A stretch of DNA of 64,000 bases from an uncultured candidate division Zixibacteria bacterium (lineage in GTDB: Bacteria > Zixibacteria > MSB-5A5 > UBA10806): assembly GCA_963801605.1 (NCBI GenBank), contig CAWDFP010000007.1, positions 192,001-256,000 on the forward strand, read 5' to 3'. Below are positions 1-64,000 of the stretch, one piece after another. Made by a program: the position numbers and the translations under genes. Every line of letters starts with the position of its first letter. The stretch's first letter is position 1. The notes under the pieces were generated by a model that worked only from the letters and a program-made list of their open reading frames with translations, did not search any database and was not told where the DNA came from.

Positions 1-53
1 CAGTTTTGATGGTTTTAAATTATTAGTCTAAATCGATAAACGAGGGATAGTTT

Positions 54-473
54 ATGGAAAGTAAATTTCGGATACTGGTTGCCAAACCCGGGCTGGATGG
101 CCATGATCGGGGAATTAAGGTCATCGCCGCCGCTCTTCGCGACGCCGGTTTCGAGGTAATCTACACCGGATTACGCCAGACTCCGGAGCAAATCGTTTCC
201 GCCGCTATCCAGGAGGATGTCGATGCCGTCGGGCTTTCGATCCTGTCGGGTGCGCATATGACCCTCTTCCCGATGGTTCTGGATGGCCTGCGGAAAAAAG
301 GTGCGGACCATATTCTGCTTTTCGGCGGAGGTATTATCGCCGACAGCGAAATCAAGGAGCTCAAAAATATGGGTGTCGGCGAAATTTTTACTCCGGGAGC
401 ATCGACTCAGGATATCGTGGAATATCTCAACAAAACGCTGCCTCAGATTAAAAAAGATGAAAAAATATTATAA
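54..473 (+). CDS. Methylmalonyl-CoA mutase small (cobalamin-binding) subunit
   Basis: Stand-alone B12-binding domain with [10 protein letters not shown] (DxHxxG), GLSILSGAH and GGGII motifs. Confidence 0.93.
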
Positions 474-504
474 GATATAAACATCACAATTAAAGAGAGG
501 GATT

Positions 505-1683
505 ATGTTTCGATACAATATCGACGATAGACAACAGGCTATTAGAGACCGAGTAACAGCTTTCGCAAAACTACATATCGAGCCGTTTTCCAAGGAACTC
601 GATCACCGCAACGACCCGGATCGTTTTGCCATGGATATCTATCAGGCGCTGGCCAAGGAGGGTTTTACCGCCCTCAGGATGCCCAAGGAGATTGGCGGCG
701 GCGGTGTTTCGTCTATCGAATATACGACTCTTATTGAAGAGCTTTGTTATCATGACGCCGCGGTTTGTTTGCTTGATGCCGTTACCGAATTGGCAACCTA
801 TCCCATTTATACATTCGGAAATGATGAACAGAAGCGTAAATATGTGCCCAAATGCGCCTCGGGTGAGCTGCTTCCCGCTTTCGTTCTAACTGAGCCCGCC
901 GCCGGTTCTGACGCGGTCAATCAAAAGACCACCGCTGTACTGGATGGCGATCATTATGTAATTAACGGCGAGAAGATTTTCATCATGCACGGCGACGTGG
1001 CCGACTTATTCGTTTTGTTTGTTAAGATGGGCAGCGATGGTGATGACGATAAGGCCTCGCGCAAGATTTCGGCAATTTTGGTCGAAGCCAAACAAAATGG
1101 CAAATATATCCCCGGAGTAAAGACAGCCACTCTCAAAAAGAAAATGGGCATGAGAGCCGCCACCACCGGCCGTATCTGGCTGGAAAATGTGCGGGTCCCC
1201 AAAGCGAATCTGCTGGGCGAAGTCGGCAAAGGCTTCAAGATTGCCATGAACACTCTCGATGGCGCCAGAATTGGTGTTGCCGCCCAGGGTCTTGGAATTG
1301 CCCAGAGAGCGCTGCAGGAATCGATCGATTATGCCAAGAAGAGAATTTGTTTCGGCCAGCCAATCGGTAAATTCCAGGCTATTCAATGGATGATCGCCGA
1401 TATGGCCACTCAGATCGAGGCCGCCCGCATGATGACTTACAAGGTATCTATGATGCAGGATAAGGGCGAGAAATTCACTATCGAGGCTGCCCAGGCTAAG
1501 CTGTTCTCCACCGAAACTGCCAAGTTCTGTGTCGACCGTGCCATGCAGATTCACGGCGGATACGGTTATATCGGCGAGTTTTCACCAATAGAGAAACTCT
1601 ATCGGGATCAGCGAATCATGGAAATCTACGAGGGAACATCGGAAATACAAAGATTAGTTATCTCAGGTAGTTACTTGAGATAG
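505..1683 (+). CDS. Acyl-CoA dehydrogenase
   Basis: LTEPAAGSD, NGEKIFI, KMGMRA, QIHGGYGY and IYEGTSEIQR motifs; SD GAGG upstream. Confidence 0.95.
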   Translation: MFRYNIDDRQQAIRDRVTAFAKLHIEPFSKELDHRNDPDRFAMDIYQALAKEGFTALRMPKEIGGGGVSSIEYTTLIEELCYHDAAVCLLDAVTELATYPIYTFGNDEQKRKYVPKCASGELLPAFVLTEPAAGSDAVNQKTTAVLDGDHYVINGEKIFIMHGDVADLFVLFVKMGSDGDDDKASRKISAILVEAKQNGKYIPGVKTATLKKKMGMRAATTGRIWLENVRVPKANLLGEVGKGFKIAMNTLDGARIGVAAQGLGIAQRALQESIDYAKKRICFGQPIGKFQAIQWMIADMATQIEAARMMTYKVSMMQDKGEKFTIEAAQAKLFSTETAKFCVDRAMQIHGGYGYIGEFSPIEKLYRDQRIMEIYEGTSEIQRLVISGSYLR

Positions 1684-1692
1684 CAGGCAAAA

Positions 1693-1714
1693 GCGGGGCC
1701 GGAAACGGCCCCGC
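1693..1714 (+). terminator. GC-rich hairpin after the acyl-CoA dehydrogenase (terminator or mRNA stabiliser)
   Basis: GCGGGGCCG-GAAA-CGGCCCCGC, a perfect 9-bp stem with a GNRA loop; weak U-tract on the + strand. Confidence 0.55.
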
Positions 1715-1748
1715 AGTCATTTAGGACGTCTAAAGGGGTAATTGCCTT

Positions 1749-2589
1749 ATGAAATTAGGCGATATTGAAACTTATTCGATATTGGAAAATTATTTTCATA
1801 TCGATGGCGGGGCGATGTTCGGTGTCATCCCCAAAATTATCTGGAGCAAGCTATATCCATCGGATGATAAAAACCTGATCAGACTGGATCTCAATCCGCT
1901 TCTAATAAAAACCGGTAAAGAGATAATTGTTGTCGATACCGGATTTGGTGACATTCTCAATGAACGCGAACAGAAGATGTATGCTCTTCCAGGTCCCACC
2001 AAATGGGACGAGGAACTAAACCGTCTGGGGCTAAAAGCTCGAGGATATTACTGCGGTCATTTTAACTCATGCTCATGCTGATCATGCCATGGGCGCTCTG
2101 AGATTGGGAAAAGACGGTCGTCCGGAGCTTCGTTTCCCCAACGCAAGGATTTTTGTTCAAAAGGGCGAATGGCATGATGCCATGAATCCCAACGAGCGCA
2201 CCGCCGCAACATACCTGGTTCATAATCTGAGAGTAATAGAGGATTCCGGAAAGCTTGAACTCCTTGACGGTGATACCGGCCTTTTCCCCGGCGTATCGGT
2301 GATGGTAACCGGCGGCCATACTCCCTATTCGCAGGCTATAATAGTCGATGGCGGCGGCGAGCGTATAATCTATCCGGCCGATATCATGCCATCATCGGCG
2401 CATATCAGGGTCCCCTATGTGGCGGCGGTCGATCTCGATCCAAATACAACTATGGCGCGAAAACGATGGCTCAACGAGAAAATGCTCAAAGAGGATTGGA
2501 TAATAGCGTTCGATCACGATCTCAATTTCAAATTCGCCAAATTCAAAGCGGACGAAAAGGGAAAAATCGAACCGATTAAGGTTGGGTAA
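1749..2589 (+). CDS. MBL-fold metallo-hydrolase (YtnP-like), split by one frameshift
   Basis: DGGAMFGVIPK N-terminus. Removing one A in ctaaaagctc (~2033) restores LEDITAVILTHAHADHAMG (HxHxDH), then GGHT and AFDHD. Joins ORFs 1749..2081 and 2089..2589. Confidence 0.85.
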
Positions 2590-2629
2590 ATCAACTTTAA
2601 TCGAGACCTCATAATAGCGGAGACTGCCA

Positions 2630-4180
2630 TTGAATCTCGAAGAAAAGCTAAAACAGTTGCAGGAAATGCGTCGGACCGCCAAACTTGGCGGTGGCCAAAA
2701 ACGTATCGACGATCAACATAAAAAGGGAAAGCTGACCGCCCGCGAAAGGCTTGAACTTCTGCTCGATGATAACTCCTTTGAAGAGTTCGATATGTTTGTC
2801 ACCCATCGTACCAAGGAGTTCGGACTCGAAAAGGAAAAGTATCTTGGTGATGGCGTCATCACCGGATATGGCACCATCGATGGCCGGTTGGTGTTTGTCT
2901 TTTCGCAGGATTTTACCGTTTTTGGAGGTACTCTATCCGAGGCATTTGCCGAGAAGATATGCAAGATCATGGATATGGCGATGAAAGTCGGCGCCCCGGT
3001 TATCGGCCTGAATGACTCCGGCGGAGCGCGTATCCAGGAAGGTGTGGTTTCGCTCGGAGGATACGCCAATATCTTTTTGCGCAATACGCTGGCTTCGGGG
3101 GTGATCCCGCAGATTTCGGTAATACTGGGACCATGTGCCGGAGGAGCGGTTTATTCACCGGCAATCACCGATTTTATCTTCATGGTAAAAAACACCTCAT
3201 TTATGTTTGTCACCGGCCCTAACGTGGTAAAGACCGTGACCCATGAAGAAGTGACTTTCGATGAACTTGGCGGCGCAGGCGTTCATTCCAGCAGATCGGG
3301 CGTATCGCATTTTTCCTGCGAAAACGAAGCCGATGCTATACTAAAAGTTCGCAGTTTAATGGGGTTTATTCCGTCAAACAATCTCGATGATCCGCCGCAA
3401 CTGGAAGCAACCGATCCCCTCGATAGAATCGATGAATCGCTTAATACCATAGTTCCCGAAAATCCCAATAAGCCTTATGATATTAAAGATGTTATCACCC
3501 GAGTGGTTGACAATGGCGAGTTTCTGGAGATTCATGCCGACTACGCCCTTAATATCGTTGTGGGATTTGCCAGGTTGGGCGGCAAGCCTATTGGGATTAT
3601 CGCCAATCAGCCGGCGCATTTAGCGGGAGTGCTCGATATCGACAGTGCTATCAAAGGAGCCCGTTTTGTGCGTTTCTGCGATGCTTTCAATATCCCGCTG
3701 GTGACTTTCGAAGATGTACCCGGATTTCTGCCCGGAACGGCACAGGAACATGGCGGCATAATAAAACATGGCGCCAAGCTCCTTTTCGCATATTGCGAGG
3801 CAACCGTGCCCAAGCTGACTGTCATCACCCGCAAAGCCTACGGTGGGGCCTACGACGTTATGTCATCCAAGCATATCAGAGGTGATATAAATTACGCCTG
3901 GCCGACCGCCGAGATTGCCGTGATGGGTCCCAAGGGAGCGGCTGAGATTATTTTCAAAAAGGAAATTGCCGATTCCCCAAATCCTGAGGCTGCCTTAAAG
4001 CAGAAGGAAGAGGAATACCGCAATTTGTTCGCCTCGCCTTTCAGCGCCGCCGAACGCGGATATATCGATGACGTCATTGAGCCATCGACGACCAGGCCGC
4101 GCTTGATTCGCGCTCTTAAGATGCTCGGCACAAAGCGAGAACAGAATCCGCCTAAAAAGCATGGAAATATCCCATTATAA
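2630..4180 (+). CDS. pccB: Acyl-CoA carboxylase carboxyltransferase (propionyl-CoA carboxylase beta / methylmalonyl-CoA decarboxylase alpha family)
   Basis: [38 protein letters not shown] and KKHGNIPL motifs. Confidence 0.92.
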
Positions 4181-4210
4181 ACGGATTATTTGAGTTAAAT
4201 CGGGGTAATT

Positions 4211-5101
4211 TTACTCTTTGTATTTATGTCTGAAGCTGGCAAGTTGCTTATGTGCCAGATAAGAGCTTCGAACCAGCGGTCCGGCCTCGATATATTCCAT
4301 TCCCAGCGCTTCGCCCTTTTCCTTAATTGAGGCAAACCATTCCGGAGGGAAAAATGCCTCCACGGGCAAGTGCCATTGCGAAGGCCTGAGATATTGACCA
4401 ATCGTCATTACCTGGCAACCGTGGTTTTTGGCATCGGAGATAACCTCGAGAACTTCATCCTCGGTTTCGCCCAAACCTACCATAATGCCGGATTTGACAA
4501 TTGTATTATTGCCCATTTCGCGGGACGCTTTAAGAATATCGAGGGAACGCTGATATTGAGCTTTGGGACGTACCGTTTGATAAAGCCGGGGCACAGTCTC
4601 CAGATTATGCGCCAGTACATCGGGCTTTGATTCGAGTATGCTTTTGAGAGCGCCTATATCTCCCATCAGGTCTGAAATTAGAAGCTCCACGCCGCAGGAT
4701 GGAATTTGCGATTTGATAAGGCGGGTAGTATCTGCAAAAACAGAGGCGCCGCCATCGGAAAGATCGTCGCGCGTAACGGATGTAATCACGGAGAATCTCA
4801 GATTCAATCTGACACAAGCCTCGGCCACACGGGATGGTTCATTGAGATCGCATTCCAACGGCTTTCCCTTTTTTACATTGCAAAAACGGCAATTGCGAGT
4901 GCAAATATCTCCCAATATTATAAAAGTCGCAGTTCTGGCGGAATAACACTCACTAATATTTGGACAGGTGGCCTCCTGGCAAACCGTATGCAGATTGAGT
5001 TCCCCAATCAAGTTCTTAACCTCGCGATAGGTTTCGCCGAATACGGGTCTAATCTTAAGCCAGGCGGGTTTGCTTATCCCCTGTTTACCGGAAATATGCA
5101 T
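4211..5101 (-). CDS. lipA: Lipoyl synthase
   Basis: CQEATCPNISEC and CTRNCRFC cysteine motifs; C-terminal RSSY. Confidence 0.95.
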   Translation of the reverse strand: MHISGKQGISKPAWLKIRPVFGETYREVKNLIGELNLHTVCQEATCPNISECYSARTATFIILGDICTRNCRFCNVKKGKPLECDLNEPSRVAEACVRLNLRFSVITSVTRDDLSDGGASVFADTTRLIKSQIPSCGVELLISDLMGDIGALKSILESKPDVLAHNLETVPRLYQTVRPKAQYQRSLDILKASREMGNNTIVKSGIMVGLGETEDEVLEVISDAKNHGCQVMTIGQYLRPSQWHLPVEAFFPPEWFASIKEKGEALGMEYIEAGPLVRSSYLAHKQLASFRHKYKE

Positions 5102-5109
5102 TAATTCCC

Positions 5110-6030
5110 CTAATCGTTCCAGGCTTCGATATATTTTCCGGCAGCAACAGCGGCAGTGGTGCCATCGCCGACAGCATTAGTAACCTGCTTGACAAGCTGT
5201 TTGCGAACATCGCCAATGGCCCAAATGCCCTGTATGGATGTCGCCATGGTATCATCGGTAATGATATATCCCATGCTGTCTTTACGGATAGCATCGCGGA
5301 AAATATTGGAGTTCGGTACAAAACCGATGAATGGGAAGACCGCTCCAACCGGAATATTGCGCTTTTCATTGGTTTTTACATTTTTAAGGGTGATCGATTG
5401 AACTTTATCGGGGCCGTTGATCTGTTCGATAACCGAATTCCAGATGAATTCAATCTTTTCATTTTTCATGGCACGCTCCTGGACGAGCTTGGCCGCCCGC
5501 AATTCAGCGCGTCTATGGATTATATAAACCTTGCTTCCATATTTCGTTAGAAAGGAACCTTCCTCAACCGCGGAATCGCCGCCGCCGGCTACCGCGATTG
5601 GCAGCCCTTTGAAGAAAGCACCATCACAGATGGCGCAGTACGATACTCCCCTGCCAGCCAGCTCCAATTCCCCCGGTACGCCCAGCTTGCGCGGCTGACC
5701 GCCGGTAGCCACGATTACGGCTTTGGCACGGTATTCGGCATCGTCACCTTTAACAATCTTAAAACGTCCCTCGGTATAGATTTCGAGAACGTTATCATTG
5801 GCTATTTCAAGCCCAAATTTCCTGGCGTGATCTTCCATCTTTTTGGCAAGCTCCGCCCCACCGATAAGCTCGAAACCGGGGTAATCCTCTACCCATTCCG
5901 TATTGGCAATCTGTCCGCCCGGAAGAAGTTTTTCAAGACAAAGTGTTTTTAATTCGGCTCTTGATGCATATAATCCGGCTGTAAGTCCGCCGGGACCTCC
6001 GCCTACTATTACGATGTCGTAATCCAGCAT
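5110..6030 (-). CDS. trxB: Thioredoxin reductase
   Basis: GGGPGG FAD motif, GVSYCAICDG, GGGDSAVEE and HRR. Confidence 0.95.
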   Translation of the reverse strand: MLDYDIVIVGGGPGGLTAGLYASRAELKTLCLEKLLPGGQIANTEWVEDYPGFELIGGAELAKKMEDHARKFGLEIANDNVLEIYTEGRFKIVKGDDAEYRAKAVIVATGGQPRKLGVPGELELAGRGVSYCAICDGAFFKGLPIAVAGGGDSAVEEGSFLTKYGSKVYIIHRRAELRAAKLVQERAMKNEKIEFIWNSVIEQINGPDKVQSITLKNVKTNEKRNIPVGAVFPFIGFVPNSNIFRDAIRKDSMGYIITDDTMATSIQGIWAIGDVRKQLVKQVTNAVGDGTTAAVAAGKYIEAWND

Positions 6031-6041
6031 TAATCTCTCCT

Positions 6042-6587
6042 CTAAAAATCTATCCCTTTTTGGGCCATTATTCCCTTTTGATAAGGATGTTTTATTTCGC
6101 GCATTTCCGTGACCAGATCGGCCCTTTCAATCAGGTCCGGATGAGCATTGCGGCCCGTCAAAACTAAATCTAAAAGCTCCGGTTTACAGTCTATAAGGCT
6201 AAAGATATCTTCAATTTTAATAAGATTTAAGCTAACCGCCACATTTATTTCATCGAGAATAACGATATCATATTTCCCGGAAACTATTTTCTCTCTGGCA
6301 AACGCCACGGCCTCACCGGCGGCCTTGATATGCTCGGAACGATCCAGTTTATCATCAATGATTCCCACAAATCCAAGGCCTTTTTGGTAGAGTTCAACAT
6401 TTGGGGCCAGTCTTTTGATGCCGTCAAGCTCGCCATATTTCCAGCTTCCTTTAATGAACTGGATTATGCAGACCTTTTCGTCATATCCCACCGCACGGAT
6501 ACAAAGGCCAAGCGCGGCTGTAGTTTTCCCTTTGCCGTTGCCGGTGTAAACTATCACCAGTCCTTTATCGTCGAAAATTTTCTCCAT
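6042..6587 (-). CDS. cobO: Cob(I)yrinic acid a,c-diamide adenosyltransferase (CobO/BtuR)
   Basis: YTGNGKGKTTAALG, QFIKG, ILDE, LTGR, KHPY and terminal GIDF. Confidence 0.93.
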   Translation of the reverse strand: MEKIFDDKGLVIVYTGNGKGKTTAALGLCIRAVGYDEKVCIIQFIKGSWKYGELDGIKRLAPNVELYQKGLGFVGIIDDKLDRSEHIKAAGEAVAFAREKIVSGKYDIVILDEINVAVSLNLIKIEDIFSLIDCKPELLDLVLTGRNAHPDLIERADLVTEMREIKHPYQKGIMAQKGIDF

Positions 6588-6764
6588 GAGCCTTTCTTAA
6601 CGCCGGGTTCAAAAAATGAACTCAATTTCAATAACTATTATAATATATCAATCAGTTTCATGCTATACAAGCATTTATGCCATTGGAAAGTCAATGAGAT
6701 AAAAAAAACGAGAATATGGATTTTTCTTATAAGTGTTATCAATTCAACAAGATGAATTTGGATA

Positions 6765-7881
6765 TCACTTTATATAAGTAATTATTCTGGATGAAAGCTG
6801 ATGCGGCCCTTTAAGTCTAACAAGATAGGTTCCTGATGCCACTTTCTCGTTTCGCTGGTCGCTGCCATCCCATGAGATTACGTAATTGCTGGGTTCAAGC
6901 TGCCCGCTTTTCAATACATGGATACGCCGTCCCAGAATATTCTATATCCCCAGTTCGATTTCCTGAGCCCTTCCCTCGACCGTAAATGCGATGTTCGTCC
7001 AACCATTAAACGGATTGGGATATACCTTATCGATCTTCACTTTAACAGGCAGGACATTTCCGTCCGGAATACTGGCAACTTGCTGACTTTGTTTCAAAAT
7101 CCAATAATCCGGATCCACCACCAGCGTATTCGGTTGGCTGGATACCGCAAAGTCGTAGCTCTGAACATACTGATTATTTAGAACCACAAAATCGTGGTTT
7201 CCGCTATGTGGAAATCGGATAATCGTTGACCCAGTGATACGTAAGCGTTTGTTTCTGAGTATCAGGCACTACTTCCGCCAGGTAACCGTTTGATCCAACT
7301 TTATTATCATCAGGGACCGTGGCGTAAATTTCGGACGTGGCTTTGTCCCAGGGCTCGTCATAACAAGGAAACCACCAGCGTGCGTCCTGAGGCTCGGCCA
7401 TCGTGTAACTATTCCAGGGATAATAAAAGAATCCTCGTCCAGTGACTGTATCATGATAACAAATTCTCACCGACAAGGTTTCTTGAGATAAGCGAGGCCG
7501 GTCGAAATTGATGACTATCGAGGTATCATCTCTGGAAAACGAGGCGAGCGTTGTACCAAAAAATACGGAATCGGCCGCTAACTTAACCATGTGAAGCCTG
7601 ATAGCTGAAAGGCCGCCAGATACAACCTTAAAACTCAATGTCATTGAACCCGAAAAATAAATCGGCGGACCACCGAAATTTAGATCCAGACGATAGTGTA
7701 AAGCATCAAAACTATGAACGGAATCGAACAGCGCCTCGGAGGGATTGCTGAACCTATCTGATATGAAGAATTTGCCGTCCTGGAGTGTACCCGGCCAGTT
7801 GAATGGTTGTCCAGCCCAGGCGCAAATTGAGATATATAATAAAATAGTTATTAATAATATTAATGTTAGCCTGTTCTTCAT
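6765..7881 (-). pseudogene. M1 aminopeptidase with CTD, catalytic domain missing
   Basis: Signal peptide and M1 N-terminal domain (EPQDARWWFPCYDEPWDKAT...YPIST) are joined out of frame to the C-terminal part (VDPDYWILK, YPNPFN, in-frame TAG at 6942-6944, then NILGRR...SGTYLVRL...IITYIK*). No GxMEx or HExxH. Confidence 0.8.
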
Positions 7882-7940
7882 GACATCAAAGATAATATTT
7901 TTAATTAGCCCCTAATGCAAGAGAATATCTATAAAATAGT

Positions 7941-7970
7941 AATGGCGCCAGATATACACCCGGCGCCATT
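7941..7970 (-). terminator. Hairpin downstream of the M4/M36 peptidase
   Basis: AATGGCGCC-N12-GGCGCCATT, followed by T-rich sequence on the minus strand. Confidence 0.55.
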
Positions 7971-7993
7971 AAAATATTCCCTTACTATTTCAT

Positions 7994-10900
7994 TTACCGC
8001 AACAGAGTCATTTTCTCCTGCTTAACGCCCCGTTCGGTAGTTAGCCTGTAGAAATAGATACCCGATGCGACCGCGACTCCGAGAGCGGTTCTGACCTTTC
8101 CAGATAACACTGTATTTGCCCGGCTGATAGACATCATCAACCAACGTCGTTATACGTTGACCAAGAATATCGAATATCTCCAATCTCACATTCGATTGGG
8201 ATGGCAACGCGAAATCAATTTTAGTTTCGGGATTAAAGGGGTTTGGATAGTTTTGAGATAATTCCATTTCCACAGGAAGCGAAGTGTATTCCGCGACACC
8301 GTCTACCGCAGGATCGACCGACCATCCTATGTTATCAATAAAGATTCCGGGAAGAGTTACGGAGGCATCGGAAACAAAACGGAATCTTATTTTATAATGA
8401 TGCGCGTCAGATCTGAGAATCGGCGTGACATCGAACTCCGTAAGACGGAAACCCGGCATCAGAGTGTCGCAAATCGCCCCGGCCCTATTCCAGGATATGC
8501 CTCCATTGTTGGAAACTTCCACAAAGCAGGTATCTCCGTGGGCGATAATATTCCTACGGTAAAATGTCACTCTGGCATGCCTGTAAGGAGACAGGTCGTT
8601 ATCGAAATTCATGGTGATGGAGGCATTGGCATTATTGGGATATTGCGGACTGCTAAAACAGATTGAGCGATGCGAATTGTAACCATAGTTAAGAAGTACC
8701 CAGCCATCGTCGGCCTGCCACCGATCCATGCCTGTTGTTTCGAAATCCTCAATTACTTCGGATGTAACCATCGCCAGATTAAACGTGCCGGACGAGGGCA
8801 GCCTGCCAACATTTGGAGTGTGAGCACCATCGGTGGCGCTAAAATAATAATGGACAGTATCACCGGTGAGAAGATTACGGCTCAGATCCAATGATGCCAA
8901 GGTGTATTGATTAGTGTCAGGTACGGCTGAAAGGTATACTATTCGTTCCTGTTCGCTATTGATCCTATAATACATTTTAACATTCAGCGGATCAACCAGG
9001 TTTATATCGCTGGCAGAAATTGTAAAAGGTCCGTATGGTCCAAAGAGGTTGATCGTGTTGTTTGGAGCTTGAATAAGCGCCATGGTCGGAGGTATGTGAT
9101 CCGGGCCCACATAGAATGTATAATGATTTCCGGGAGCATCGGTTGGGAATGTCCCCCTGAAACCGGCGCTATCGACTGCCAGAACATAATAATCGATATA
9201 AGTATTGCCATGCTGCGCTGGAATCTGCCCGGTCCAGACTGCGCCATTCTGGCTCATGTGTGCCGCTTGATATCCGCTGCCGTTGTTATAGTATATGATA
9301 ACCGAATCACGCTGCAGAGTGAATATCGATGTAATCGTAGCATTCATCGGGAAAGTGCGGGTGGTATCTTCCGAATCCAACAGGGAATCGGAGGCAATGG
9401 TAAGCTTGGTGCCCGGTCCAATACCATGACGGTCACCAAAATTATGGAATATATCCCAGGCATGAGGTGTACCGTTATTGAGGTCGTTATCGTTATCATC
9501 CAAAGCCACGAAAGCCCAGAAATAAGGTTCGAAATCATTGGTTAGGGCGTAGCGAGCGAAATGCCAGAGCGAATCGGTATATCCCATCGGGTAAGGCGAA
9601 AGCGCCTGCCTCGTATGCCATAGCGCCCCGCCAATAATCTGACCATCGTTATGCGACTCGCCGTTTATATTATCCGGGTATCTAAACACATTGTCGAGAT
9701 TCCTCAAAAAATCGGAGGGGTTGTTTAGGAAAAATCCCACGCCGACGTGAGGCTGGTTGGTCATGGTGCAGGCTTGATAATCGGAAAAACCCTCATGCAT
9801 AGCCCCGCTGGGACCGTCCGGCCGCGTCATTAAATCGGTTATGCCATGTCCGTATTCATGATAAATGACATCAGCAATCTGCGCGATATTAGGGCAGCCG
9901 CCTCCAGCTTCGTAAAAGTTGACAGTCCTGTTGCCGCCCGACCAAAAAGCATTGCAGCTTCCCACCACATTAACGTTGCAGACCATGGGGAAATCCATAA
10001 CGCCGAGACCGGGATCAAGACGTACAATCCAATTGTGCACCGTGACACCGCTATACCAGGCATCGCGTTCCTGAGGTTCGGAATTGGAATCATCCCAATA
10101 AATATTTTGCACCGTGGGCGGATCAACCGTGGTGTAAATTTGAGATTCAGGCCCGGCGTCATTCATTACGTTCAGATAAGGCCCTCGAAGAAAAACCGAA
10201 AGATTGATAGGATTCGAATCCGGAGTATCTACGGAATAATTTCCAGCAGAATCGGTTACGATACCATCAAAACCATCAAAATATAAATTCATATCATGAA
10301 AATTACGATCTTCCCAGGGATCATTCGGATGCAGCGGCTGAATTGAGCCTGAGATATTACCCGAAATAACATCGTAGTATACTTGATCGACTCGCTCTAG
10401 AACTTGGCCGTTTTCAGCATCGACAAAGACTTTCCATTCCGCGTACGGATCGCTGGTTACTATCATAAAACTCAGCGTCGGATGATACTCCACGCGGCTT
10501 CCAAAATAAATCGGAAAGATTGACTTCCCCAGAAAGCTCGTTTTGGTCATCGTTCCGGATAGGCCTCTCCCGGCGATTTCAAGGGCTTGAGCATCGGATA
10601 AACCAAAGCCGCCGACAGTAATCGGAGCGGAGTCGAGGTTCCCCCACAGGAGAGAAACCTGTCCCTGAGGAGTAATTGCCAGACCAATCCCAGCATCTTC
10701 AATCGATAATCCCTGGTAAACTCTATGAAATTTAACGAACCATAGCCTGCCCATAGCGAACTTCTTAGAAATCAATTGAAGTTCATTATTGGATGAAAAA
10801 AAGCCCGCGGAAGCAAGATAATTTCTGGCTGCGGTTTCGATATTTTGATCGTTAATGACATCGGAGCCGGTAGAACCTAATGCCGGCGCAACTACGATAG

Positions 10901-11108
10901 CCTGATTTGGTATTTGCGCATTATAGGCAGCATAAGCAGCGCCATAGTTTTCCTTTAAGACTGCGGCTCTGTTATCAATTGAGGAATTGATATAAATACC
11001 TGAAGATGGATCGTATCCCGGCCTGGCAATAGCGCCCGGGATAGCCTCAGGTTCAGTGGCGGCCAGGGCAACTGAGGCCAGTACTAAACTCAAAATTATT
11101 CCTCGCAA
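7994..11108 (-). CDS. Secreted thermolysin/fungalysin-like (M4/M36) zinc metallopeptidase with T9SS-type CTD; +1 frameshift near the 3' end
   Basis: Signal peptide, propeptide-like region, CNAFW, HEYGH and AMHEGFSD motifs, NYPNPFN. Removing one base at ~8081 gives GVAVASGIYFYRL...KMTLLR* ending at 7994. Confidence 0.85.
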
Positions 11109-11125
11109 CTTCTTATGCTCCTTCC

Positions 11126-12724
11126 TTATTTAAGCAACAGCATCTTGCCTGTGGATTTTCGCGGACCGTTATTCAATGAACAAAAATAAGTCCCGGACGA
11201 AACAAGCTCGCCAAACGTGTCTCGGCCAGTCCAATAAACATTATCAACGGTGTTGGCGGTTCCATTATATTCGTAAACCAACCGACCGGTAATATCATAT
11301 ATTCGCAGGATTAGAGGATAATCGCTTCTTACACCCGAAATAATAATCGTTGTCCCGCTATTGAAAGGGTTCGGGTAGTTATATAACGCCAACTGTTCGG
11401 GAATCTGAGGCTCAACATCGGTAGTATCCTCCAGGTAGCGGGCACTTTCAACCTTAAAACCGTAATACAACGATCGGGCAATTCGCGACTGTTCCCAGCG
11501 AACGTCATCAACGTTGGGCTCGTCTGCGCCCCAATTGTCGATAAGATAATCGGCTTCTCTGATTCCCCAGGCTTCAAGCGGCAAAGTGTAGCTATATACT
11601 CCGCTAGAGTCATGATCGAAAAGGTAGTGACTATTCAGAAAGTAATATGATCCGGGATTATCATAAAGATATTGGCTGCGCTGAACGCATAGATTATATA
11701 CCGGCGCCCCGGAAGGGTCTGAAATAAAAATTGGGACAGACTCGGCTTTTACCCATAGCGGGAATGCCAAAGACAATACCGGCGGACCAAGAATCCCAAA
11801 GATGGTAGCAAAAGACGGATCCTCCCCGGGACGATTGCCGCGAATTGCCACGGCTGATGACGTATAGCGGTTGGCAATTGTACAGGAAAGGTTATAGATA
11901 TATCCAGGCGGCCCGCCATGCTGTACACCGTCATAAGGGAGCGGGTAAGGGTCAGCATAAATATTGCCCATATCGCGAGCCAGAACCGCCAGCACCCAGC
12001 TAACATTAATCAGGCTGGTATCCAGACGGCTTTCAACAAGATTTTTAGCGCGTCGATAACGGTCCAAACCACTTTGATTAAGGCTGTCCCCCGAAAAAGA
12101 AAAGTTTGATCTGATGAGAAATCCAGGTGAATTGAGATCAGGATCGAGAGGATCGAATTTGCGGTAAGAACGATTGGCAGCTTCATAAAAAGCGCAGGCG
12201 CCTGTGGAATCGAGGCAGCCGAAATTCCAGCAAAAGCTTCGGCCCGTAATATTGGTGGAATCGAGAAAAGACTCGAAATCCGTAAGCGTTCGGCATGTCT
12301 CCAGGGCAAGACGCATGATCGTGCCATCATCAAGCCCATAATAAAGCGTATCATGAAGATTATAGGAATCAGAATTCATGATTGCGAAACCGTGTTCGTT
12401 GGCGCCCATATATATTCTGGTCGTATCCGAGCGATAGCAATCTCCCGTAAATTTATACGTGGTTATGCCATTCCTCTGATAGGAGTCATAATAAATATAG
12501 CGCTGGTTATGATCCGAAACATCACGGTTTTTCCAGATAATCGGCCTGCCATCGGCGGTTACAGCGCCGCTAAAAATGCCAACGGTGCATTCGCCCGGCG
12601 GGCCAAGTTCGGGTTGGTCATCGGCCCAAATGTTGCAGAATAGGCCAGCGCACAAACACAGCGAGAGGGCTACCGTAAATAGCATTTGGGATATACGTAT
12701 TGGGGAACCTATGCTGTTTACCAT
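11126..12724 (-). CDS. Secreted Ntn-hydrolase (C45/C69-like, Cys nucleophile) with T9SS-type CTD
   Basis: Signal peptide followed by GECTVGIFSG..DGRPIIWKNRD; C-terminal YNYPNPFN...SGTYFC...KMLLLK. Confidence 0.72.
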   Translation of the reverse strand: MVNSIGSPIRISQMLFTVALSLCLCAGLFCNIWADDQPELGPPGECTVGIFSGAVTADGRPIIWKNRDVSDHNQRYIYYDSYQRNGITTYKFTGDCYRSDTTRIYMGANEHGFAIMNSDSYNLHDTLYYGLDDGTIMRLALETCRTLTDFESFLDSTNITGRSFCWNFGCLDSTGACAFYEAANRSYRKFDPLDPDLNSPGFLIRSNFSFSGDSLNQSGLDRYRRAKNLVESRLDTSLINVSWVLAVLARDMGNIYADPYPLPYDGVQHGGPPGYIYNLSCTIANRYTSSAVAIRGNRPGEDPSFATIFGILGPPVLSLAFPLWVKAESVPIFISDPSGAPVYNLCVQRSQYLYDNPGSYYFLNSHYLFDHDSSGVYSYTLPLEAWGIREADYLIDNWGADEPNVDDVRWEQSRIARSLYYGFKVESARYLEDTTDVEPQIPEQLALYNYPNPFNSGTTIIISGVRSDYPLILRIYDITGRLVYEYNGTANTVDNVYWTGRDTFGELVSSGTYFCSLNNGPRKSTGKMLLLK

Positions 12725-12755
12725 TTATCTGTATCAATAAGCCGTAAATTAGGAT

Positions 12756-14288
12756 CTATTTTATCAATAACGCCTTAACGGTTGCAGAGTGAGCCTGAGA
12801 AGCGGCCCTAATAAGATAAACACCTGATGATAATGAATTGGAATGGTCGTCCCGTCCATCCCAAACTAAATGATTTTCATGCCCTCCAAACAAAGACAGG
12901 CTTTTTACCTCGCGCCCCATAATATCATAAATTTTTACTTCAATCGGGTCATTCTTATCGAAATGGGATAAATCAATTGTCGTATTGGAATTAAACGGAT
13001 TCGGATAATTTGAAATTTCCTCTTCCTGCCCGGAATCCCAGACAAGCTGAGGAGTAAAATCGAGCGGAATCCGTACATAAGAGTTATAAATACTATCCGC
13101 CAGTAAATTTTGAACTGATGCGAAAACTTCCGATCCCGGAATATTCTGCCGCCAACCTGTAAGATAAGAATCTGCTAAATTTAGAATGCTTGTTTCGAGC
13201 GGCAATGTATAAGTGAATAGCCCAACGCTATCTTTTCCCATCAGATAGCGGCTATCGAGATATTCGCCATCATTATGAAGCGTGTAAATCCTGGCGTGAC
13301 GGGCCATAACCTGGGAATACATGGGAACATTGGTTCCTCGATTTAAAACCGCTGGCACTTGATGCGATTCAACCCACAAAGGATAAGCTACCGAGAGCAC
13401 CGGCTGGCCTATCATGGCATAGATTGTGGATAGCCTGGGGTCTTCGCCCGGTTTTATACCGCGAATAACCATTACCGACCGCGTATTATCCCGATTGATG
13501 GTACTGTCGTGAACGCAGATAAAACCGGCAGGCCGACCATTTTGAGTGCCATTGTAGGGCAAGGGATATGGATCGGCAATCGGATTGGCTAAATCGCGTG
13601 TTAGTTTTTGAAAAATAAACCGGGGATCAATGCCTTGAGTTAACAATCGGGTTCGAACTAAATCGCAGGCTCTTTTATATCTGTCGTAACCATCATAATC
13701 CCTGGTACCGGATAGACTGAAAGTTGCCCGTAGTGTAACGCCGTTTCCTTCATTTAGAGAATCGTAAGCATCAAACTTTACATAACTGAAATTGGCGCAT
13801 TCATACAGAGCGGCGTGCCCGAAAGCATCCATAGCCGCATAATTCCAACAGTCTTTTCTTCCGATCACGGAGGTAGCATCGAGGATATGCTCGAAATCGG
13901 CCAGCGTACGACACCGTCCCAGAGCCATTTTCATGATGGTGCCATCGTCGATACCATCAATCATCTGGTCGCCAAGATTGTAGGAATTGCCGTTGATAAC
14001 CGCAAAACCTGTCGAATTAAGTCCCATGAAAACTTTGGTAGTATCGGAGGAAAAAGCATTGCCAATGAAAGCCAGAGTAGTATCAAGCAGGCTTACGGTT
14101 GGGGCGTAATAACAAAATTTCTGAACGGCGTTGGTGATATCGCGGTTTTTCCAAAGGATAGGGCGCCCATCGGTTGTAGCGTCTCCTGTAAAAATACCCA
14201 GAGTGCATTCACCAATTCTCGGTGGCGCTTTCGTATCGCTTTGAAAGACAATGAGAAAGAGAAGGGCGCAGATTACAATTGATCTCAT
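12756..14288 (-). CDS. Secreted Ntn-hydrolase (C45/C69-like) with T9SS-type CTD; paralog of the adjacent gene
   Basis: GECTLGIFTG..DGRPILWKNRD, DDGTIM, ADPYPLPY and NYPNPFN; start chosen at MRSIV after GCAGGGG. Confidence 0.72.
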   Translation of the reverse strand: MRSIVICALLFLIVFQSDTKAPPRIGECTLGIFTGDATTDGRPILWKNRDITNAVQKFCYYAPTVSLLDTTLAFIGNAFSSDTTKVFMGLNSTGFAVINGNSYNLGDQMIDGIDDGTIMKMALGRCRTLADFEHILDATSVIGRKDCWNYAAMDAFGHAALYECANFSYVKFDAYDSLNEGNGVTLRATFSLSGTRDYDGYDRYKRACDLVRTRLLTQGIDPRFIFQKLTRDLANPIADPYPLPYNGTQNGRPAGFICVHDSTINRDNTRSVMVIRGIKPGEDPRLSTIYAMIGQPVLSVAYPLWVESHQVPAVLNRGTNVPMYSQVMARHARIYTLHNDGEYLDSRYLMGKDSVGLFTYTLPLETSILNLADSYLTGWRQNIPGSEVFASVQNLLADSIYNSYVRIPLDFTPQLVWDSGQEEEISNYPNPFNSNTTIDLSHFDKNDPIEVKIYDIMGREVKSLSLFGGHENHLVWDGRDDHSNSLSSGVYLIRAASQAHSATVKALLIK

Positions 14289-14457
14289 ATTTACCCCTGC
14301 GAAAAATAGCATCAGTTACGAATAAGTCAAGCTTTTAATAAAATTAAGCAAATGTTATCCATTATTGGATGCTGGCAATTCTTGTTAGCGTTTTATTTGG
14401 AATAATTGCGGGACTTTGGCGTATCGCCTTAACTTCCCTCTCCCCCTTTCTTTTAGC

Positions 14458-14485
14458 TTGACATAAAGCCGGAGGCGATTAACTT
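14458..14485 (+). promoter_or_regulatory. Sigma70-type promoter, probably leaderless transcript
   Basis: TTGACA-N16-TAACTT, with the ATG at 14493 lying 7 nt after the -10. Confidence 0.55.
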
Positions 14486-14492
14486 TCGACAG

Positions 14493-14813
14493 ATGGAAGA
14501 CTTTATTTCTTACTTCTCGCTTGTCGCCCTGATTCTGGTATTGATTCTTCTCACCTGGGCCATCATCCTGATGTATATTGACCGCACTCGCAAGGTAACG
14601 GCCCGCAGCCGCCTGGCGGAGTTGCGAAAAAAAGTTGAGGCATTGCCTGAGGAAACTGACGAAGAAAAGCTTAAAAAGAACCAGCTTCATCGCGAGTTAA
14701 ATTTGGAATACCTCGATAATATTCTTGGTGAAATCGAAAAGATTCAAGTCAGCCTTGCCAAAAAAGCGCTGGAAGATAAAAAGAATAAGGCTAAGAAGAA
14801 AAGTAAAAAGTAA
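14493..14813 (+). CDS. Hypothetical membrane-anchored coiled-coil protein with Lys-rich tail
   Basis: One N-terminal TM helix, a heptad-like charged region and KKNKAKKKSKK end; upstream promoter. Confidence 0.65.
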   Translation: MEDFISYFSLVALILVLILLTWAIILMYIDRTRKVTARSRLAELRKKVEALPEETDEEKLKKNQLHRELNLEYLDNILGEIEKIQVSLAKKALEDKKNKAKKKSKK

Positions 14814-14865
14814 GCGAGTTGTTTTCGGCCCATTTTTTGATCTTCATATAAAAAAAGGGATAATA

Positions 14866-15990
14866 ATGAAAAGAGCAGTAATTCTGGCCATTCTGGCAGG
14901 CTTCATATTTTCCTGCGGAAGTGACAAACCGACAGATAGTAATCATGGCATAACCGTGAGTATACTTCCTTACCGCGCCGTAGTCGATCTTGGCGCCACT
15001 TATCATTTTATATCGAGAGTTGATGGCGCCAGTAATCAGATTGTTTATTGGAGCATGGAAGGTGATACCTCCGCCGGCCGAATAGATTCGCTGGGAAATT
15101 ACTTAGCGCCAATGTCTACGCCAGTAGGTATAGATTCAGTCAGGATTACGGCCAGAGCGCAGGTAGATGAAACTAAAACCGCCAGGGCCTGGGCGGTACT
15201 GGTCGATCCCGCTAAGATTTATGTCTCCGTAAACGGCTCAGATACTACCGGATTAGGGACCAGATGGCGTCCATACCGCTCGATTTCACAGGGCCTTTAT
15301 CGGGCGCGTGTTAATCAAATGGTGTTAGTTGGCGCAGGTCAATACGATATAGCAAGCGGTGAGACGTTTCCTTTGCGCGTATTGGGAGGTATTACGGTTC
15401 AAGGAGCCGGTAGAGATTCCACCTTTGTGGTTGGTCCGGGGGGAACTGATCCTTTGAGAGACGCCATATTCGAAATCAACGGCGATGCCATCACCGTTGA
15501 AAAGCTAAATATTAGCTCTTCAAATTCAATGGGGATCGGAGTCTGGATACGTCCGGGGCGATATGTAAAGCTATCGCATAATCAAATCAGTCAAAATTAT
15601 ATCGGCGTTTATTCGAGCGGTAAATTCATCCCGCCGGCGCTGATTGAATCCAATCACATCACCGAGGATTCAATTGGAATTGTAACCGCGGATTCAAGCG
15701 GACTTATTATTAGAAACAGTAACATTTTCAATTGTTATAAATATGGAATTGAAATTCGAGATTTCAGTAGTCCAAATCTGGGAATGAACGATTCCACTGC
15801 CGCCGGCAATGATACAATCCAGAATTGCGGCAACGGCAATGTTTATCTTATTTACAATGGTAGTCCGGACACGGTCTGGGCTATCGGTAATACCTGGATA
15901 TATCCCGTCCCTGAATATAACGATATCTATATTTACGACGATGATGAATCGGGGATGGCGTCGGGTCCGGTAATATTAAGAGAGCCGTAA
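14866..15990 (+). CDS. Lipoprotein with Ig-like, DUF1565-like and right-handed beta-helix domains
   Basis: MKRAVILAILAGFIFSC lipobox; IYVSVNGSDTTGLGT..PYRSI motif; PbH1-like repeats. Confidence 0.72.
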   Translation: MKRAVILAILAGFIFSCGSDKPTDSNHGITVSILPYRAVVDLGATYHFISRVDGASNQIVYWSMEGDTSAGRIDSLGNYLAPMSTPVGIDSVRITARAQVDETKTARAWAVLVDPAKIYVSVNGSDTTGLGTRWRPYRSISQGLYRARVNQMVLVGAGQYDIASGETFPLRVLGGITVQGAGRDSTFVVGPGGTDPLRDAIFEINGDAITVEKLNISSSNSMGIGVWIRPGRYVKLSHNQISQNYIGVYSSGKFIPPALIESNHITEDSIGIVTADSSGLIIRNSNIFNCYKYGIEIRDFSSPNLGMNDSTAAGNDTIQNCGNGNVYLIYNGSPDTVWAIGNTWIYPVPEYNDIYIYDDDESGMASGPVILREP

Positions 15991-16015
15991 CGATAAAAGC
16001 TAAAATCACAAATTG

Positions 16016-16044
16016 AAGGCGGCATTAATCATGTCGCCTTTTTT
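16016..16044 (+). terminator. Intrinsic terminator
   Basis: AAGGCGGCAT-TAATC-ATGTCGCCTT followed by TTTT. Confidence 0.7.
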
Positions 16045-16273
16045 GATTCAACTGCTTTAGCCAACGGCAGGAAATACTTTAATAATGTATAGTCGATACA
16101 ATATTTATCGGATTAAACAAACCTGGTAATTTTTTCATCTATCCCTTCTGTTCTCCAATTATAAATTTCGAAACATCAGAACCTCGTTTTCCGTAATGAA
16201 ATAAGGTTGTGAAAATAGAATGGGCGGGCGAGTTGCTGGGAGTACCTCAACACTAACTGTTGGAGATAACGGC

Positions 16274-18574
16274 ATGAATCGTAAATCAGGTAAAACCATT
16301 CCGCTGCTGACAACAATTATGATCCTGATGACAATACCTATAATCAATCTTCGGGCAACCGAATTCGCCCCGGTCTTTCATCCCACGCTCGAAATTAAAA
16401 GACTCAGCGGAACTATCAAGATCGATGGTAATCTCGATGACTCCGGATGGATTTCGGCGTCGAAGGCTGTCAATTTCGTCGAACGTTACCCCGGAAAAAA
16501 TCTCAAACCTGAGGTAGAAACCGAGGCATTAATAACCTACGATGATAATAATCTTTACGTCGCGTTTGTATGTAAAGATGATCCCTCGAAGATCCGGGCT
16601 ACAATGTGCCAGAGAGATCAATTTTCCAACGATGACGACGTCTGTCTGCTTCTGGATACTTATGGCAACGCTTCCTGGGCGTACGAATTATTCGTAAATC
16701 CGTACGGCATTCAAATGGATCGTTTATGGTCGAATATTACCGGCGAAGACGAAGGATTCGATATGATTTGGGAATCTGCCGGTAAGATCACTGATTCAGG
16801 TTACCAGGTTGAGATCGCGGTCCCCTTTGCAAGCCTGAGATTTCCTAACGTAGATACCCAAAGCTGGAAAATAGATTTTTGGCGCAATCACCCACGCGAG
16901 TTTAACAGGCAATATTCCTGGGCCGCTTATAATCCTGACGATCAATGCTGGGTTTGTCAGTGGGGTACCGCAAATGGGATTATTGGAGTCAAGCCCGGTA
17001 AAGGATTGGAAATTCTGCCAAGCGTTATAGCCAATCAATCAGGCGAAATTGCGCCACCTGCTAACTTAGATTCCAAATTCATCAATAATGATCCCAAGGC
17101 AGCGGGGTCTATCGGCGCCAAATACTCTATTTCATCGAACATGACGATGGAAGCCACTTATAATCCGGATTTCAGTCAAATCGAAGCAGATGCGGCTCAG
17201 ATAGACGTGAACTCCACTATCGCCCTGCGCTATCCGGAAAAACGTCCCTTTTTCCAGGAAGGCAGCGATATATTCCAAACGCCGTTCAATTCGTTTTATT
17301 CGAGAACCATCAATGATCCCCGGTTTGCAGCCAAGATGACGGGCAGAACGGGACGGTATAATATCGGATTTCTTTCGGCGTATGATGAAAATACGCCGTA
17401 TATAATTCCGCTCGAGGAAAAAAGTATTCTGGTCAATTCCGGAAAAAGTACGGTCAATATATTGAGGGCGTCACGGACGATAGGCAGGAATAACTATCTG
17501 GGATTTATCGTAACTGACCGGCGTTTCAACGGGGGCGGATACGGTACGATACTGGCGGCCGACGGGGTATACAGACTCTCGGAAAAATATAGCATAGTGG
17601 CGCAGTATATTGCCAGCCTTACCAAAGAGCCCGCCGATAGCACTTTGAATGCTAATGAAGGATTGATTGGCGAGACATTCGATAAGAATAAACATACGGT
17701 AGCGCTCGATGGTGAATCTTATGGCGGCGAGGCCATTGTTTCCCAATTCCGCAGACAAGCCCGCAATTGGAGTTTTAATTTAAATTACGATCATACCTCG
17801 CCAACATACCGTACTGAGACCGGTTATGATCCCTGGAATGATTATAAAAACCTAAATTTCTATTCCCAGTACGATTTCTATCCGACAAATAGTATTTTCG
17901 GCCGAATCTCTCCTCAATTGGCAATTGAGAATCGCTGGGATTTTTCAAATCGAAAAAAGTGGATGCACGGCGGTATCGAGCTTCAAAATAACCTGAATTT
18001 CGCTCAAACCTATATTAACCTTTCATATTTCGCCAGTAATGAAAGATGGCAGGGTATCGACTTTAAGAATCTCTGGAATTTTGAATTTCAAACCGGGTTT
18101 CAACCGACTAACATGATTTCATTTGACTTTCAAATGGACTACGGCCCAAATGTTGCAGTCTGGATTCCGACAAAAGGTAATCAAACTTATATTGAGGCCA
18201 GCTTAAGCTTCAAGCCAATCGACAGGTTGGTTATCGAACCTACTCTGGGATTTTCGCGAAGCAAACAGGTCGATTCGGGTGACGAGCTTTACCGTCAAAC
18301 AATCGCAAGAACCAGGGTTCGGCTCCAGGTCAACAAGGAATTATCGATGCGTCTGGTAGCCCAATATATAGATGAGTCCAACTCCTTTGGCGGGCGCTCC
18401 AAAAACTGGGAATTCGATCCGCTGGTGACATACAGAATCAGTTCGTTTTCGGTATTCTATGTCGGTTCCACTCATAATTTATCGAAACTTACGGATCAGG
18501 CAGGCATCAGAGACGGCTGGAGACAGGTTGCCAGACAATATTTTGTAAAGCTTCAATATCTGTTCAGGGTATAA
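16274..18574 (+). CDS. CBM9-like domain / DUF5916 outer-membrane beta-barrel protein
   Basis: Signal peptide; IKIDGNLDD..W and YDDNNLYVAF (CBM9-like); NPDFSQIEAD and PEKRPFFQEG; C-terminal YFVKLQYLFRV beta-signal. Confidence 0.8.
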   Translation: MNRKSGKTIPLLTTIMILMTIPIINLRATEFAPVFHPTLEIKRLSGTIKIDGNLDDSGWISASKAVNFVERYPGKNLKPEVETEALITYDDNNLYVAFVCKDDPSKIRATMCQRDQFSNDDDVCLLLDTYGNASWAYELFVNPYGIQMDRLWSNITGEDEGFDMIWESAGKITDSGYQVEIAVPFASLRFPNVDTQSWKIDFWRNHPREFNRQYSWAAYNPDDQCWVCQWGTANGIIGVKPGKGLEILPSVIANQSGEIAPPANLDSKFINNDPKAAGSIGAKYSISSNMTMEATYNPDFSQIEADAAQIDVNSTIALRYPEKRPFFQEGSDIFQTPFNSFYSRTINDPRFAAKMTGRTGRYNIGFLSAYDENTPYIIPLEEKSILVNSGKSTVNILRASRTIGRNNYLGFIVTDRRFNGGGYGTILAADGVYRLSEKYSIVAQYIASLTKEPADSTLNANEGLIGETFDKNKHTVALDGESYGGEAIVSQFRRQARNWSFNLNYDHTSPTYRTETGYDPWNDYKNLNFYSQYDFYPTNSIFGRISPQLAIENRWDFSNRKKWMHGGIELQNNLNFAQTYINLSYFASNERWQGIDFKNLWNFEFQTGFQPTNMISFDFQMDYGPNVAVWIPTKGNQTYIEASLSFKPIDRLVIEPTLGFSRSKQVDSGDELYRQTIARTRVRLQVNKELSMRLVAQYIDESNSFGGRSKNWEFDPLVTYRISSFSVFYVGSTHNLSKLTDQAGIRDGWRQVARQYFVKLQYLFRV

Positions 18575-18606
18575 TCGCTAATCGACTTTTATAAATTACC
18601 GTTTTC

Positions 18607-18633
18607 GGCCGTCATTTTCTTAATTTGACGGCC
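18607..18633 (+). terminator. Hairpin downstream of the DUF5916 gene
   Basis: GGCCGTCA-N11-TGACGGCC. Confidence 0.45.
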
Positions 18634-18806
18634 TAAATATTTCATGGATGCTTGATTTTTTATTAGAATTTAGTGATGAAAATGTCTGATTATTATAAAT
18701 TTGTTATTAGTAATTAATCACGAATAGCGCCATATTGGTCTCGGCTTGACGCTTTTTATATTGCGTTATGGCCTCTTTATTATTATAGTTACGCGAATTT
18801 TCTTTA

Positions 18807-21800
18807 ATGGAGGGTCCCAAATTGCGTTTAGGCCTGGATATCGGCTCTGTATCATTATACCTGATCGTTTTAGATGACAATGATTCGGTTATAAAATCCT
18901 ATTATATCCGCCACAAAGGCGATCCCATTGGATGCGCGCAAAGCGCTATAATTCAGGCATCCAACGAATTTGGCGAATTTAAGTACTGTGGTTTTACCGG
19001 CAACGGCGCGCTACAGCTTGCCAGGATAATGGAAGCTCCGTTCCTCAACGAATTTTCCGCTATCAGCGCTGCAGTCGCGAAACTGATACCATCGGCTCGC
19101 ACCATATTCGAAATGGGCGGGCAGCAAGCGAAATATATTCATCTGGCATCCGATTCCGCAGGAAATGCAACCTCTCTCGATGATTTTGCGGCCAGCGGCC
19201 TTTGCGCAGCGGGCACGGGCTCATTTCTGGATCAACAAGCCACTCGAATTGGAATTGATATCGAAACGGAGTTTGGCCAATTGGCAGTTCAGTCGGTTAA
19301 TCCCCCGCATATTGCCGGACGGTGTTCCGTTTTTGCCAAATCAGATATGATTCACCATCAGCAGCGCGGCGTACCGGTGCAGGACATTATCGCCGGTTTA
19401 TGTTATGCTGTAGCCAGAAATTTTAAGGGTACGATAGCAAAATCAAAGAGACTTGATAAGCCCGTCGTATTCCTGGGCGGTGTGGCCTCGAATCCGGGAG
19501 TGGTCAAGGCGTTTACGGATGTCTTCGAGTTGACTGAAGGCGAGCTAATTGTTCCTGAATGGCATAAATTTGCCGGAGCGATCGGCGCGGCGAGTTTAGC
19601 CCGGGAATACAGCCTCGAAATTAATCAATTCAATGAGAAATGCCGTGAAGCCAGCTTATTGTCAGCATCGGGAATGCCGCGTACCACTGCCCTATCCTAT
19701 CTCTTTCCTGAGACCAAAAGCTATGATAAAACTCTTCGCGAGGAAAAACCTCGAAGCGACGTTAAAGCGGGATTTCTGGGAATCGATATCGGTTCACTTT
19801 CTACCAACGTAGTTTTAATAGACGAAAATTGTGAGGTCGTTTCTCGTCGGTATCTGATGACCGCGGGCCGTCCAATAGAGGCTATGCAGCGCGGTCTGCG
19901 CGAAATCCGCGAGGAAATTGCGCCTGATTTCGAAGTGCTGGGAGTTGCTACCACAGGATCGGGACGATATCTCATCGGAGAGCTGGTCGGAGCCGATATT
20001 ATCCGCAACGAAATAACCGCTCAGGCTACCGGGGGTGCTTATTTCGTACCTGACGCTGATACCATTTTCGAAATCGGCGGACAGGATTCGAAATATATCA
20101 GCCTCGATAACGGGGTGGTGGTCGATTTCGAAATGAACCGAGCCTGCGCGGCGGGTACTGGATCATTTTTGGAGGAGCAAGCCGAAAGATTAGCAATCAA
20201 TATTAAAAAACAGTTTGCGGATTTGGCTTTCAGCGCCCCCAAGCCGGTTTCCTGCGGCGAGCGATGTACTGTATTTATGGAGTCCGATCTGGTTCGCTAT
20301 GAACAAGGCGGAGCGTCAAAAGAGGAGATCACCGCGGGACTGGCGCTGGCTGTGGTTCATAATTATCTCAATAAGGTCGTTGGGCGGAAAAGGGTTGGAA
20401 ATAAGATTCTGTTTCAGGGCGGCGTCGCCTGGAATAAGGCGGTAGTGGCAGCTTTTGAGACTGTGGTCGGTAAGGAAATCATGGTACCGCCGCATCATGA
20501 TATAACCGGAGCCATTGGCGCCGCGATCCTGGTCAGAAATGTCAAGCCTGCGAAAACAAATTTCAAGGGATTCGATCTGGCGCTCAGAAAAATCGCGCAG
20601 GAAACATTTCGATGCGAAGACTGCGCCAATATGTGCAATATCACTCGCGTGATCGACAGCGGGCGGGAGCTTTATTATGGATCGCGCTGCGAGAAATATG
20701 ACGCTGAGGGAAGCGCTAAGGGAACGGCCATTAATTCGGTTATTATTCGAAATCGCAAATTTTTCGCATCACCCGGCAAAACCGAAAAGTCTCGTCCCCT
20801 GACCGTCGGTCTCCCCAGAGCGCTCGCCAATTGGGAATATTATTATTTCTGGCGAAGATTTTTCGGTGAATTGGGAATCAAGGTACTAATCTCCAAAGCC
20901 AGCGCCGGCGAGGTTATTCAGGAAGGCGTTGAATCGGTTGGCTCGGAAACATGTTTCCCGGTAAAGGTGGCGCATGGACATCTTATAGATATAGCCAAAC
21001 GAAAGCTCGATTTTATCTTTCTGCCATCGATTATTACTGGCGTGGAAAATCCTCCCAAAGGAACCAATAATTATTATTGCCCGTATATCCAGGCATTTCC
21101 TTTTATCGCGGCGGCCTCGATCCGAGATCTTCAGGACAAAGATATAGTCTCCCCTGTTATCAGATTCGGCGAGGGGCTGGAGGCAGTGACCAGGGTTCTG
21201 TTCGCGGCGCTTAAGAAATATGAACTTACTGAAAAAGAAATTAGAAACGCCCTCGATAGCGCCATGCGGAAATTCGATGAATTCAAAAGAGAATTGATTG
21301 AATCTGGTAAGGAATATCTATCGACAATTTCCCATGATAGGCCGGGCATTCTTTTGATCGGACGGCCCTACAACAGCCTCGATCCGGGCGTCTCGATGGA
21401 TATTGCCAAAAAACTAACCGATCTGGGCGTGACAGTCATTCCCATGGAGATGGCGCCCGTATTCGCGGACGATTTTGGTTTTGTCTACTGGCAAAGCGGT
21501 CGCCGGATTTTACGAGCCGCCAAGTTTGCCAGGCAGACTCCAAATTTATATCCTGTCTATATCAGTAATTTTGGCTGCGGACCTGATTCCTTTATTCTGC
21601 ATCATTTCAAGCGCATCATGGGAGACAAACCGCATCTGATACTTGAGCTGGATGAACATTCAGCCGATGCCGGCCTCGTTACCCGTTGCGAAGCATTTCT
21701 TGATAGCCTGCCAAAGGGCGACAAAGCATTCCCGGCGCCGGAGCTTCAGCTTCACTCCAATGGCTACAAGCGTAAGCTCCTGATTCCACGCATGTGCGAT

Positions 21801-23000
21801 CATGCTAATCTATTCTCAGCAGCGTTACGCCGTTGCGGCCTCGATTCAGAGGTACTGGCGGAAACCGATTCCAGATCCCTTGAACTTGGTAGAAAGAATA
21901 CCGGAGGACGCGAATGCTATCCGGCGGTTTTAACCACCGGCGATCTGCTTCGCGAGCTTGAAAGACCGGGCGTTGATCCCAATAAGATCGCCTTCTTTAT
22001 GCCGACTTCCGGCGGGCCATGCCGTTTCGGGCAATATCAGCAGCTTCACCAACAGATATTGGAAAACCTGGGGTATGGTGATGTACCAGTTTATTCACCA
22101 ACATCCGATAATTCCTACGGCACATTTCCGGAAACTGACAAATCGTTCCGCAGGCTGGCCTGGCGGGGATTTCTGACCGCGGATTATATCAGAAAATTCC
22201 TGCTTCGGACCAGGCCATACGAAAACAATCCGGGAGCCGCGGATCAGATTTATCAGCGTTATATGGACGAGGCTACTCGCGATATCGAACTCGGAGGAAC
22301 TCATCTTCCGGAAATTATTCAAGCCTGTTATCAGGCCAACCAGAATATTATTGATTCTGGTATTAAGAAAAAGCCTCGGGTCGGAGTGATCGGCGAGATT
22401 TATATTCGCAATAATCCCTTTTCCAATAATCATCTGTTAGAAAAACTCGAATCGCAGGGGCTTGAAGCCGATATCGCCAGTTTCTCGGAGTGGATTCATT
22501 ATACCACCGAGGAATATAAAACGGAGTCATGGAGAAAGCGCTCCTGGCGGGGAATGCTCAGCGCCACCATTAAAGCTTATATTCAAAAAAGAGATGAGCA
22601 CTGGGTTATAAGTAATGTTATTGATGAACTTAACGGCGATCGGGAACATCCTATAAGGGAGGTGCTTGGGTATGCCGGGCCATATTTGCCCATCTCAGTT
22701 GGCGGTGAGGCAATGCCCGCTATAGGCAAAGCGATCGACTTGATCAAGCATGGTTGCGTCGGGATAGTCAACACGCTTCCCTTTACCTGTATGCCGGGTA
22801 ATATTATCAATGCCATCTCGTCAAAAATAACCCGCGATTTTAATAATATCCCCTGGCTTAATATGGCTTACGAGGGCGCCTCCGGAGAAAACGATTTAGT
22901 ACGAATTGGGGCGTTTGCAGAGAGCGTCAAATCATGGGCGGCACTCAATTCCTCCGATGAAAAGCTAAAAGATGCCGAATTCTCTAAATTAAGGCGATAG
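18807..23000 (+). CDS. CoA-substrate-specific enzyme activase fusion (two BadF/BadG/BcrA/BcrD ATPase domains plus DUF2229/dehydratase-like domains)
   Basis: Two G[LI]DIGS and CAAGTGSFL modules, RC[ST]VF, CEDCANMC, ETCFPVK, FGCGPD, GPCRFGQY and PFTCMPG. Confidence 0.88.
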   Translation: MEGPKLRLGLDIGSVSLYLIVLDDNDSVIKSYYIRHKGDPIGCAQSAIIQASNEFGEFKYCGFTGNGALQLARIMEAPFLNEFSAISAAVAKLIPSARTIFEMGGQQAKYIHLASDSAGNATSLDDFAASGLCAAGTGSFLDQQATRIGIDIETEFGQLAVQSVNPPHIAGRCSVFAKSDMIHHQQRGVPVQDIIAGLCYAVARNFKGTIAKSKRLDKPVVFLGGVASNPGVVKAFTDVFELTEGELIVPEWHKFAGAIGAASLAREYSLEINQFNEKCREASLLSASGMPRTTALSYLFPETKSYDKTLREEKPRSDVKAGFLGIDIGSLSTNVVLIDENCEVVSRRYLMTAGRPIEAMQRGLREIREEIAPDFEVLGVATTGSGRYLIGELVGADIIRNEITAQATGGAYFVPDADTIFEIGGQDSKYISLDNGVVVDFEMNRACAAGTGSFLEEQAERLAINIKKQFADLAFSAPKPVSCGERCTVFMESDLVRYEQGGASKEEITAGLALAVVHNYLNKVVGRKRVGNKILFQGGVAWNKAVVAAFETVVGKEIMVPPHHDITGAIGAAILVRNVKPAKTNFKGFDLALRKIAQETFRCEDCANMCNITRVIDSGRELYYGSRCEKYDAEGSAKGTAINSVIIRNRKFFASPGKTEKSRPLTVGLPRALANWEYYYFWRRFFGELGIKVLISKASAGEVIQEGVESVGSETCFPVKVAHGHLIDIAKRKLDFIFLPSIITGVENPPKGTNNYYCPYIQAFPFIAAASIRDLQDKDIVSPVIRFGEGLEAVTRVLFAALKKYELTEKEIRNALDSAMRKFDEFKRELIESGKEYLSTISHDRPGILLIGRPYNSLDPGVSMDIAKKLTDLGVTVIPMEMAPVFADDFGFVYWQSGRRILRAAKFARQTPNLYPVYISNFGCGPDSFILHHFKRIMGDKPHLILELDEHSADAGLVTRCEAFLDSLPKGDKAFPAPELQLHSNGYKRKLLIPRMCDHANLFSAALRRCGLDSEVLAETDSRSLELGRKNTGGRECYPAVLTTGDLLRELERPGVDPNKIAFFMPTSGGPCRFGQYQQLHQQILENLGYGDVPVYSPTSDNSYGTFPETDKSFRRLAWRGFLTADYIRKFLLRTRPYENNPGAADQIYQRYMDEATRDIELGGTHLPEIIQACYQANQNIIDSGIKKKPRVGVIGEIYIRNNPFSNNHLLEKLESQGLEADIASFSEWIHYTTEEYKTESWRKRSWRGMLSATIKAYIQKRDEHWVISNVIDELNGDREHPIREVLGYAGPYLPISVGGEAMPAIGKAIDLIKHGCVGIVNTLPFTCMPGNIINAISSKITRDFNNIPWLNMAYEGASGENDLVRIGAFAESVKSWAALNSSDEKLKDAEFSKLRR

Positions 23001-23016
23001 AATAATTTTTAGAATT

Positions 23017-23050
23017 AAAAAAAAGGCGGCACTATTACGGTTGCCGCCTT
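23017..23050. terminator. Terminator between the convergent activase and rocD genes
   Basis: A-tract, then AAGGCGGCA-N10-TGCCGCCTT; the U-tract lies on the minus (rocD) strand. Confidence 0.7.
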
Positions 23051-23077
23051 AATTGTTTTCGAATTTACCAATAATAA

Positions 23078-24361
23078 CTAATCTACCAATACCTTCTCAA
23101 GCCGTTCCAGCAGATAATCGCACTCATCATTATTGATGATGAGCGGAGGCGATATCCTGATTGTATGGCCGTGGCTATCGTTGGCAAGAACACCGAGATC
23201 GAGCAACTTGCGGCAATAAACCATGGCGTCACCGGCTTTAACTTCGATGCCAATAAACAAGCCTCTGCCCCGCACTTCTTTGACATGTGTCGAACGGCTG
23301 GCGATATCGAGAATTTTCTTTTTCAAAATTGCACCCTGCGAGGCAGACCGAGCGGGCAAATCCTCGTTGACTATTACATCGAGCGCGGCGTTGCCGGCTA
23401 CACATGCCAACGGATAACCGCCAAATGTCGAGCCGTCCTGACCGGGTTGGAAGCACATATCCATGATGGCAGTATTGGTGACGAATACGGAAACCGGCAC
23501 CAAGCCGCCTGCTATCGCTTTGCCAAGGATCAGACCATCGGGAACAACATTCTCATGCTGAAAACAAAACATCTTGCCGGTACGCCCAAGACCGACCTGG
23601 ATTTCATCGAATATCAACATTAAATCATTCTTGTCAGCAATCTCCCGTAAACCTTTTAGGAATCCCTCGGGAGGCATATACATGCCGCCCTCGCCCTGCA
23701 TTGGTTCGACTAATATACCGCAGGTATTCTTATTGACGGCTTTCTCGACGGCGCTGATATCGCCATATTCGACACTCACAAATCCCGGGGTTAAAGGGCC
23801 AAAACCGGTTTTGTATTTGGCGGTGGTGGAAAAGGAGATTATCGTAATCATGCGGCCATGGAAATTATTGTTGAAAACAATGATCTCCTGTTTGCCGTCG
23901 GGAATTCCCTTGGATTTATAACCGTAGAATCTGGCGCATTTGATGGCGGTTTCAACTGATTCGACTCCGCCATTTTTGGGAAGCACTTTGTTGCCATTAT
24001 TTCCAAAACGAGGGCCAAGTTGAGGAGTCAGGTCGGCAACCTTCTTGAGAAAAACGCCCAAGGCATCGGTATAGACCACATTGGAAATCACAGAGGCGTA
24101 ATTGCCCTCAAGCGCCTCGACCAAAGCCGCTACGATTTTGGGATGATGATGGCCGGCGTTGGCGGCGGAATAAGCAGCCAGGCAATCCAGGTATTCCTTA
24201 TCGTCCATACTCGTAAGCCAGCAACCCTTAGTTTTTCGCACCACCAAATTCAGCCGTCCATAATGATGGGCCCCATTAGTCTTCTCAAAATTGACGATAT
24301 CCTCGTCGGGAATATTTGAGAAGCCTATTTTTTCTGTATGCGCAATATTATAGTTTTTCAT
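23078..24361 (-). CDS. rocD: Ornithine aminotransferase (class III PLP aminotransferase)
   Basis: YLDCLAAYSA..GHHHP, NFHGR, EPMQGEGG, DEIQVGLGRTG, GKAIAGG and GSTFGG. Confidence 0.82.
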   Translation of the reverse strand: MKNYNIAHTEKIGFSNIPDEDIVNFEKTNGAHHYGRLNLVVRKTKGCWLTSMDDKEYLDCLAAYSAANAGHHHPKIVAALVEALEGNYASVISNVVYTDALGVFLKKVADLTPQLGPRFGNNGNKVLPKNGGVESVETAIKCARFYGYKSKGIPDGKQEIIVFNNNFHGRMITIISFSTTAKYKTGFGPLTPGFVSVEYGDISAVEKAVNKNTCGILVEPMQGEGGMYMPPEGFLKGLREIADKNDLMLIFDEIQVGLGRTGKMFCFQHENVVPDGLILGKAIAGGLVPVSVFVTNTAIMDMCFQPGQDGSTFGGYPLACVAGNAALDVIVNEDLPARSASQGAILKKKILDIASRSTHVKEVRGRGLFIGIEVKAGDAMVYCRKLLDLGVLANDSHGHTIRISPPLIINNDECDYLLERLEKVLVD

Positions 24362-24523
24362 GGAAAACTCCTTTTATCGCTAAATTGAATACTGATTTTT
24401 CGGGAATTAATACAATGGGGACAGAAAAGCTTACAGCTGGCCTTTGAGGTAAATACGCCACATCATACGGCGTATTAAAAGCATCGAAACATCGCTATTT
24501 TTAGGTCTCCTCATCACGGACAT

Positions 24524-24552
24524 AACCTACTATCATTTAAGGGTTTTGTCAA
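24524..24552 (-). promoter_or_regulatory. Sigma70-type promoter for the rocD leader
   Basis: TTGACA-N17-TAGGTT, about 160 nt upstream of the rocD start. Confidence 0.55.
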
Positions 24553-24757
24553 GGATTTTCGAGGCCGATTTGGATGCCATGGATGTTCTTTAGAGCCTCT
24601 CCCCTAATTAGAATACTGGAAATCCCGGGGATTTGTTTCACTTAAGAAGGATATCGATTTAAAGGTAAATTAATTAATGATTAGAGGAAAAACCGAGTGT
24701 TAAGGCATTTACTTAATTCACAGACTATGAAGTCCAGTCAAAACTAACCGGTCGAAT

Positions 24758-26101
24758 TTATATAGATTTAGTTTTCCATCGTCCGGTTCTAAACCAGATG
24801 AAGATGGCGATACCTTTTATAATTGTCGAGATGGTAATAGCCCAAAAGATGCCTGACGGCCCCATGCCCATTGGTATCGCCAGAAAATATGAAAGTGGAA
24901 TGCGCAAAAGCGTCCCCGGAATGGAGACAATCATAGGAGGAAGAGTGTTGCCAGCGCCCGCAAATGCGCCTTCGAGAACAAATTCCAGAGCCATGAAAAC
25001 CTGTGAGAATGCGATAATACGCAGATACGATCCGGCAATCTTGATGACTTCGGGATCTGTTGTCAATATCGCCGGGATTTTCTCTGAGAAAAAGAAAAAT
25101 GCCAGTCCAAATATAAATGTTATCGATGTTATTATACTCAGCGTTGTATAGGCCGCCTTGGTTGCTCGCTCCGGTTGCCTGGCGCCAAGGTTTTGCCCTA
25201 CCATGGTTGAGGCAGCAATATAGAAACCGAAACAGGTCATGTACGAAATCGATTCAGCCCGATTGCCAACCGGAATAGCGGCCACGGCCACTGTGCCGAA
25301 TTCGGACATGATCCGAGTCATGGCAAGATATACGAAAGCGAAATTGATCGACGCCAGCGATGTCGGCAGGCCGATTTTGACCATTTTCCAAATAATAGAA
25401 AAATCAATCTTACCCTTTATAGACGGCAGGATTCGAAATGGAATCTTCCCCTTGAGAACAAAATAGAATCCCAGGCCAAGCGCCAGCGTATGGGCAGTTG
25501 ATGTCGCGATAGCCGCTCCCATAGTCTCCAGGCGCGGAAATATCCAAATACCGTAGATAAGAAGAATATCTAAAACTATATTTGTCGCTACAGCGGTGAT
25601 CATAACGATCATCGGCGTGGTAGTATCACCTATGGCGCGAAAGATGGCGCCGATTGTCTCGGCAATAAATAATGATGGCGCCGCAAGGAATATTATTTGA
25701 AGATAGATTCGTCCCATGCGTTCGACATCGGGAGCTAAATTGAGCATATGATAAATATTGTGCGAAAAGATGACACCCAAAGCGCCAAATCCTACAGAGA
25801 ATATTGCCGCGAATTTGATTATATGTTTGGCTTTTTCCGAGGCAGCCTCAAGTTCACCGGCCCCATAATGTCGAGAGATCATTGCCACTGTGCCCACCGC
25901 GAAAACATCCATGAGTGAGAATATCAGCCAAACAACAAAACCAGCCGATCCGACCGCCGCCACTTGCGCCGCACCCAGATGTCCAACCAGCCCGGTATCG
26001 ATCAGGTTGTTTAGCACAATGGCAAACATCGAAAACAGCGCCGGGACTGCCAGCGCTACCACATGACGGGGGATTGACCCTTGTGTAAGATCTCGTGCCA
26101 T
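24758..26101 (-). CDS. MATE family efflux transporter
   Basis: DLTQG N-terminus, about 12 TM segments, GDTTTPM and GQNLGA motifs. Confidence 0.92.
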   Translation of the reverse strand: MARDLTQGSIPRHVVALAVPALFSMFAIVLNNLIDTGLVGHLGAAQVAAVGSAGFVVWLIFSLMDVFAVGTVAMISRHYGAGELEAASEKAKHIIKFAAIFSVGFGALGVIFSHNIYHMLNLAPDVERMGRIYLQIIFLAAPSLFIAETIGAIFRAIGDTTTPMIVMITAVATNIVLDILLIYGIWIFPRLETMGAAIATSTAHTLALGLGFYFVLKGKIPFRILPSIKGKIDFSIIWKMVKIGLPTSLASINFAFVYLAMTRIMSEFGTVAVAAIPVGNRAESISYMTCFGFYIAASTMVGQNLGARQPERATKAAYTTLSIITSITFIFGLAFFFFSEKIPAILTTDPEVIKIAGSYLRIIAFSQVFMALEFVLEGAFAGAGNTLPPMIVSIPGTLLRIPLSYFLAIPMGMGPSGIFWAITISTIIKGIAIFIWFRTGRWKTKSI

Positions 26102-26234
26102 AATAAAATGCCCCGGCCATTCGGGCGGGGCGTTACCTCAAGATAGCAATACGTCAGTATAGGCGCAAGGTTTCTATGGAACTGCTGTAAATTTTCTATT
26201 GATCTAAATATTATAAATCTAAAATATTCCGCCT

Positions 26235-26384
26235 GGTGTCGGGTCTCCGCACCCGACACCTTAAGCGATCAGCTTCGGAGTCCTGAGCGCACAGGATTTT
26301 CGGGGCGGCCGAGGAGGGCTGCCATCCAAAACGCTTACAGGGTAACATGCTTATCCCGTCTTCGACGGGACAAGCATGCCACCC
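26235..26384. repeat. Cluster of REP-like palindromic hairpins between rnhB and the MATE gene
   Basis: GGTGTCGGGT-N6-ACCCGACACC, an imperfect stem at 26272-26306, and a 21-bp stem at 26340-26384. Confidence 0.55.
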
Positions 26385-26399
26385 AGGTTTTCGTAGGTG

Positions 26400-27016
26400 C
26401 TACAAATTCAAGAAATATGTTGAGACCGGATGAAAGCTTTTACGATGAATAGGACAAGGTCCTAAGCGCAGGAGATTAGCCAAATGCTCTTCGGTGCCAT
26501 ATCCCTTGTGTTTCGCGAAACCATATTCGGGATACTGCTCACTGAATTTGCACATTAACTCGTCTCGATGAGTCTTAGCGAGAATCGAGGCTGCCGCTAT
26601 GCAGGCTTCCGATCTATCGCCTCCGATAATGGCCCGCTGCTCATAAATCAAATCTGGTATTTTCATGTGGCCATCGACAAGAATAAGTTCGGGTTCAATT
26701 CCCAACCCGGCAATAGCCTGACGCATCGCCAGAAATGTCGCTTGAAGGATATTGATCTTATCGACAGTCTCAGGATCAACGACGCCTATGCCCCACCGGC
26801 ACGATGAGTTGATTATTCGGCGCGTTGAAATTCGCGCTGCCTGGGAGTCAGTCGTTTGGAATCATCGATACCTTCAGTCGAAAAATCTGAACTCAAGATA
26901 ACAGCCGCCGCTACAACCGGACCAGCCAATGGTCCCCGACCGGCCTCATCCACTCCGCAAATCAAGCCGGATCGCCTTCCGGGATGATTTTTCTTTTGGC
27001 CGGACTTTTCGAGCAT
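26400..27016 (-). CDS. rnhB: Ribonuclease HII, split by one frameshift
   Basis: [14 protein letters not shown] and DSK motifs. Adding one base at ~26820 gives [29 protein letters not shown], which joins [13 protein letters not shown] and HKGYGT. Confidence 0.9.
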
Positions 27017-27098
27017 TGCTGGAATTCCTAACTCCTGATAATTGCCTGAGTAATATGCCTGAGGATTATTTTATAATGAGAAGCCGTTATATTTCACC

Positions 27099-27159
27099 AA
27101 AAAAAAGTGAGGACTGAGAATTAATTTTCCCCAGTCCTCAGCACTCAGTCCTCAGTCCT
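27099..27159 (-). terminator. rplS terminator built from heptamer repeats
   Basis: On the minus strand, TGAGGACTG...CAGTCCTCA stem followed by 8 T; four tandem CAGTCCT-like heptamers at 27132-27159. Confidence 0.7.
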
Positions 27160-27161
27160 GA

Positions 27162-27509
27162 CTATTCTTCCCGTTTTTCGTCGATACGAGCTTTCTTGCC
27201 TTTGAGGTCGCGAAGATAATAAAGTTTGGCCCGTTTAACTCGACCCTGCTTAATCAACTCAATCTTGGCGACATTAGGCGAGTGTAATGGAAATACTCTT
27301 TCCACTCCAACGCCCGCAGATACCTTGCGCACCGTAAAAGCCTGCGAAATACCGCTTCCGCCTCTGGCAATGACTGTACCCTGGAAGATCTGAATTCTCT
27401 CTTTATCGCCTTCCTTGATCTTAACATGAACCCTGATGGTGTCTCCCGGGGAGAACTCAGGGATATCGGATTTGCGATATTTTGTCTCAAGCGCCTTTAG
27501 AAGCGACAT
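27162..27509 (-). CDS. rplS: 50S ribosomal protein L19
   Basis: [32 protein letters not shown] and RAKLYYLR. Confidence 0.97.
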
Positions 27510-27523
27510 AACACTACTCCTCT

Positions 27524-28246
27524 TTATTTAACGTATTCGTTCAATATCTTTGCTTCTTCACCATTAAGTTCCCTGCCAATCAACATATCAGGGCGCTTGG
27601 TCTTGGTGCGCCAGATGGCGTTACCCAGCCGCCAACGGCGAATATTCTCATGATGTCCCGATATCAGCACCTCGGGAACCCGGTGCCCCTCGAAAACCTC
27701 GGGTCTGGTATATTCCTCAGCCCCCAGAAATCCCGAATAATGCGAATCCTCGGCGGCCGAGCCAAAGTCCTTGAGAGTTCCCGGCAAAAGCCGCAATATT
27801 GCGTCGGCCATAACAATCGCGGCATATTCGCCGCCGGTGAGGACATAGTCTCCAATCGAGACTTCCCTTAAATGTGCAATCTCAATAGCCCGCTGGTCAA
27901 CACCTTTGTAATGCCCGCAGACGATTATTATCCATTCTTTCCCGGAAAATTCTTTGGCCATTTGTTGGTCAAATAGATCGCCTCCGGCTGACGTAATCAA
28001 CCTGACGGCTTTTTCATCGGGATCGATCTTTCTGACTGCTTCAATTATCGGCTCCGGTTTTAAAACCATCCCCGGTCCGCCGCCGTAGGGAATATCATCT
28101 ACGACCTTGTGTTTATCGGATGTAAAATCACGTAGATCGTGTACCTTAATATCAAAAATGCCATTTTCGCGGCCACGTCCGATCAGGCTTTCCGAAAGTG
28201 GATAGTCAACCATATTGGGGAAGATTGTTATAATGTCGACTCTCAT
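27524..28246 (-). CDS. trmD: tRNA (guanine37-N1)-methyltransferase
   Basis: [27 protein letters not shown] and VPEVLISG; conserved synteny. Confidence 0.96.
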
Positions 28247-28251
28247 AAATA

Positions 28252-28749
28252 CTAATATAAACCTTCGAGTTTTTTAATCACAATCCTTTTATTCTTTACA
28301 TCTACCGAAATTACTACTTGCTTAATAAGCGGAATTAAAATTTCCCCGCTCTCGCCAATTACACTTAAAACATCGTTTGCCGAGAGATAATCGATGCCTC
28401 TAACCTTGCCTAAGTGCTTGCCGTTCTCCTCGAATACATCGCAGCCTTCGAGCTGGTAATGATAATACTCCCCGTCTTCGAGACCGACCAGATCCTTTTC
28501 CTCGATCAGTACCTCTCCACCCTGCCAAAACTGGGCTGCCTTGTCATCGTCGATCCCAATCAGCTTAATTACGATACGCTCATGAATAAATTTGACCGAG
28601 TCGATGACGCAGTTTTGGCCGCTGTTATCCTTTTGAAGGGTAACCTCAATACCTGGTCGGAGACTTTGAGTGTTTGGCCGATAAGGAATGACCGCCAGCT
28701 CTCCTCTGAACCCTCGTGGCTTATTTATGTATGCCACAGAAATTTTCAT
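28252..28749 (-). CDS. rimM: 16S rRNA processing protein RimM
   Basis: GEYYHYQLEG, ANDVL and ILIP motifs; located between the KH protein and trmD. Confidence 0.92.
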   Translation of the reverse strand: MKISVAYINKPRGFRGELAVIPYRPNTQSLRPGIEVTLQKDNSGQNCVIDSVKFIHERIVIKLIGIDDDKAAQFWQGGEVLIEEKDLVGLEDGEYYHYQLEGCDVFEENGKHLGKVRGIDYLSANDVLSVIGESGEILIPLIKQVVISVDVKNKRIVIKKLEGLY

Positions 28750-28786
28750 GCCGAAACTGGCGGTCCGACAAGACTCGTGAGCTGGT

Positions 28787-29017
28787 CTATTCCAATATCT
28801 CCAAAAGGGCTCGTTTGCCTTTTTTCGCCGAAACAGCCGAAATTAAAATCCGGATAGCCTTGGCCGTTTGCCCTTTTCTTCCAATAACCTTTCCCAGATC
28901 TTCTTGGAAAACGCGGAGTTCATAAACGGTCGTCTTTTCGCCCTCAACTTCAGCTACTTTAACGTCGTCAGGATGATCGACCAGTGCTCGTGCGATGAAT
29001 TCGATAAACTCCTTCAC
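28787..29017 (-). CDS. khpA: KH-domain RNA-binding protein
   Basis: LVDHPDDV and [13 protein letters not shown]; conserved synteny. Confidence 0.92.
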
Positions 29018-29063
29018 ATTTCCTCCTTAGTTGAAATAGAATATGAGGCTCAATAGGAAACAG

Positions 29064-29408
29064 CTACTTGGCTGCCTTAGCCTTTCTCTTCTTTGTTCTT
29101 TCCGTGACAGTCGTTTTCAGTTCCAGTGCCGAAACGTCCTCACCTTTCTTTTTCCTGGTCCACTTTTCCAGGAGACCAGTTTCTTTTAACAACGAATTTA
29201 CCGTGTCGGATGTTTCAGCGCCCTTCTCCAACCAGGTAATTATTTTGTCCCCATCGAGGGTAACTTTGCCCGGTTTTTCCAATGGATGATAATACCCAAG
29301 TACCTCAATGAATCGTCCGTCCCGCGGATTGCGCGAATCGGTCGCTACCAGCCTGTAATATGGGCGATTCCTGGTTCCCATCCGACGTAATCTGATCGTA
29401 ACTGCCAC
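29064..29408 (-). CDS. rpsP: 30S ribosomal protein S16
   Basis: VTIRLRRMG, YRLVATDSRNPRDGRFIE. Confidence 0.97.
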   Translation of the reverse strand: MAVTIRLRRMGTRNRPYYRLVATDSRNPRDGRFIEVLGYYHPLEKPGKVTLDGDKIITWLEKGAETSDTVNSLLKETGLLEKWTRKKKGEDVSALELKTTVTERTKKRKAKAAK

Positions 29409-29448
29409 TTGTCCTCCTGCTTGACCTTCCTTGAGAGGTCGGGATTGT

Positions 29449-30756
29449 TTATATCGGGAATCCCTTTGGCAAGGTCATCCGCGAAAATTGTTTAATCATC
29501 TTCTGCATCGACGCAAACTGCTTGAGCAGCATATTAATTTGCTGCACCGATGTCCCCGAGCCGGCGGCTATTCGCTTGCGACGGGAGCCATCTATTATTG
29601 ACGGATTCATCCGCTCTTTCTTGGTCATGCTATTGATTATAGCTTCCACACGGACTAACCCGGACTCATCTACTGTAATACCCTTGAGTTGCTTTCCCAT
29701 TCCCGGAATCATTTCCATAAGATTCTGCAACGGGCCCATCTTTTTGAGCTGTTTCAGCTGAGAAAGAAAATCCTCGAAAGTGAAGCTTTCTTTGCGAAGC
29801 TTCTTTTCGAGCTTTTCCGCCTCCTCCATGTCAATCGCATCCTGGGCCTTTTCAACTAACGATACAATATCGCCCATCCCAAGAATACGTGAGGCAATGC
29901 GGCTGGGATGAAATTCCTCGAGGTCGGAGAGTTTTTCACCAACGCCGATAAATTTTATGGGGATACCCAAAGCAGCTCTAAGCGACATCGCGGCGCCGCC
30001 CCTGGCATCACCATCCATCTTGGTTAAAACCGCCCCGGTTAAGCCCGCTCGCTTGTGAAATTCCGAAGCCACATTTAGAGCTTCCTGACCGGTCATGGCA
30101 TCAGCCACAAACAGCGTCTCTTGAGCGCCGGAAACTTTCTTGACATCCGATAGCTCGGTCATAAGCTCATTGTCTATCTGCAAACGACCGGCGGTATCTA
30201 TTATGACGATGTCATACATCTTTTCCCTGGCGAAAGAGATCGCATCCTTAGCAATATCAGACGCGCTCTTTTCGACGGTAAAAAACGGAATCTGAATTGA
30301 TTCTGCCAATACCTCCAGTTGCTTCTTGGCTGCCGGACGATGAATATCTGCCGCCACAAGCAGGGGACGGTTTCCCTTTTTGCGAAGATAAAGCGCCAGT
30401 TTGCCTGCTAACGTTGTTTTGCCTGAGCCCTGCAAACCGGCCAATAAGATTATCGTGGGGGGTGTGGGTGATATCGCCAGTTCGGCACGATTTCCGCCCA
30501 GAAGTTCCACCATTTCATCATGAACTATCTTGATCAACTGCTGGCCAGGAGTTATTGATTTGGTTACTTCCTGCCCAATAGCTTTCTTTTCAATTTCAGA
30601 AACAAAATTCTTAACGGCCTTGTAATTAACGTCAGCTTCCAGAAGAGCCAACCGGATCTCTTTACCAGCATCCTGGATATTCTTCTCCGAAAGGTAGCCG
30701 CGTCCGGTTAGCTTCTTGAAAATGCCGTCGAGTTTATCAGTTATCTGTTCAAACAT
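29449..30756 (-). CDS. ffh: Signal recognition particle protein
   Basis: GLQGSGKTT, DTAGR, TKMDGDARGGAA and Met-rich M domain. Confidence 0.97.
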   Translation of the reverse strand: MFEQITDKLDGIFKKLTGRGYLSEKNIQDAGKEIRLALLEADVNYKAVKNFVSEIEKKAIGQEVTKSITPGQQLIKIVHDEMVELLGGNRAELAISPTPPTIILLAGLQGSGKTTLAGKLALYLRKKGNRPLLVAADIHRPAAKKQLEVLAESIQIPFFTVEKSASDIAKDAISFAREKMYDIVIIDTAGRLQIDNELMTELSDVKKVSGAQETLFVADAMTGQEALNVASEFHKRAGLTGAVLTKMDGDARGGAAMSLRAALGIPIKFIGVGEKLSDLEEFHPSRIASRILGMGDIVSLVEKAQDAIDMEEAEKLEKKLRKESFTFEDFLSQLKQLKKMGPLQNLMEMIPGMGKQLKGITVDESGLVRVEAIINSMTKKERMNPSIIDGSRRKRIAAGSGTSVQQINMLLKQFASMQKMIKQFSRMTLPKGFPI

Positions 30757-31042
30757 ACCTTACCATTGCCCTATTTTACGCCTTACCTGGTTTGGAATAA
30801 TGCAAAAAAACCATTTAAGGCCCAAGGGCTAAACGGTTAAAATACCAATTATTTTAAGTTTGGCAATAGTTAATTGCATTAATACGATGATTTTAGCGAT
30901 ACTCCCGGGACCGGGATGCCAATCTCTTTTTGTCGAAAATTGAGGTAATTACGATGCTCGGCGGCAAATATTAACTGACATTCCGGAAGATTATTAGAAT
31001 CTGTCAAAATCAAATGAGGGTTACGCCATAATCCTTCTTAAT

Positions 31043-31075
31043 AAAAAACCGGGACCCCATTTTGAGATCCCGGTT
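31043..31075 (-). terminator. Intrinsic terminator after the C25 gene
   Basis: Minus strand AACCGGGATCTC-AAAAT-GGGGTCCCGGTT followed by TTTT. Confidence 0.75.
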
Positions 31076-31101
31076 ACAAGAACTAATTGTTTATTACTTA
31101 A

Positions 31102-34100
31102 CTACTTATCAGAATGAGCCGGCCCGTTAGGATTGGGGTTAAGCAAGTTTGATGGCGGGCAATCGGCGCAAGGGACTGCTCCCGGACCACCTTTGAAATA
31201 GCTAACCATATAAGTAACATCCAGTCCGTTGAAACTGCATGAGCCGTTAACATCTCCTGCTACAAACCAGGTATGTCCGGTGGTGCACTCGCAGGTATAA
31301 CCCGGGGCGGGGCCGCCTTTGAAATACCCCACGCTGTAGGTTACATCCAAACCGTTAAAGACACCGCTATTATTGGCATCGCCTATAGCATAGTGGCAGT
31401 TTGGGCCGACCGATAGAACCGCTATCGATACTGGAATATTGCCCGATGGTGTATCAGGATCGTTTGATGCCAGGGTAATATGGCCTGTATAATTACCGGG
31501 GCCGACGACAGTAGCGTCCAATCTCACGTTGGCAATGAGGCTATCCCCCGGAACGAGCGTATCTGCCGGCGGAGTGACGAAAAGCCAGTTATTGAGAAGA
31601 TGAGGAAGATCGGTATTATTACCATTGCCTCCGCCGTTGCTTGTTATTATCGGCATATCGTTATCGTTATTGCCATCAGGAGCAATCAGGCTGCCCTCGA
31701 TTCCGGTCAAAGTCAGAATTAAATTTGAGCCGCCTGTATTTTTAATTATCAGACTCCTGTCGATAATGGCTCCTTGATTGATATTCTCGGTAAACGACGC
31801 TGGACGCCAGGTAATATTCGGTGGAGGCGGCGCCGTAACCCGAAGCTGTATCGGCATCGTAACCTGCGAATGGGTCGGATCGTTCGTAGTCGTAATCAGC
31901 GAGCTATTATACAACGCAGGAGTCAAGCCAATCGCGCTGAGAGTGACTGCATGCAGGATACTATCACCAGGTGCAATATTGTAGGGGCCGGGCGCTGTCG
32001 TGATCCAGGCGGCTGACGGTGAGAAGGCGACCGTAAGGGTAGCAGATCCTATATTTTTCACTTTAACATCAAACGGGGCCGTCAAGCCAGCCTGTAGCGT
32101 ATCGGTGAAACTTGCAGGGGTTTGCTGAATTTGAGGAGTACCCGCGCTGCCGACAGTAAAGCTGACGGGGATATCGATCGAACTTTCATCAGGATCGTTG
32201 GAATCAAGATCGAAATGACCGGTGTAAGTTCCTGGAAATAAACCTGTGGCATCAAAAGATACCGCCGCCGATGTATCATTGCCGACGGTAAGATATCCAC
32301 TGTGAATAGTGGAATTTAGCCAATTCGCAGGCATATAGAAAGCGATTCCCAGATTGCTATGCAAATAATCAGCATTGTAAACCACCTGCAGGCCGTCCGT
32401 TCCCGATGAATTTTCTATTCCTATAGTGCAGGAATTAAGTCCCCTGGTACCACCATCTACGGTGCCATATTCCAAACGAACTCTTCCAGACGGAAAGAGA
32501 ATGGCCTCAAAATTCAACTCTCCACCGCCTGAAAAGAATTCAATATTTGTGAAGCTCACGATAAAACGGTTGTTTGACGCATCATAATAATACATCACCG
32601 AACCATGCCGTTGAGGACTTAGATCATCCCAAAGCATAGCTATAAAATCGTTCGGTGCATTAGAGCTGGGGATAAGCGTATTTGAATACGATGCAGTTCC
32701 CGCCCCGAACGTCAGGATACCGTTTGAGTTTACATAGATTGAGTTGTAGGTGTTTCCATAGAATGGGAAATCTATTCCCATATTAAATGGTCCCATTGAT
32801 TGGTCGTCCTCAGTAAAAGTAACGGGAGTACCAACGCTGCCGATATCAACCCATTCATACGCCGGGGCTCCAGGATTATCTGAATCTACCCACAGGTTTC
32901 CGAAGACATCCGGGCCACCGTGATTCAGAATAACAGGCGGATAAAGCGGTTCCCTTTCACTTCCGGCCTTTGCTCCAGCCACGTCCATATAACCGATCGG
33001 TTTCGTTACTGATTGAATTATTGGATTGGAGCCGCTGTTATTGTCTAGGATTCTACCGTAATCTGTATATTCGTTTAAAGTAAACGAAAGAAGCCCGCCG
33101 CTGACATTTGAGATAGTTAGGGTATCGTAAATTATCTGACCAACGTCGGCTGACTTAATGAATGACGTAGGATCGTACGAAATATCAGGAGGAACTTGCA
33201 TCCCAACCGCCGTAGTAACCTTGATCGCCCGACCCGCCTGAAGAACCGCGGCCCCAGGATTGTAAAGATTATCATAAGTATACTGAAGACCGTCGCTATT
33301 TGTCAGATTCTGAATTCCCACGGTGCTGAAAAGCCCGGGAGCTTCGCCATAATCCCAACCATCATAATCGTCATTGACTACAGTTTGGTATTGGAATACC
33401 AATTCGCAATCGCCGGTCGGAGTAGGATAATACGTATTATCGTAAATTATCAGTTCGAAAGTCTCGCTCGAGCCTGAGCGCGGGTGTGTGCATCCCTTCC
33501 ACTCAATTATAAGCCGGTGATTGGCCGAGTCATAGTAGCGGAAGACGCCGTTTGGAGCAGTATATTCCAGGTCATCCCAGAATGGCGCAATGATTCCATC
33601 CGGAGCGCTTGGTTCCGGAATTTGACCGTTATCGAATGCGCTCCAATGATGGCCCTGCATATCGTATCTGGTGGTATCGAAAGCAATGAATCCATTGATC
33701 GATACCAGCGCATAATTAAAGGCATGGCCATAGTATTGCAAATTAAAAGGCAAAGAAATGACTTCCGCATCATCGTCCGTACCGAATGGAAAAGTGATTC
33801 GAGTCCCGATTGTGGAAATCTCCTGCCAGTCGTAAATAGGGCATGCCAAATAAGCGCCGTCGGTGTTATCATATAGATAGTAACCGTAAGAATCGGGGCC
33901 AACGGGATCAAATGTATTGACATTCCCTACTACCAATGAGAATGGCCTGGTCGTGACAGAGCCGTTGCTTGATGTCAGCTCAAGATTAAAGCTGATATTG
34001 CGTCCGTTATAGGTGCCCGCTCTGGCTTGAATGCTGAACGGCGATGAGCTATTGGAGCCAGTTGCTCCGATGCCAATATTGCCGAAACTGGCAGTGCCAT

Positions 34101-36705
34101 TTACGATGGCGATACTGGTATCGACTGTAGTTAAAATCCCGCTAATAGATGTTCCTGCCAGGCCGCCAAGATTTTGAAGGCTAACCACTAATTGCGAAGT
34201 TTCCCCGGGATCAAGTCTATTATTGGAATTGCCCGGGTAAGTCAATCCTGTTTCCCGAAACATCATATTACTTACATCCACCGGTACGGCGGCCGTCCAG
34301 TTTCCTTGATCGGATGTGATATTTAATTGAAGAACATAACGTTCTCCATGTGAAATATCAGGAGTTAAAAGAGCCGCAAATTTGTTCGACGTAGCTGTGG
34401 CACCCGGATCTATTGAGCCATATGATTGGGTGGGAACGCTGATAAAAATATCCGGGCTTGGGCTTGTCAGGGTTGCTGAGACATTAGTGGCAGTTGTGGC
34501 ATTCCCAAAGTTACGCAGAGTAACATCGAGTTCAATAGTTTCCGATGGATTAGCATTACCATCGGAATTGCCCTGCGAATTTCCCGAATTATCATCGTCT
34601 AATGCAATTGCATTGACGTTAACAGCCACCGGCGAAGCTTGAACTAAAGTTGAGCCAAGATGAGGAATATAATTAACGTCTGTGACTGTCACAAACATTG
34701 TATCAGCGACCGTGGTTGCGAAATTGAGCGTTATATCGCCGTTAGCATCGGTTCTACCGCCGACAAAAACTTCCTCGGTGGTTCTTCCCTTTACCAAATT
34801 GACATAAGCTCCTTTCAACGGGGTCCCGCCTGTGCCCGTTACGTGAACGGTTATTATGCTTGAGCCCACCGGCAATGTAGATGGGTAGGTAACCGTCATT
34901 GTTTTGGGAGTAGTCGTCCTTATATCAAATTCCGGTTCCCCCAAAGTATTGAATGTATGGCAATATCTCTCAACCCAGGATCCGGGGCCATTGGCCCTTG
35001 GAAAGGTATTATAAAGCTCCATCTTGCCGGCAAAGGCCGCGGTTGCGAAATTATGAATATCCTGTTCGAAAATAGACCAGATATAGCCAAACATGAGTGG
35101 ATTATTGTATTTGGAGTGAGTGCCTGACTCTACTGCGCCATAAAACCCCGGACCGCCCTTCAGTTCGCTTGGCGAGGCTCCGGCCTGAATCCAGACTTCT
35201 CCAAAGCATGCCCCGGATCCACCATAGGCGCCCGTGCCGCATGTAAGAGACGCCAATACCCCGATTTTATTATTGTTAGCCACTGAGGCAAAATCGGAAG
35301 TTAAGTAAACCGGCAATCCAAATCCAGATGGAGACCCCCATCCTCGATAATTTACCAGCGATACGCCGCTGTTAAGGGAGGCGGTAATCTGGCCAGGGCC
35401 GGGGTCACCTCCGGGCTGCCAGCCGAAAGATGTATCAACCCTTGTAAATCCGTGACGCATCATTTGCTCTCGCGCCCAAAGGACATTGAGTCTCGGGCTT
35501 AGAGTCGGAGCCCCTCCGGAATTATAATTTCCGGCGGTACAGAGACCTCTTGTCCAATAGGCGGGATCACCCACGTAGGGAGATTTATCATATATGATAC
35601 TTTTATAAATGGTATTTCTTACAGTAATGTTATCGTTGGCCATTGACATTCTGGTCACCATGACATCCGAAAAATAATCGGAACCATCTACACATGAATA
35701 ATGGTGATCGGACGTATATCCTCCGAAACCATAATCGACGATACCTTCGTTGGTATCGCCTATCAGGCAAACAAATTCTGGAGGAATGGCCCAGGTATTG
35801 TATGCATTCTGAATATAATTGAAAACCGCAGCATTGGAGCCGCCGCCTCCGCCGGGAATATCAGTCGATCGGGTTACTATTACGTTATACCCCTTACGAT
35901 GCTTCCAATTGGCGAGAAGCTGAATAAGTGAATCTGGGAAAGCATTCGGCGTAATGATAAGATAACCGCCTCTGACTGGTTCATAGGACGCCAGCATTTC
36001 ATCGGCGTTGGGTGCAATTGAACGATAGAGTTCCAGGTATGACTCGGAAATATGATTGTCACGCCTGATTTTGATATTACGGTTATCCGTTCCCTCATAC
36101 ACCAGGCGGTAATCGACGCTGGTATAAACTTTAAGCTGTCTGGTAACGGGGTTATATTGAATCGGATTTGCCTCGGCCTGGACCATTCTCAAATCGCGGC
36201 AAATCACCGGCTCGCCAACCTGCACCAGTTCCGACGGATAAAATTCGTTTCTCTGATAAAATCCATTATCCCTGGTGAAGGGAATCGCGTCTTGTGACTC
36301 ACCTTCAATTGGCGATGGCTGCGTAGGATATACGTCGACATTATCAATGATCTGATAGGATGATGATACTATTTCAACTCTGATCCCCGCTTGATCCGGA
36401 ATGGCGACAAACTGAGCAATTACGGGTAGATCGGGAAGGCCGTCCTCGCCGGTTTGCCCGTATTTTTCCGGATTATCGGTAATCGGTGAAATCTCCTGAT
36501 AGGATGTAGTCCCCACAGTTTTTTCCGAAAGATCCACGCCTGCCAGGCGAATCGAAAAGCCCGTTTGAGTAGTTGTTGAAAGCGCTTTTTGAATGGGAAG
36601 CTGTCCCATGTTGGCCTGGTCCAGAACAACCCTTCGATTTGCCTCGGCTCCCATGACCAGCGCCGGCAGTAAAAGCATCATCAACATCCGTGTAACAACA
36701 CGCAT
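31102..36705 (-). CDS. Large secreted gingipain-like C25 family protein (propeptide, C25 core, Ig-like repeats, dockerin-like tail)
   Basis: Start MRVVTR after GGAGG; GLPDLP and NPIQYNP propeptide motifs; LANWKHRKGY, LIGD, NYRGWG, SLTCGTG and LGEP; duplicated GDxNxS..NGLDV C-terminus. Confidence 0.85.
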   Translation of the reverse strand: MRVVTRMLMMLLLPALVMGAEANRRVVLDQANMGQLPIQKALSTTTQTGFSIRLAGVDLSEKTVGTTSYQEISPITDNPEKYGQTGEDGLPDLPVIAQFVAIPDQAGIRVEIVSSSYQIIDNVDVYPTQPSPIEGESQDAIPFTRDNGFYQRNEFYPSELVQVGEPVICRDLRMVQAEANPIQYNPVTRQLKVYTSVDYRLVYEGTDNRNIKIRRDNHISESYLELYRSIAPNADEMLASYEPVRGGYLIITPNAFPDSLIQLLANWKHRKGYNVIVTRSTDIPGGGGGSNAAVFNYIQNAYNTWAIPPEFVCLIGDTNEGIVDYGFGGYTSDHHYSCVDGSDYFSDVMVTRMSMANDNITVRNTIYKSIIYDKSPYVGDPAYWTRGLCTAGNYNSGGAPTLSPRLNVLWAREQMMRHGFTRVDTSFGWQPGGDPGPGQITASLNSGVSLVNYRGWGSPSGFGLPVYLTSDFASVANNNKIGVLASLTCGTGAYGGSGACFGEVWIQAGASPSELKGGPGFYGAVESGTHSKYNNPLMFGYIWSIFEQDIHNFATAAFAGKMELYNTFPRANGPGSWVERYCHTFNTLGEPEFDIRTTTPKTMTVTYPSTLPVGSSIITVHVTGTGGTPLKGAYVNLVKGRTTEEVFVGGRTDANGDITLNFATTVADTMFVTVTDVNYIPHLGSTLVQASPVAVNVNAIALDDDNSGNSQGNSDGNANPSETIELDVTLRNFGNATTATNVSATLTSPSPDIFISVPTQSYGSIDPGATATSNKFAALLTPDISHGERYVLQLNITSDQGNWTAAVPVDVSNMMFRETGLTYPGNSNNRLDPGETSQLVVSLQNLGGLAGTSISGILTTVDTSIAIVNGTASFGNIGIGATGSNSSSPFSIQARAGTYNGRNISFNLELTSSNGSVTTRPFSLVVGNVNTFDPVGPDSYGYYLYDNTDGAYLACPIYDWQEISTIGTRITFPFGTDDDAEVISLPFNLQYYGHAFNYALVSINGFIAFDTTRYDMQGHHWSAFDNGQIPEPSAPDGIIAPFWDDLEYTAPNGVFRYYDSANHRLIIEWKGCTHPRSGSSETFELIIYDNTYYPTPTGDCELVFQYQTVVNDDYDGWDYGEAPGLFSTVGIQNLTNSDGLQYTYDNLYNPGAAVLQAGRAIKVTTAVGMQVPPDISYDPTSFIKSADVGQIIYDTLTISNVSGGLLSFTLNEYTDYGRILDNNSGSNPIIQSVTKPIGYMDVAGAKAGSEREPLYPPVILNHGGPDVFGNLWVDSDNPGAPAYEWVDIGSVGTPVTFTEDDQSMGPFNMGIDFPFYGNTYNSIYVNSNGILTFGAGTASYSNTLIPSSNAPNDFIAMLWDDLSPQRHGSVMYYYDASNNRFIVSFTNIEFFSGGGELNFEAILFPSGRVRLEYGTVDGGTRGLNSCTIGIENSSGTDGLQVVYNADYLHSNLGIAFYMPANWLNSTIHSGYLTVGNDTSAAVSFDATGLFPGTYTGHFDLDSNDPDESSIDIPVSFTVGSAGTPQIQQTPASFTDTLQAGLTAPFDVKVKNIGSATLTVAFSPSAAWITTAPGPYNIAPGDSILHAVTLSAIGLTPALYNSSLITTTNDPTHSQVTMPIQLRVTAPPPPNITWRPASFTENINQGAIIDRSLIIKNTGGSNLILTLTGIEGSLIAPDGNNDNDMPIITSNGGGNGNNTDLPHLLNNWLFVTPPADTLVPGDSLIANVRLDATVVGPGNYTGHITLASNDPDTPSGNIPVSIAVLSVGPNCHYAIGDANNSGVFNGLDVTYSVGYFKGGPAPGYTCECTTGHTWFVAGDVNGSCSFNGLDVTYMVSYFKGGPGAVPCADCPPSNLLNPNPNGPAHSDK

Positions 36706-37114
36706 CTTGCCTCCTTCACGATTTTGATTCAGTTCCAATGGGATTTTATTAATTGCATATGAATAACCTGCGTCAATTGCCGCCTCAAATAATTTATATA
36801 ATTTTGGGAAAATACTTCTCTCAAAGAAGCATCTACATATATGATCTAAAACCCGCCCAACACGCATCGCCTACTACTTTGAATTTTGATCCGCCAACTG
36901 GAAACAATTGATTTATGAATAGGAATAAAACCGATAAGCAGGTAATTTCGCTTATTGCACTATTGTGCAAAGGCAGGCAAATTATCGAGGATTTTAATTT
37001 ATCAGGCTGCGCGTCCAATGATGTCAAGCCATGCTCCGAAAAGTAACCCGAAGACCCAACCAGAAGAATATTTCAACTTAGTATATTACAAATATCATCA
37101 AATACAAACGCCTT

Positions 37115-40093
37115 TTACTGTTCCCCAATCACTTTTTCGTCACTCAATGGATGTAGCAAGAGATCTCCCCCGGGAGGACAATCCGGACAAAAGCGCAGCG
37201 GCTCTCCCCCCTTGAAATAGCTTACCAGAAAAGTAACATCGAGACCGTTCACACTGCAGCTTCCATTGACATCACAAGCTGGCGATATCGCCCCGTTGGG
37301 AGGACAATCCATGGTAAAAGGAGGCGGATCGCCTCCCTTGAAATAATTAACCAAAAATACCACATCCAAGCCGTTAGCCTGGCCGCTGTTATTGACATCT
37401 CCCGAAACATAGGATGTGCCGCGGGAAATATTGAAACTAAAATCTTGCGAACTGCTATCAGCGATAATATCTGTAACCAATACGGTGAAATTTATTACAC
37501 CTGAGTCGCCCGGAATACCCTCAAGTAACCCATCACCGGAGAGCGCTAACCCGCTGCCTGCCAGATCGTTATCCCTATCGATCCAGTGCCTGACCCCGGT
37601 TCCTCCCAAGGCCTGAAGTTGAATTGAATAAGGCCGACCTGCGAATCCGTTGGGAAGCGTCAGCGTCGTTATCGCCAGTATCGGATTGACGGTGAATACG
37701 AAGGGACGCTCATCAGAACCGCCTATTTGATCTTCAACTCGCGCCGTAAATGATATCTGGTTCGCGGCAATTGGAACACCCGAAACAAGCCCGGCGGTGG
37801 AAAGTGTCAGCCCGGTGCCATTAAGACCATCCAGGGGATCGTACCAGATTAGCATACCGCTTCCGCCAATAGCCTCAAGTTGCTGGGAGTAAATATGCCC
37901 AACTGTCCAATCGGGCAGTAAATCGGTCGTAATTTCCAATGACGGCGACGCTGTTGGCGGGAAAACGATATAATCGATCCAGCCGCAATCGCTGCCGCTG
38001 GAGACGCCGCGGTCTTTATAATATCCCCATTTGAAAGTGTGCAGACCGGCGCTGACGCCAAAACTTGCCTGGGTCCAGCCAACCTCACCGGACCACTGGT
38101 TTTGAAGATTATCGTCAATATAAAATTTGAGATAATCGTAATTAAGTTCGGAGGAGACTTTGTAATAAAAAGTGATCGTCCCCGGCGCCGCCACGTTCAT
38201 GGAAATGGAAAGCTCGGATGATTGGTAGTGGGTTATCACTCCCGATCTGGCGCTGTATATCCCCTCATAAGGCAGGCTGGTAGTGGTAATCCAACCGGCA
38301 TTACCGCCCATCTGCCAGGGGAAACTTGTAAAGCCGCCTGACTCAAAATCTTCTACCTGCCGTCCAACTATTACGCTGAAAAAGGCGCTGTCGATATATC
38401 CGCCATTGGCCGTTAGCCCCAAACGGAAATTAATCTGATGATAGGCCGGACAGGAATCGGATATAATAAAATTATATGCCGCCAGCGAAATACCGGCGCC
38501 GGCAGGGGTGATATTCGGATAGCCGGAACTGTCTTGCGCGATAGTAATATAGGAATCTGAACTCGATAAAATCCCGATCGTATTCTGAGCGACGCCTCCG
38601 CCATCATTTCTCAAAGTGATATGCATCGAAACAGTATCACCGGGATCAGGCTCACCGGCGTTATTGGATAAATAGGCTAAATCGGGTGTGGTCGGAATAG
38701 CTTGTAGTTGGACATTCACGTAAGTGGCATGGCGGCTGGTAACGCCGATGCCGCTCACCGTTTGAGTAATATATCCGGGACTGGCAAAGCTGAGATTATA
38801 AGTGCCGTTGGCCAGCATACGATGATAATCGCCAACGTTGGGATCTGTAAATACCCGAGCGCTATCGATATCATGGCCAATAACTGTCACAACTGCCGCT
38901 AATGGATCGCCTGTTGAGGAATCGGTGACAACCCCGCGGATGCCGTAAAGGCTGTTTTCAAGATAATTCAAAAATGATATGCGATTATAATCCCAATGCG
39001 CCGGAAGCTGATTGGCTGGAAGAAGTTTGGTGGCCGATATTTCTATCGTTTCCTCGCGATCTCCCTTGAAGTAGGTCATGTAATCTTGCCGTCCGCCGGT
39101 AACGCGATACCAGGCATATCCATTGGTGATGCCATTATTGAGATCGTCCATATAACCCGATGGGCTATGGGCATGGACGGAATCGGCATAGGCGCGGGAT
39201 ACGTTGATAAACCAGGTATTGTCGGCATGAAGCCTGGACCAGGTATCCCAGGGATAATTGACTACCTCGGCCCCACCGTGAAAATTGGCGGAGATGACGA
39301 AACTATGCGCCGCGGCAAAATTCATCATGGCTATCGTTTCGGGCTGCCAGGCGTTGCCATCGGGATGAGCGCCGGCGGCGGGATCGGGGAAATTACGGTT
39401 GAGATCGACACTGTTGGCGTTATATCTCCAGGCGCCGCTGACAGAGTTATTTCCACCATGATAGGTGCCATCGGGATTAGCCAGAGGATTGATCCAAACC
39501 TCGGTGCTGTCCAGAAGCCGGGTAATCTGCGGATCGGTTCCATAGTTGGTAAGCAGGTAATCGATCAAATGCAGCATTAGAATATAGCCGGTGGTCTCGT
39601 CGCCATGCATGGAGCTGGAATACATCACCTCAGGTTCATTTTCCTGAACGCCGATATTTGTCGATAACTTGGCAAAAAGAAGCTGTCTTCCCTGCACGGT
39701 TGTCCCGATATTTACGATTTGACAGAGATTCGGATAGGTGGTGGCAAATAAATTCATCATATCGAGATAGGCTTGATAGGTTGGATAGGTATCCCAATCG
39801 GTGATGACCCCCTCGACTGTATTTGACATGGGAGGATTAATCAGGCTGCCGGGTGACGGTAGAACCTCATAGCGATATCCTAAAGTGCGAAAATAAGCGA
39901 ACTGCTGATCGGTGGCGTAGGCGTAAACGGTCAGGCCATCGACATTATCTATCGAAATGAGATTGGTCAGCTTATAGACTTCATCATGCGAGCTGATTTG
40001 GAATTTGAAATAATTCTGGCCGGTATCGGCCGATGCGAATGCAGAAAAGATCAGGAGCCATATTACGGCCAGCAACAGAACCTTCGTTTTCAC
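37115..40093 (-). CDS. Secreted M14 zinc carboxypeptidase with Ig-like domains and dockerin-like tail
   Basis: Signal peptide; MHGDE, NPDG, DLNRNF, SANFHGG and TIEIS motifs; transthyretin-like domain, putative Ig repeats, duplicated NGLDV tail. Confidence 0.9.
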   Translation of the reverse strand: MKTKVLLLAVIWLLIFSAFASADTGQNYFKFQISSHDEVYKLTNLISIDNVDGLTVYAYATDQQFAYFRTLGYRYEVLPSPGSLINPPMSNTVEGVITDWDTYPTYQAYLDMMNLFATTYPNLCQIVNIGTTVQGRQLLFAKLSTNIGVQENEPEVMYSSSMHGDETTGYILMLHLIDYLLTNYGTDPQITRLLDSTEVWINPLANPDGTYHGGNNSVSGAWRYNANSVDLNRNFPDPAAGAHPDGNAWQPETIAMMNFAAAHSFVISANFHGGAEVVNYPWDTWSRLHADNTWFINVSRAYADSVHAHSPSGYMDDLNNGITNGYAWYRVTGGRQDYMTYFKGDREETIEISATKLLPANQLPAHWDYNRISFLNYLENSLYGIRGVVTDSSTGDPLAAVVTVIGHDIDSARVFTDPNVGDYHRMLANGTYNLSFASPGYITQTVSGIGVTSRHATYVNVQLQAIPTTPDLAYLSNNAGEPDPGDTVSMHITLRNDGGGVAQNTIGILSSSDSYITIAQDSSGYPNITPAGAGISLAAYNFIISDSCPAYHQINFRLGLTANGGYIDSAFFSVIVGRQVEDFESGGFTSFPWQMGGNAGWITTTSLPYEGIYSARSGVITHYQSSELSISMNVAAPGTITFYYKVSSELNYDYLKFYIDDNLQNQWSGEVGWTQASFGVSAGLHTFKWGYYKDRGVSSGSDCGWIDYIVFPPTASPSLEITTDLLPDWTVGHIYSQQLEAIGGSGMLIWYDPLDGLNGTGLTLSTAGLVSGVPIAANQISFTARVEDQIGGSDERPFVFTVNPILAITTLTLPNGFAGRPYSIQLQALGGTGVRHWIDRDNDLAGSGLALSGDGLLEGIPGDSGVINFTVLVTDIIADSSSQDFSFNISRGTSYVSGDVNNSGQANGLDVVFLVNYFKGGDPPPFTMDCPPNGAISPACDVNGSCSVNGLDVTFLVSYFKGGEPLRFCPDCPPGGDLLLHPLSDEKVIGEQ

Positions 40094-40246
40094 AAATCCT
40101 CCAGGAAGCGGTCATTAGAAGGTTAACGGCGCCCGCTTTTCACCCTCAAAAGCGGTCGGTAAAAATATATCATATTTGCAGCTATTTACAAGCGGATTTA
40201 TCTATGGTATCGTTGTTGGTTACGATAAGGGCGGTAAAATAAATTG

Positions 40247-41992
40247 TTATAATCTACCTCGCGCTGGCGGGCAGTCCTGGCAGCCCTGGGGAGCCGGTCC
40301 CATACCCTTCAGATAGCTTACGGAGTAGGTGACATCGAGGCCATTGAAAGAGCAAGAACCATTGGCATCGGCCGCGGAGTAGAATCGTCCCCAGACCGGG
40401 CAATTGCATTTAAAGGGAGGCTCGGGGCCAAATCCTTTGAGATAATTCACACTGTAAGATACATCGAGACCATTGAAATCGCGACTGCCGTTGGCATCAC
40501 CGGCCACATAAGGACAGCCAGGCATAAACATGACGCTGTTTGAGACGGTATCGCCGGGAGTAATATCGATATTTGTTAGAGTCGAATCCATGAAACCCGG
40601 ATAAGAAAGGGTCATCGAATAGTTGCCAGGGACTATATCCGAAATAAAATAATAACCATACTGATCAGTAGTATCGCCAATCGAAGTGCCATCGAGACAG
40701 ATAGCGACGCCGGAAATAGCTATCTGGTTTGTATCTATAACTACGCCCATTGCATATCCGGGGAATGTTAAGGTGGCTTCAACGAAAGTAGAACAACTAA
40801 CCTGGTTGCCAAAGCCATCTATTGCAGTTAAGGCGATAATATTAGTGCCCTCATTTGGATTAAAGCAAACCGTGCCTTTATCATAAGCTCCCTGATTTAC
40901 AAAAATTGTATCAAGATCGCCATTGGGATCTGTAGCGCCGAATCCGGTCAAGCAAACGGGCCGAGTATTGATATAGAGAAGAGATGTATCGCCGGGGCAG
41001 GTGACATCGGGAGGAAAATAAGCCAGCAGGTTGATATACTCCGGCCTTCTGCCCGGTTCCATATAGATGAGCTCGTAATCATCGACGGCACGCCAATTCC
41101 CCTGGGTGGAGGTTGGGAAAACCGAGGCTACGGCCGCGTAACCGCTAAGCGAATCATAATATGAATAAAGGGTATTAACGCGGCGAAATGCCCACATATT
41201 GTAGCCGTCGCTGAGGATGAAATTAAGGGATGCGCCGGCGCTATGATCGATCAGATCCACCAAGGCGTACCTCAAACCGAGTGCGTCTGCCAATTGACCT
41301 GTTCGATATTTTTAAGAAGGTATAAAAAGAAAAGCTCGGAGTCTGTTACTCTTGGAGGTGTCAGACGGATCGCATTCCGGCACACCGGAGCCGGTGGGAG
41401 GATTTTGCGAAAGGTACTCCTCCCCTATCAGATCGAGAAGAATTCGCTTGTTGACCGAACCATTATGCACAAAGGTCCAGGTTCGGCCATTTTTGTGACG
41501 CCAGAACGGATGAGGATTGGCAATGCTGTCACATCCGGAGCAACAACAACCCTGCGAGCAGTGCCTGACATGCGCCATCACGATACTGCACGACTCGCTA
41601 TCCAGCGAAAGAACCAGATTATCAAAATCAGGATCATCGGAAGCCCTGATCGGGCTACGGGCCAACAATGGTTCATCCCCCAAATTTCGATATGAGGCGA
41701 CGCCCCAGCCATCCGTATTAAACCATGACGATAGTATTTTCAGCGAATTAGGATAAGTTATTAAATCTTTTATCAGTATACTATCAGGCAAACCGTTCGA
41801 AATAGCTCCCCACAACCGGCAATTATGGTTTGGCTCATCTCCGTCGATACCCGAAATTCCAGTTTCAATTATTTTTGGCGAATCAGCAAAATCCGGAATC
41901 CATACAGTAAACATCACCATCGCAATAGGAACTGCAATTATAGCTGCAATTCTCATGAGTTCTCTTGAAAAATTTTCTTTCATTTTAAACAT
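40247..41992 (-). CDS. Exported class II glutamine amidotransferase-like (EgtC/YafJ-like) Ntn protein with dockerin-like tail; two compensating indels
   Basis: N-terminal TM or signal segment, then HNCRLWG, DGWG, MAHVR, NPHPF and FVHNG. The TDSELFF motif lies in the shifted frame (~41285-41352). ORFs 41312..41992 and 40247..41293 share one frame; SLNFILSDG; NGLDV twice. Confidence 0.75.
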
Positions 41993-42423
41993 ATTATCGG
42001 ACTTGCTGCTCTATTTCATTAAACGGTGATAATGTGGAATTGAATCGTGCCATCCACAATTCAATATCTCAGGTAATAGAGTATAAATCATTATTAATAT
42101 TCAAGTTACGACACTATCCTGCTATTGGATTAAACAATAGGAAAAATCGTGAATTATTGACATCTATTTTAATCAGGAAAACCAATATAATTTTTTGCGT
42201 TAATACCTCCGTTACGAACGATGGTAGATAAGTTAATCTTACTATAGCAGATAAATAAATATTGTCAAATACAAACTACAAAGTGAATTTGACTTAAAAT
42301 AGAGCTTTAGTATCATAATTAGCTATGGCTTAACGAAATAGGGACGAAATCAATGGAACGGCCAGTGGCATTAATTCTGTTATCAACGTGTGCTTATTTA
42401 CCTTTAAGGACGAAAAATAGGAA

Positions 42424-42451
42424 TTGACAAGTACTTAAAGGCGATTAGCTT
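42424..42451 (+). promoter_or_regulatory. Sigma70-type promoter of the M1 aminopeptidase
   Basis: TTGACA-N16-TAGCTT; shares GGCGATTARCTT with the promoter at 14458. Confidence 0.5.
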
Positions 42452-42497
42452 ATGGGTGGCGAGTATTGATATGAATTTACTTAAAGGAAAGGTTAAG

Positions 42498-44774
42498 ATG
42501 CGTGGCAAGATTTTAACATTGATTCTCTGCATTGTTGCGATTCCCCTAACGCTGCTTGCAGAGCAGTTGACTCCACAGGATATTCGGAATATCGAGTGGC
42601 AAATGAAAACTAGTTATTATGACAAATTAAAGGAAAGATTAAACGAACCTACTATTCTGGATCAAAGTGATTTCGATGTTAAATATTGGGATTTAACCCT
42701 GGATGTTACCGATGTCAGTGGTCAGACGATCAGCGGCAAAGTAATCATGACATCGCAAGCGGTTGTCAACAGCCTATCGACCATTGATTATGATTTGAAC
42801 GCATCGATGATCGTAGATTCCGTCAAGGTCGGAGGACAACCGGCAGTTTATAATCATCACGGCAATATTCTTACCATTACATTAGATCGAGCCTATAATA
42901 TCGGTGAGCTATTCACCACTACAGTCACTTATGGTGGGACTCCGGTCGGAGGCGGTTTCGGCTCATTTACCTGGAATACTCACAACGGCCAGCCGATCAT
43001 TTCGAGTTTATCCGAGCCCGAGGGCGCCAGAGAATGGTGGCCATGCAAGGATCAGCCGCACGACAAAGCCGATTCAGCCGATGTCAGAATCATTACACCC
43101 CTGGCATTAACGGGCACATCCAACGGCCTGCTGGTCAGCAATGTCGATAACGGCAACGGTACCAGGACATTTCACTGGCATGTCTCGTACCCCATAACTA
43201 CTTATCTCATTTGTGTCTCGGTTAGCAACTATCGGAGTTTTACAGACTGGTATGTGTACGCCGACGGCGATTCGATGCCGGTCACGCATTACGTCTATCC
43301 TGAACTATACAACTCGGCCGTAATTGATCTCAGCATTACTCCCGCGGCCATCGGGATTTTCGCCAGTATGTTCGGCGAATATCCTTTTATCACTGAGAAA
43401 TATGGGCACTCGCTGTTCCCCTGGAGCGGCGCCATGGAACATCAGGATAACACCAGCTATGGTTCGATGCTTATCACCGGGAATCATTACTATGATATGA
43501 TCCTGGTTCATGAGCTTTCGCATCAATGGTTCGGCGATATGATCACCTGCGATATATGGCCCGATGTCTGGATGAACGAGGGATTTGCGTCTTATTGCGA
43601 GGCGCTCTATACAGAGCGAACCAGCGGTCTGGCTGCCTATCTAAATTATATGCGAATTAATAACGGCGTTAGCGATCCCAGCGGCCCAATTTACAATCCT
43701 AGCGAGCTCTTTGACGGTAATACCGTTTACAGCAAAGGTTCCTGGGTACTGCATATGCTTCGCGGTGTGATGGGAGATTCGTCATTCATGCAGGGATTCC
43801 GCGCCTACGCCAATAACCCCGATCACATGTACGGCACAATCACTACCCGTCAATTCCAGCATCTTATGGAACCATATTACGGCGCCGATTTGGCCTGGTT
43901 CTTCGATGAGTGGGTTTGGGGTCAAAACCGCCCGATCTATCGTTACTCATGGCTGAAACAGGATATCGGCAACGGGCAGTACGAAATCTTCCTGCATGTT
44001 CGTCAGACTCAAGCCTCCCCCGCTCCAAGCGTTTTTACCATGCCGATCAGGATATATCCGAGAATAAATAACGTCGATACTTTGATTACCGTTTGGAATA
44101 ACAGCCGTATCGGTGATTTCCGATTCATTGTCAACGGCAATCCAACTACTCTCGGATTCGATAAAAACAATTGGATTCTGAGAGATGCCACCAGCGAAAC
44201 CTACGGGCTTAATATCGTCACAACGTCACTGCCTGACGGCAACTATCAGTCTGCTTACAACCAGACTATTGAGGCCAGAGGAGGCACGCAGCCTTATCAT
44301 TATGCGGTATTCTCCGGATCGCTTCCTCCCGATTTAAACCTTAATCTCGATACCGGCGTTATCAGCGGTAATTTGACTACAATCGGTACATATACATTTA
44401 CGATCCGATGCACTGATTCATCGAGCCCGGCCAAGAACGATGATCAGGATTACACTATCCACGTGCTCGAGGTCCAGGGCATCTCTGATCAAAACCCGGG
44501 CAACATCCCCACCGATTTTATGGCGATGGGAAACTACCCCAATCCGTTCAACTCCTCGACAGTAATCAAACTCGATCTGCCGGAAGCCGGGAATATTAAA
44601 GTCGATATATATAATATGCTCGGCCAGCATATCGGAACTCTATTCGATGGTTATATGGGCGCCGGTGAAAAAGAGATTGTTTGGAATGGCAATGCGGTTT
44701 CATCGGGAATTTACTTCTACAAAGTGACATCGGGCGACAGAACTGCTACCCGAAAGATGCTCTTGATTAAGTAG
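42498..44774 (+). CDS. Secreted M1 zinc aminopeptidase with Ig domain and T9SS-type CTD
   Basis: Signal peptide; GAMEH, HELSHQWFG..WMNEG and YSKGSWVLHMLR; NYPNPFN..SGIYFY..KMLLIK. Confidence 0.92.
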   Translation: MRGKILTLILCIVAIPLTLLAEQLTPQDIRNIEWQMKTSYYDKLKERLNEPTILDQSDFDVKYWDLTLDVTDVSGQTISGKVIMTSQAVVNSLSTIDYDLNASMIVDSVKVGGQPAVYNHHGNILTITLDRAYNIGELFTTTVTYGGTPVGGGFGSFTWNTHNGQPIISSLSEPEGAREWWPCKDQPHDKADSADVRIITPLALTGTSNGLLVSNVDNGNGTRTFHWHVSYPITTYLICVSVSNYRSFTDWYVYADGDSMPVTHYVYPELYNSAVIDLSITPAAIGIFASMFGEYPFITEKYGHSLFPWSGAMEHQDNTSYGSMLITGNHYYDMILVHELSHQWFGDMITCDIWPDVWMNEGFASYCEALYTERTSGLAAYLNYMRINNGVSDPSGPIYNPSELFDGNTVYSKGSWVLHMLRGVMGDSSFMQGFRAYANNPDHMYGTITTRQFQHLMEPYYGADLAWFFDEWVWGQNRPIYRYSWLKQDIGNGQYEIFLHVRQTQASPAPSVFTMPIRIYPRINNVDTLITVWNNSRIGDFRFIVNGNPTTLGFDKNNWILRDATSETYGLNIVTTSLPDGNYQSAYNQTIEARGGTQPYHYAVFSGSLPPDLNLNLDTGVISGNLTTIGTYTFTIRCTDSSSPAKNDDQDYTIHVLEVQGISDQNPGNIPTDFMAMGNYPNPFNSSTVIKLDLPEAGNIKVDIYNMLGQHIGTLFDGYMGAGEKEIVWNGNAVSSGIYFYKVTSGDRTATRKMLLIK

Positions 44775-44793
44775 CATTAAAAATAGAAATAAG

Positions 44794-44821
44794 AAAAGCC
44801 CCGCTCGTTAGCGGGGCTTTT
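44794..44821. terminator. Bidirectional intrinsic terminator
   Basis: AAAAGCCCCGCT-CGTT-AGCGGGGCTTTT between convergent genes. Confidence 0.85.
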
Positions 44822-44864
44822 GATTTTCGAGGCATATTTTAGTTATTCCCCACGCCGATTAATC

Positions 44865-45383
44865 TTAATTAGTCTCTCTAAAACGCAGGACGGAAAATGT
44901 CCAAATAATAATCGCCAGGCCCATCAGCGCAGTTAGAAGCACCGGCGATAGAGCAGCCTTGTTTAAATACGAAACTACGGATTCCCTGGTTATACCCATA
45001 GAACTCGAGAAGCCCCAGATTCGATTTAATTCGTCTGCAGTTTTAGCCATGCCGCCGATAATAATTTTTTGGTTGGCCATTGTAAGCGCAATAATGATTA
45101 AATATATCGCTCCCAATAGAGCCAATCGAATTCTGTTAACGATTGCCATTGGGCTGACAATTTTAGCCTCCAGCCTCACCGCCTTCATTACATTTACCGC
45201 TATCGATTCAGGAGCCGAACTCGGTAGAAGCGAGTTAAAAGCGTTTTCGGCGCCAGTTTCAAGCATCCCCAATTTCCGGCATGACTCGCACGATTCGATG
45301 TGAGCCATAAAAGCATTATGATCGTATACGGCATCAAGCGGTGATGCCAGAATTCTTTCAATGTCATCACAACTATACTGCAT
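44865..45383 (-). CDS. Putative zinc-finger (HxxxCxxC) membrane anti-sigma factor
   Basis: C...HIESCESC motif and two TM helices; overlaps the stop of the ECF sigma gene. Confidence 0.75.
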   Translation of the reverse strand: MQYSCDDIERILASPLDAVYDHNAFMAHIESCESCRKLGMLETGAENAFNSLLPSSAPESIAVNVMKAVRLEAKIVSPMAIVNRIRLALLGAIYLIIIALTMANQKIIIGGMAKTADELNRIWGFSSSMGITRESVVSYLNKAALSPVLLTALMGLAIIIWTFSVLRFRETN

Positions 45384-45981
45384 TATTTCCCCACAATTTC
45401 CTTAATTCGTGTTTAGCTCTGAATAACCTGACCTTTACAGTCCCAATCGGGCAGTTCAGGATTTCGGCAATTTCCTCATACTTAAGGTCATCATAATAAT
45501 GGAAAATGATGACTGCCTTCAATTCCGGATTAAGTTTATCGATCAATTTTCGAAGATAATATTTGGCCGGGTGATGAACAGAATTATGATTCTCAATTTC
45601 CCGAGTATTATCCTCGATAGATTCCATATTATTCGGCATTTTCTTTATATGCGTCATCGACGTATTATAGGCAATTCGGTATAGCCAGGTTTTAAAGCCT
45701 GATTTTCTCTCGAAATGACTCAAGGCTCGGTATGCCCGCAGGAATACCTCCTGGGAAACATCCCTGGCTTCGTCCTCCGACTTAACCAGGCCCCTGGCCA
45801 GAGTAAACACAAAATCCTCATATCTTCTGACCAGGATACTAAAAGCCTCACTATCTCCGTTGGCAACAAAACCGATTATCTCCTCATCGTAATAATAATC
45901 GCTTGAGGCTCTGGCCCTGACGGCGCCAGTGCGTCTTAAAAAGGTTTTTGCCAGCGATGTAACGTAAGCCTCATTGCTCAT
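45373..45981 (-). CDS. ECF RNA polymerase sigma factor
   Basis: DVSQEVFLRAY, FKTWLYRIAYN and YEEIAEILNCPIGTVKVRLFRA. Confidence 0.93.
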   Translation of the reverse strand: MSNEAYVTSLAKTFLRRTGAVRARASSDYYYDEEIIGFVANGDSEAFSILVRRYEDFVFTLARGLVKSEDEARDVSQEVFLRAYRALSHFERKSGFKTWLYRIAYNTSMTHIKKMPNNMESIEDNTREIENHNSVHHPAKYYLRKLIDKLNPELKAVIIFHYYDDLKYEEIAEILNCPIGTVKVRLFRAKHELRKLWGNNAV

Positions 45982-45989
45982 TTTTATCC

Positions 45990-46071
45990 CTTTGACCTTA
46001 TATACGATTAATTTGTTTCAATGGGTGCGCCTTATTTTTTTGAAACAATCCGCGCTATTCCGAGGTCAAAG
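45990..46071. promoter_or_regulatory. Back-to-back ECF-type promoters
   Basis: TTGAAACAA-N14-AGGTCAAAG occurs on the minus strand (46021-45990) and on the plus strand (46040-46071). Confidence 0.75.
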
Positions 46072-46096
46072 CGACAAAAGAACGAATGGAGGAATA

Positions 46097-46477
46097 ATGT
46101 GGCAGGGAGACCCAAATATCGGCGTAGTAATGATAATCATGGTCATCTTTTGTTCGATGGCCGCAGTGCCAATTCTAATCGGGCTGCTAATCTTCAACAA
46201 CGCCAAAAAGAAACGCGAAGCGGAATTAATGAAATTATCGGTTGAGAAGGGATTACCAATCCCGATTTTCCCAGAAAAGCATTCCATTTACGGCACTCTT
46301 AAGGCCGGCCTTATTTGGATCGCGGTCGGAATCGGGATAATCCTGATGGTTGCAATTGAAAGTGAAGGCCGTATGGAAGGCGTTTCCCTGGGATTCCTTC
46401 CGATCCTGGTAGGTGTTGCCCTTATAATCAGTTGGAAACTGGAGATTCGTGAAGCCAGGAAAACCTCGTCTGAATAA
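46097..46477 (+). CDS. Small 3-TM membrane protein (DUF6249-like)
   Basis: SD GGAGG; TM, then LSVEKGLP linker, LKAGLIWIAVGIG and GFLPILVGVALII. Confidence 0.75.
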   Translation: MWQGDPNIGVVMIIMVIFCSMAAVPILIGLLIFNNAKKKREAELMKLSVEKGLPIPIFPEKHSIYGTLKAGLIWIAVGIGIILMVAIESEGRMEGVSLGFLPILVGVALIISWKLEIREARKTSSE

Positions 46478-46514
46478 ACAGAGCCATCAATTAAAGCTTT
46501 TAGGGCTTAAATCA

Positions 46515-46552
46515 AACCGCCGGATCAATAGCAATCCGGCGGTTACTTTTTT
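46515..46552 (+). terminator. Intrinsic terminator
   Basis: AACCGCCGGAT-N8-ATCCGGCGGTT followed by ACTTTTTT. Confidence 0.75.
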
Positions 46553-46738
46553 ATTAATCGGATTTTTTATCGCTCCCACCGGGAGCCTTAGGGCGAACGC
46601 TTCAGGTTGGGATTCCGAATTTTGGCAGGATATATCGGGATACGGCAAACCAAATTAGGATGATTGCCAATATTTCAAGTAATTCTTTCATGCTAACCAC
46701 CTATCTAATTAAATACCATATACTTACGATTGCTCCGT

Positions 46739-47884
46739 TTATTCGATCTCCTTAAGAATATTTCGTGAGATAACCAGCCGCTGAATTTCGGATGTCCCTT
46801 CCCCTATCTCGCAAAGCTTTAAGTCGCGATGCATCCGTTCCACCGGGTAGCGAGAGCCATAGCCCTCAGCCCCTAAGATCATCATTGCCTGGTAGGTAAC
46901 GAAATTTCCTATCTCCGATGCGTATAGTTTGGCCATAGCGGCCTCGTTTGTAAACCTGCGCTTGCCCTCATCTTTGAGGATCGCGGGATGATAAACCAGA
47001 TGACGGGCGGCCTGAAGATAGGTCGCCATATCAGCCAACTTAAAACCAACCGCTTGAAAATCTGCAATTGGCTCTCCGAATTGCTCATGATGTTTAGCAT
47101 ACTTGATAGCTACATCGTACGCACCCTGAGCCAAACCAAGCGCCATTGCCGCAATTGAAATTCGGCCGCCGTCAAGCGTCATCATAAACTGCTTGAAACC
47201 GGAGCCAATATCGCCCATCAAATCACTCGAAGGGATAAAACAATCGTCAAAATGCAATACACGGGTATCGGAGCCCCTAACGCCAAGTTTATTTTCCTTT
47301 TTGCCAATCGAAAAACCCTTAGCTCCCGATTTGATGATAAAGGATGAAATAGCATGAGTGTCTTTGGCGTGCGATGTTCTGGCGGTAAATACAATGGTCG
47401 AGGCTAACCCGCCATTGGTGATCCAGCATTTGGAGCCATTAACCTTGAATCCACCATCGACCTGTTCTGCGAAAGTCCTGGTGCCTCCGGCATCCGAACC
47501 TGCTCCCGGTTCCGATAAACCAAACGCCGCCAACTTACCGCCGGTGGCAATTTCGGGAAGGTATTTGCTCTTTTGATCTTCAGTACCGAAAGCATAGATC
47601 GGCCAGCAACCGAGAGAATTATGCGCCGCCAGGATAATGCCGCTTGATCCGCAGACGCGAGATACCTCTTCAACAGCAATGATATAAGTCAGGGTATCAA
47701 CAAATGTCCCGCCATATTTGGAGGGTACCGTCATACCCAATAGGCCAAGTTCATTCATTTTGCCTATGAGATGTTCGGGGTAATGCTGATCCTCATCCAT
47801 CTTAGCGGCGTAAGGCGCGATTTCACGCTCGGCAAACTCCCTGATTTGAGAGCGAAACTTCTCCTGCTTTTCGGTCGTCCACAT
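46739..47884 (-). CDS. Acyl-CoA dehydrogenase
   Basis: FGLSEPGAGSDAGG, NGSKCWITNG, KLGVRGS and EIGEGTSEIQR. Confidence 0.94.
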   Translation of the reverse strand: MWTTEKQEKFRSQIREFAEREIAPYAAKMDEDQHYPEHLIGKMNELGLLGMTVPSKYGGTFVDTLTYIIAVEEVSRVCGSSGIILAAHNSLGCWPIYAFGTEDQKSKYLPEIATGGKLAAFGLSEPGAGSDAGGTRTFAEQVDGGFKVNGSKCWITNGGLASTIVFTARTSHAKDTHAISSFIIKSGAKGFSIGKKENKLGVRGSDTRVLHFDDCFIPSSDLMGDIGSGFKQFMMTLDGGRISIAAMALGLAQGAYDVAIKYAKHHEQFGEPIADFQAVGFKLADMATYLQAARHLVYHPAILKDEGKRRFTNEAAMAKLYASEIGNFVTYQAMMILGAEGYGSRYPVERMHRDLKLCEIGEGTSEIQRLVISRNILKEIE

Positions 47885-47903
47885 CCTGACTAATCCTTTT
47901 CAG

Positions 47904-49049
47904 CTACTTTTTTCCCAGATTACGATAGATAACCATCCTCTGGGCTTCCGATGTCCCCTCGTATATTTCTGTAACGCGAGCATCGCGGAAATAACGCTCA
48001 ACAGGGTACTCCTTGACATAGCCATAGCCGCCGTGAATCTGAACAGCCTGATTGACCACCCAGTTAGCGGCTTCGGAGGCAAATAGCTTCGCCATCGAAC
48101 AATATTTGGATGCCTCTCGTCCAATCCTATCTTTCTTCCAGGCAGCCGAATGAATTAATAAACGAGCCGCCTCAATCTTGAGCGCCATATCGGCCAACTT
48201 GAATTGGATGGCCTGGAAACTGGCAATCGGCTGATCGAACTGCACTCTTTCCTGCGCATACTTATAAGCTTCTTCATAGGCCGCCTGAGCTATGCCCAAT
48301 GCCTGGGCTGCAATCCCAATTCGGCCGCCATCGAGAAGCGATAGGGCAATTTTAAAGCCCTGGTTTTTTTCGCCGATCAGGTTTCCCTTGGGCACAGCGC
48401 AATCGGTAAACATTACCTGACGAGTATCCGATGCCTTCAAGCCCATCTTTTTCTCTTTGGCGCCCAGACTCATCCCCGGCGTATCTTTATCGACTATCAG
48501 ACAGGAAACTCCCTTTGAGCCTTTGGAACGATCTGTAGAGACAAAAACAACATACATCCCGGCTAAACCCGCTGACGTTACCCAGGATTTGGTGCCGTTA
48601 AGTACGAAGTTATCTCCCTTTTCCATCGCTTGACAGGTAAGCGAGCCGGCATCCGTGCCTGAACCAGGCTCAGAAAGACAGTAGGAACCAAACAATTCGC
48701 CCGTCGCCATCCTGGGCAGATATTTATCTTTGAGACAGTCAGCGCCCCATTCGAGAATAGCCTTGCAACACAGGGAATTATGCACTGAAAGCCCAACCAT
48801 TACACCCGCTGATCCCCGAGCCAACTCCTCCATGGCGCAGGCATAGGATAGCGTATCGAGATCGAGGCCGCCGTATTTCTCGGGAAGCAGCATTCCGAAA
48901 TATCCCAGCTTTGCTAACTCACTGTAAATTTCCGGAGGGACTTTTTCCTCTTCATCCATTTTCTCGGCTATCGGCATGAGCTTTTTTTCGGCAAACTCCC
49001 GAGCCGCATCACGCATTAAAATCTGATCTTCGCCTAATTCAAAATCCAT
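47904..49049 (-). CDS. Acyl-CoA (butyryl-CoA-type) dehydrogenase
   Basis: CLSEPGSGTD, KMGLKAS, QIHGGYGY and IYEGTSEAQR; start MDFEL after GAGGG. Confidence 0.94.
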   Translation of the reverse strand: MDFELGEDQILMRDAAREFAEKKLMPIAEKMDEEEKVPPEIYSELAKLGYFGMLLPEKYGGLDLDTLSYACAMEELARGSAGVMVGLSVHNSLCCKAILEWGADCLKDKYLPRMATGELFGSYCLSEPGSGTDAGSLTCQAMEKGDNFVLNGTKSWVTSAGLAGMYVVFVSTDRSKGSKGVSCLIVDKDTPGMSLGAKEKKMGLKASDTRQVMFTDCAVPKGNLIGEKNQGFKIALSLLDGGRIGIAAQALGIAQAAYEEAYKYAQERVQFDQPIASFQAIQFKLADMALKIEAARLLIHSAAWKKDRIGREASKYCSMAKLFASEAANWVVNQAVQIHGGYGYVKEYPVERYFRDARVTEIYEGTSEAQRMVIYRNLGKK

Positions 49050-49060
49050 ATTATTCCCTC

Positions 49061-49915
49061 TCACTTCTCGTATGTATAGAAGCCTCGTCCGGTTTTACGT
49101 CCCAGATAACCGGCCTGTACCATTTTCTTTAGAAGCGGGCACGGACGGTACTTCGAATCCGAATAGCCCTCATAAAGGACATTCATGATATCGAGGCACA
49201 CGTCAAGTCCGATAAAATCGGCCAGAGTCAACGGGCCCATGGGATGATTCATCCCCAGTTTCATGACTGTATCAATCGATTCCTTGGTTGCTACACCTTC
49301 CATCAGGCAGCAAATTGCTTCATTTATCATGGGTATTAACACCCTATTAGAAATGAAACCCGGATAATCGTTGACCTCCACCGGCGTTTTTCCCAACTTT
49401 ATGCAAACATCCTTGATAATTTTCGAGGTTTCATCAGAAGTTGCAATTCCCCGGATAAGCTCAACAAGCTTCATCATCGGGACCGGGTTCATGAAATGCA
49501 TCCCAATAACTTTGTCAGCACGCTTGGTTTTTGCGGCAATCCCGGTTACCGAAAGGGAGGAAGTATTTGATGCCAGAATCGTTTCGGGTCTGCAAATCAC
49601 GTCTAATTTGGAGAATATATCGGTTTTGGCGCTCATATTTTCGAACACGGCCTCGATAACCAGGTCTCCCGCGCAGGCATCTTCAAGCCTAATCGAGGTG
49701 CCAATCCTTCCAATCGTGGCGGCTACATCGCCAGGCTGTATTGTTCCCTTTTGGGCTTGCCGTTCCAGATTTTTCTTGATCGTCCCCAGGGCGCGGTCAA
49801 TAAATTCCTGCTTGATATCGATCAGAAGAACCTCAAACCCGCTCTGGGCACAAACGTGGGCTATCCCGTTTCCCATCGTACCACTGCCAACTACCACCAC
49901 TTTTTTTAATGCCAT
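49061..49915 (-). CDS. hbd: 3-hydroxybutyryl-CoA dehydrogenase
   Basis: [36 protein letters not shown] and GRKTGRGFY. Confidence 0.94.
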
Positions 49916-50136
49916 TTCATTAACCTTTCATCAAATGCAATTCAAATCTCATCAATTTATCGGCATCTTTGCATCAATTAAGCCCGTTAACCATCGAAGA
50001 AGTAGACTTAATGGCCGAGCTTGTCACGCGATCAAATTCGCCGCACTAGACCAATGTATCGTGTAATATATAGCTTTAGGAACCCGTTATGTCAATCAAA
50101 CAGGTAGAATTCCTAATAACAAAATTCGGGCTTTTC

Positions 50137-50877
50137 CTATTTTAGATCGAAGGCGCGAAGCGTCATAACTTTGTATCGCCGAAAATTAGCAGGCGCCCCG
50201 ATGCTGTCCAGAGCCGCAAATTCGCCGTAATCGGTGACCGAGGCTATAAGTCCGTCGTTGGAATATGCTTCTTTTACGAGCGTGCTATCCTGCGCGCCCT
50301 CACCAATAGGAGGAAGCCTGTACTCCATGACATCGCACTCGATCGGACCCATGCCGGTATAAGCGATAGCGGTGCCTGTCACTCTCTTTTGGACAATAAA
50401 TTGATCGAAATACGACGTGTTCCATCTTTTGTTTTGAATTAATGGCATATTAAGAAAATTATTGGGTTCATTAAGATAGAATGTATCCGATGGTATACCT
50501 CCAAAAATAGCAAGCGAGCCATATATACCAACAAGCGAGTCTCTTGTCATGATCCAGAATTGCTCTATCAGAGTCCTTCCAAGATAATCGGAATTGAAAG
50601 TCGAATCCACTACCAGGAAAGTTTGAAGCGAATCGCGAAGCATACTGGGGCCAACGACCACCCTATGAATCATCGATACTAGCGAATCGGTGGCATAATT
50701 CCCGCTGGGCGTAACGGTATATAATACTGATTTATAATACCAGCTATTCCCCGCCGTAAGCGGAAAAAAAGCTGTTGGATTTTTGACAATGTTTTCTTGC
50801 GGCGGAGTGGGCTTCTTATGGCAGCCGAATATTAATAATGATATAAGAAGAACGAATACAATTTTAAATCTATTCAT
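50137..50877 (-). CDS. Hypothetical lipoprotein
   Basis: MNRFKIVFVLLISLLIFGC lipobox; FFPLTAGNSWYY motif. Confidence 0.7.
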   Translation of the reverse strand: MNRFKIVFVLLISLLIFGCHKKPTPPQENIVKNPTAFFPLTAGNSWYYKSVLYTVTPSGNYATDSLVSMIHRVVVGPSMLRDSLQTFLVVDSTFNSDYLGRTLIEQFWIMTRDSLVGIYGSLAIFGGIPSDTFYLNEPNNFLNMPLIQNKRWNTSYFDQFIVQKRVTGTAIAYTGMGPIECDVMEYRLPPIGEGAQDSTLVKEAYSNDGLIASVTDYGEFAALDSIGAPANFRRYKVMTLRAFDLK

Positions 50878-50921
50878 CGCAATTCCCCTGCGTATATCGC
50901 CAACAGAATAAGTGCCGAATA

Positions 50922-51658
50922 TCATGGCCCCAGCTCAATATTAATCAACTCTGTTGTGCTGATGGCCCGAATAGAATCAATAACAATATTTGAATCGTAT
51001 ACAGCTATCGGCCAGTCCTGTCTGACACTCCTAATCCATCCTTCGTTTGAGTACCAATCCCTATAGTCGGATGAATCCGCATTCAAGTCGCCGCCGGCGG
51101 CGTGGCTGCCGACAATATCACAATCAAAGGATTTATTTGCACAAGAGATTGTCTCTTTTCCCAAAACCGAATATTTTATCGAGACAAACGGCATAATATT
51201 GCTCCACCAAATCTTTTCTTCAGTTAGAGGGTAATCAACTAAGACCACCGCCGAATCGTAAAACCAGGGCGGATCCGATCCCCCGCCGGAATGGATATTT
51301 TGATAGCCGTATTCCTTCAACTTGAAATCCCGCAAAGCCCACCAACGTCTTTTACCTCCCCATAGGCTCTCATGACCAGCCTGGAATGATGAGTCAATAA
51401 CAATGGCTGCGACTATGGAGTTATCCAAAGTATCCAATCCTACTACGCGTCTTATCAAAGTGTAAGACGTGGTTTCAGGGCGTCTGAGCCGTATTATACG
51501 GGATTTTTATATAATTCCATCGATACTGCCAGAGATTGCCAACCTGGAGGGGAAATGTCGAGGTATGATTATCGGGCTTGGTTCCCTTGTCGCTACAAGA
51601 ACCAATTAGGCCAGTATTAACCGCGGCGCATCCATAAGACAAAGCGGGAGGCTTTCAT
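50922..51658 (-). CDS. Hypothetical lipoprotein, paralog of the downstream gene; at least two frameshifts in the 5' part
   Basis: ATG at 51658 after GGAG; a shifted frame reads LIGSCSDKGTKP..TFPLQVGNLWQY; a second shift at ~51480 joins ORF 50922..51458. Confidence 0.55.
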
Positions 51659-51746
51659 AGCATCTCCTTTTTTGTTAAGAGTATTTTGCCGTTTGTAGTA
51701 CGTTGGGGCGGATGCTTTATTCCCTATGGAATAATAGCTTAATTCA

Positions 51747-51779
51747 GGCGGCGTCAGGCAACGCATGCCTGACGCCACC
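51747..51779. repeat. REP-like hairpin downstream of the thiolase gene
   Basis: GGCGTCAGGCA-ACGCA-TGCCTGACGCC; same stem pattern as 26235-26260. Confidence 0.5.
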
Positions 51780-51791
51780 ATCAAAAATAGT

Positions 51792-52976
51792 CTATATCAA
51801 CTCAATCGCCAGCGCTACGGCATTACCGCCGCCAAGGCATAAAGTCGCCATACCGGTTTTGAGACCGCGATCCTTCAAGGCATATATCAAAGTAGTCAGG
51901 ATTCTCGCACCGGAGGCGCCAATTGGATGACCCAGTGCAATCGCGCCGCCATTGACATTAACGCGCGAATAATCCCATTTCAACTCATTGCCATCAGCCA
52001 GACATTGGGCCGCAAACGCTTCATTGGCCTCGATCAGGTCCCAATGGTTGATATCGACTTTCATACGATCCATGAGTTTACGAACCGCATATATCGGCGC
52101 GAAAAATAGCTCTTTGGGATCAACACCGGCGGAAACATAATCGACGATTCTGGCCAGCGGTTTGTGGCCATGCTTCTGCGCATACTCCATCGAGGCTACG
52201 ATTACCGCTGATGAACCATCATTGAGGCCCGGCGCGTTGCCCGGAGTGATGATACCGTCCTTTTGGAAAGCCGGTTTCAGTTTGGCAAGTTTTTCCATCG
52301 TGGTATCACCGCGCGGACCTTCATCGGTATCGAATATTTTTGGATCGCCCTTGGGTTGCTTAATCTCGATTGGGAAAATCTCCTTCTTAAATTTGCCCGC
52401 TTTTATTGCCGCGGCCGCCTTTAGCTGCGAATCAACCGAATATTGATCCAGCATCTCACGGGTCAGGCAAGCCTTTTGAGCGGTATATTCGGCAGCGTTT
52501 CCCATGTGGAAATTGTGGAATGAATCCCAAAGGCCATCCAAAATCATAACATCGATAAGCTGCTTGTGTCCGAGCTTGAGACCGGTCTTCGCCCCCGGAA
52601 TTATATATGGCGTATTTGACATCGATTCCTGACCGCCGGCAACAAACAGGTTGCCATCGCCCGCTTTAATCGCCTGAGCAGAAAGCATCACCGCCTTGAG
52701 GCCGCTTCCGCAAACCTTGTTGATTGTTAGAGCCGGCACTTTCGATGGTACTCCGCTATGAATCCCTGCTTGACGAGCCGGAGCCTGCCCGGAGCCGCCT
52801 TGCACCACCTGCCCCATTATCACTTCATCGATATCCTCAGCGTTGATCCCCGCTCGCTTGACCGCCTCGCGGATAGCCAAGGCGCCTAACTGCGGCGCAG
52901 AAAACGACGATAGTGATCCTAGATATGTTCCTATAGCCGATCTGGCGGCCGATAAAATTACTGCTTGATTTGCCAT
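51792..52976 (-). CDS. Acetyl-CoA C-acetyltransferase (thiolase)
   Basis: NKVCGSG, NEAFA, GHPIGASG and CLGGG motifs. Confidence 0.95.
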   Translation of the reverse strand: MANQAVILSAARSAIGTYLGSLSSFSAPQLGALAIREAVKRAGINAEDIDEVIMGQVVQGGSGQAPARQAGIHSGVPSKVPALTINKVCGSGLKAVMLSAQAIKAGDGNLFVAGGQESMSNTPYIIPGAKTGLKLGHKQLIDVMILDGLWDSFHNFHMGNAAEYTAQKACLTREMLDQYSVDSQLKAAAAIKAGKFKKEIFPIEIKQPKGDPKIFDTDEGPRGDTTMEKLAKLKPAFQKDGIITPGNAPGLNDGSSAVIVASMEYAQKHGHKPLARIVDYVSAGVDPKELFFAPIYAVRKLMDRMKVDINHWDLIEANEAFAAQCLADGNELKWDYSRVNVNGGAIALGHPIGASGARILTTLIYALKDRGLKTGMATLCLGGGNAVALAIELI

Positions 52977-53034
52977 TTAGTAATCCTCCATTTATCAATA
53001 ATCTACTAAAAGTTTTATTTCATCCTGAATAGAT

Positions 53035-53803
53035 TTACTTCTGATCTTTTTTCTGCCCTATTATCACCAGCATATCTTTGCATTTGTTAGCCCATTCGCC
53101 CGCAGGCTCCTTTTCGAGATAGCGGTTTATCCAGCCTTCAGCGTCATTATACTTCCCGCTATCGAAGTAAAGCTGTCCAAGCATATAAATCGCCTCTGGC
53201 ATGGAGCCTACCTTGACAGCATCCATGAAACTTGCTTTCGGCCTCGGTGGTATCGCCGGTGATAAAAGCTATCAATCCCAATCCGTAATAGGCGCGCGGA
53301 TAAGTGGCATCGACAGCAATTGCCATATCCCAGTATTTTTTGGCATTGGAATAATCGCCGCGCATATAATAAATGGTTGCCAGATTATTGTAAGACCGAG
53401 GATAAAGATAATCGATCCGGGAAGCCTTATCATACCAATTCAGGGCTTCATCCAGATTTTTAGCGATAAAATAGATATTCCCGATCGACTGGTAAGCATC
53501 CACATCTTTGGGATTAAAAACGATGGCGCCTTCATAGTTGGAAACTGCGGCGGAATCATCACCCACCTGCTGATAGCAAACGGCAATTTCATGATAGGCC
53601 TGGGCAAAATTGGCCTGAATTTTGATAGCTTTCCTATAAAGTGGAATAGCCTTCTTGGGAAGATTTTGTTCAAAGTAGGCATGTGCCTGATTATAATATT
53701 CCAGGTAACGAGGCTGTTGCCCCGGTTTTGGCCCGCAAGAGATAAAACCTGAAAATCCGCTAACTAACACCATAGCGATTGCGAATAATATCATTCTCTT
53801 CAT
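53035..53803 (-). CDS. TPR-repeat lipoprotein, one frameshift
   Basis: Lipobox FISC and TPR repeats; one extra T at ~53229 (AAGTTTCATG); removal joins ORF 53035..53226. Confidence 0.8.
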
Positions 53804-53881
53804 AAATTTGCTCCGTTTTGCCTCGTTTTAGCGACAAAGGAATATATGATTTGTCGATATAATAATCAATTGATTTTGAGA

Positions 53882-55948
53882 CTACCTCAGGATGGTCAGT
53901 TTATGTGTCTCGCCATATTCCCCGTTAATAATAAACCTGTAAAAATAAATTCCGGACGGTAAATTGAGTCCTTTATCGTCGTGGCTATCCCAGCGAATAT
54001 CATTGTACCCCACTGCATAAATCCGAGGCTCTATGTTTCGAACGAGGCGTCCGCAAATATCATAGATGGCGACTCCTACGTAAGAAGAAACGTCAAGATT
54101 AAGTCGGATACTGGTCCCCGTTCCAAACGGATTAGGGTAGTTGAATACCTGCGACGGATTTTGAGGCGGAACGATTTCATTTGCCACACCGACAATGGTT
54201 TGGTTATCGATAAAAACAAATTTGCCATTGACATTAATAATGATGTCTTCGCTACCGTCACCATCCAAATCTGCCAGTTCGAAATATTGCACAGTCAGGT
54301 CTTGCAGATCGGTTAGCGCGGTCGGCTCAAAAAGAAATGACGGGTTATCGGGTGACCCCACGTTCAGATAAGCGTTCAAATGCCCATTGACTAAAAGCAC
54401 CAGGTCCGGAAGCGAGTCGCGGTTGAGATCGGCGGCGTTGACAAAGTTGGAGCCTAGTTCGAGCCAATTTAGCCAATCGGGCCGTTCTGTCCAAGCGGGA
54501 ATTTGTGTCGTGCCGGTGTTACCAAAGATGGCGAGTTGATGAAGTGAATTATTGTAAACGATCAAATCCAGCCTCCCGTCATCATTGAGATCGACAAGCT
54601 CAGGATAACGAAAACGGGCGGAATCGTTGAGGGAGGCAAAACAAGAAGCTATATCGCCAAACTCTCCAGATGGATTGTTGACACGCAGGCCGAGTCTGTT
54701 GGAATGACTATAAGCAATATCGGGTAATTGGTCACCGTTAAGATCTCCTGATGTCATTCCCGTTTGAACTACCGGCATAAATATATTTTGAAGCCAAGAA
54801 GAACGACTAAAGGATGGCGAGTCATTGCCACCCGTATTTTCATAGCCCGACCAGTCTACATATATATCAAAATGTCCGCCCATAGGATCATATACTGCAT
54901 AAGTAAAGTGCAATGCAAGATCTAGATCCCCATCATTATCCTTGTTAAAAAATGTGAAATCGCGACTGCTTTCGAAATATTGGGGGCCCAATTTTACTAT
55001 TGATGACGGATCGAAATTTGGCGTTGTTGGATTGCCCTCATTGCGGCAAAAAGAAATTACAGGCGAATCGCCCCCGCAGATAAGATCATAATCGCCGTCA
55101 TTATCCAGATCGCCTATCGAAACTGAGCTATTGGACGAGGTACCGGACATAAATTCAAAATCGGGATACAGCCCAAATAATGGTACACCGTTTGTGCCTT
55201 GGTTCAGTAGAACTCCAACATAGTAAGGGCCATCGCATATTATATAAGTAATGGCTAAATCATTGTTCCCATCGGTGTTAAAATCGGCAATATCAATTCC
55301 GCCATAGCCGCAGGGTGTGATATGAAGCTGTAAAGCCGAGGTCTTGCCAATATCGAAAGACCAGTAAGGATTGTCAGGTGTGCCTGTATTAGAATAAAAT
55401 ACATATGAATATTCGCCATTGGATAGGACAATCAGATCGAGGTTTCCATCGCTGTCCCAATCGACAAATCTCTGATCGCAAACCGGCATCTCGATCCGCG
55501 CATGGTCAGTCATATAACCCGAAAGCTCTTGCCAATCGGGAGCATCGAAGCCACCCCTGTTCCTAAAAACTCGCATTGAATCAATCGGGAAGTCTGCATT
55601 CTTGAAGCTAACCACCAATTCCAGTGAGTCATCGTTGTCGATATCCCCTGATGTCGGCACAACAGAATGGGAAAATTGGAATGAGGCAAAATAAGTCGTA
55701 TCTTCTCGCCAGGCGACAACATCTGGAAAGCCGTCATTCAAATAAAGCTTGATCGTGCCATCTCCCTGGCCCACGATGAGATCTAGATCCGAATCCCCAT
55801 CAATATCATAAAGGAATGGCGAACATGTGTCAGCAACATCAATTCGGCTCGGGTTTAACAACGTATTCGACATGTCCCAATGCCAATCTTGGGCATTAGA
55901 AAGGGAAATCCAGATAAAAAAGGTCCCCGCGATTATCAGGGACCTCAA
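53882..55948 (-). CDS. Secreted FG-GAP/VCBS-repeat beta-propeller protein with T9SS-type CTD
   Basis: About ten DxDxDGDxDL repeats and N-x-G-T-x-x-x-P-x-W/F motifs; NYPNPF..SGIYFY. Confidence 0.85.
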   Translation of the reverse strand: MRSLIIAGTFFIWISLSNAQDWHWDMSNTLLNPSRIDVADTCSPFLYDIDGDSDLDLIVGQGDGTIKLYLNDGFPDVVAWREDTTYFASFQFSHSVVPTSGDIDNDDSLELVVSFKNADFPIDSMRVFRNRGGFDAPDWQELSGYMTDHARIEMPVCDQRFVDWDSDGNLDLIVLSNGEYSYVFYSNTGTPDNPYWSFDIGKTSALQLHITPCGYGGIDIADFNTDGNNDLAITYIICDGPYYVGVLLNQGTNGVPLFGLYPDFEFMSGTSSNSSVSIGDLDNDGDYDLICGGDSPVISFCRNEGNPTTPNFDPSSIVKLGPQYFESSRDFTFFNKDNDGDLDLALHFTYAVYDPMGGHFDIYVDWSGYENTGGNDSPSFSRSSWLQNIFMPVVQTGMTSGDLNGDQLPDIAYSHSNRLGLRVNNPSGEFGDIASCFASLNDSARFRYPELVDLNDDGRLDLIVYNNSLHQLAIFGNTGTTQIPAWTERPDWLNWLELGSNFVNAADLNRDSLPDLVLLVNGHLNAYLNVGSPDNPSFLFEPTALTDLQDLTVQYFELADLDGDGSEDIIINVNGKFVFIDNQTIVGVANEIVPPQNPSQVFNYPNPFGTGTSIRLNLDVSSYVGVAIYDICGRLVRNIEPRIYAVGYNDIRWDSHDDKGLNLPSGIYFYRFIINGEYGETHKLTILR

Positions 55949-55971
55949 TATAACTTTTGACAGATTACCTC

Positions 55972-57474
55972 CTATTTCAGAAGGAGCATCTCTCTACTTA
56001 CGCCGCTGTTACCGTTAATGCTTAGCCTGTAAAAGTATACACCGGATGAAACTGGATGTCCAGCGTAATCGTTACCGTCCCAGATAACGCTGTGCGGGCC
56101 ACTCTCCAATTCGCCATCTTGAAGAATCGCCACCTTCCTGCCAGCAATATCAAAAACGGTAAGCTCGACCGCTGACGGCGAAACCAGATCGAAGTCAATC
56201 CTGGTTTTGCCATTGAATGGATTCGGATAATTTTGTCGAAGCGTAAACTCGCCGGGCATAGCATTATCGCTTATTCCGTTGGGCTCAATCACTAATGTAT
56301 CCCAGGGAGTCTCAACCATAGTTGCACCGTCGGAATAGCGGAAATAATAATAATGCGGACCCTCCCCCGGCCAGGCCAGGGCGTGACCAAAAGTAGCGGT
56401 ATCGCTGTAAGAATGATCCAGCGATCCCATATCGAAAACACCGCGGTCGAAAAATAGTTGTCTGATTACCGGTAAATTATTATCGGCATCGGAATAATCG
56501 CAGCGAACATTGATCCCGATATTGGGCAGCAGGTCAAAGGCGATATTGGATATGACCGGCGCTTGATTACCGGTTGTATTCAGATACTGCGTCTTTGGTA
56601 TAAATATGGATGGATAAGAGTAATCGTTAAATGACGGTGTACCCGTTATGGTCACTGTCGCTGTAAATCCGGCCATCATGATATACCCGGACGCGGGCGG
56701 CCAGGTTGGGAATCCCGGTAAAGTTAATAGATCGCTGATATTACAGGCCATGTGAAGATCGCCGCCCGAAACTTGTGAACTGATAGCGGCGACTCGTTGA
56801 AATGTAGTATCGGCTAAATTGATTGTATAAATTCCCGGTTGAAATAAAAGCGGAACATTGACAGTCACCAAAGCGGTCACAGTCAGGTTAAGCGTATCCG
56901 GATTTAATAGTATCACGCCATAAATAAAGTAAGTCGTGTACTGTTGATTACCCGGCCAGCCGCCGCCGGCGTTGGAAAGACGGACAAATAGCTTGCTATC
57001 GGAATAGGTTGCCGCCGCCCCTGTAAGGTCAAGCCACGGCCCGATCGTTCCTGACAATGTATCTCCAACAGCATCGGGGGCCAGGTCTGCATAAAGAATC
57101 GATGCCGGCGGAAACTGGTTGGATGTATTTTTATAAGACTGGGTTGCAACCAGAGTATCGGCCGCGATTCGCGCATAATACTGAATAGGACCGGCCGGGT
57201 TCGTGAAATGCATCGCTCCCTCAAAGGTCGTCAAATAAAATGGATCAGGCGCCGCGTGGCTCAGGATAATCGTCGAATCGGCAGTTGCTCCCGATGGTCT
57301 GGCTTTGATAATAGCATCATAATACGGCAAGCCATAAGGATCTATAAAATCCAGATTAACGATTGCCGAATCACCGGGCATGAGCGCCGATGATACTACA
57401 TTTTCGATGGGCGCAGCGTAAATGCTTCCGGTAATAATCAGCAAACTGCAGAAAACCATTAGCGATGTTTTCAT
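55972..57474 (-). CDS. Secreted protein of unknown function with T9SS-type CTD
   Basis: Signal peptide; YSDADNN and YYYFRYSDG; LRQNYPNPFN..SGVYFYRL..MLLLK. Confidence 0.75.
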   Translation of the reverse strand: MKTSLMVFCSLLIITGSIYAAPIENVVSSALMPGDSAIVNLDFIDPYGLPYYDAIIKARPSGATADSTIILSHAAPDPFYLTTFEGAMHFTNPAGPIQYYARIAADTLVATQSYKNTSNQFPPASILYADLAPDAVGDTLSGTIGPWLDLTGAAATYSDSKLFVRLSNAGGGWPGNQQYTTYFIYGVILLNPDTLNLTVTALVTVNVPLLFQPGIYTINLADTTFQRVAAISSQVSGGDLHMACNISDLLTLPGFPTWPPASGYIMMAGFTATVTITGTPSFNDYSYPSIFIPKTQYLNTTGNQAPVISNIAFDLLPNIGINVRCDYSDADNNLPVIRQLFFDRGVFDMGSLDHSYSDTATFGHALAWPGEGPHYYYFRYSDGATMVETPWDTLVIEPNGISDNAMPGEFTLRQNYPNPFNGKTRIDFDLVSPSAVELTVFDIAGRKVAILQDGELESGPHSVIWDGNDYAGHPVSSGVYFYRLSINGNSGVSREMLLLK

Positions 57475-57483
57475 ATTCAACTC

Positions 57484-57891
57484 CTAAGATTTTACTTCTT
57501 TAAGCTCTATTAAAATGCCCCCGGTGCTATCGGGATGAATAAATGCAATCAAAGAACCTTCGGCCCCTCGCCTTGGCTTCTCGTCAATAAGGTTAATATT
57601 TTTATCCTTAAGTTCCTTCAGCGCCTGTTCGATATCCTCCACTAACAGGCAGATATGATGAATGCCCGGCCCACGCTGCTTGAGATATTTGGAAATGGCA
57701 GTATTCTCGCTAAGCGGCGCGACCAGTTCGAGATTGGTATTGTCAAGGTTGATCAATGATAGGCGCACTTTGCTGACCGTATTTTGCTGAGTTAGTATTT
57801 CCTTAAGTCCGAACAGATCCTCTAAAATAGCGCCGTGCTTTTCCAGATCGTTAGTGACTATCGCCACATGATCCAGTCCCAATATTTTCAT
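57484..57891 (-). CDS. mce: Methylmalonyl-CoA epimerase
   Basis: DHVAI, LELV, GIHHICL and [14 protein letters not shown]; overlaps the mutase stop. Confidence 0.92.
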
Positions 57892-59459
57892 AAGGTCACA
57901 TTCTCCTTATATTCGCCCCAAATCGAGCGTAAAACATCGCAGATCTCGCCCAGCGTTACAAACGATTCCACGCATTCCACCACAACCGGCATGATATTTC
58001 GCCCCTCCTGGGCCGCTTCTCGAAGTAAAGATAACTTATTTGAAATATCACCGCGCTTTTCTTTAATGGAACGCAAAAATTCGATTTGTCTTTTCTCAAG
58101 CTCTGGATCGACCTTAAGAATATTCTCAGGAACTGACGATGCACTTTGATAAGCATTGACTCCAACGATCAGGCGCTTTTGGGATTCGATTTCTTTCTGA
58201 TACTCATAAGCCGAACGCTGGATCTCTTTCTGGAAATAACCTGTCTCAACCGCTCTCATCGCCCCACCCATCTTATCGATCTCATTAATATACTTTTGGA
58301 CATGCTCGATAATTTCGGCGGTTAAGGTTTCAAGATAGTAAGAGCCGGCCAGCGGATCGACCGTTTCGGTCACTCCTGATTCATGGGCGATTATTTGCTG
58401 GGTTCGTAAAGCGACCAGAACGCTTTTTTCAGTCGGAAGAGCCAATGCCTCATCCATGGAATTGGTATGCAGCGATTGTGTGCCGCCCAGTACCGCCGCC
58501 AGAGCCTGAATTGTCACGCGAGCTACATTATTCTCCGGCTGTTGGGCCGTTAGAGTTGCCCCGGCTGTTTGAGTATGAAACCGAAGCATGCAGGATCGAT
58601 CATCCTTTGCCTTGAAACGCTCGCGCATAATCTTGGCCCATAGATATCGGGCGGCGCGAAACTTGGCGATCTCCTCGAACAGATTATTATGAGCATTAAA
58701 GAAAAACGATAAGCGCGGCGCAAAATCATCGATATCGAGACCCGCGGCCAATGCCTGTTCTACATAGCAAATGCCGTCGGCAAGAGTAAATGCCACTTCC
58801 TGCACGGCGGTAGATCCGGCCTCACGAATGTGATATCCGGAAATTGAAATCGTGTTCCACTGCGGCACATTATCTTTGCAATAAACAAAAATATCGGTAA
58901 TGAGCTTGAGCGATGGCTTTGGGGGAAATATATAAGTCCCCCGCGCGATATATTCTTTAAGGATATCATTCTGAATTGTACCACGAAGTTTCTCTGGCGC
59001 TACTCCCTGCCTTTTGGCTACCGCGATATATAACGCCAGCAGTACAAAGGCCGTTGCGTTTATGGTCATCGATGTAGAAACTTTATCAAGCGGAATATCC
59101 TTTAGTAGGATTTCCATATCGGCAATAGTATCAATTGCTACCCCGGTCCTCCCCACCTCGCCGTTGGCAAGGCTATGGTCGCTATTGTATCCAATCTGAG
59201 TGGGAAGATCGAAAGCTACCGAAAGGCCGGTTTGTCCTTGAGAGAGCAGATAGCGAAATCGGGCGTTGGATTGCTCCGCGCTTCCATAGCCCGCATATTG
59301 ACGCATTGTCCAGGGACGGCCCAGATACATGTCCGCGTAGATGCCGCGAGTGAATGGAAATTCGCCAGGCGCGCTTCCAAGCTGCGGCAATCCCGCGACA
59401 TCAGTATTATCGTATACGGGCTTTATCGATATGCCAGATGATAACTTACGTTCTTTCAT
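57888..59459 (-). CDS. Methylmalonyl-CoA mutase large (catalytic) subunit
   Basis: [36 protein letters not shown] and RFHTQT; no B12-binding domain. Confidence 0.93.
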
Positions 59460-59649
59460 AGCATAGAACCTTCAGACCAATATAATATAAAACCCAAAAA
59501 TTAAAATATAAATATATGGCCCGAGTATCGGTCTATTCCTGTCTGAATCATCCCCAACCGGGATACGGGATAATTTTCGATGGCAAATTGTCATAAAACG
59601 TCCCGTAAGGAAACCGTAGAGGCTAAAAATGAATTCTTAAGCCTGATGA

Positions 59650-61065
<1,416 letters not shown>

Positions 61066-61096
61066 AAATTTATTTTTTAGTGAAATTATTTTAAAC

Positions 61097-62083
61097 TTAG
61101 CGTAACGATACCTCGCCCGCGGCAAAGATGGTAACCCCATTTTTGTCGCGAACCCGCAAGGCGCCGTTTTGATCGAACCCAATCGCCGTAGCCACGATTT
61201 TCTTTTTGCCTAAAGTAATCGTAACCTTCTGTCCTAATACGGCCGAACGCGTAACGAGCTCAGGCCCCAGAAATCGCAGGCCATAGCGATGAAAATTGTG
61301 GTACGATTTTTCAAATTCGTACAGAAATTCGCGAAGCAGGTCCACCCGGTCGATCTTTTTACCGGCCACAATTGCTGCCGATGTTGCCTTCGCTCTTAGA
61401 TTTGATGGAAAATCTTCTGGCTTATGATTAACGTTTATGCCAATACCAAGAATCGCGTAGCTTACGCGGTCAAGCTCGGCTGATAACTCTACCAATATGC
61501 CTGCCGTTTTTTTACCCTTAAGCAGGCAATCATTCGGCCATTTAATTAGCGCCTTCTCCCCCGTATGACGGTCCAGCACCCGACAGACTGAAAGAGCAGC
61601 GACCAACGATAGTGCTGGCATCTTGGAAAAATCAAGTTGAGGACGGAGTACCAGCGAAAAGTAAAGTCCCAGTCCTATTGGTGAATGCCAGCTTCGGCCC
61701 GACCTGCCTCGACCTCGTGTTTGCTTTTCGGATATTATCAGCGTTCCTTCCGGAGCGCCCGATTCGGCTAATCGCTTGGCCAATTCATTTGTCGATGCTA
61801 CGCTTTTATAGCAATGAACCTGGCACCCCATTATGCGGCATTTAAGGCCCGTGTGGAGAAGCGCCGGCAGGATGATTTCGGGTATCGAATGAAGTGCGTA
61901 TCCGTGACTGGCAGTATCGATCTCCACCCCGGAATCTCTGAGATGCTTGATAGCGCTTTTAATGACGCCTTTATCAAGTCCGGTTTTTTGCTCAAGCTCC
62001 TCGTGCGATACGGTCAGACCGAGTGATTCCTTTAGCGCCGATAAAACCAGAGCGTTTATTTTATTTTCTGATGATGTCAGCAA
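61097..62083 (-). CDS. birA: Bifunctional biotin--[acetyl-CoA carboxylase] ligase / repressor
   Basis: N-terminal wHTH; STN, QTRGRGRSGRSW, KWPND and KTAGIL. Confidence 0.93.
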   Translation of the reverse strand: MLTSSENKINALVLSALKESLGLTVSHEELEQKTGLDKGVIKSAIKHLRDSGVEIDTASHGYALHSIPEIILPALLHTGLKCRIMGCQVHCYKSVASTNELAKRLAESGAPEGTLIISEKQTRGRGRSGRSWHSPIGLGLYFSLVLRPQLDFSKMPALSLVAALSVCRVLDRHTGEKALIKWPNDCLLKGKKTAGILVELSAELDRVSYAILGIGINVNHKPEDFPSNLRAKATSAAIVAGKKIDRVDLLREFLYEFEKSYHNFHRYGLRFLGPELVTRSAVLGQKVTITLGKKKIVATAIGFDQNGALRVRDKNGVTIFAAGEVSLR

Positions 62084-62086
62084 GAT

Positions 62087-62935
62087 TTATTCAATTACCT
62101 TGAGAGAAAGATCCAGGACGGGAGCCGAATGCGTTATTTTGCCAACCGAAATTCTATCCACTCCAGCCGCCGCAATTCTGTGAACCGTTTCGGGAGATAC
62201 GTTGCCTGATGCCTCAAGAATAACTCCGGGATCGATCCTCTTAGCCAGGCGGACACCCTTTCTAAGCATCGGAATTGTAAAATTATCAAGCAGGATGTAA
62301 TTAGGTTTATATTCAAGCGCCAGCTTTAGCTCATCGAGATTCTTAACCTCAACTTCAATTTTGGCCCTGGTGCGTCTTTGATGAGTTTTCACCAGCCCCA
62401 AAGCTTTCTCCAATCCTCCCGCAGCCTCGATATGATTCTCTTTAATCAGATACATATCGAATAACCCCAGGCGATGGTTGGTGCCTCCGCCATCTTTCAC
62501 CGCTTGCTTTTCCAATCGCCTGAGTCCTGGCATGGTCTTTCGTGTATCGAGGAGCTTAACCGGATAATCCTTTATCGCCTCCACCATCTGCGCTGTCATG
62601 GTAGCTACGCCCGAGAGATGCCCCAGGAAATTCATGGCGGTTCTTTCACCCGTTAGAATCGCGCCCAACGGCCCTTTCAGAAGAAGAACCTCTTCTCCCG
62701 GAACAACGCGGGATGCATTTTGTTTTAGAATATTAAAGGAGATGGCAGGAGAGATTGCCTTGTAGACCCACATGAATGCCGATAAGCCGGAAATAACGCC
62801 AGTTGCTTTAGCAATAACGACAGCTTTGCCTTTTATATTTTTAAGAAGCAAAGCCTGAGTAGTGATATCGCCTTTTCCAATATCTTCAGTCAACGCCAAC
62901 TGAATAATATTCCTGCCTTCGCTGATTTTTTTCAT
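62087..62935 (-). CDS. nadC: Quinolinate phosphoribosyltransferase
   Basis: EDIGKGDITT, LLDTRKT, NHRLGL, IKENH, EVEV and LLDN. Confidence 0.95.
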   Translation of the reverse strand: MKKISEGRNIIQLALTEDIGKGDITTQALLLKNIKGKAVVIAKATGVISGLSAFMWVYKAISPAISFNILKQNASRVVPGEEVLLLKGPLGAILTGERTAMNFLGHLSGVATMTAQMVEAIKDYPVKLLDTRKTMPGLRRLEKQAVKDGGGTNHRLGLFDMYLIKENHIEAAGGLEKALGLVKTHQRRTRAKIEVEVKNLDELKLALEYKPNYILLDNFTIPMLRKGVRLAKRIDPGVILEASGNVSPETVHRIAAAGVDRISVGKITHSAPVLDLSLKVIE

Positions 62936-62942
62936 GGTGAAT

Positions 62943-63010
62943 ATTAAATGGATATGCAGGATGTAAGTCAATGGAAATATCTTGACTTGGCAACTATGAG
63001 GGCCTAGATT
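62943..63010. promoter_or_regulatory. Divergent sigma70-type promoter pair (nadC and sensor kinase)
   Basis: Minus strand TTGACT-N17-TTTAAT, 7 nt before the nadC ATG; plus strand TTGACT-N17-TAGATT. Confidence 0.5.
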
Positions 63011-64000
63011 TGAAATTGTTCGAAATGATCATTCCCCATCCCGTACCCTGCGGGAAAAAGGGTCACAACGACAAGTTGTGCTGGCTTAGCAAATTGGCTG
63101 ACGGTGATATTAATGCCGCCGCTCAAGAGGATATCCTTGTCTGCAGCGAATGTGAAGCTTTCCGCGAAACCATCAATCGCGGCTTTGGCAGACGCGGCGC
63201 AGATCTGGCCATAGGAACAGCTATTGCCAAACTTCTGGGGCAAGTTTCTGAGCGCAATATCAAGCTCGATGAAGCTCGTCAGGAATTGGAACGGAAGGTC
63301 CGGGAACTGGCCTTAATGAAGATAATCACGGATGCCGTGGTCAGAACCACCGATTTATCCAAAGCGCTAAAAATTATTTTAACCGGAGTAACATCAGGCC
63401 AGGCTTTCGGTTTCAATAGAGCTGGTATTTTTTTGGTCGATCAAAGAAATGAATATTTGGAGGGCAAAGACGCAGTCGGCCCCGAAAATTGGCAGGCCGC
63501 TACGAGAATCTGGGGTGAATTACAGCCATATAGCTTTAAGCAGCTTATCAAAAATATTCTTGAGGCTCAGGATTCGTCAAAGGATTTTCTCCATCGGCTA
63601 ATCGAACATATAAAAATCCCGCTTTCGGATAGCTCCCATTTCCTGATTCAGGCGCTTTGGGCTGAAAAGCCGATCTTCTTCCGAAGAAACGAGATGGATC
63701 GCAGACATGGCCGCTAAGATATTAAGACACACCGAGTTTAATGAATTCGTTGCGGTTCCGCTTCAAGCTGAAGGTTTACCCCTGGGGCTGATGATTGCCG
63801 ATAATTTCTATACGAAAAAGCCCATTACTGAGGCCTCGATGGACGCTCTGGCAACGCTTGGCGAATACCTGCACAAATGTTCTTGAAATCACCCTGCTTC
63901 ACGAACAACTTTCCCGACGTTTGGAGGAGCTTGAACGTGTTAACCAACTGCTGAGAGAAAATCAAAGCTATTTACTGCAGGCGGAGCGATTGGCTGACGT
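63010..64000 (+). CDS. GAF-domain sensor protein, probably a histidine kinase; partial at the window edge, two frameshifts
   Basis: N-terminal Cys motif and coiled coil; GAF domain (FGFNRAGIFL; after a shift at ~63700, FVAVPL..GLMIADN). After a shift at ~63860 the frame reads LLQAERLADV, typical of the segment before an H-box. Confidence 0.7.

Follow-up and report, generated by a model that had tools for sequence, protein, structure and literature searches.

A dockerin-like tail on varied secreted proteins of a Zixibacteria bacterium and its predicted docking onto cohesin proteins

We observed that three neighbouring genes of an uncultured Zixibacteria bacterium end in the same Cys-rich dockerin module with a Gly-Leu recognition pair (the GL tail), and that this tail is a general tag of varied secreted proteins, not particular to the three genes. 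The tail probably docks the secreted proteins of 50 loci onto cohesin proteins, which are likely to be anchored at the outer membrane via type IX secretion tails. We consider the best reading to be a general cohesin-dockerin surface display, protease-rich and not protease-only, in which docking is a prediction. This reading rests on the fold matches of tail and cohesin, the counts given below, the exclusion between the GL dockerin and the type IX C-terminal domain (CTD), and the genes of the SprA, PorU and PorV families.

RESULTS

Three tagged genes

The window is a stretch of 64,000 nt (contig CAWDFP010000007.1, positions 192,001 to 256,000). The features discussed are as follows.

31102..36705, minus strand, C25 (gingipain-fold) protein (PF08126, PF01364, PF03785, PF06119)
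31144..31407, minus strand, GL-type dockerin of the C25 protein, six Cys (sequence; AlphaFold2 pLDDT 90; Z 10.4 to 5m2o_B)
37115..40093, minus strand, M14 zinc carboxypeptidase (PF00246, E 2.9e-56; PF00404 above cut-off)
37163..37423, minus strand, GL-type dockerin of the M14 protein, different Cys pattern (sequence, Pfam)
40247..41992, minus strand, gene of a class II amidotransferase-like (Ntn, GATase_4) protein with dockerin, interrupted in the assembly (PF13230, E 7.2e-11)
40256..40525, minus strand, GL-type dockerin of the Ntn protein, six Cys (sequence)
41280..41350, minus strand, out-of-frame stretch between two compensating frame shifts, containing TAA 41312-41314 (three-frame translation against relatives)
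42456..44774, plus strand, divergent neighbour, M1 aminopeptidase with type IX CTD (PF01433, PF17900, PF18962)

The original prediction, made from the sequence of the window, was of three co-oriented genes for secreted hydrolases sharing one tail, and ORFs, Pfam matches and the tail alignment bear it out: Peptidase_C25, Peptidase_M14 and GATase_4 were matched in three neighbouring genes, all on the minus strand, each with a duplicated dockerin-like module at its C-terminus (31144-31407, 37163-37423 and 40256-40525). In G205, a genome of the same genus, the order M1-Ntn-M14-C25 is kept, with the M1 aminopeptidase gene at the equivalent position. The order Ntn-M14-C25 was found in one of five stretches from relatives, and we reject a conserved three-gene operon beyond the genus; the Ntn gene has different neighbours in G085 and G203.

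The C25 protein consists of a signal-peptide-like start, a propeptide, the catalytic domain, Ig-like and NIDO-like repeats and the dockerin; judging from the sequence, its start codon is most likely the ATG at 36705, behind an AAGGAGG ribosome site, rather than the ORF-finder start at 36867. It had been described as gingipain-like, which is correct as to the Peptidase_C25 match and the catalytic Cys, kept in the alignment to 1cvr, but not as to the catalytic His: Trp occupies the gingipain position (GHG to GWG), and the His-Cys dyad is absent there. Another His, in HT[KRQ][WY]xN, is conserved. Only one of the four dockerin-tagged C25 proteins of the genome keeps the gingipain His.

The M14 protein has a signal-peptide-like start, Ig-like domains and the C-terminal dockerin. 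HGDE, NRNF, FHGG and the C-terminal Glu motif are all present, which we take to supply the Zn ligands (HxxE and His), the Arg of NRNF and the catalytic Glu; together with PF00246 these are the motifs of an M14 metallocarboxypeptidase.

The Ntn enzyme had been treated as a single ORF, which it is not in this assembly: TAA at 41312-41314 splits the frame into a GATase_4 part (41312-41992) and a tail-bearing part (40247-41293). DSELFFLYLL, a conserved stretch, is encoded in a different frame, which points to two frame shifts that compensate each other, close to 41350 and 41280. The gene with its dockerin is one open frame in all nine relatives' loci; many other tagged genes of the genome are also broken. 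An assembly error and a real lesion were weighed from these two observations, and small shares of two sequencing runs over 40200-42100 gave no read or contig across the break. The protein has a hydrophobic N-terminus, and the putative nucleophile, Cys58 in HNCRLWG, lies behind this leader and would have to be exposed at the mature N-terminus by processing.

Sequence and fold of the tail

The sequence agrees with the original prediction in having NGLDV in all six repeats of the three window tails, NGSCS in repeat 2 and a terminal CxDCPP (CADCPP, CPDCPP and CQDCPP). With the C25 tail the other two share 54% and 59% identity, far above chance. The motif Y-x2-GD, claimed for both repeats, is found in repeat 1 only, whereas repeat 2 starts with FVAGD, PACD or SAAD. 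Similarly, the conserved cysteines number six in the C25 and Ntn tails, whereas the M14 tail is without two of them.

The predicted dockerin fold was recovered in an AlphaFold2 model of the tail (pLDDT 90), whose best structural match was the solved dockerin 5m2o_B (Z 10.4, rmsd 1.9, 70 residues aligned) and whose top 14 matches were all dockerin-containing entries. The tail has the duplicated Ca-binding loop plus helix and the fold of type I dockerins (PF00404); the M14 tail scored above the PF00404 cut-off, and the C25 and Ntn tails were unmatched. In each of the two repeats, 44-45 of the 45 tails have D or N at loop positions 1, 3, 9 and 12; position 5 is mostly Ser instead of Asp. The GL pair occupies loop positions 10-11, the recognition positions to which it had been assigned.

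Among 151 tails, 28 short ones retain just the cysteines at positions 57 and 83, suggesting a single core disulfide. The other four cysteines vary jointly (phi 0.66-0.83), a pattern from which pairing among the four is not derivable.

Tagged proteins in the genome

A genome-wide count of the tail and its cargo, as had been proposed, gave 52 ORF matches at 50 loci, far beyond the three window genes. Pfam hydrolase domains were found at 13 of the 50 loci and peptidase domains at 11 (C25 at four, M14 at three, S8 at two, C1 and M28). The remaining cargo includes propellers, an adhesin-like giant, redox proteins and unknown proteins, some very large (2657 aa). The expected lack of glycoside hydrolases was confirmed, as no such family was matched among the cargo ORFs scanned (several had no Pfam match and some small fragments were left out). 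A signal-peptide-like start was recognized by a hydrophobicity heuristic in 28 of 48 tagged ORFs; the failures inspected were mostly downstream fragments of broken genes.

Three outcomes had been stated beforehand to speak against the proposal: no cohesin-like partner, a tail without the dockerin fold, and attachment mostly to non-enzymatic or cytoplasmic proteins. None of them is cleanly reached, though with 37 of 50 loci lacking a Pfam hydrolase the last one is approached. The notion of a dedicated peptide-degrading complex built from the three genes is not supported, given 13 hydrolase loci out of 50, a C25 protein without the gingipain His and a gene order found in one of five relatives' stretches.

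Cohesin proteins and type IX secretion

The proposed search for cohesins outside the window was productive. PF00963 (cohesin) matched six places in five proteins, and a profile built from the genome detected 11 domains in eight ORFs, six of them with a CTD. A 709-aa protein with three cohesin-like domains ends in a type IX secretion tail; non-catalytic and with more than one cohesin, it has the properties of a scaffoldin. A Foldseek search with its whole model was dominated by multi-Ig proteins; a VIA search resolved cohesin folds in residues 282-420 (6kgc_A, Z 19.7, rmsd 1.6, 135 aligned) and 28-180 (2vn5_A, Z 17.4). The third domain, matched by PF00963, was little probed by the VIA search. 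About 50 near-full-length homologues of the protein are 43-69% identical to it.

A 274-aa protein consists of signal peptide, cohesin and CTD only (family profile against 2vn5, E 2.2e-9); neither it nor a 193-aa cohesin protein has a dockerin of its own. The genes of the 709-aa and 274-aa proteins form a cluster that sits among four GL-tagged genes and recurs in G085, G161 and G175; a small protein similar to the 274-aa one was seen in 11 of 14 stretches, all chosen for a cohesin match. Dockerins of a second class (AD/GD type) lie inside cohesin-CTD proteins in six cases out of six. There are about five tagged genes per cohesin domain (some 50 against about ten). Among the cohesin ORFs of the genome (87% complete) we found no long tandem array of cohesins and no very large scaffoldin that combines tandem cohesins with CBM2/3.

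The genome has 105 Por_Secre_tail matches and, above cut-offs, SprA, PorU and eight PorV-family matches; the scaffold proteins, with their C-terminal Por_Secre_tail, have the features of type IX substrates. The GldM/PorM motor profile TIGR03517 gave no match, with controls equally silent. None of the 52 GL ORFs carries a CTD, against 117 CTD ORFs in the genome. For 25 of 41 tagged cargo regions the genome also encodes a related region in a CTD protein; the window C25 protein is 41% identical over 1190 aa to a paralogue that ends in a CTD. Of two secretins one is PilQ and the other falls below both PilQ and GspD cut-offs; the latter is clustered with genes resembling GspE/PilB and GspF/PilC. 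A clear type II secretion system was not recognized in the genome.

Distribution in the phylum

The tail was matched in 192 of 201 Zixibacteria genomes and PF00963 in 190, with both absent in four; seven genomes had a tail but no PF00963 match, and PF00963 was present in five of the nine without a tail match. Divergent copies can escape either search, and related genomes do not count as independent. That the dockerin is a lineage-specific variant, as had been suggested, is seen in the recognition pair, which is GL, GS or VS depending on lineage; within its lineage GL is nearly fixed (116/151 and 115/151 tails). Orthologous Ntn genes have GL in the family of the window genome and GS or GN in the sister family, as is expected of a recognition code.

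DISCUSSION

If surface display operates as we propose, Sec would carry the cargo across the inner membrane, and its tail would fold with two Ca ions and periplasmic disulfides. The cohesin-CTD proteins (274-aa, 709-aa and paralogues) would exit via SprA and PorV, with PorU cutting and attaching them. The GL surface would bind one cohesin class, while second-class dockerins would link scaffolds together or pack on a neighbouring cohesin. Peptidases, propellers, adhesins and redox proteins would together coat the cell surface, a mixture fit for protein-rich particles.

Several observations count against such display. Tails outnumber cohesin domains and there is no long cohesin array; the cohesins may be occupied by internal second-class dockerins; seven genomes have tails without PF00963; loop position 5 is mostly Ser; and no export route was found for CTD-less cargo across the outer membrane. 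In an alternative reading, CTD-less cargo would associate in the periplasm with a small cohesin-CTD adaptor and ride with it through SprA, staying attached or not. The mutually exclusive tags (0/52), the 25 of 41 cargo regions related to CTD proteins, including the paralogue of the window C25 protein, the composition and recurrence of the 274-aa protein and the lack of a clear type II system speak for such carriage. However, docking after export predicts the exclusion equally well, the second secretin cluster could carry cargo, and a protein of 2657 aa is a very large passenger; we regard carriage as rather unlikely. The excess of tails, about five to one, is also what one might expect of a dockerin-derived anchor or cap independent of cohesins (binding LPS, S-layer, a non-cohesin receptor or itself). 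Non-cellulosomal dockerins are known, and the second-class dockerins, all in cohesin-CTD proteins, could be the cohesins' sole partners. Such an anchor or cap appears improbable to us given the 274-aa and 193-aa cohesin proteins without their own dockerin, the GL-tagged genes flanking the cohesin cluster and a pair nearly fixed within its lineage (116 and 115 of 151) and different between lineages.

We give very little credence to a dedicated peptide-degrading analogue of the cellulosome, with the three window enzymes as core subunits on one multi-cohesin scaffoldin. Peptidases at 11 of 50 loci, the absence of any matched glycoside hydrolase family and the gene order kept in G205 would fit it; against it are the 37 loci without a Pfam hydrolase, the gingipain His in one of four tagged C25 proteins, the changed neighbours of the Ntn gene in G085 and G203 and a largest scaffold of three cohesin-like domains. 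Cohesin-dockerin surface display could also be taken further, to a phylum-wide two-tier system. There the dockerin would replace the type IX tail on much of the secretome, small cohesin-CTD adaptors would carry or capture dozens to hundreds of tagged proteins, with piggy-back export through SprA, two orthogonal dockerin classes would build the scaffold, and the pair (GL, GS, VS, IG, LL) would be a lineage code. We see a limited chance that this extension is right.

The concept has precedents, as cohesin-dockerin complexes with peptidases among their cargo were already proposed in silico in two other phyla (PMC8542988, PMC6461901). For Ca. Stygibacter (Cloacimonadota) a cellulosome-like complex was predicted in silico only. 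In common with it, the window genome has enzymes that bear a signal peptide and a C-terminal dockerin, S8 and C25 peptidases among them, non-enzymatic dockerin cargo and a cohesin scaffold ending in a CTD, in both cases in silico. Ca. Stygibacter (PMC8542988) is a single genus with few cargo proteins, GH18 and GH57 among them, and one scaffoldin of 3,755 aa that carries tandem cohesins and CBMs, whereas here we see 50 loci without a glycoside hydrolase match, a number of small scaffolds that contain a second, internal class of dockerin, and a Cys-rich tail with matches across the phylum. The 'Planctosome' of Nemodlikiaceae (Planctomycetes), proposed for polypeptide degradation, likewise has an M14 carboxypeptidase and an adaptor with both cohesin and dockerin; it has few components, and its proposed anchor is a lamin-tail domain instead of a type IX secretion tail (PMC6461901).

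With clostridial and ruminococcal cellulosomes (dockerins 5m2o_B and 4dh2_D; OlpA/OlpC, 3ul4 and 4dh2) the Zixibacteria proteins share folds, the duplicated Ca loop, the symmetric recognition pair, two dockerin classes and single- and multi-cohesin scaffolds. They differ in that the host is diderm, a CTD replaces SLH or sortase motifs, dockerin cysteines number up to six, and no glycoside hydrolase cargo, including dockerin-bearing cellulases or hemicellulases, was seen among the cargo ORFs scanned, nor a cellulose-binding module on the scaffolds scanned. SprA, PorU, PorV-family genes and Por_Secre_tail are shared with type IX sorting of Bacteroidota, while eight PorV-family paralogues, and another C-terminal tag used in parallel on the same families of cargo, set the window genome apart. 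Our literature search found no report of a dockerin, cohesin or type IX system in Zixibacteria, though supplements of genome surveys could list Zixibacteria dockerins; the main text of PMC11557425 does not mention the phylum.

If surface display by docking is true, cohesin-dockerin assembly would extend from plant-fibre degraders to a whole diderm phylum, where it would be coupled to type IX secretion and serve a broad surface proteome. The partners of non-cellulosomal dockerins, a long-standing question, are testable here on two small, soluble domains. A cohesin-dockerin pair that is braced by disulfides and has a recognition code of its own could also serve as an orthogonal tool for designer enzyme complexes.

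Dockerin-type tails of the three window genes

The three minus-strand genes of the original prediction are all present at the stated places, with Peptidase_C25, Peptidase_M14 and GATase_4 domains (Pfam). All three have the duplicated module at their ends, and NGLDV occurs in every one of the six repeats. For the Ntn (GATase_4) gene the domain and the tail were borne out, while the single unbroken gene was not: a TAA at 41312-41314 splits the frame, and between about 41350 and 41280 the conserved stretch DSELFFLYLL is found in a different frame. No sequencing run gave coverage at this point. Since the orthologues form one open frame with a terminal dockerin at 9/9 relatives' loci, and many other tagged genes of the assembly have frame breaks of the same sort, the break is likely to be an assembly error. 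Genome-wide, frame breaks are frequent in long genes, and automated annotation will be distorted. The part at 41312-41992 (minus strand) belongs to the EgtC/YafJ-like GATase_4 family and looks exported, with a leader ahead of its Cys; enzymes of this kind are usually found in the cytoplasm and have Cys at the N-terminus.

The predicted dockerin fold of the tail is supported by modelling. An AlphaFold2 model from an alignment of 45 tails had pLDDT 90 (two of five models were near 90, the other three at 50-57); its top structural matches were dockerins, the best being 5m2o_B (Z 10.4, rmsd 1.9, 70 aligned) and the first non-dockerin entry having Z 2.6. In 44-45 of the 45 tails, D or N occupies positions 1, 3, 9 and 12 of the Ca-loop, and the tail may well bind Ca. 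Loop positions 10-11, which determine the cohesin specificity of dockerins, are GL in 34/45 and 37/45 tails (two repeats). Six Cys occur in 30/45 tails; in a set of 151 tails from the window genome and fetched loci all six were found in 96, with only positions 57 and 83 kept in 28, and disulfides are presumed to form.

The same tail occurs in relatives nearly all labelled Zixibacteria (the exceptions are an assembly with the label Ignavibacteria and another with no label). The tail profile matched 192 and PF00963 (cohesin) 190 of 201 phylum genomes, kin not being independent, with neither match in four; the tail search recorded presence only, with at most 26 candidates scored per genome (first-look candidates reach 303). 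The recognition pair tracks lineage: GL in the window genome's family, GS or GN in sister-family orthologues, and, among the small number of further families looked at, VS, IG, IS or LL.

Features observed elsewhere in the window:
8022-14312, minus strand: row of proteins ending in the type IX secretion C-terminal domain (CTD, Por_Secre_tail), the first with weak M36/FTP matches
18807-23000, plus strand: BadF/BcrAD ATPase of 1397 aa with DUF2229, CoA-enzyme activase type
44865-46477, minus strand: putative ECF sigma-like gene, with an anti-sigma-like gene on one side and the gene for a small membrane protein on the other

C25 subfamily with replaced His

The description of the C25 protein as gingipain-like held for the Cys and failed for the catalytic His position, where GWG replaces GHG of gingipain R. 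The protein has a CTD-ended paralogue in the same genome (41% identical over 1190 aa). In its subfamily (window 34800-36000, minus strand; DNA stretches L137-L146, L043, L060, L091, L100) GHG is replaced by RG[WAY]G and the Cys is kept in CG[TL]G. A different His, in the motif HT[KRQC][WY]xN, is conserved in the window protein and 12/13 subfamily relatives; it is possibly a relocated general base. Among 61 genomes searched at E 1e-30, matches to the subfamily came only from the window organism's order.

Cargo carrying the tag

A profile built from the tail matched 52 ORFs at 50 loci of the genome (3.06 Mb, 87% complete); cargo domains came from Pfam scans of 8, 57 and 15 ORFs. Peptidase domains were found at 11/50 loci (C25 ×4, M14 ×3, S8 ×2, C1, M28); with the Ntn enzyme and a metallo-beta-lactamase-fold protein, Pfam hydrolase domains reach only 13/50, a further, broken M14 visible by inspection lying outside this count. 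Other tagged cargo includes LVIVD (×5), Kelch (×2), a sortilin-like propeller, cupredoxin, cytochrome c, Omp28, a 2657-aa cadherin-like protein and many unknowns. The tag had been taken to mark a peptide-degrading complex; given so few hydrolases and so varied a remainder, it is a general tag of secreted proteins and no peptidase label. The expectation of cargo free of glycoside hydrolases proved correct, as no such Pfam family was matched among the tagged ORFs scanned; the system, predicted to work like a cellulosome, is therefore not one.

Two tandem genes (L021:413-742 and L021:799-1143; contig C6:961410-962143 of the window genome) encode a signal peptide and GL dockerin alone (110 and 115 aa), possibly cohesin caps or competitors. 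Three small proteins (L038:234-782, L040:3114-3590, L041:4168-4752) combine an unknown ~60-aa domain with a GL dockerin; each has upstream of it a gene with a terminal coiled-coil tail, and one of these upstream genes carries a Peptidase_S74 chaperone domain.

Probable cohesin partners and type IX secretion

The genome does contain cohesins: PF00963 matched six places in five proteins, and a genome-built profile found 11 domains in eight ORFs, most of them in a cluster at C6:258-283 kb alongside four GL-tagged genes. Two neighbours in this cluster are:
709-aa protein: cohesin, Ig, cohesin, second-class (AD/GD type) dockerin, cohesin-like, CTD
274-aa protein: signal peptide, cohesin, CTD

In a model of the 709-aa protein (pLDDT 87; about 50 near-full-length homologues) residues 28-180 and 282-420 match solved cohesins (Z 17.4 and 19.7), and the 274-aa family profile matches clostridial cohesins (E 2e-9). 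The cluster is present again in relatives' genomes G085, G161 and G175. A 193-aa protein (L028:366-944) with only signal peptide and cohesin, and no CTD, is possibly a free or periplasmic cohesin. A protein joining cohesin and GL dockerin (L013:6021-6779; broken in the window genome, intact in G161) and a dockerin-unknown-dockerin protein (L027:825-1691) may be adaptors or cross-linkers.

The two kinds of tag are distributed differently. CTD occurs in 0/52 GL ORFs and in 117 ORFs of the genome, and second-class dockerins lie in CTD proteins in 6/6 cases. For 25/41 tagged cargo regions a related region exists in a CTD protein (E < 1e-8; in some cases the region spans just ~100 aa). Genome-wide, SprA, PorU and eight PorV-family genes score above cut-offs. 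A second secretin cluster (L152:6300-19171), with PilM, an ATPase and a PilC/GspF homologue, is a candidate exit for CTD-less cargo; its secretin scores below both the PilQ (type IV pilus) and GspD (type II secretion) cut-offs.

From the folds, counts and gene content observed, we consider it rather probable that the tail docks secreted proteins onto cohesin proteins held at the surface: the tail would bind a cohesin protein, which type IX secretion and PorU would anchor on the outside of the cell. Cargo, itself free of CTD, might be exported piggy-back on adaptors of the cohesin-CTD kind, such as the 274-aa protein; we think this unlikely. To the same low degree we credit the tail with being an anchor independent of cohesin. 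A dedicated peptidase complex could claim the 11 peptidase loci, and with a tag this general it is very improbable.

The predicted docking system has precedents. A matching design was proposed in silico for Ca. Stygibacter (PMC8542988), where S8 and C25 peptidases carry the dockerin tag and the scaffoldin ends in a CTD. PMC6461901 adds a further precedent, the planctosome. No published report of such a system in Zixibacteria was found in the open-access main texts searched. The tag system is real and phylum-wide, a variant on an already proposed cohesin-dockerin design in which the docking itself is predicted.
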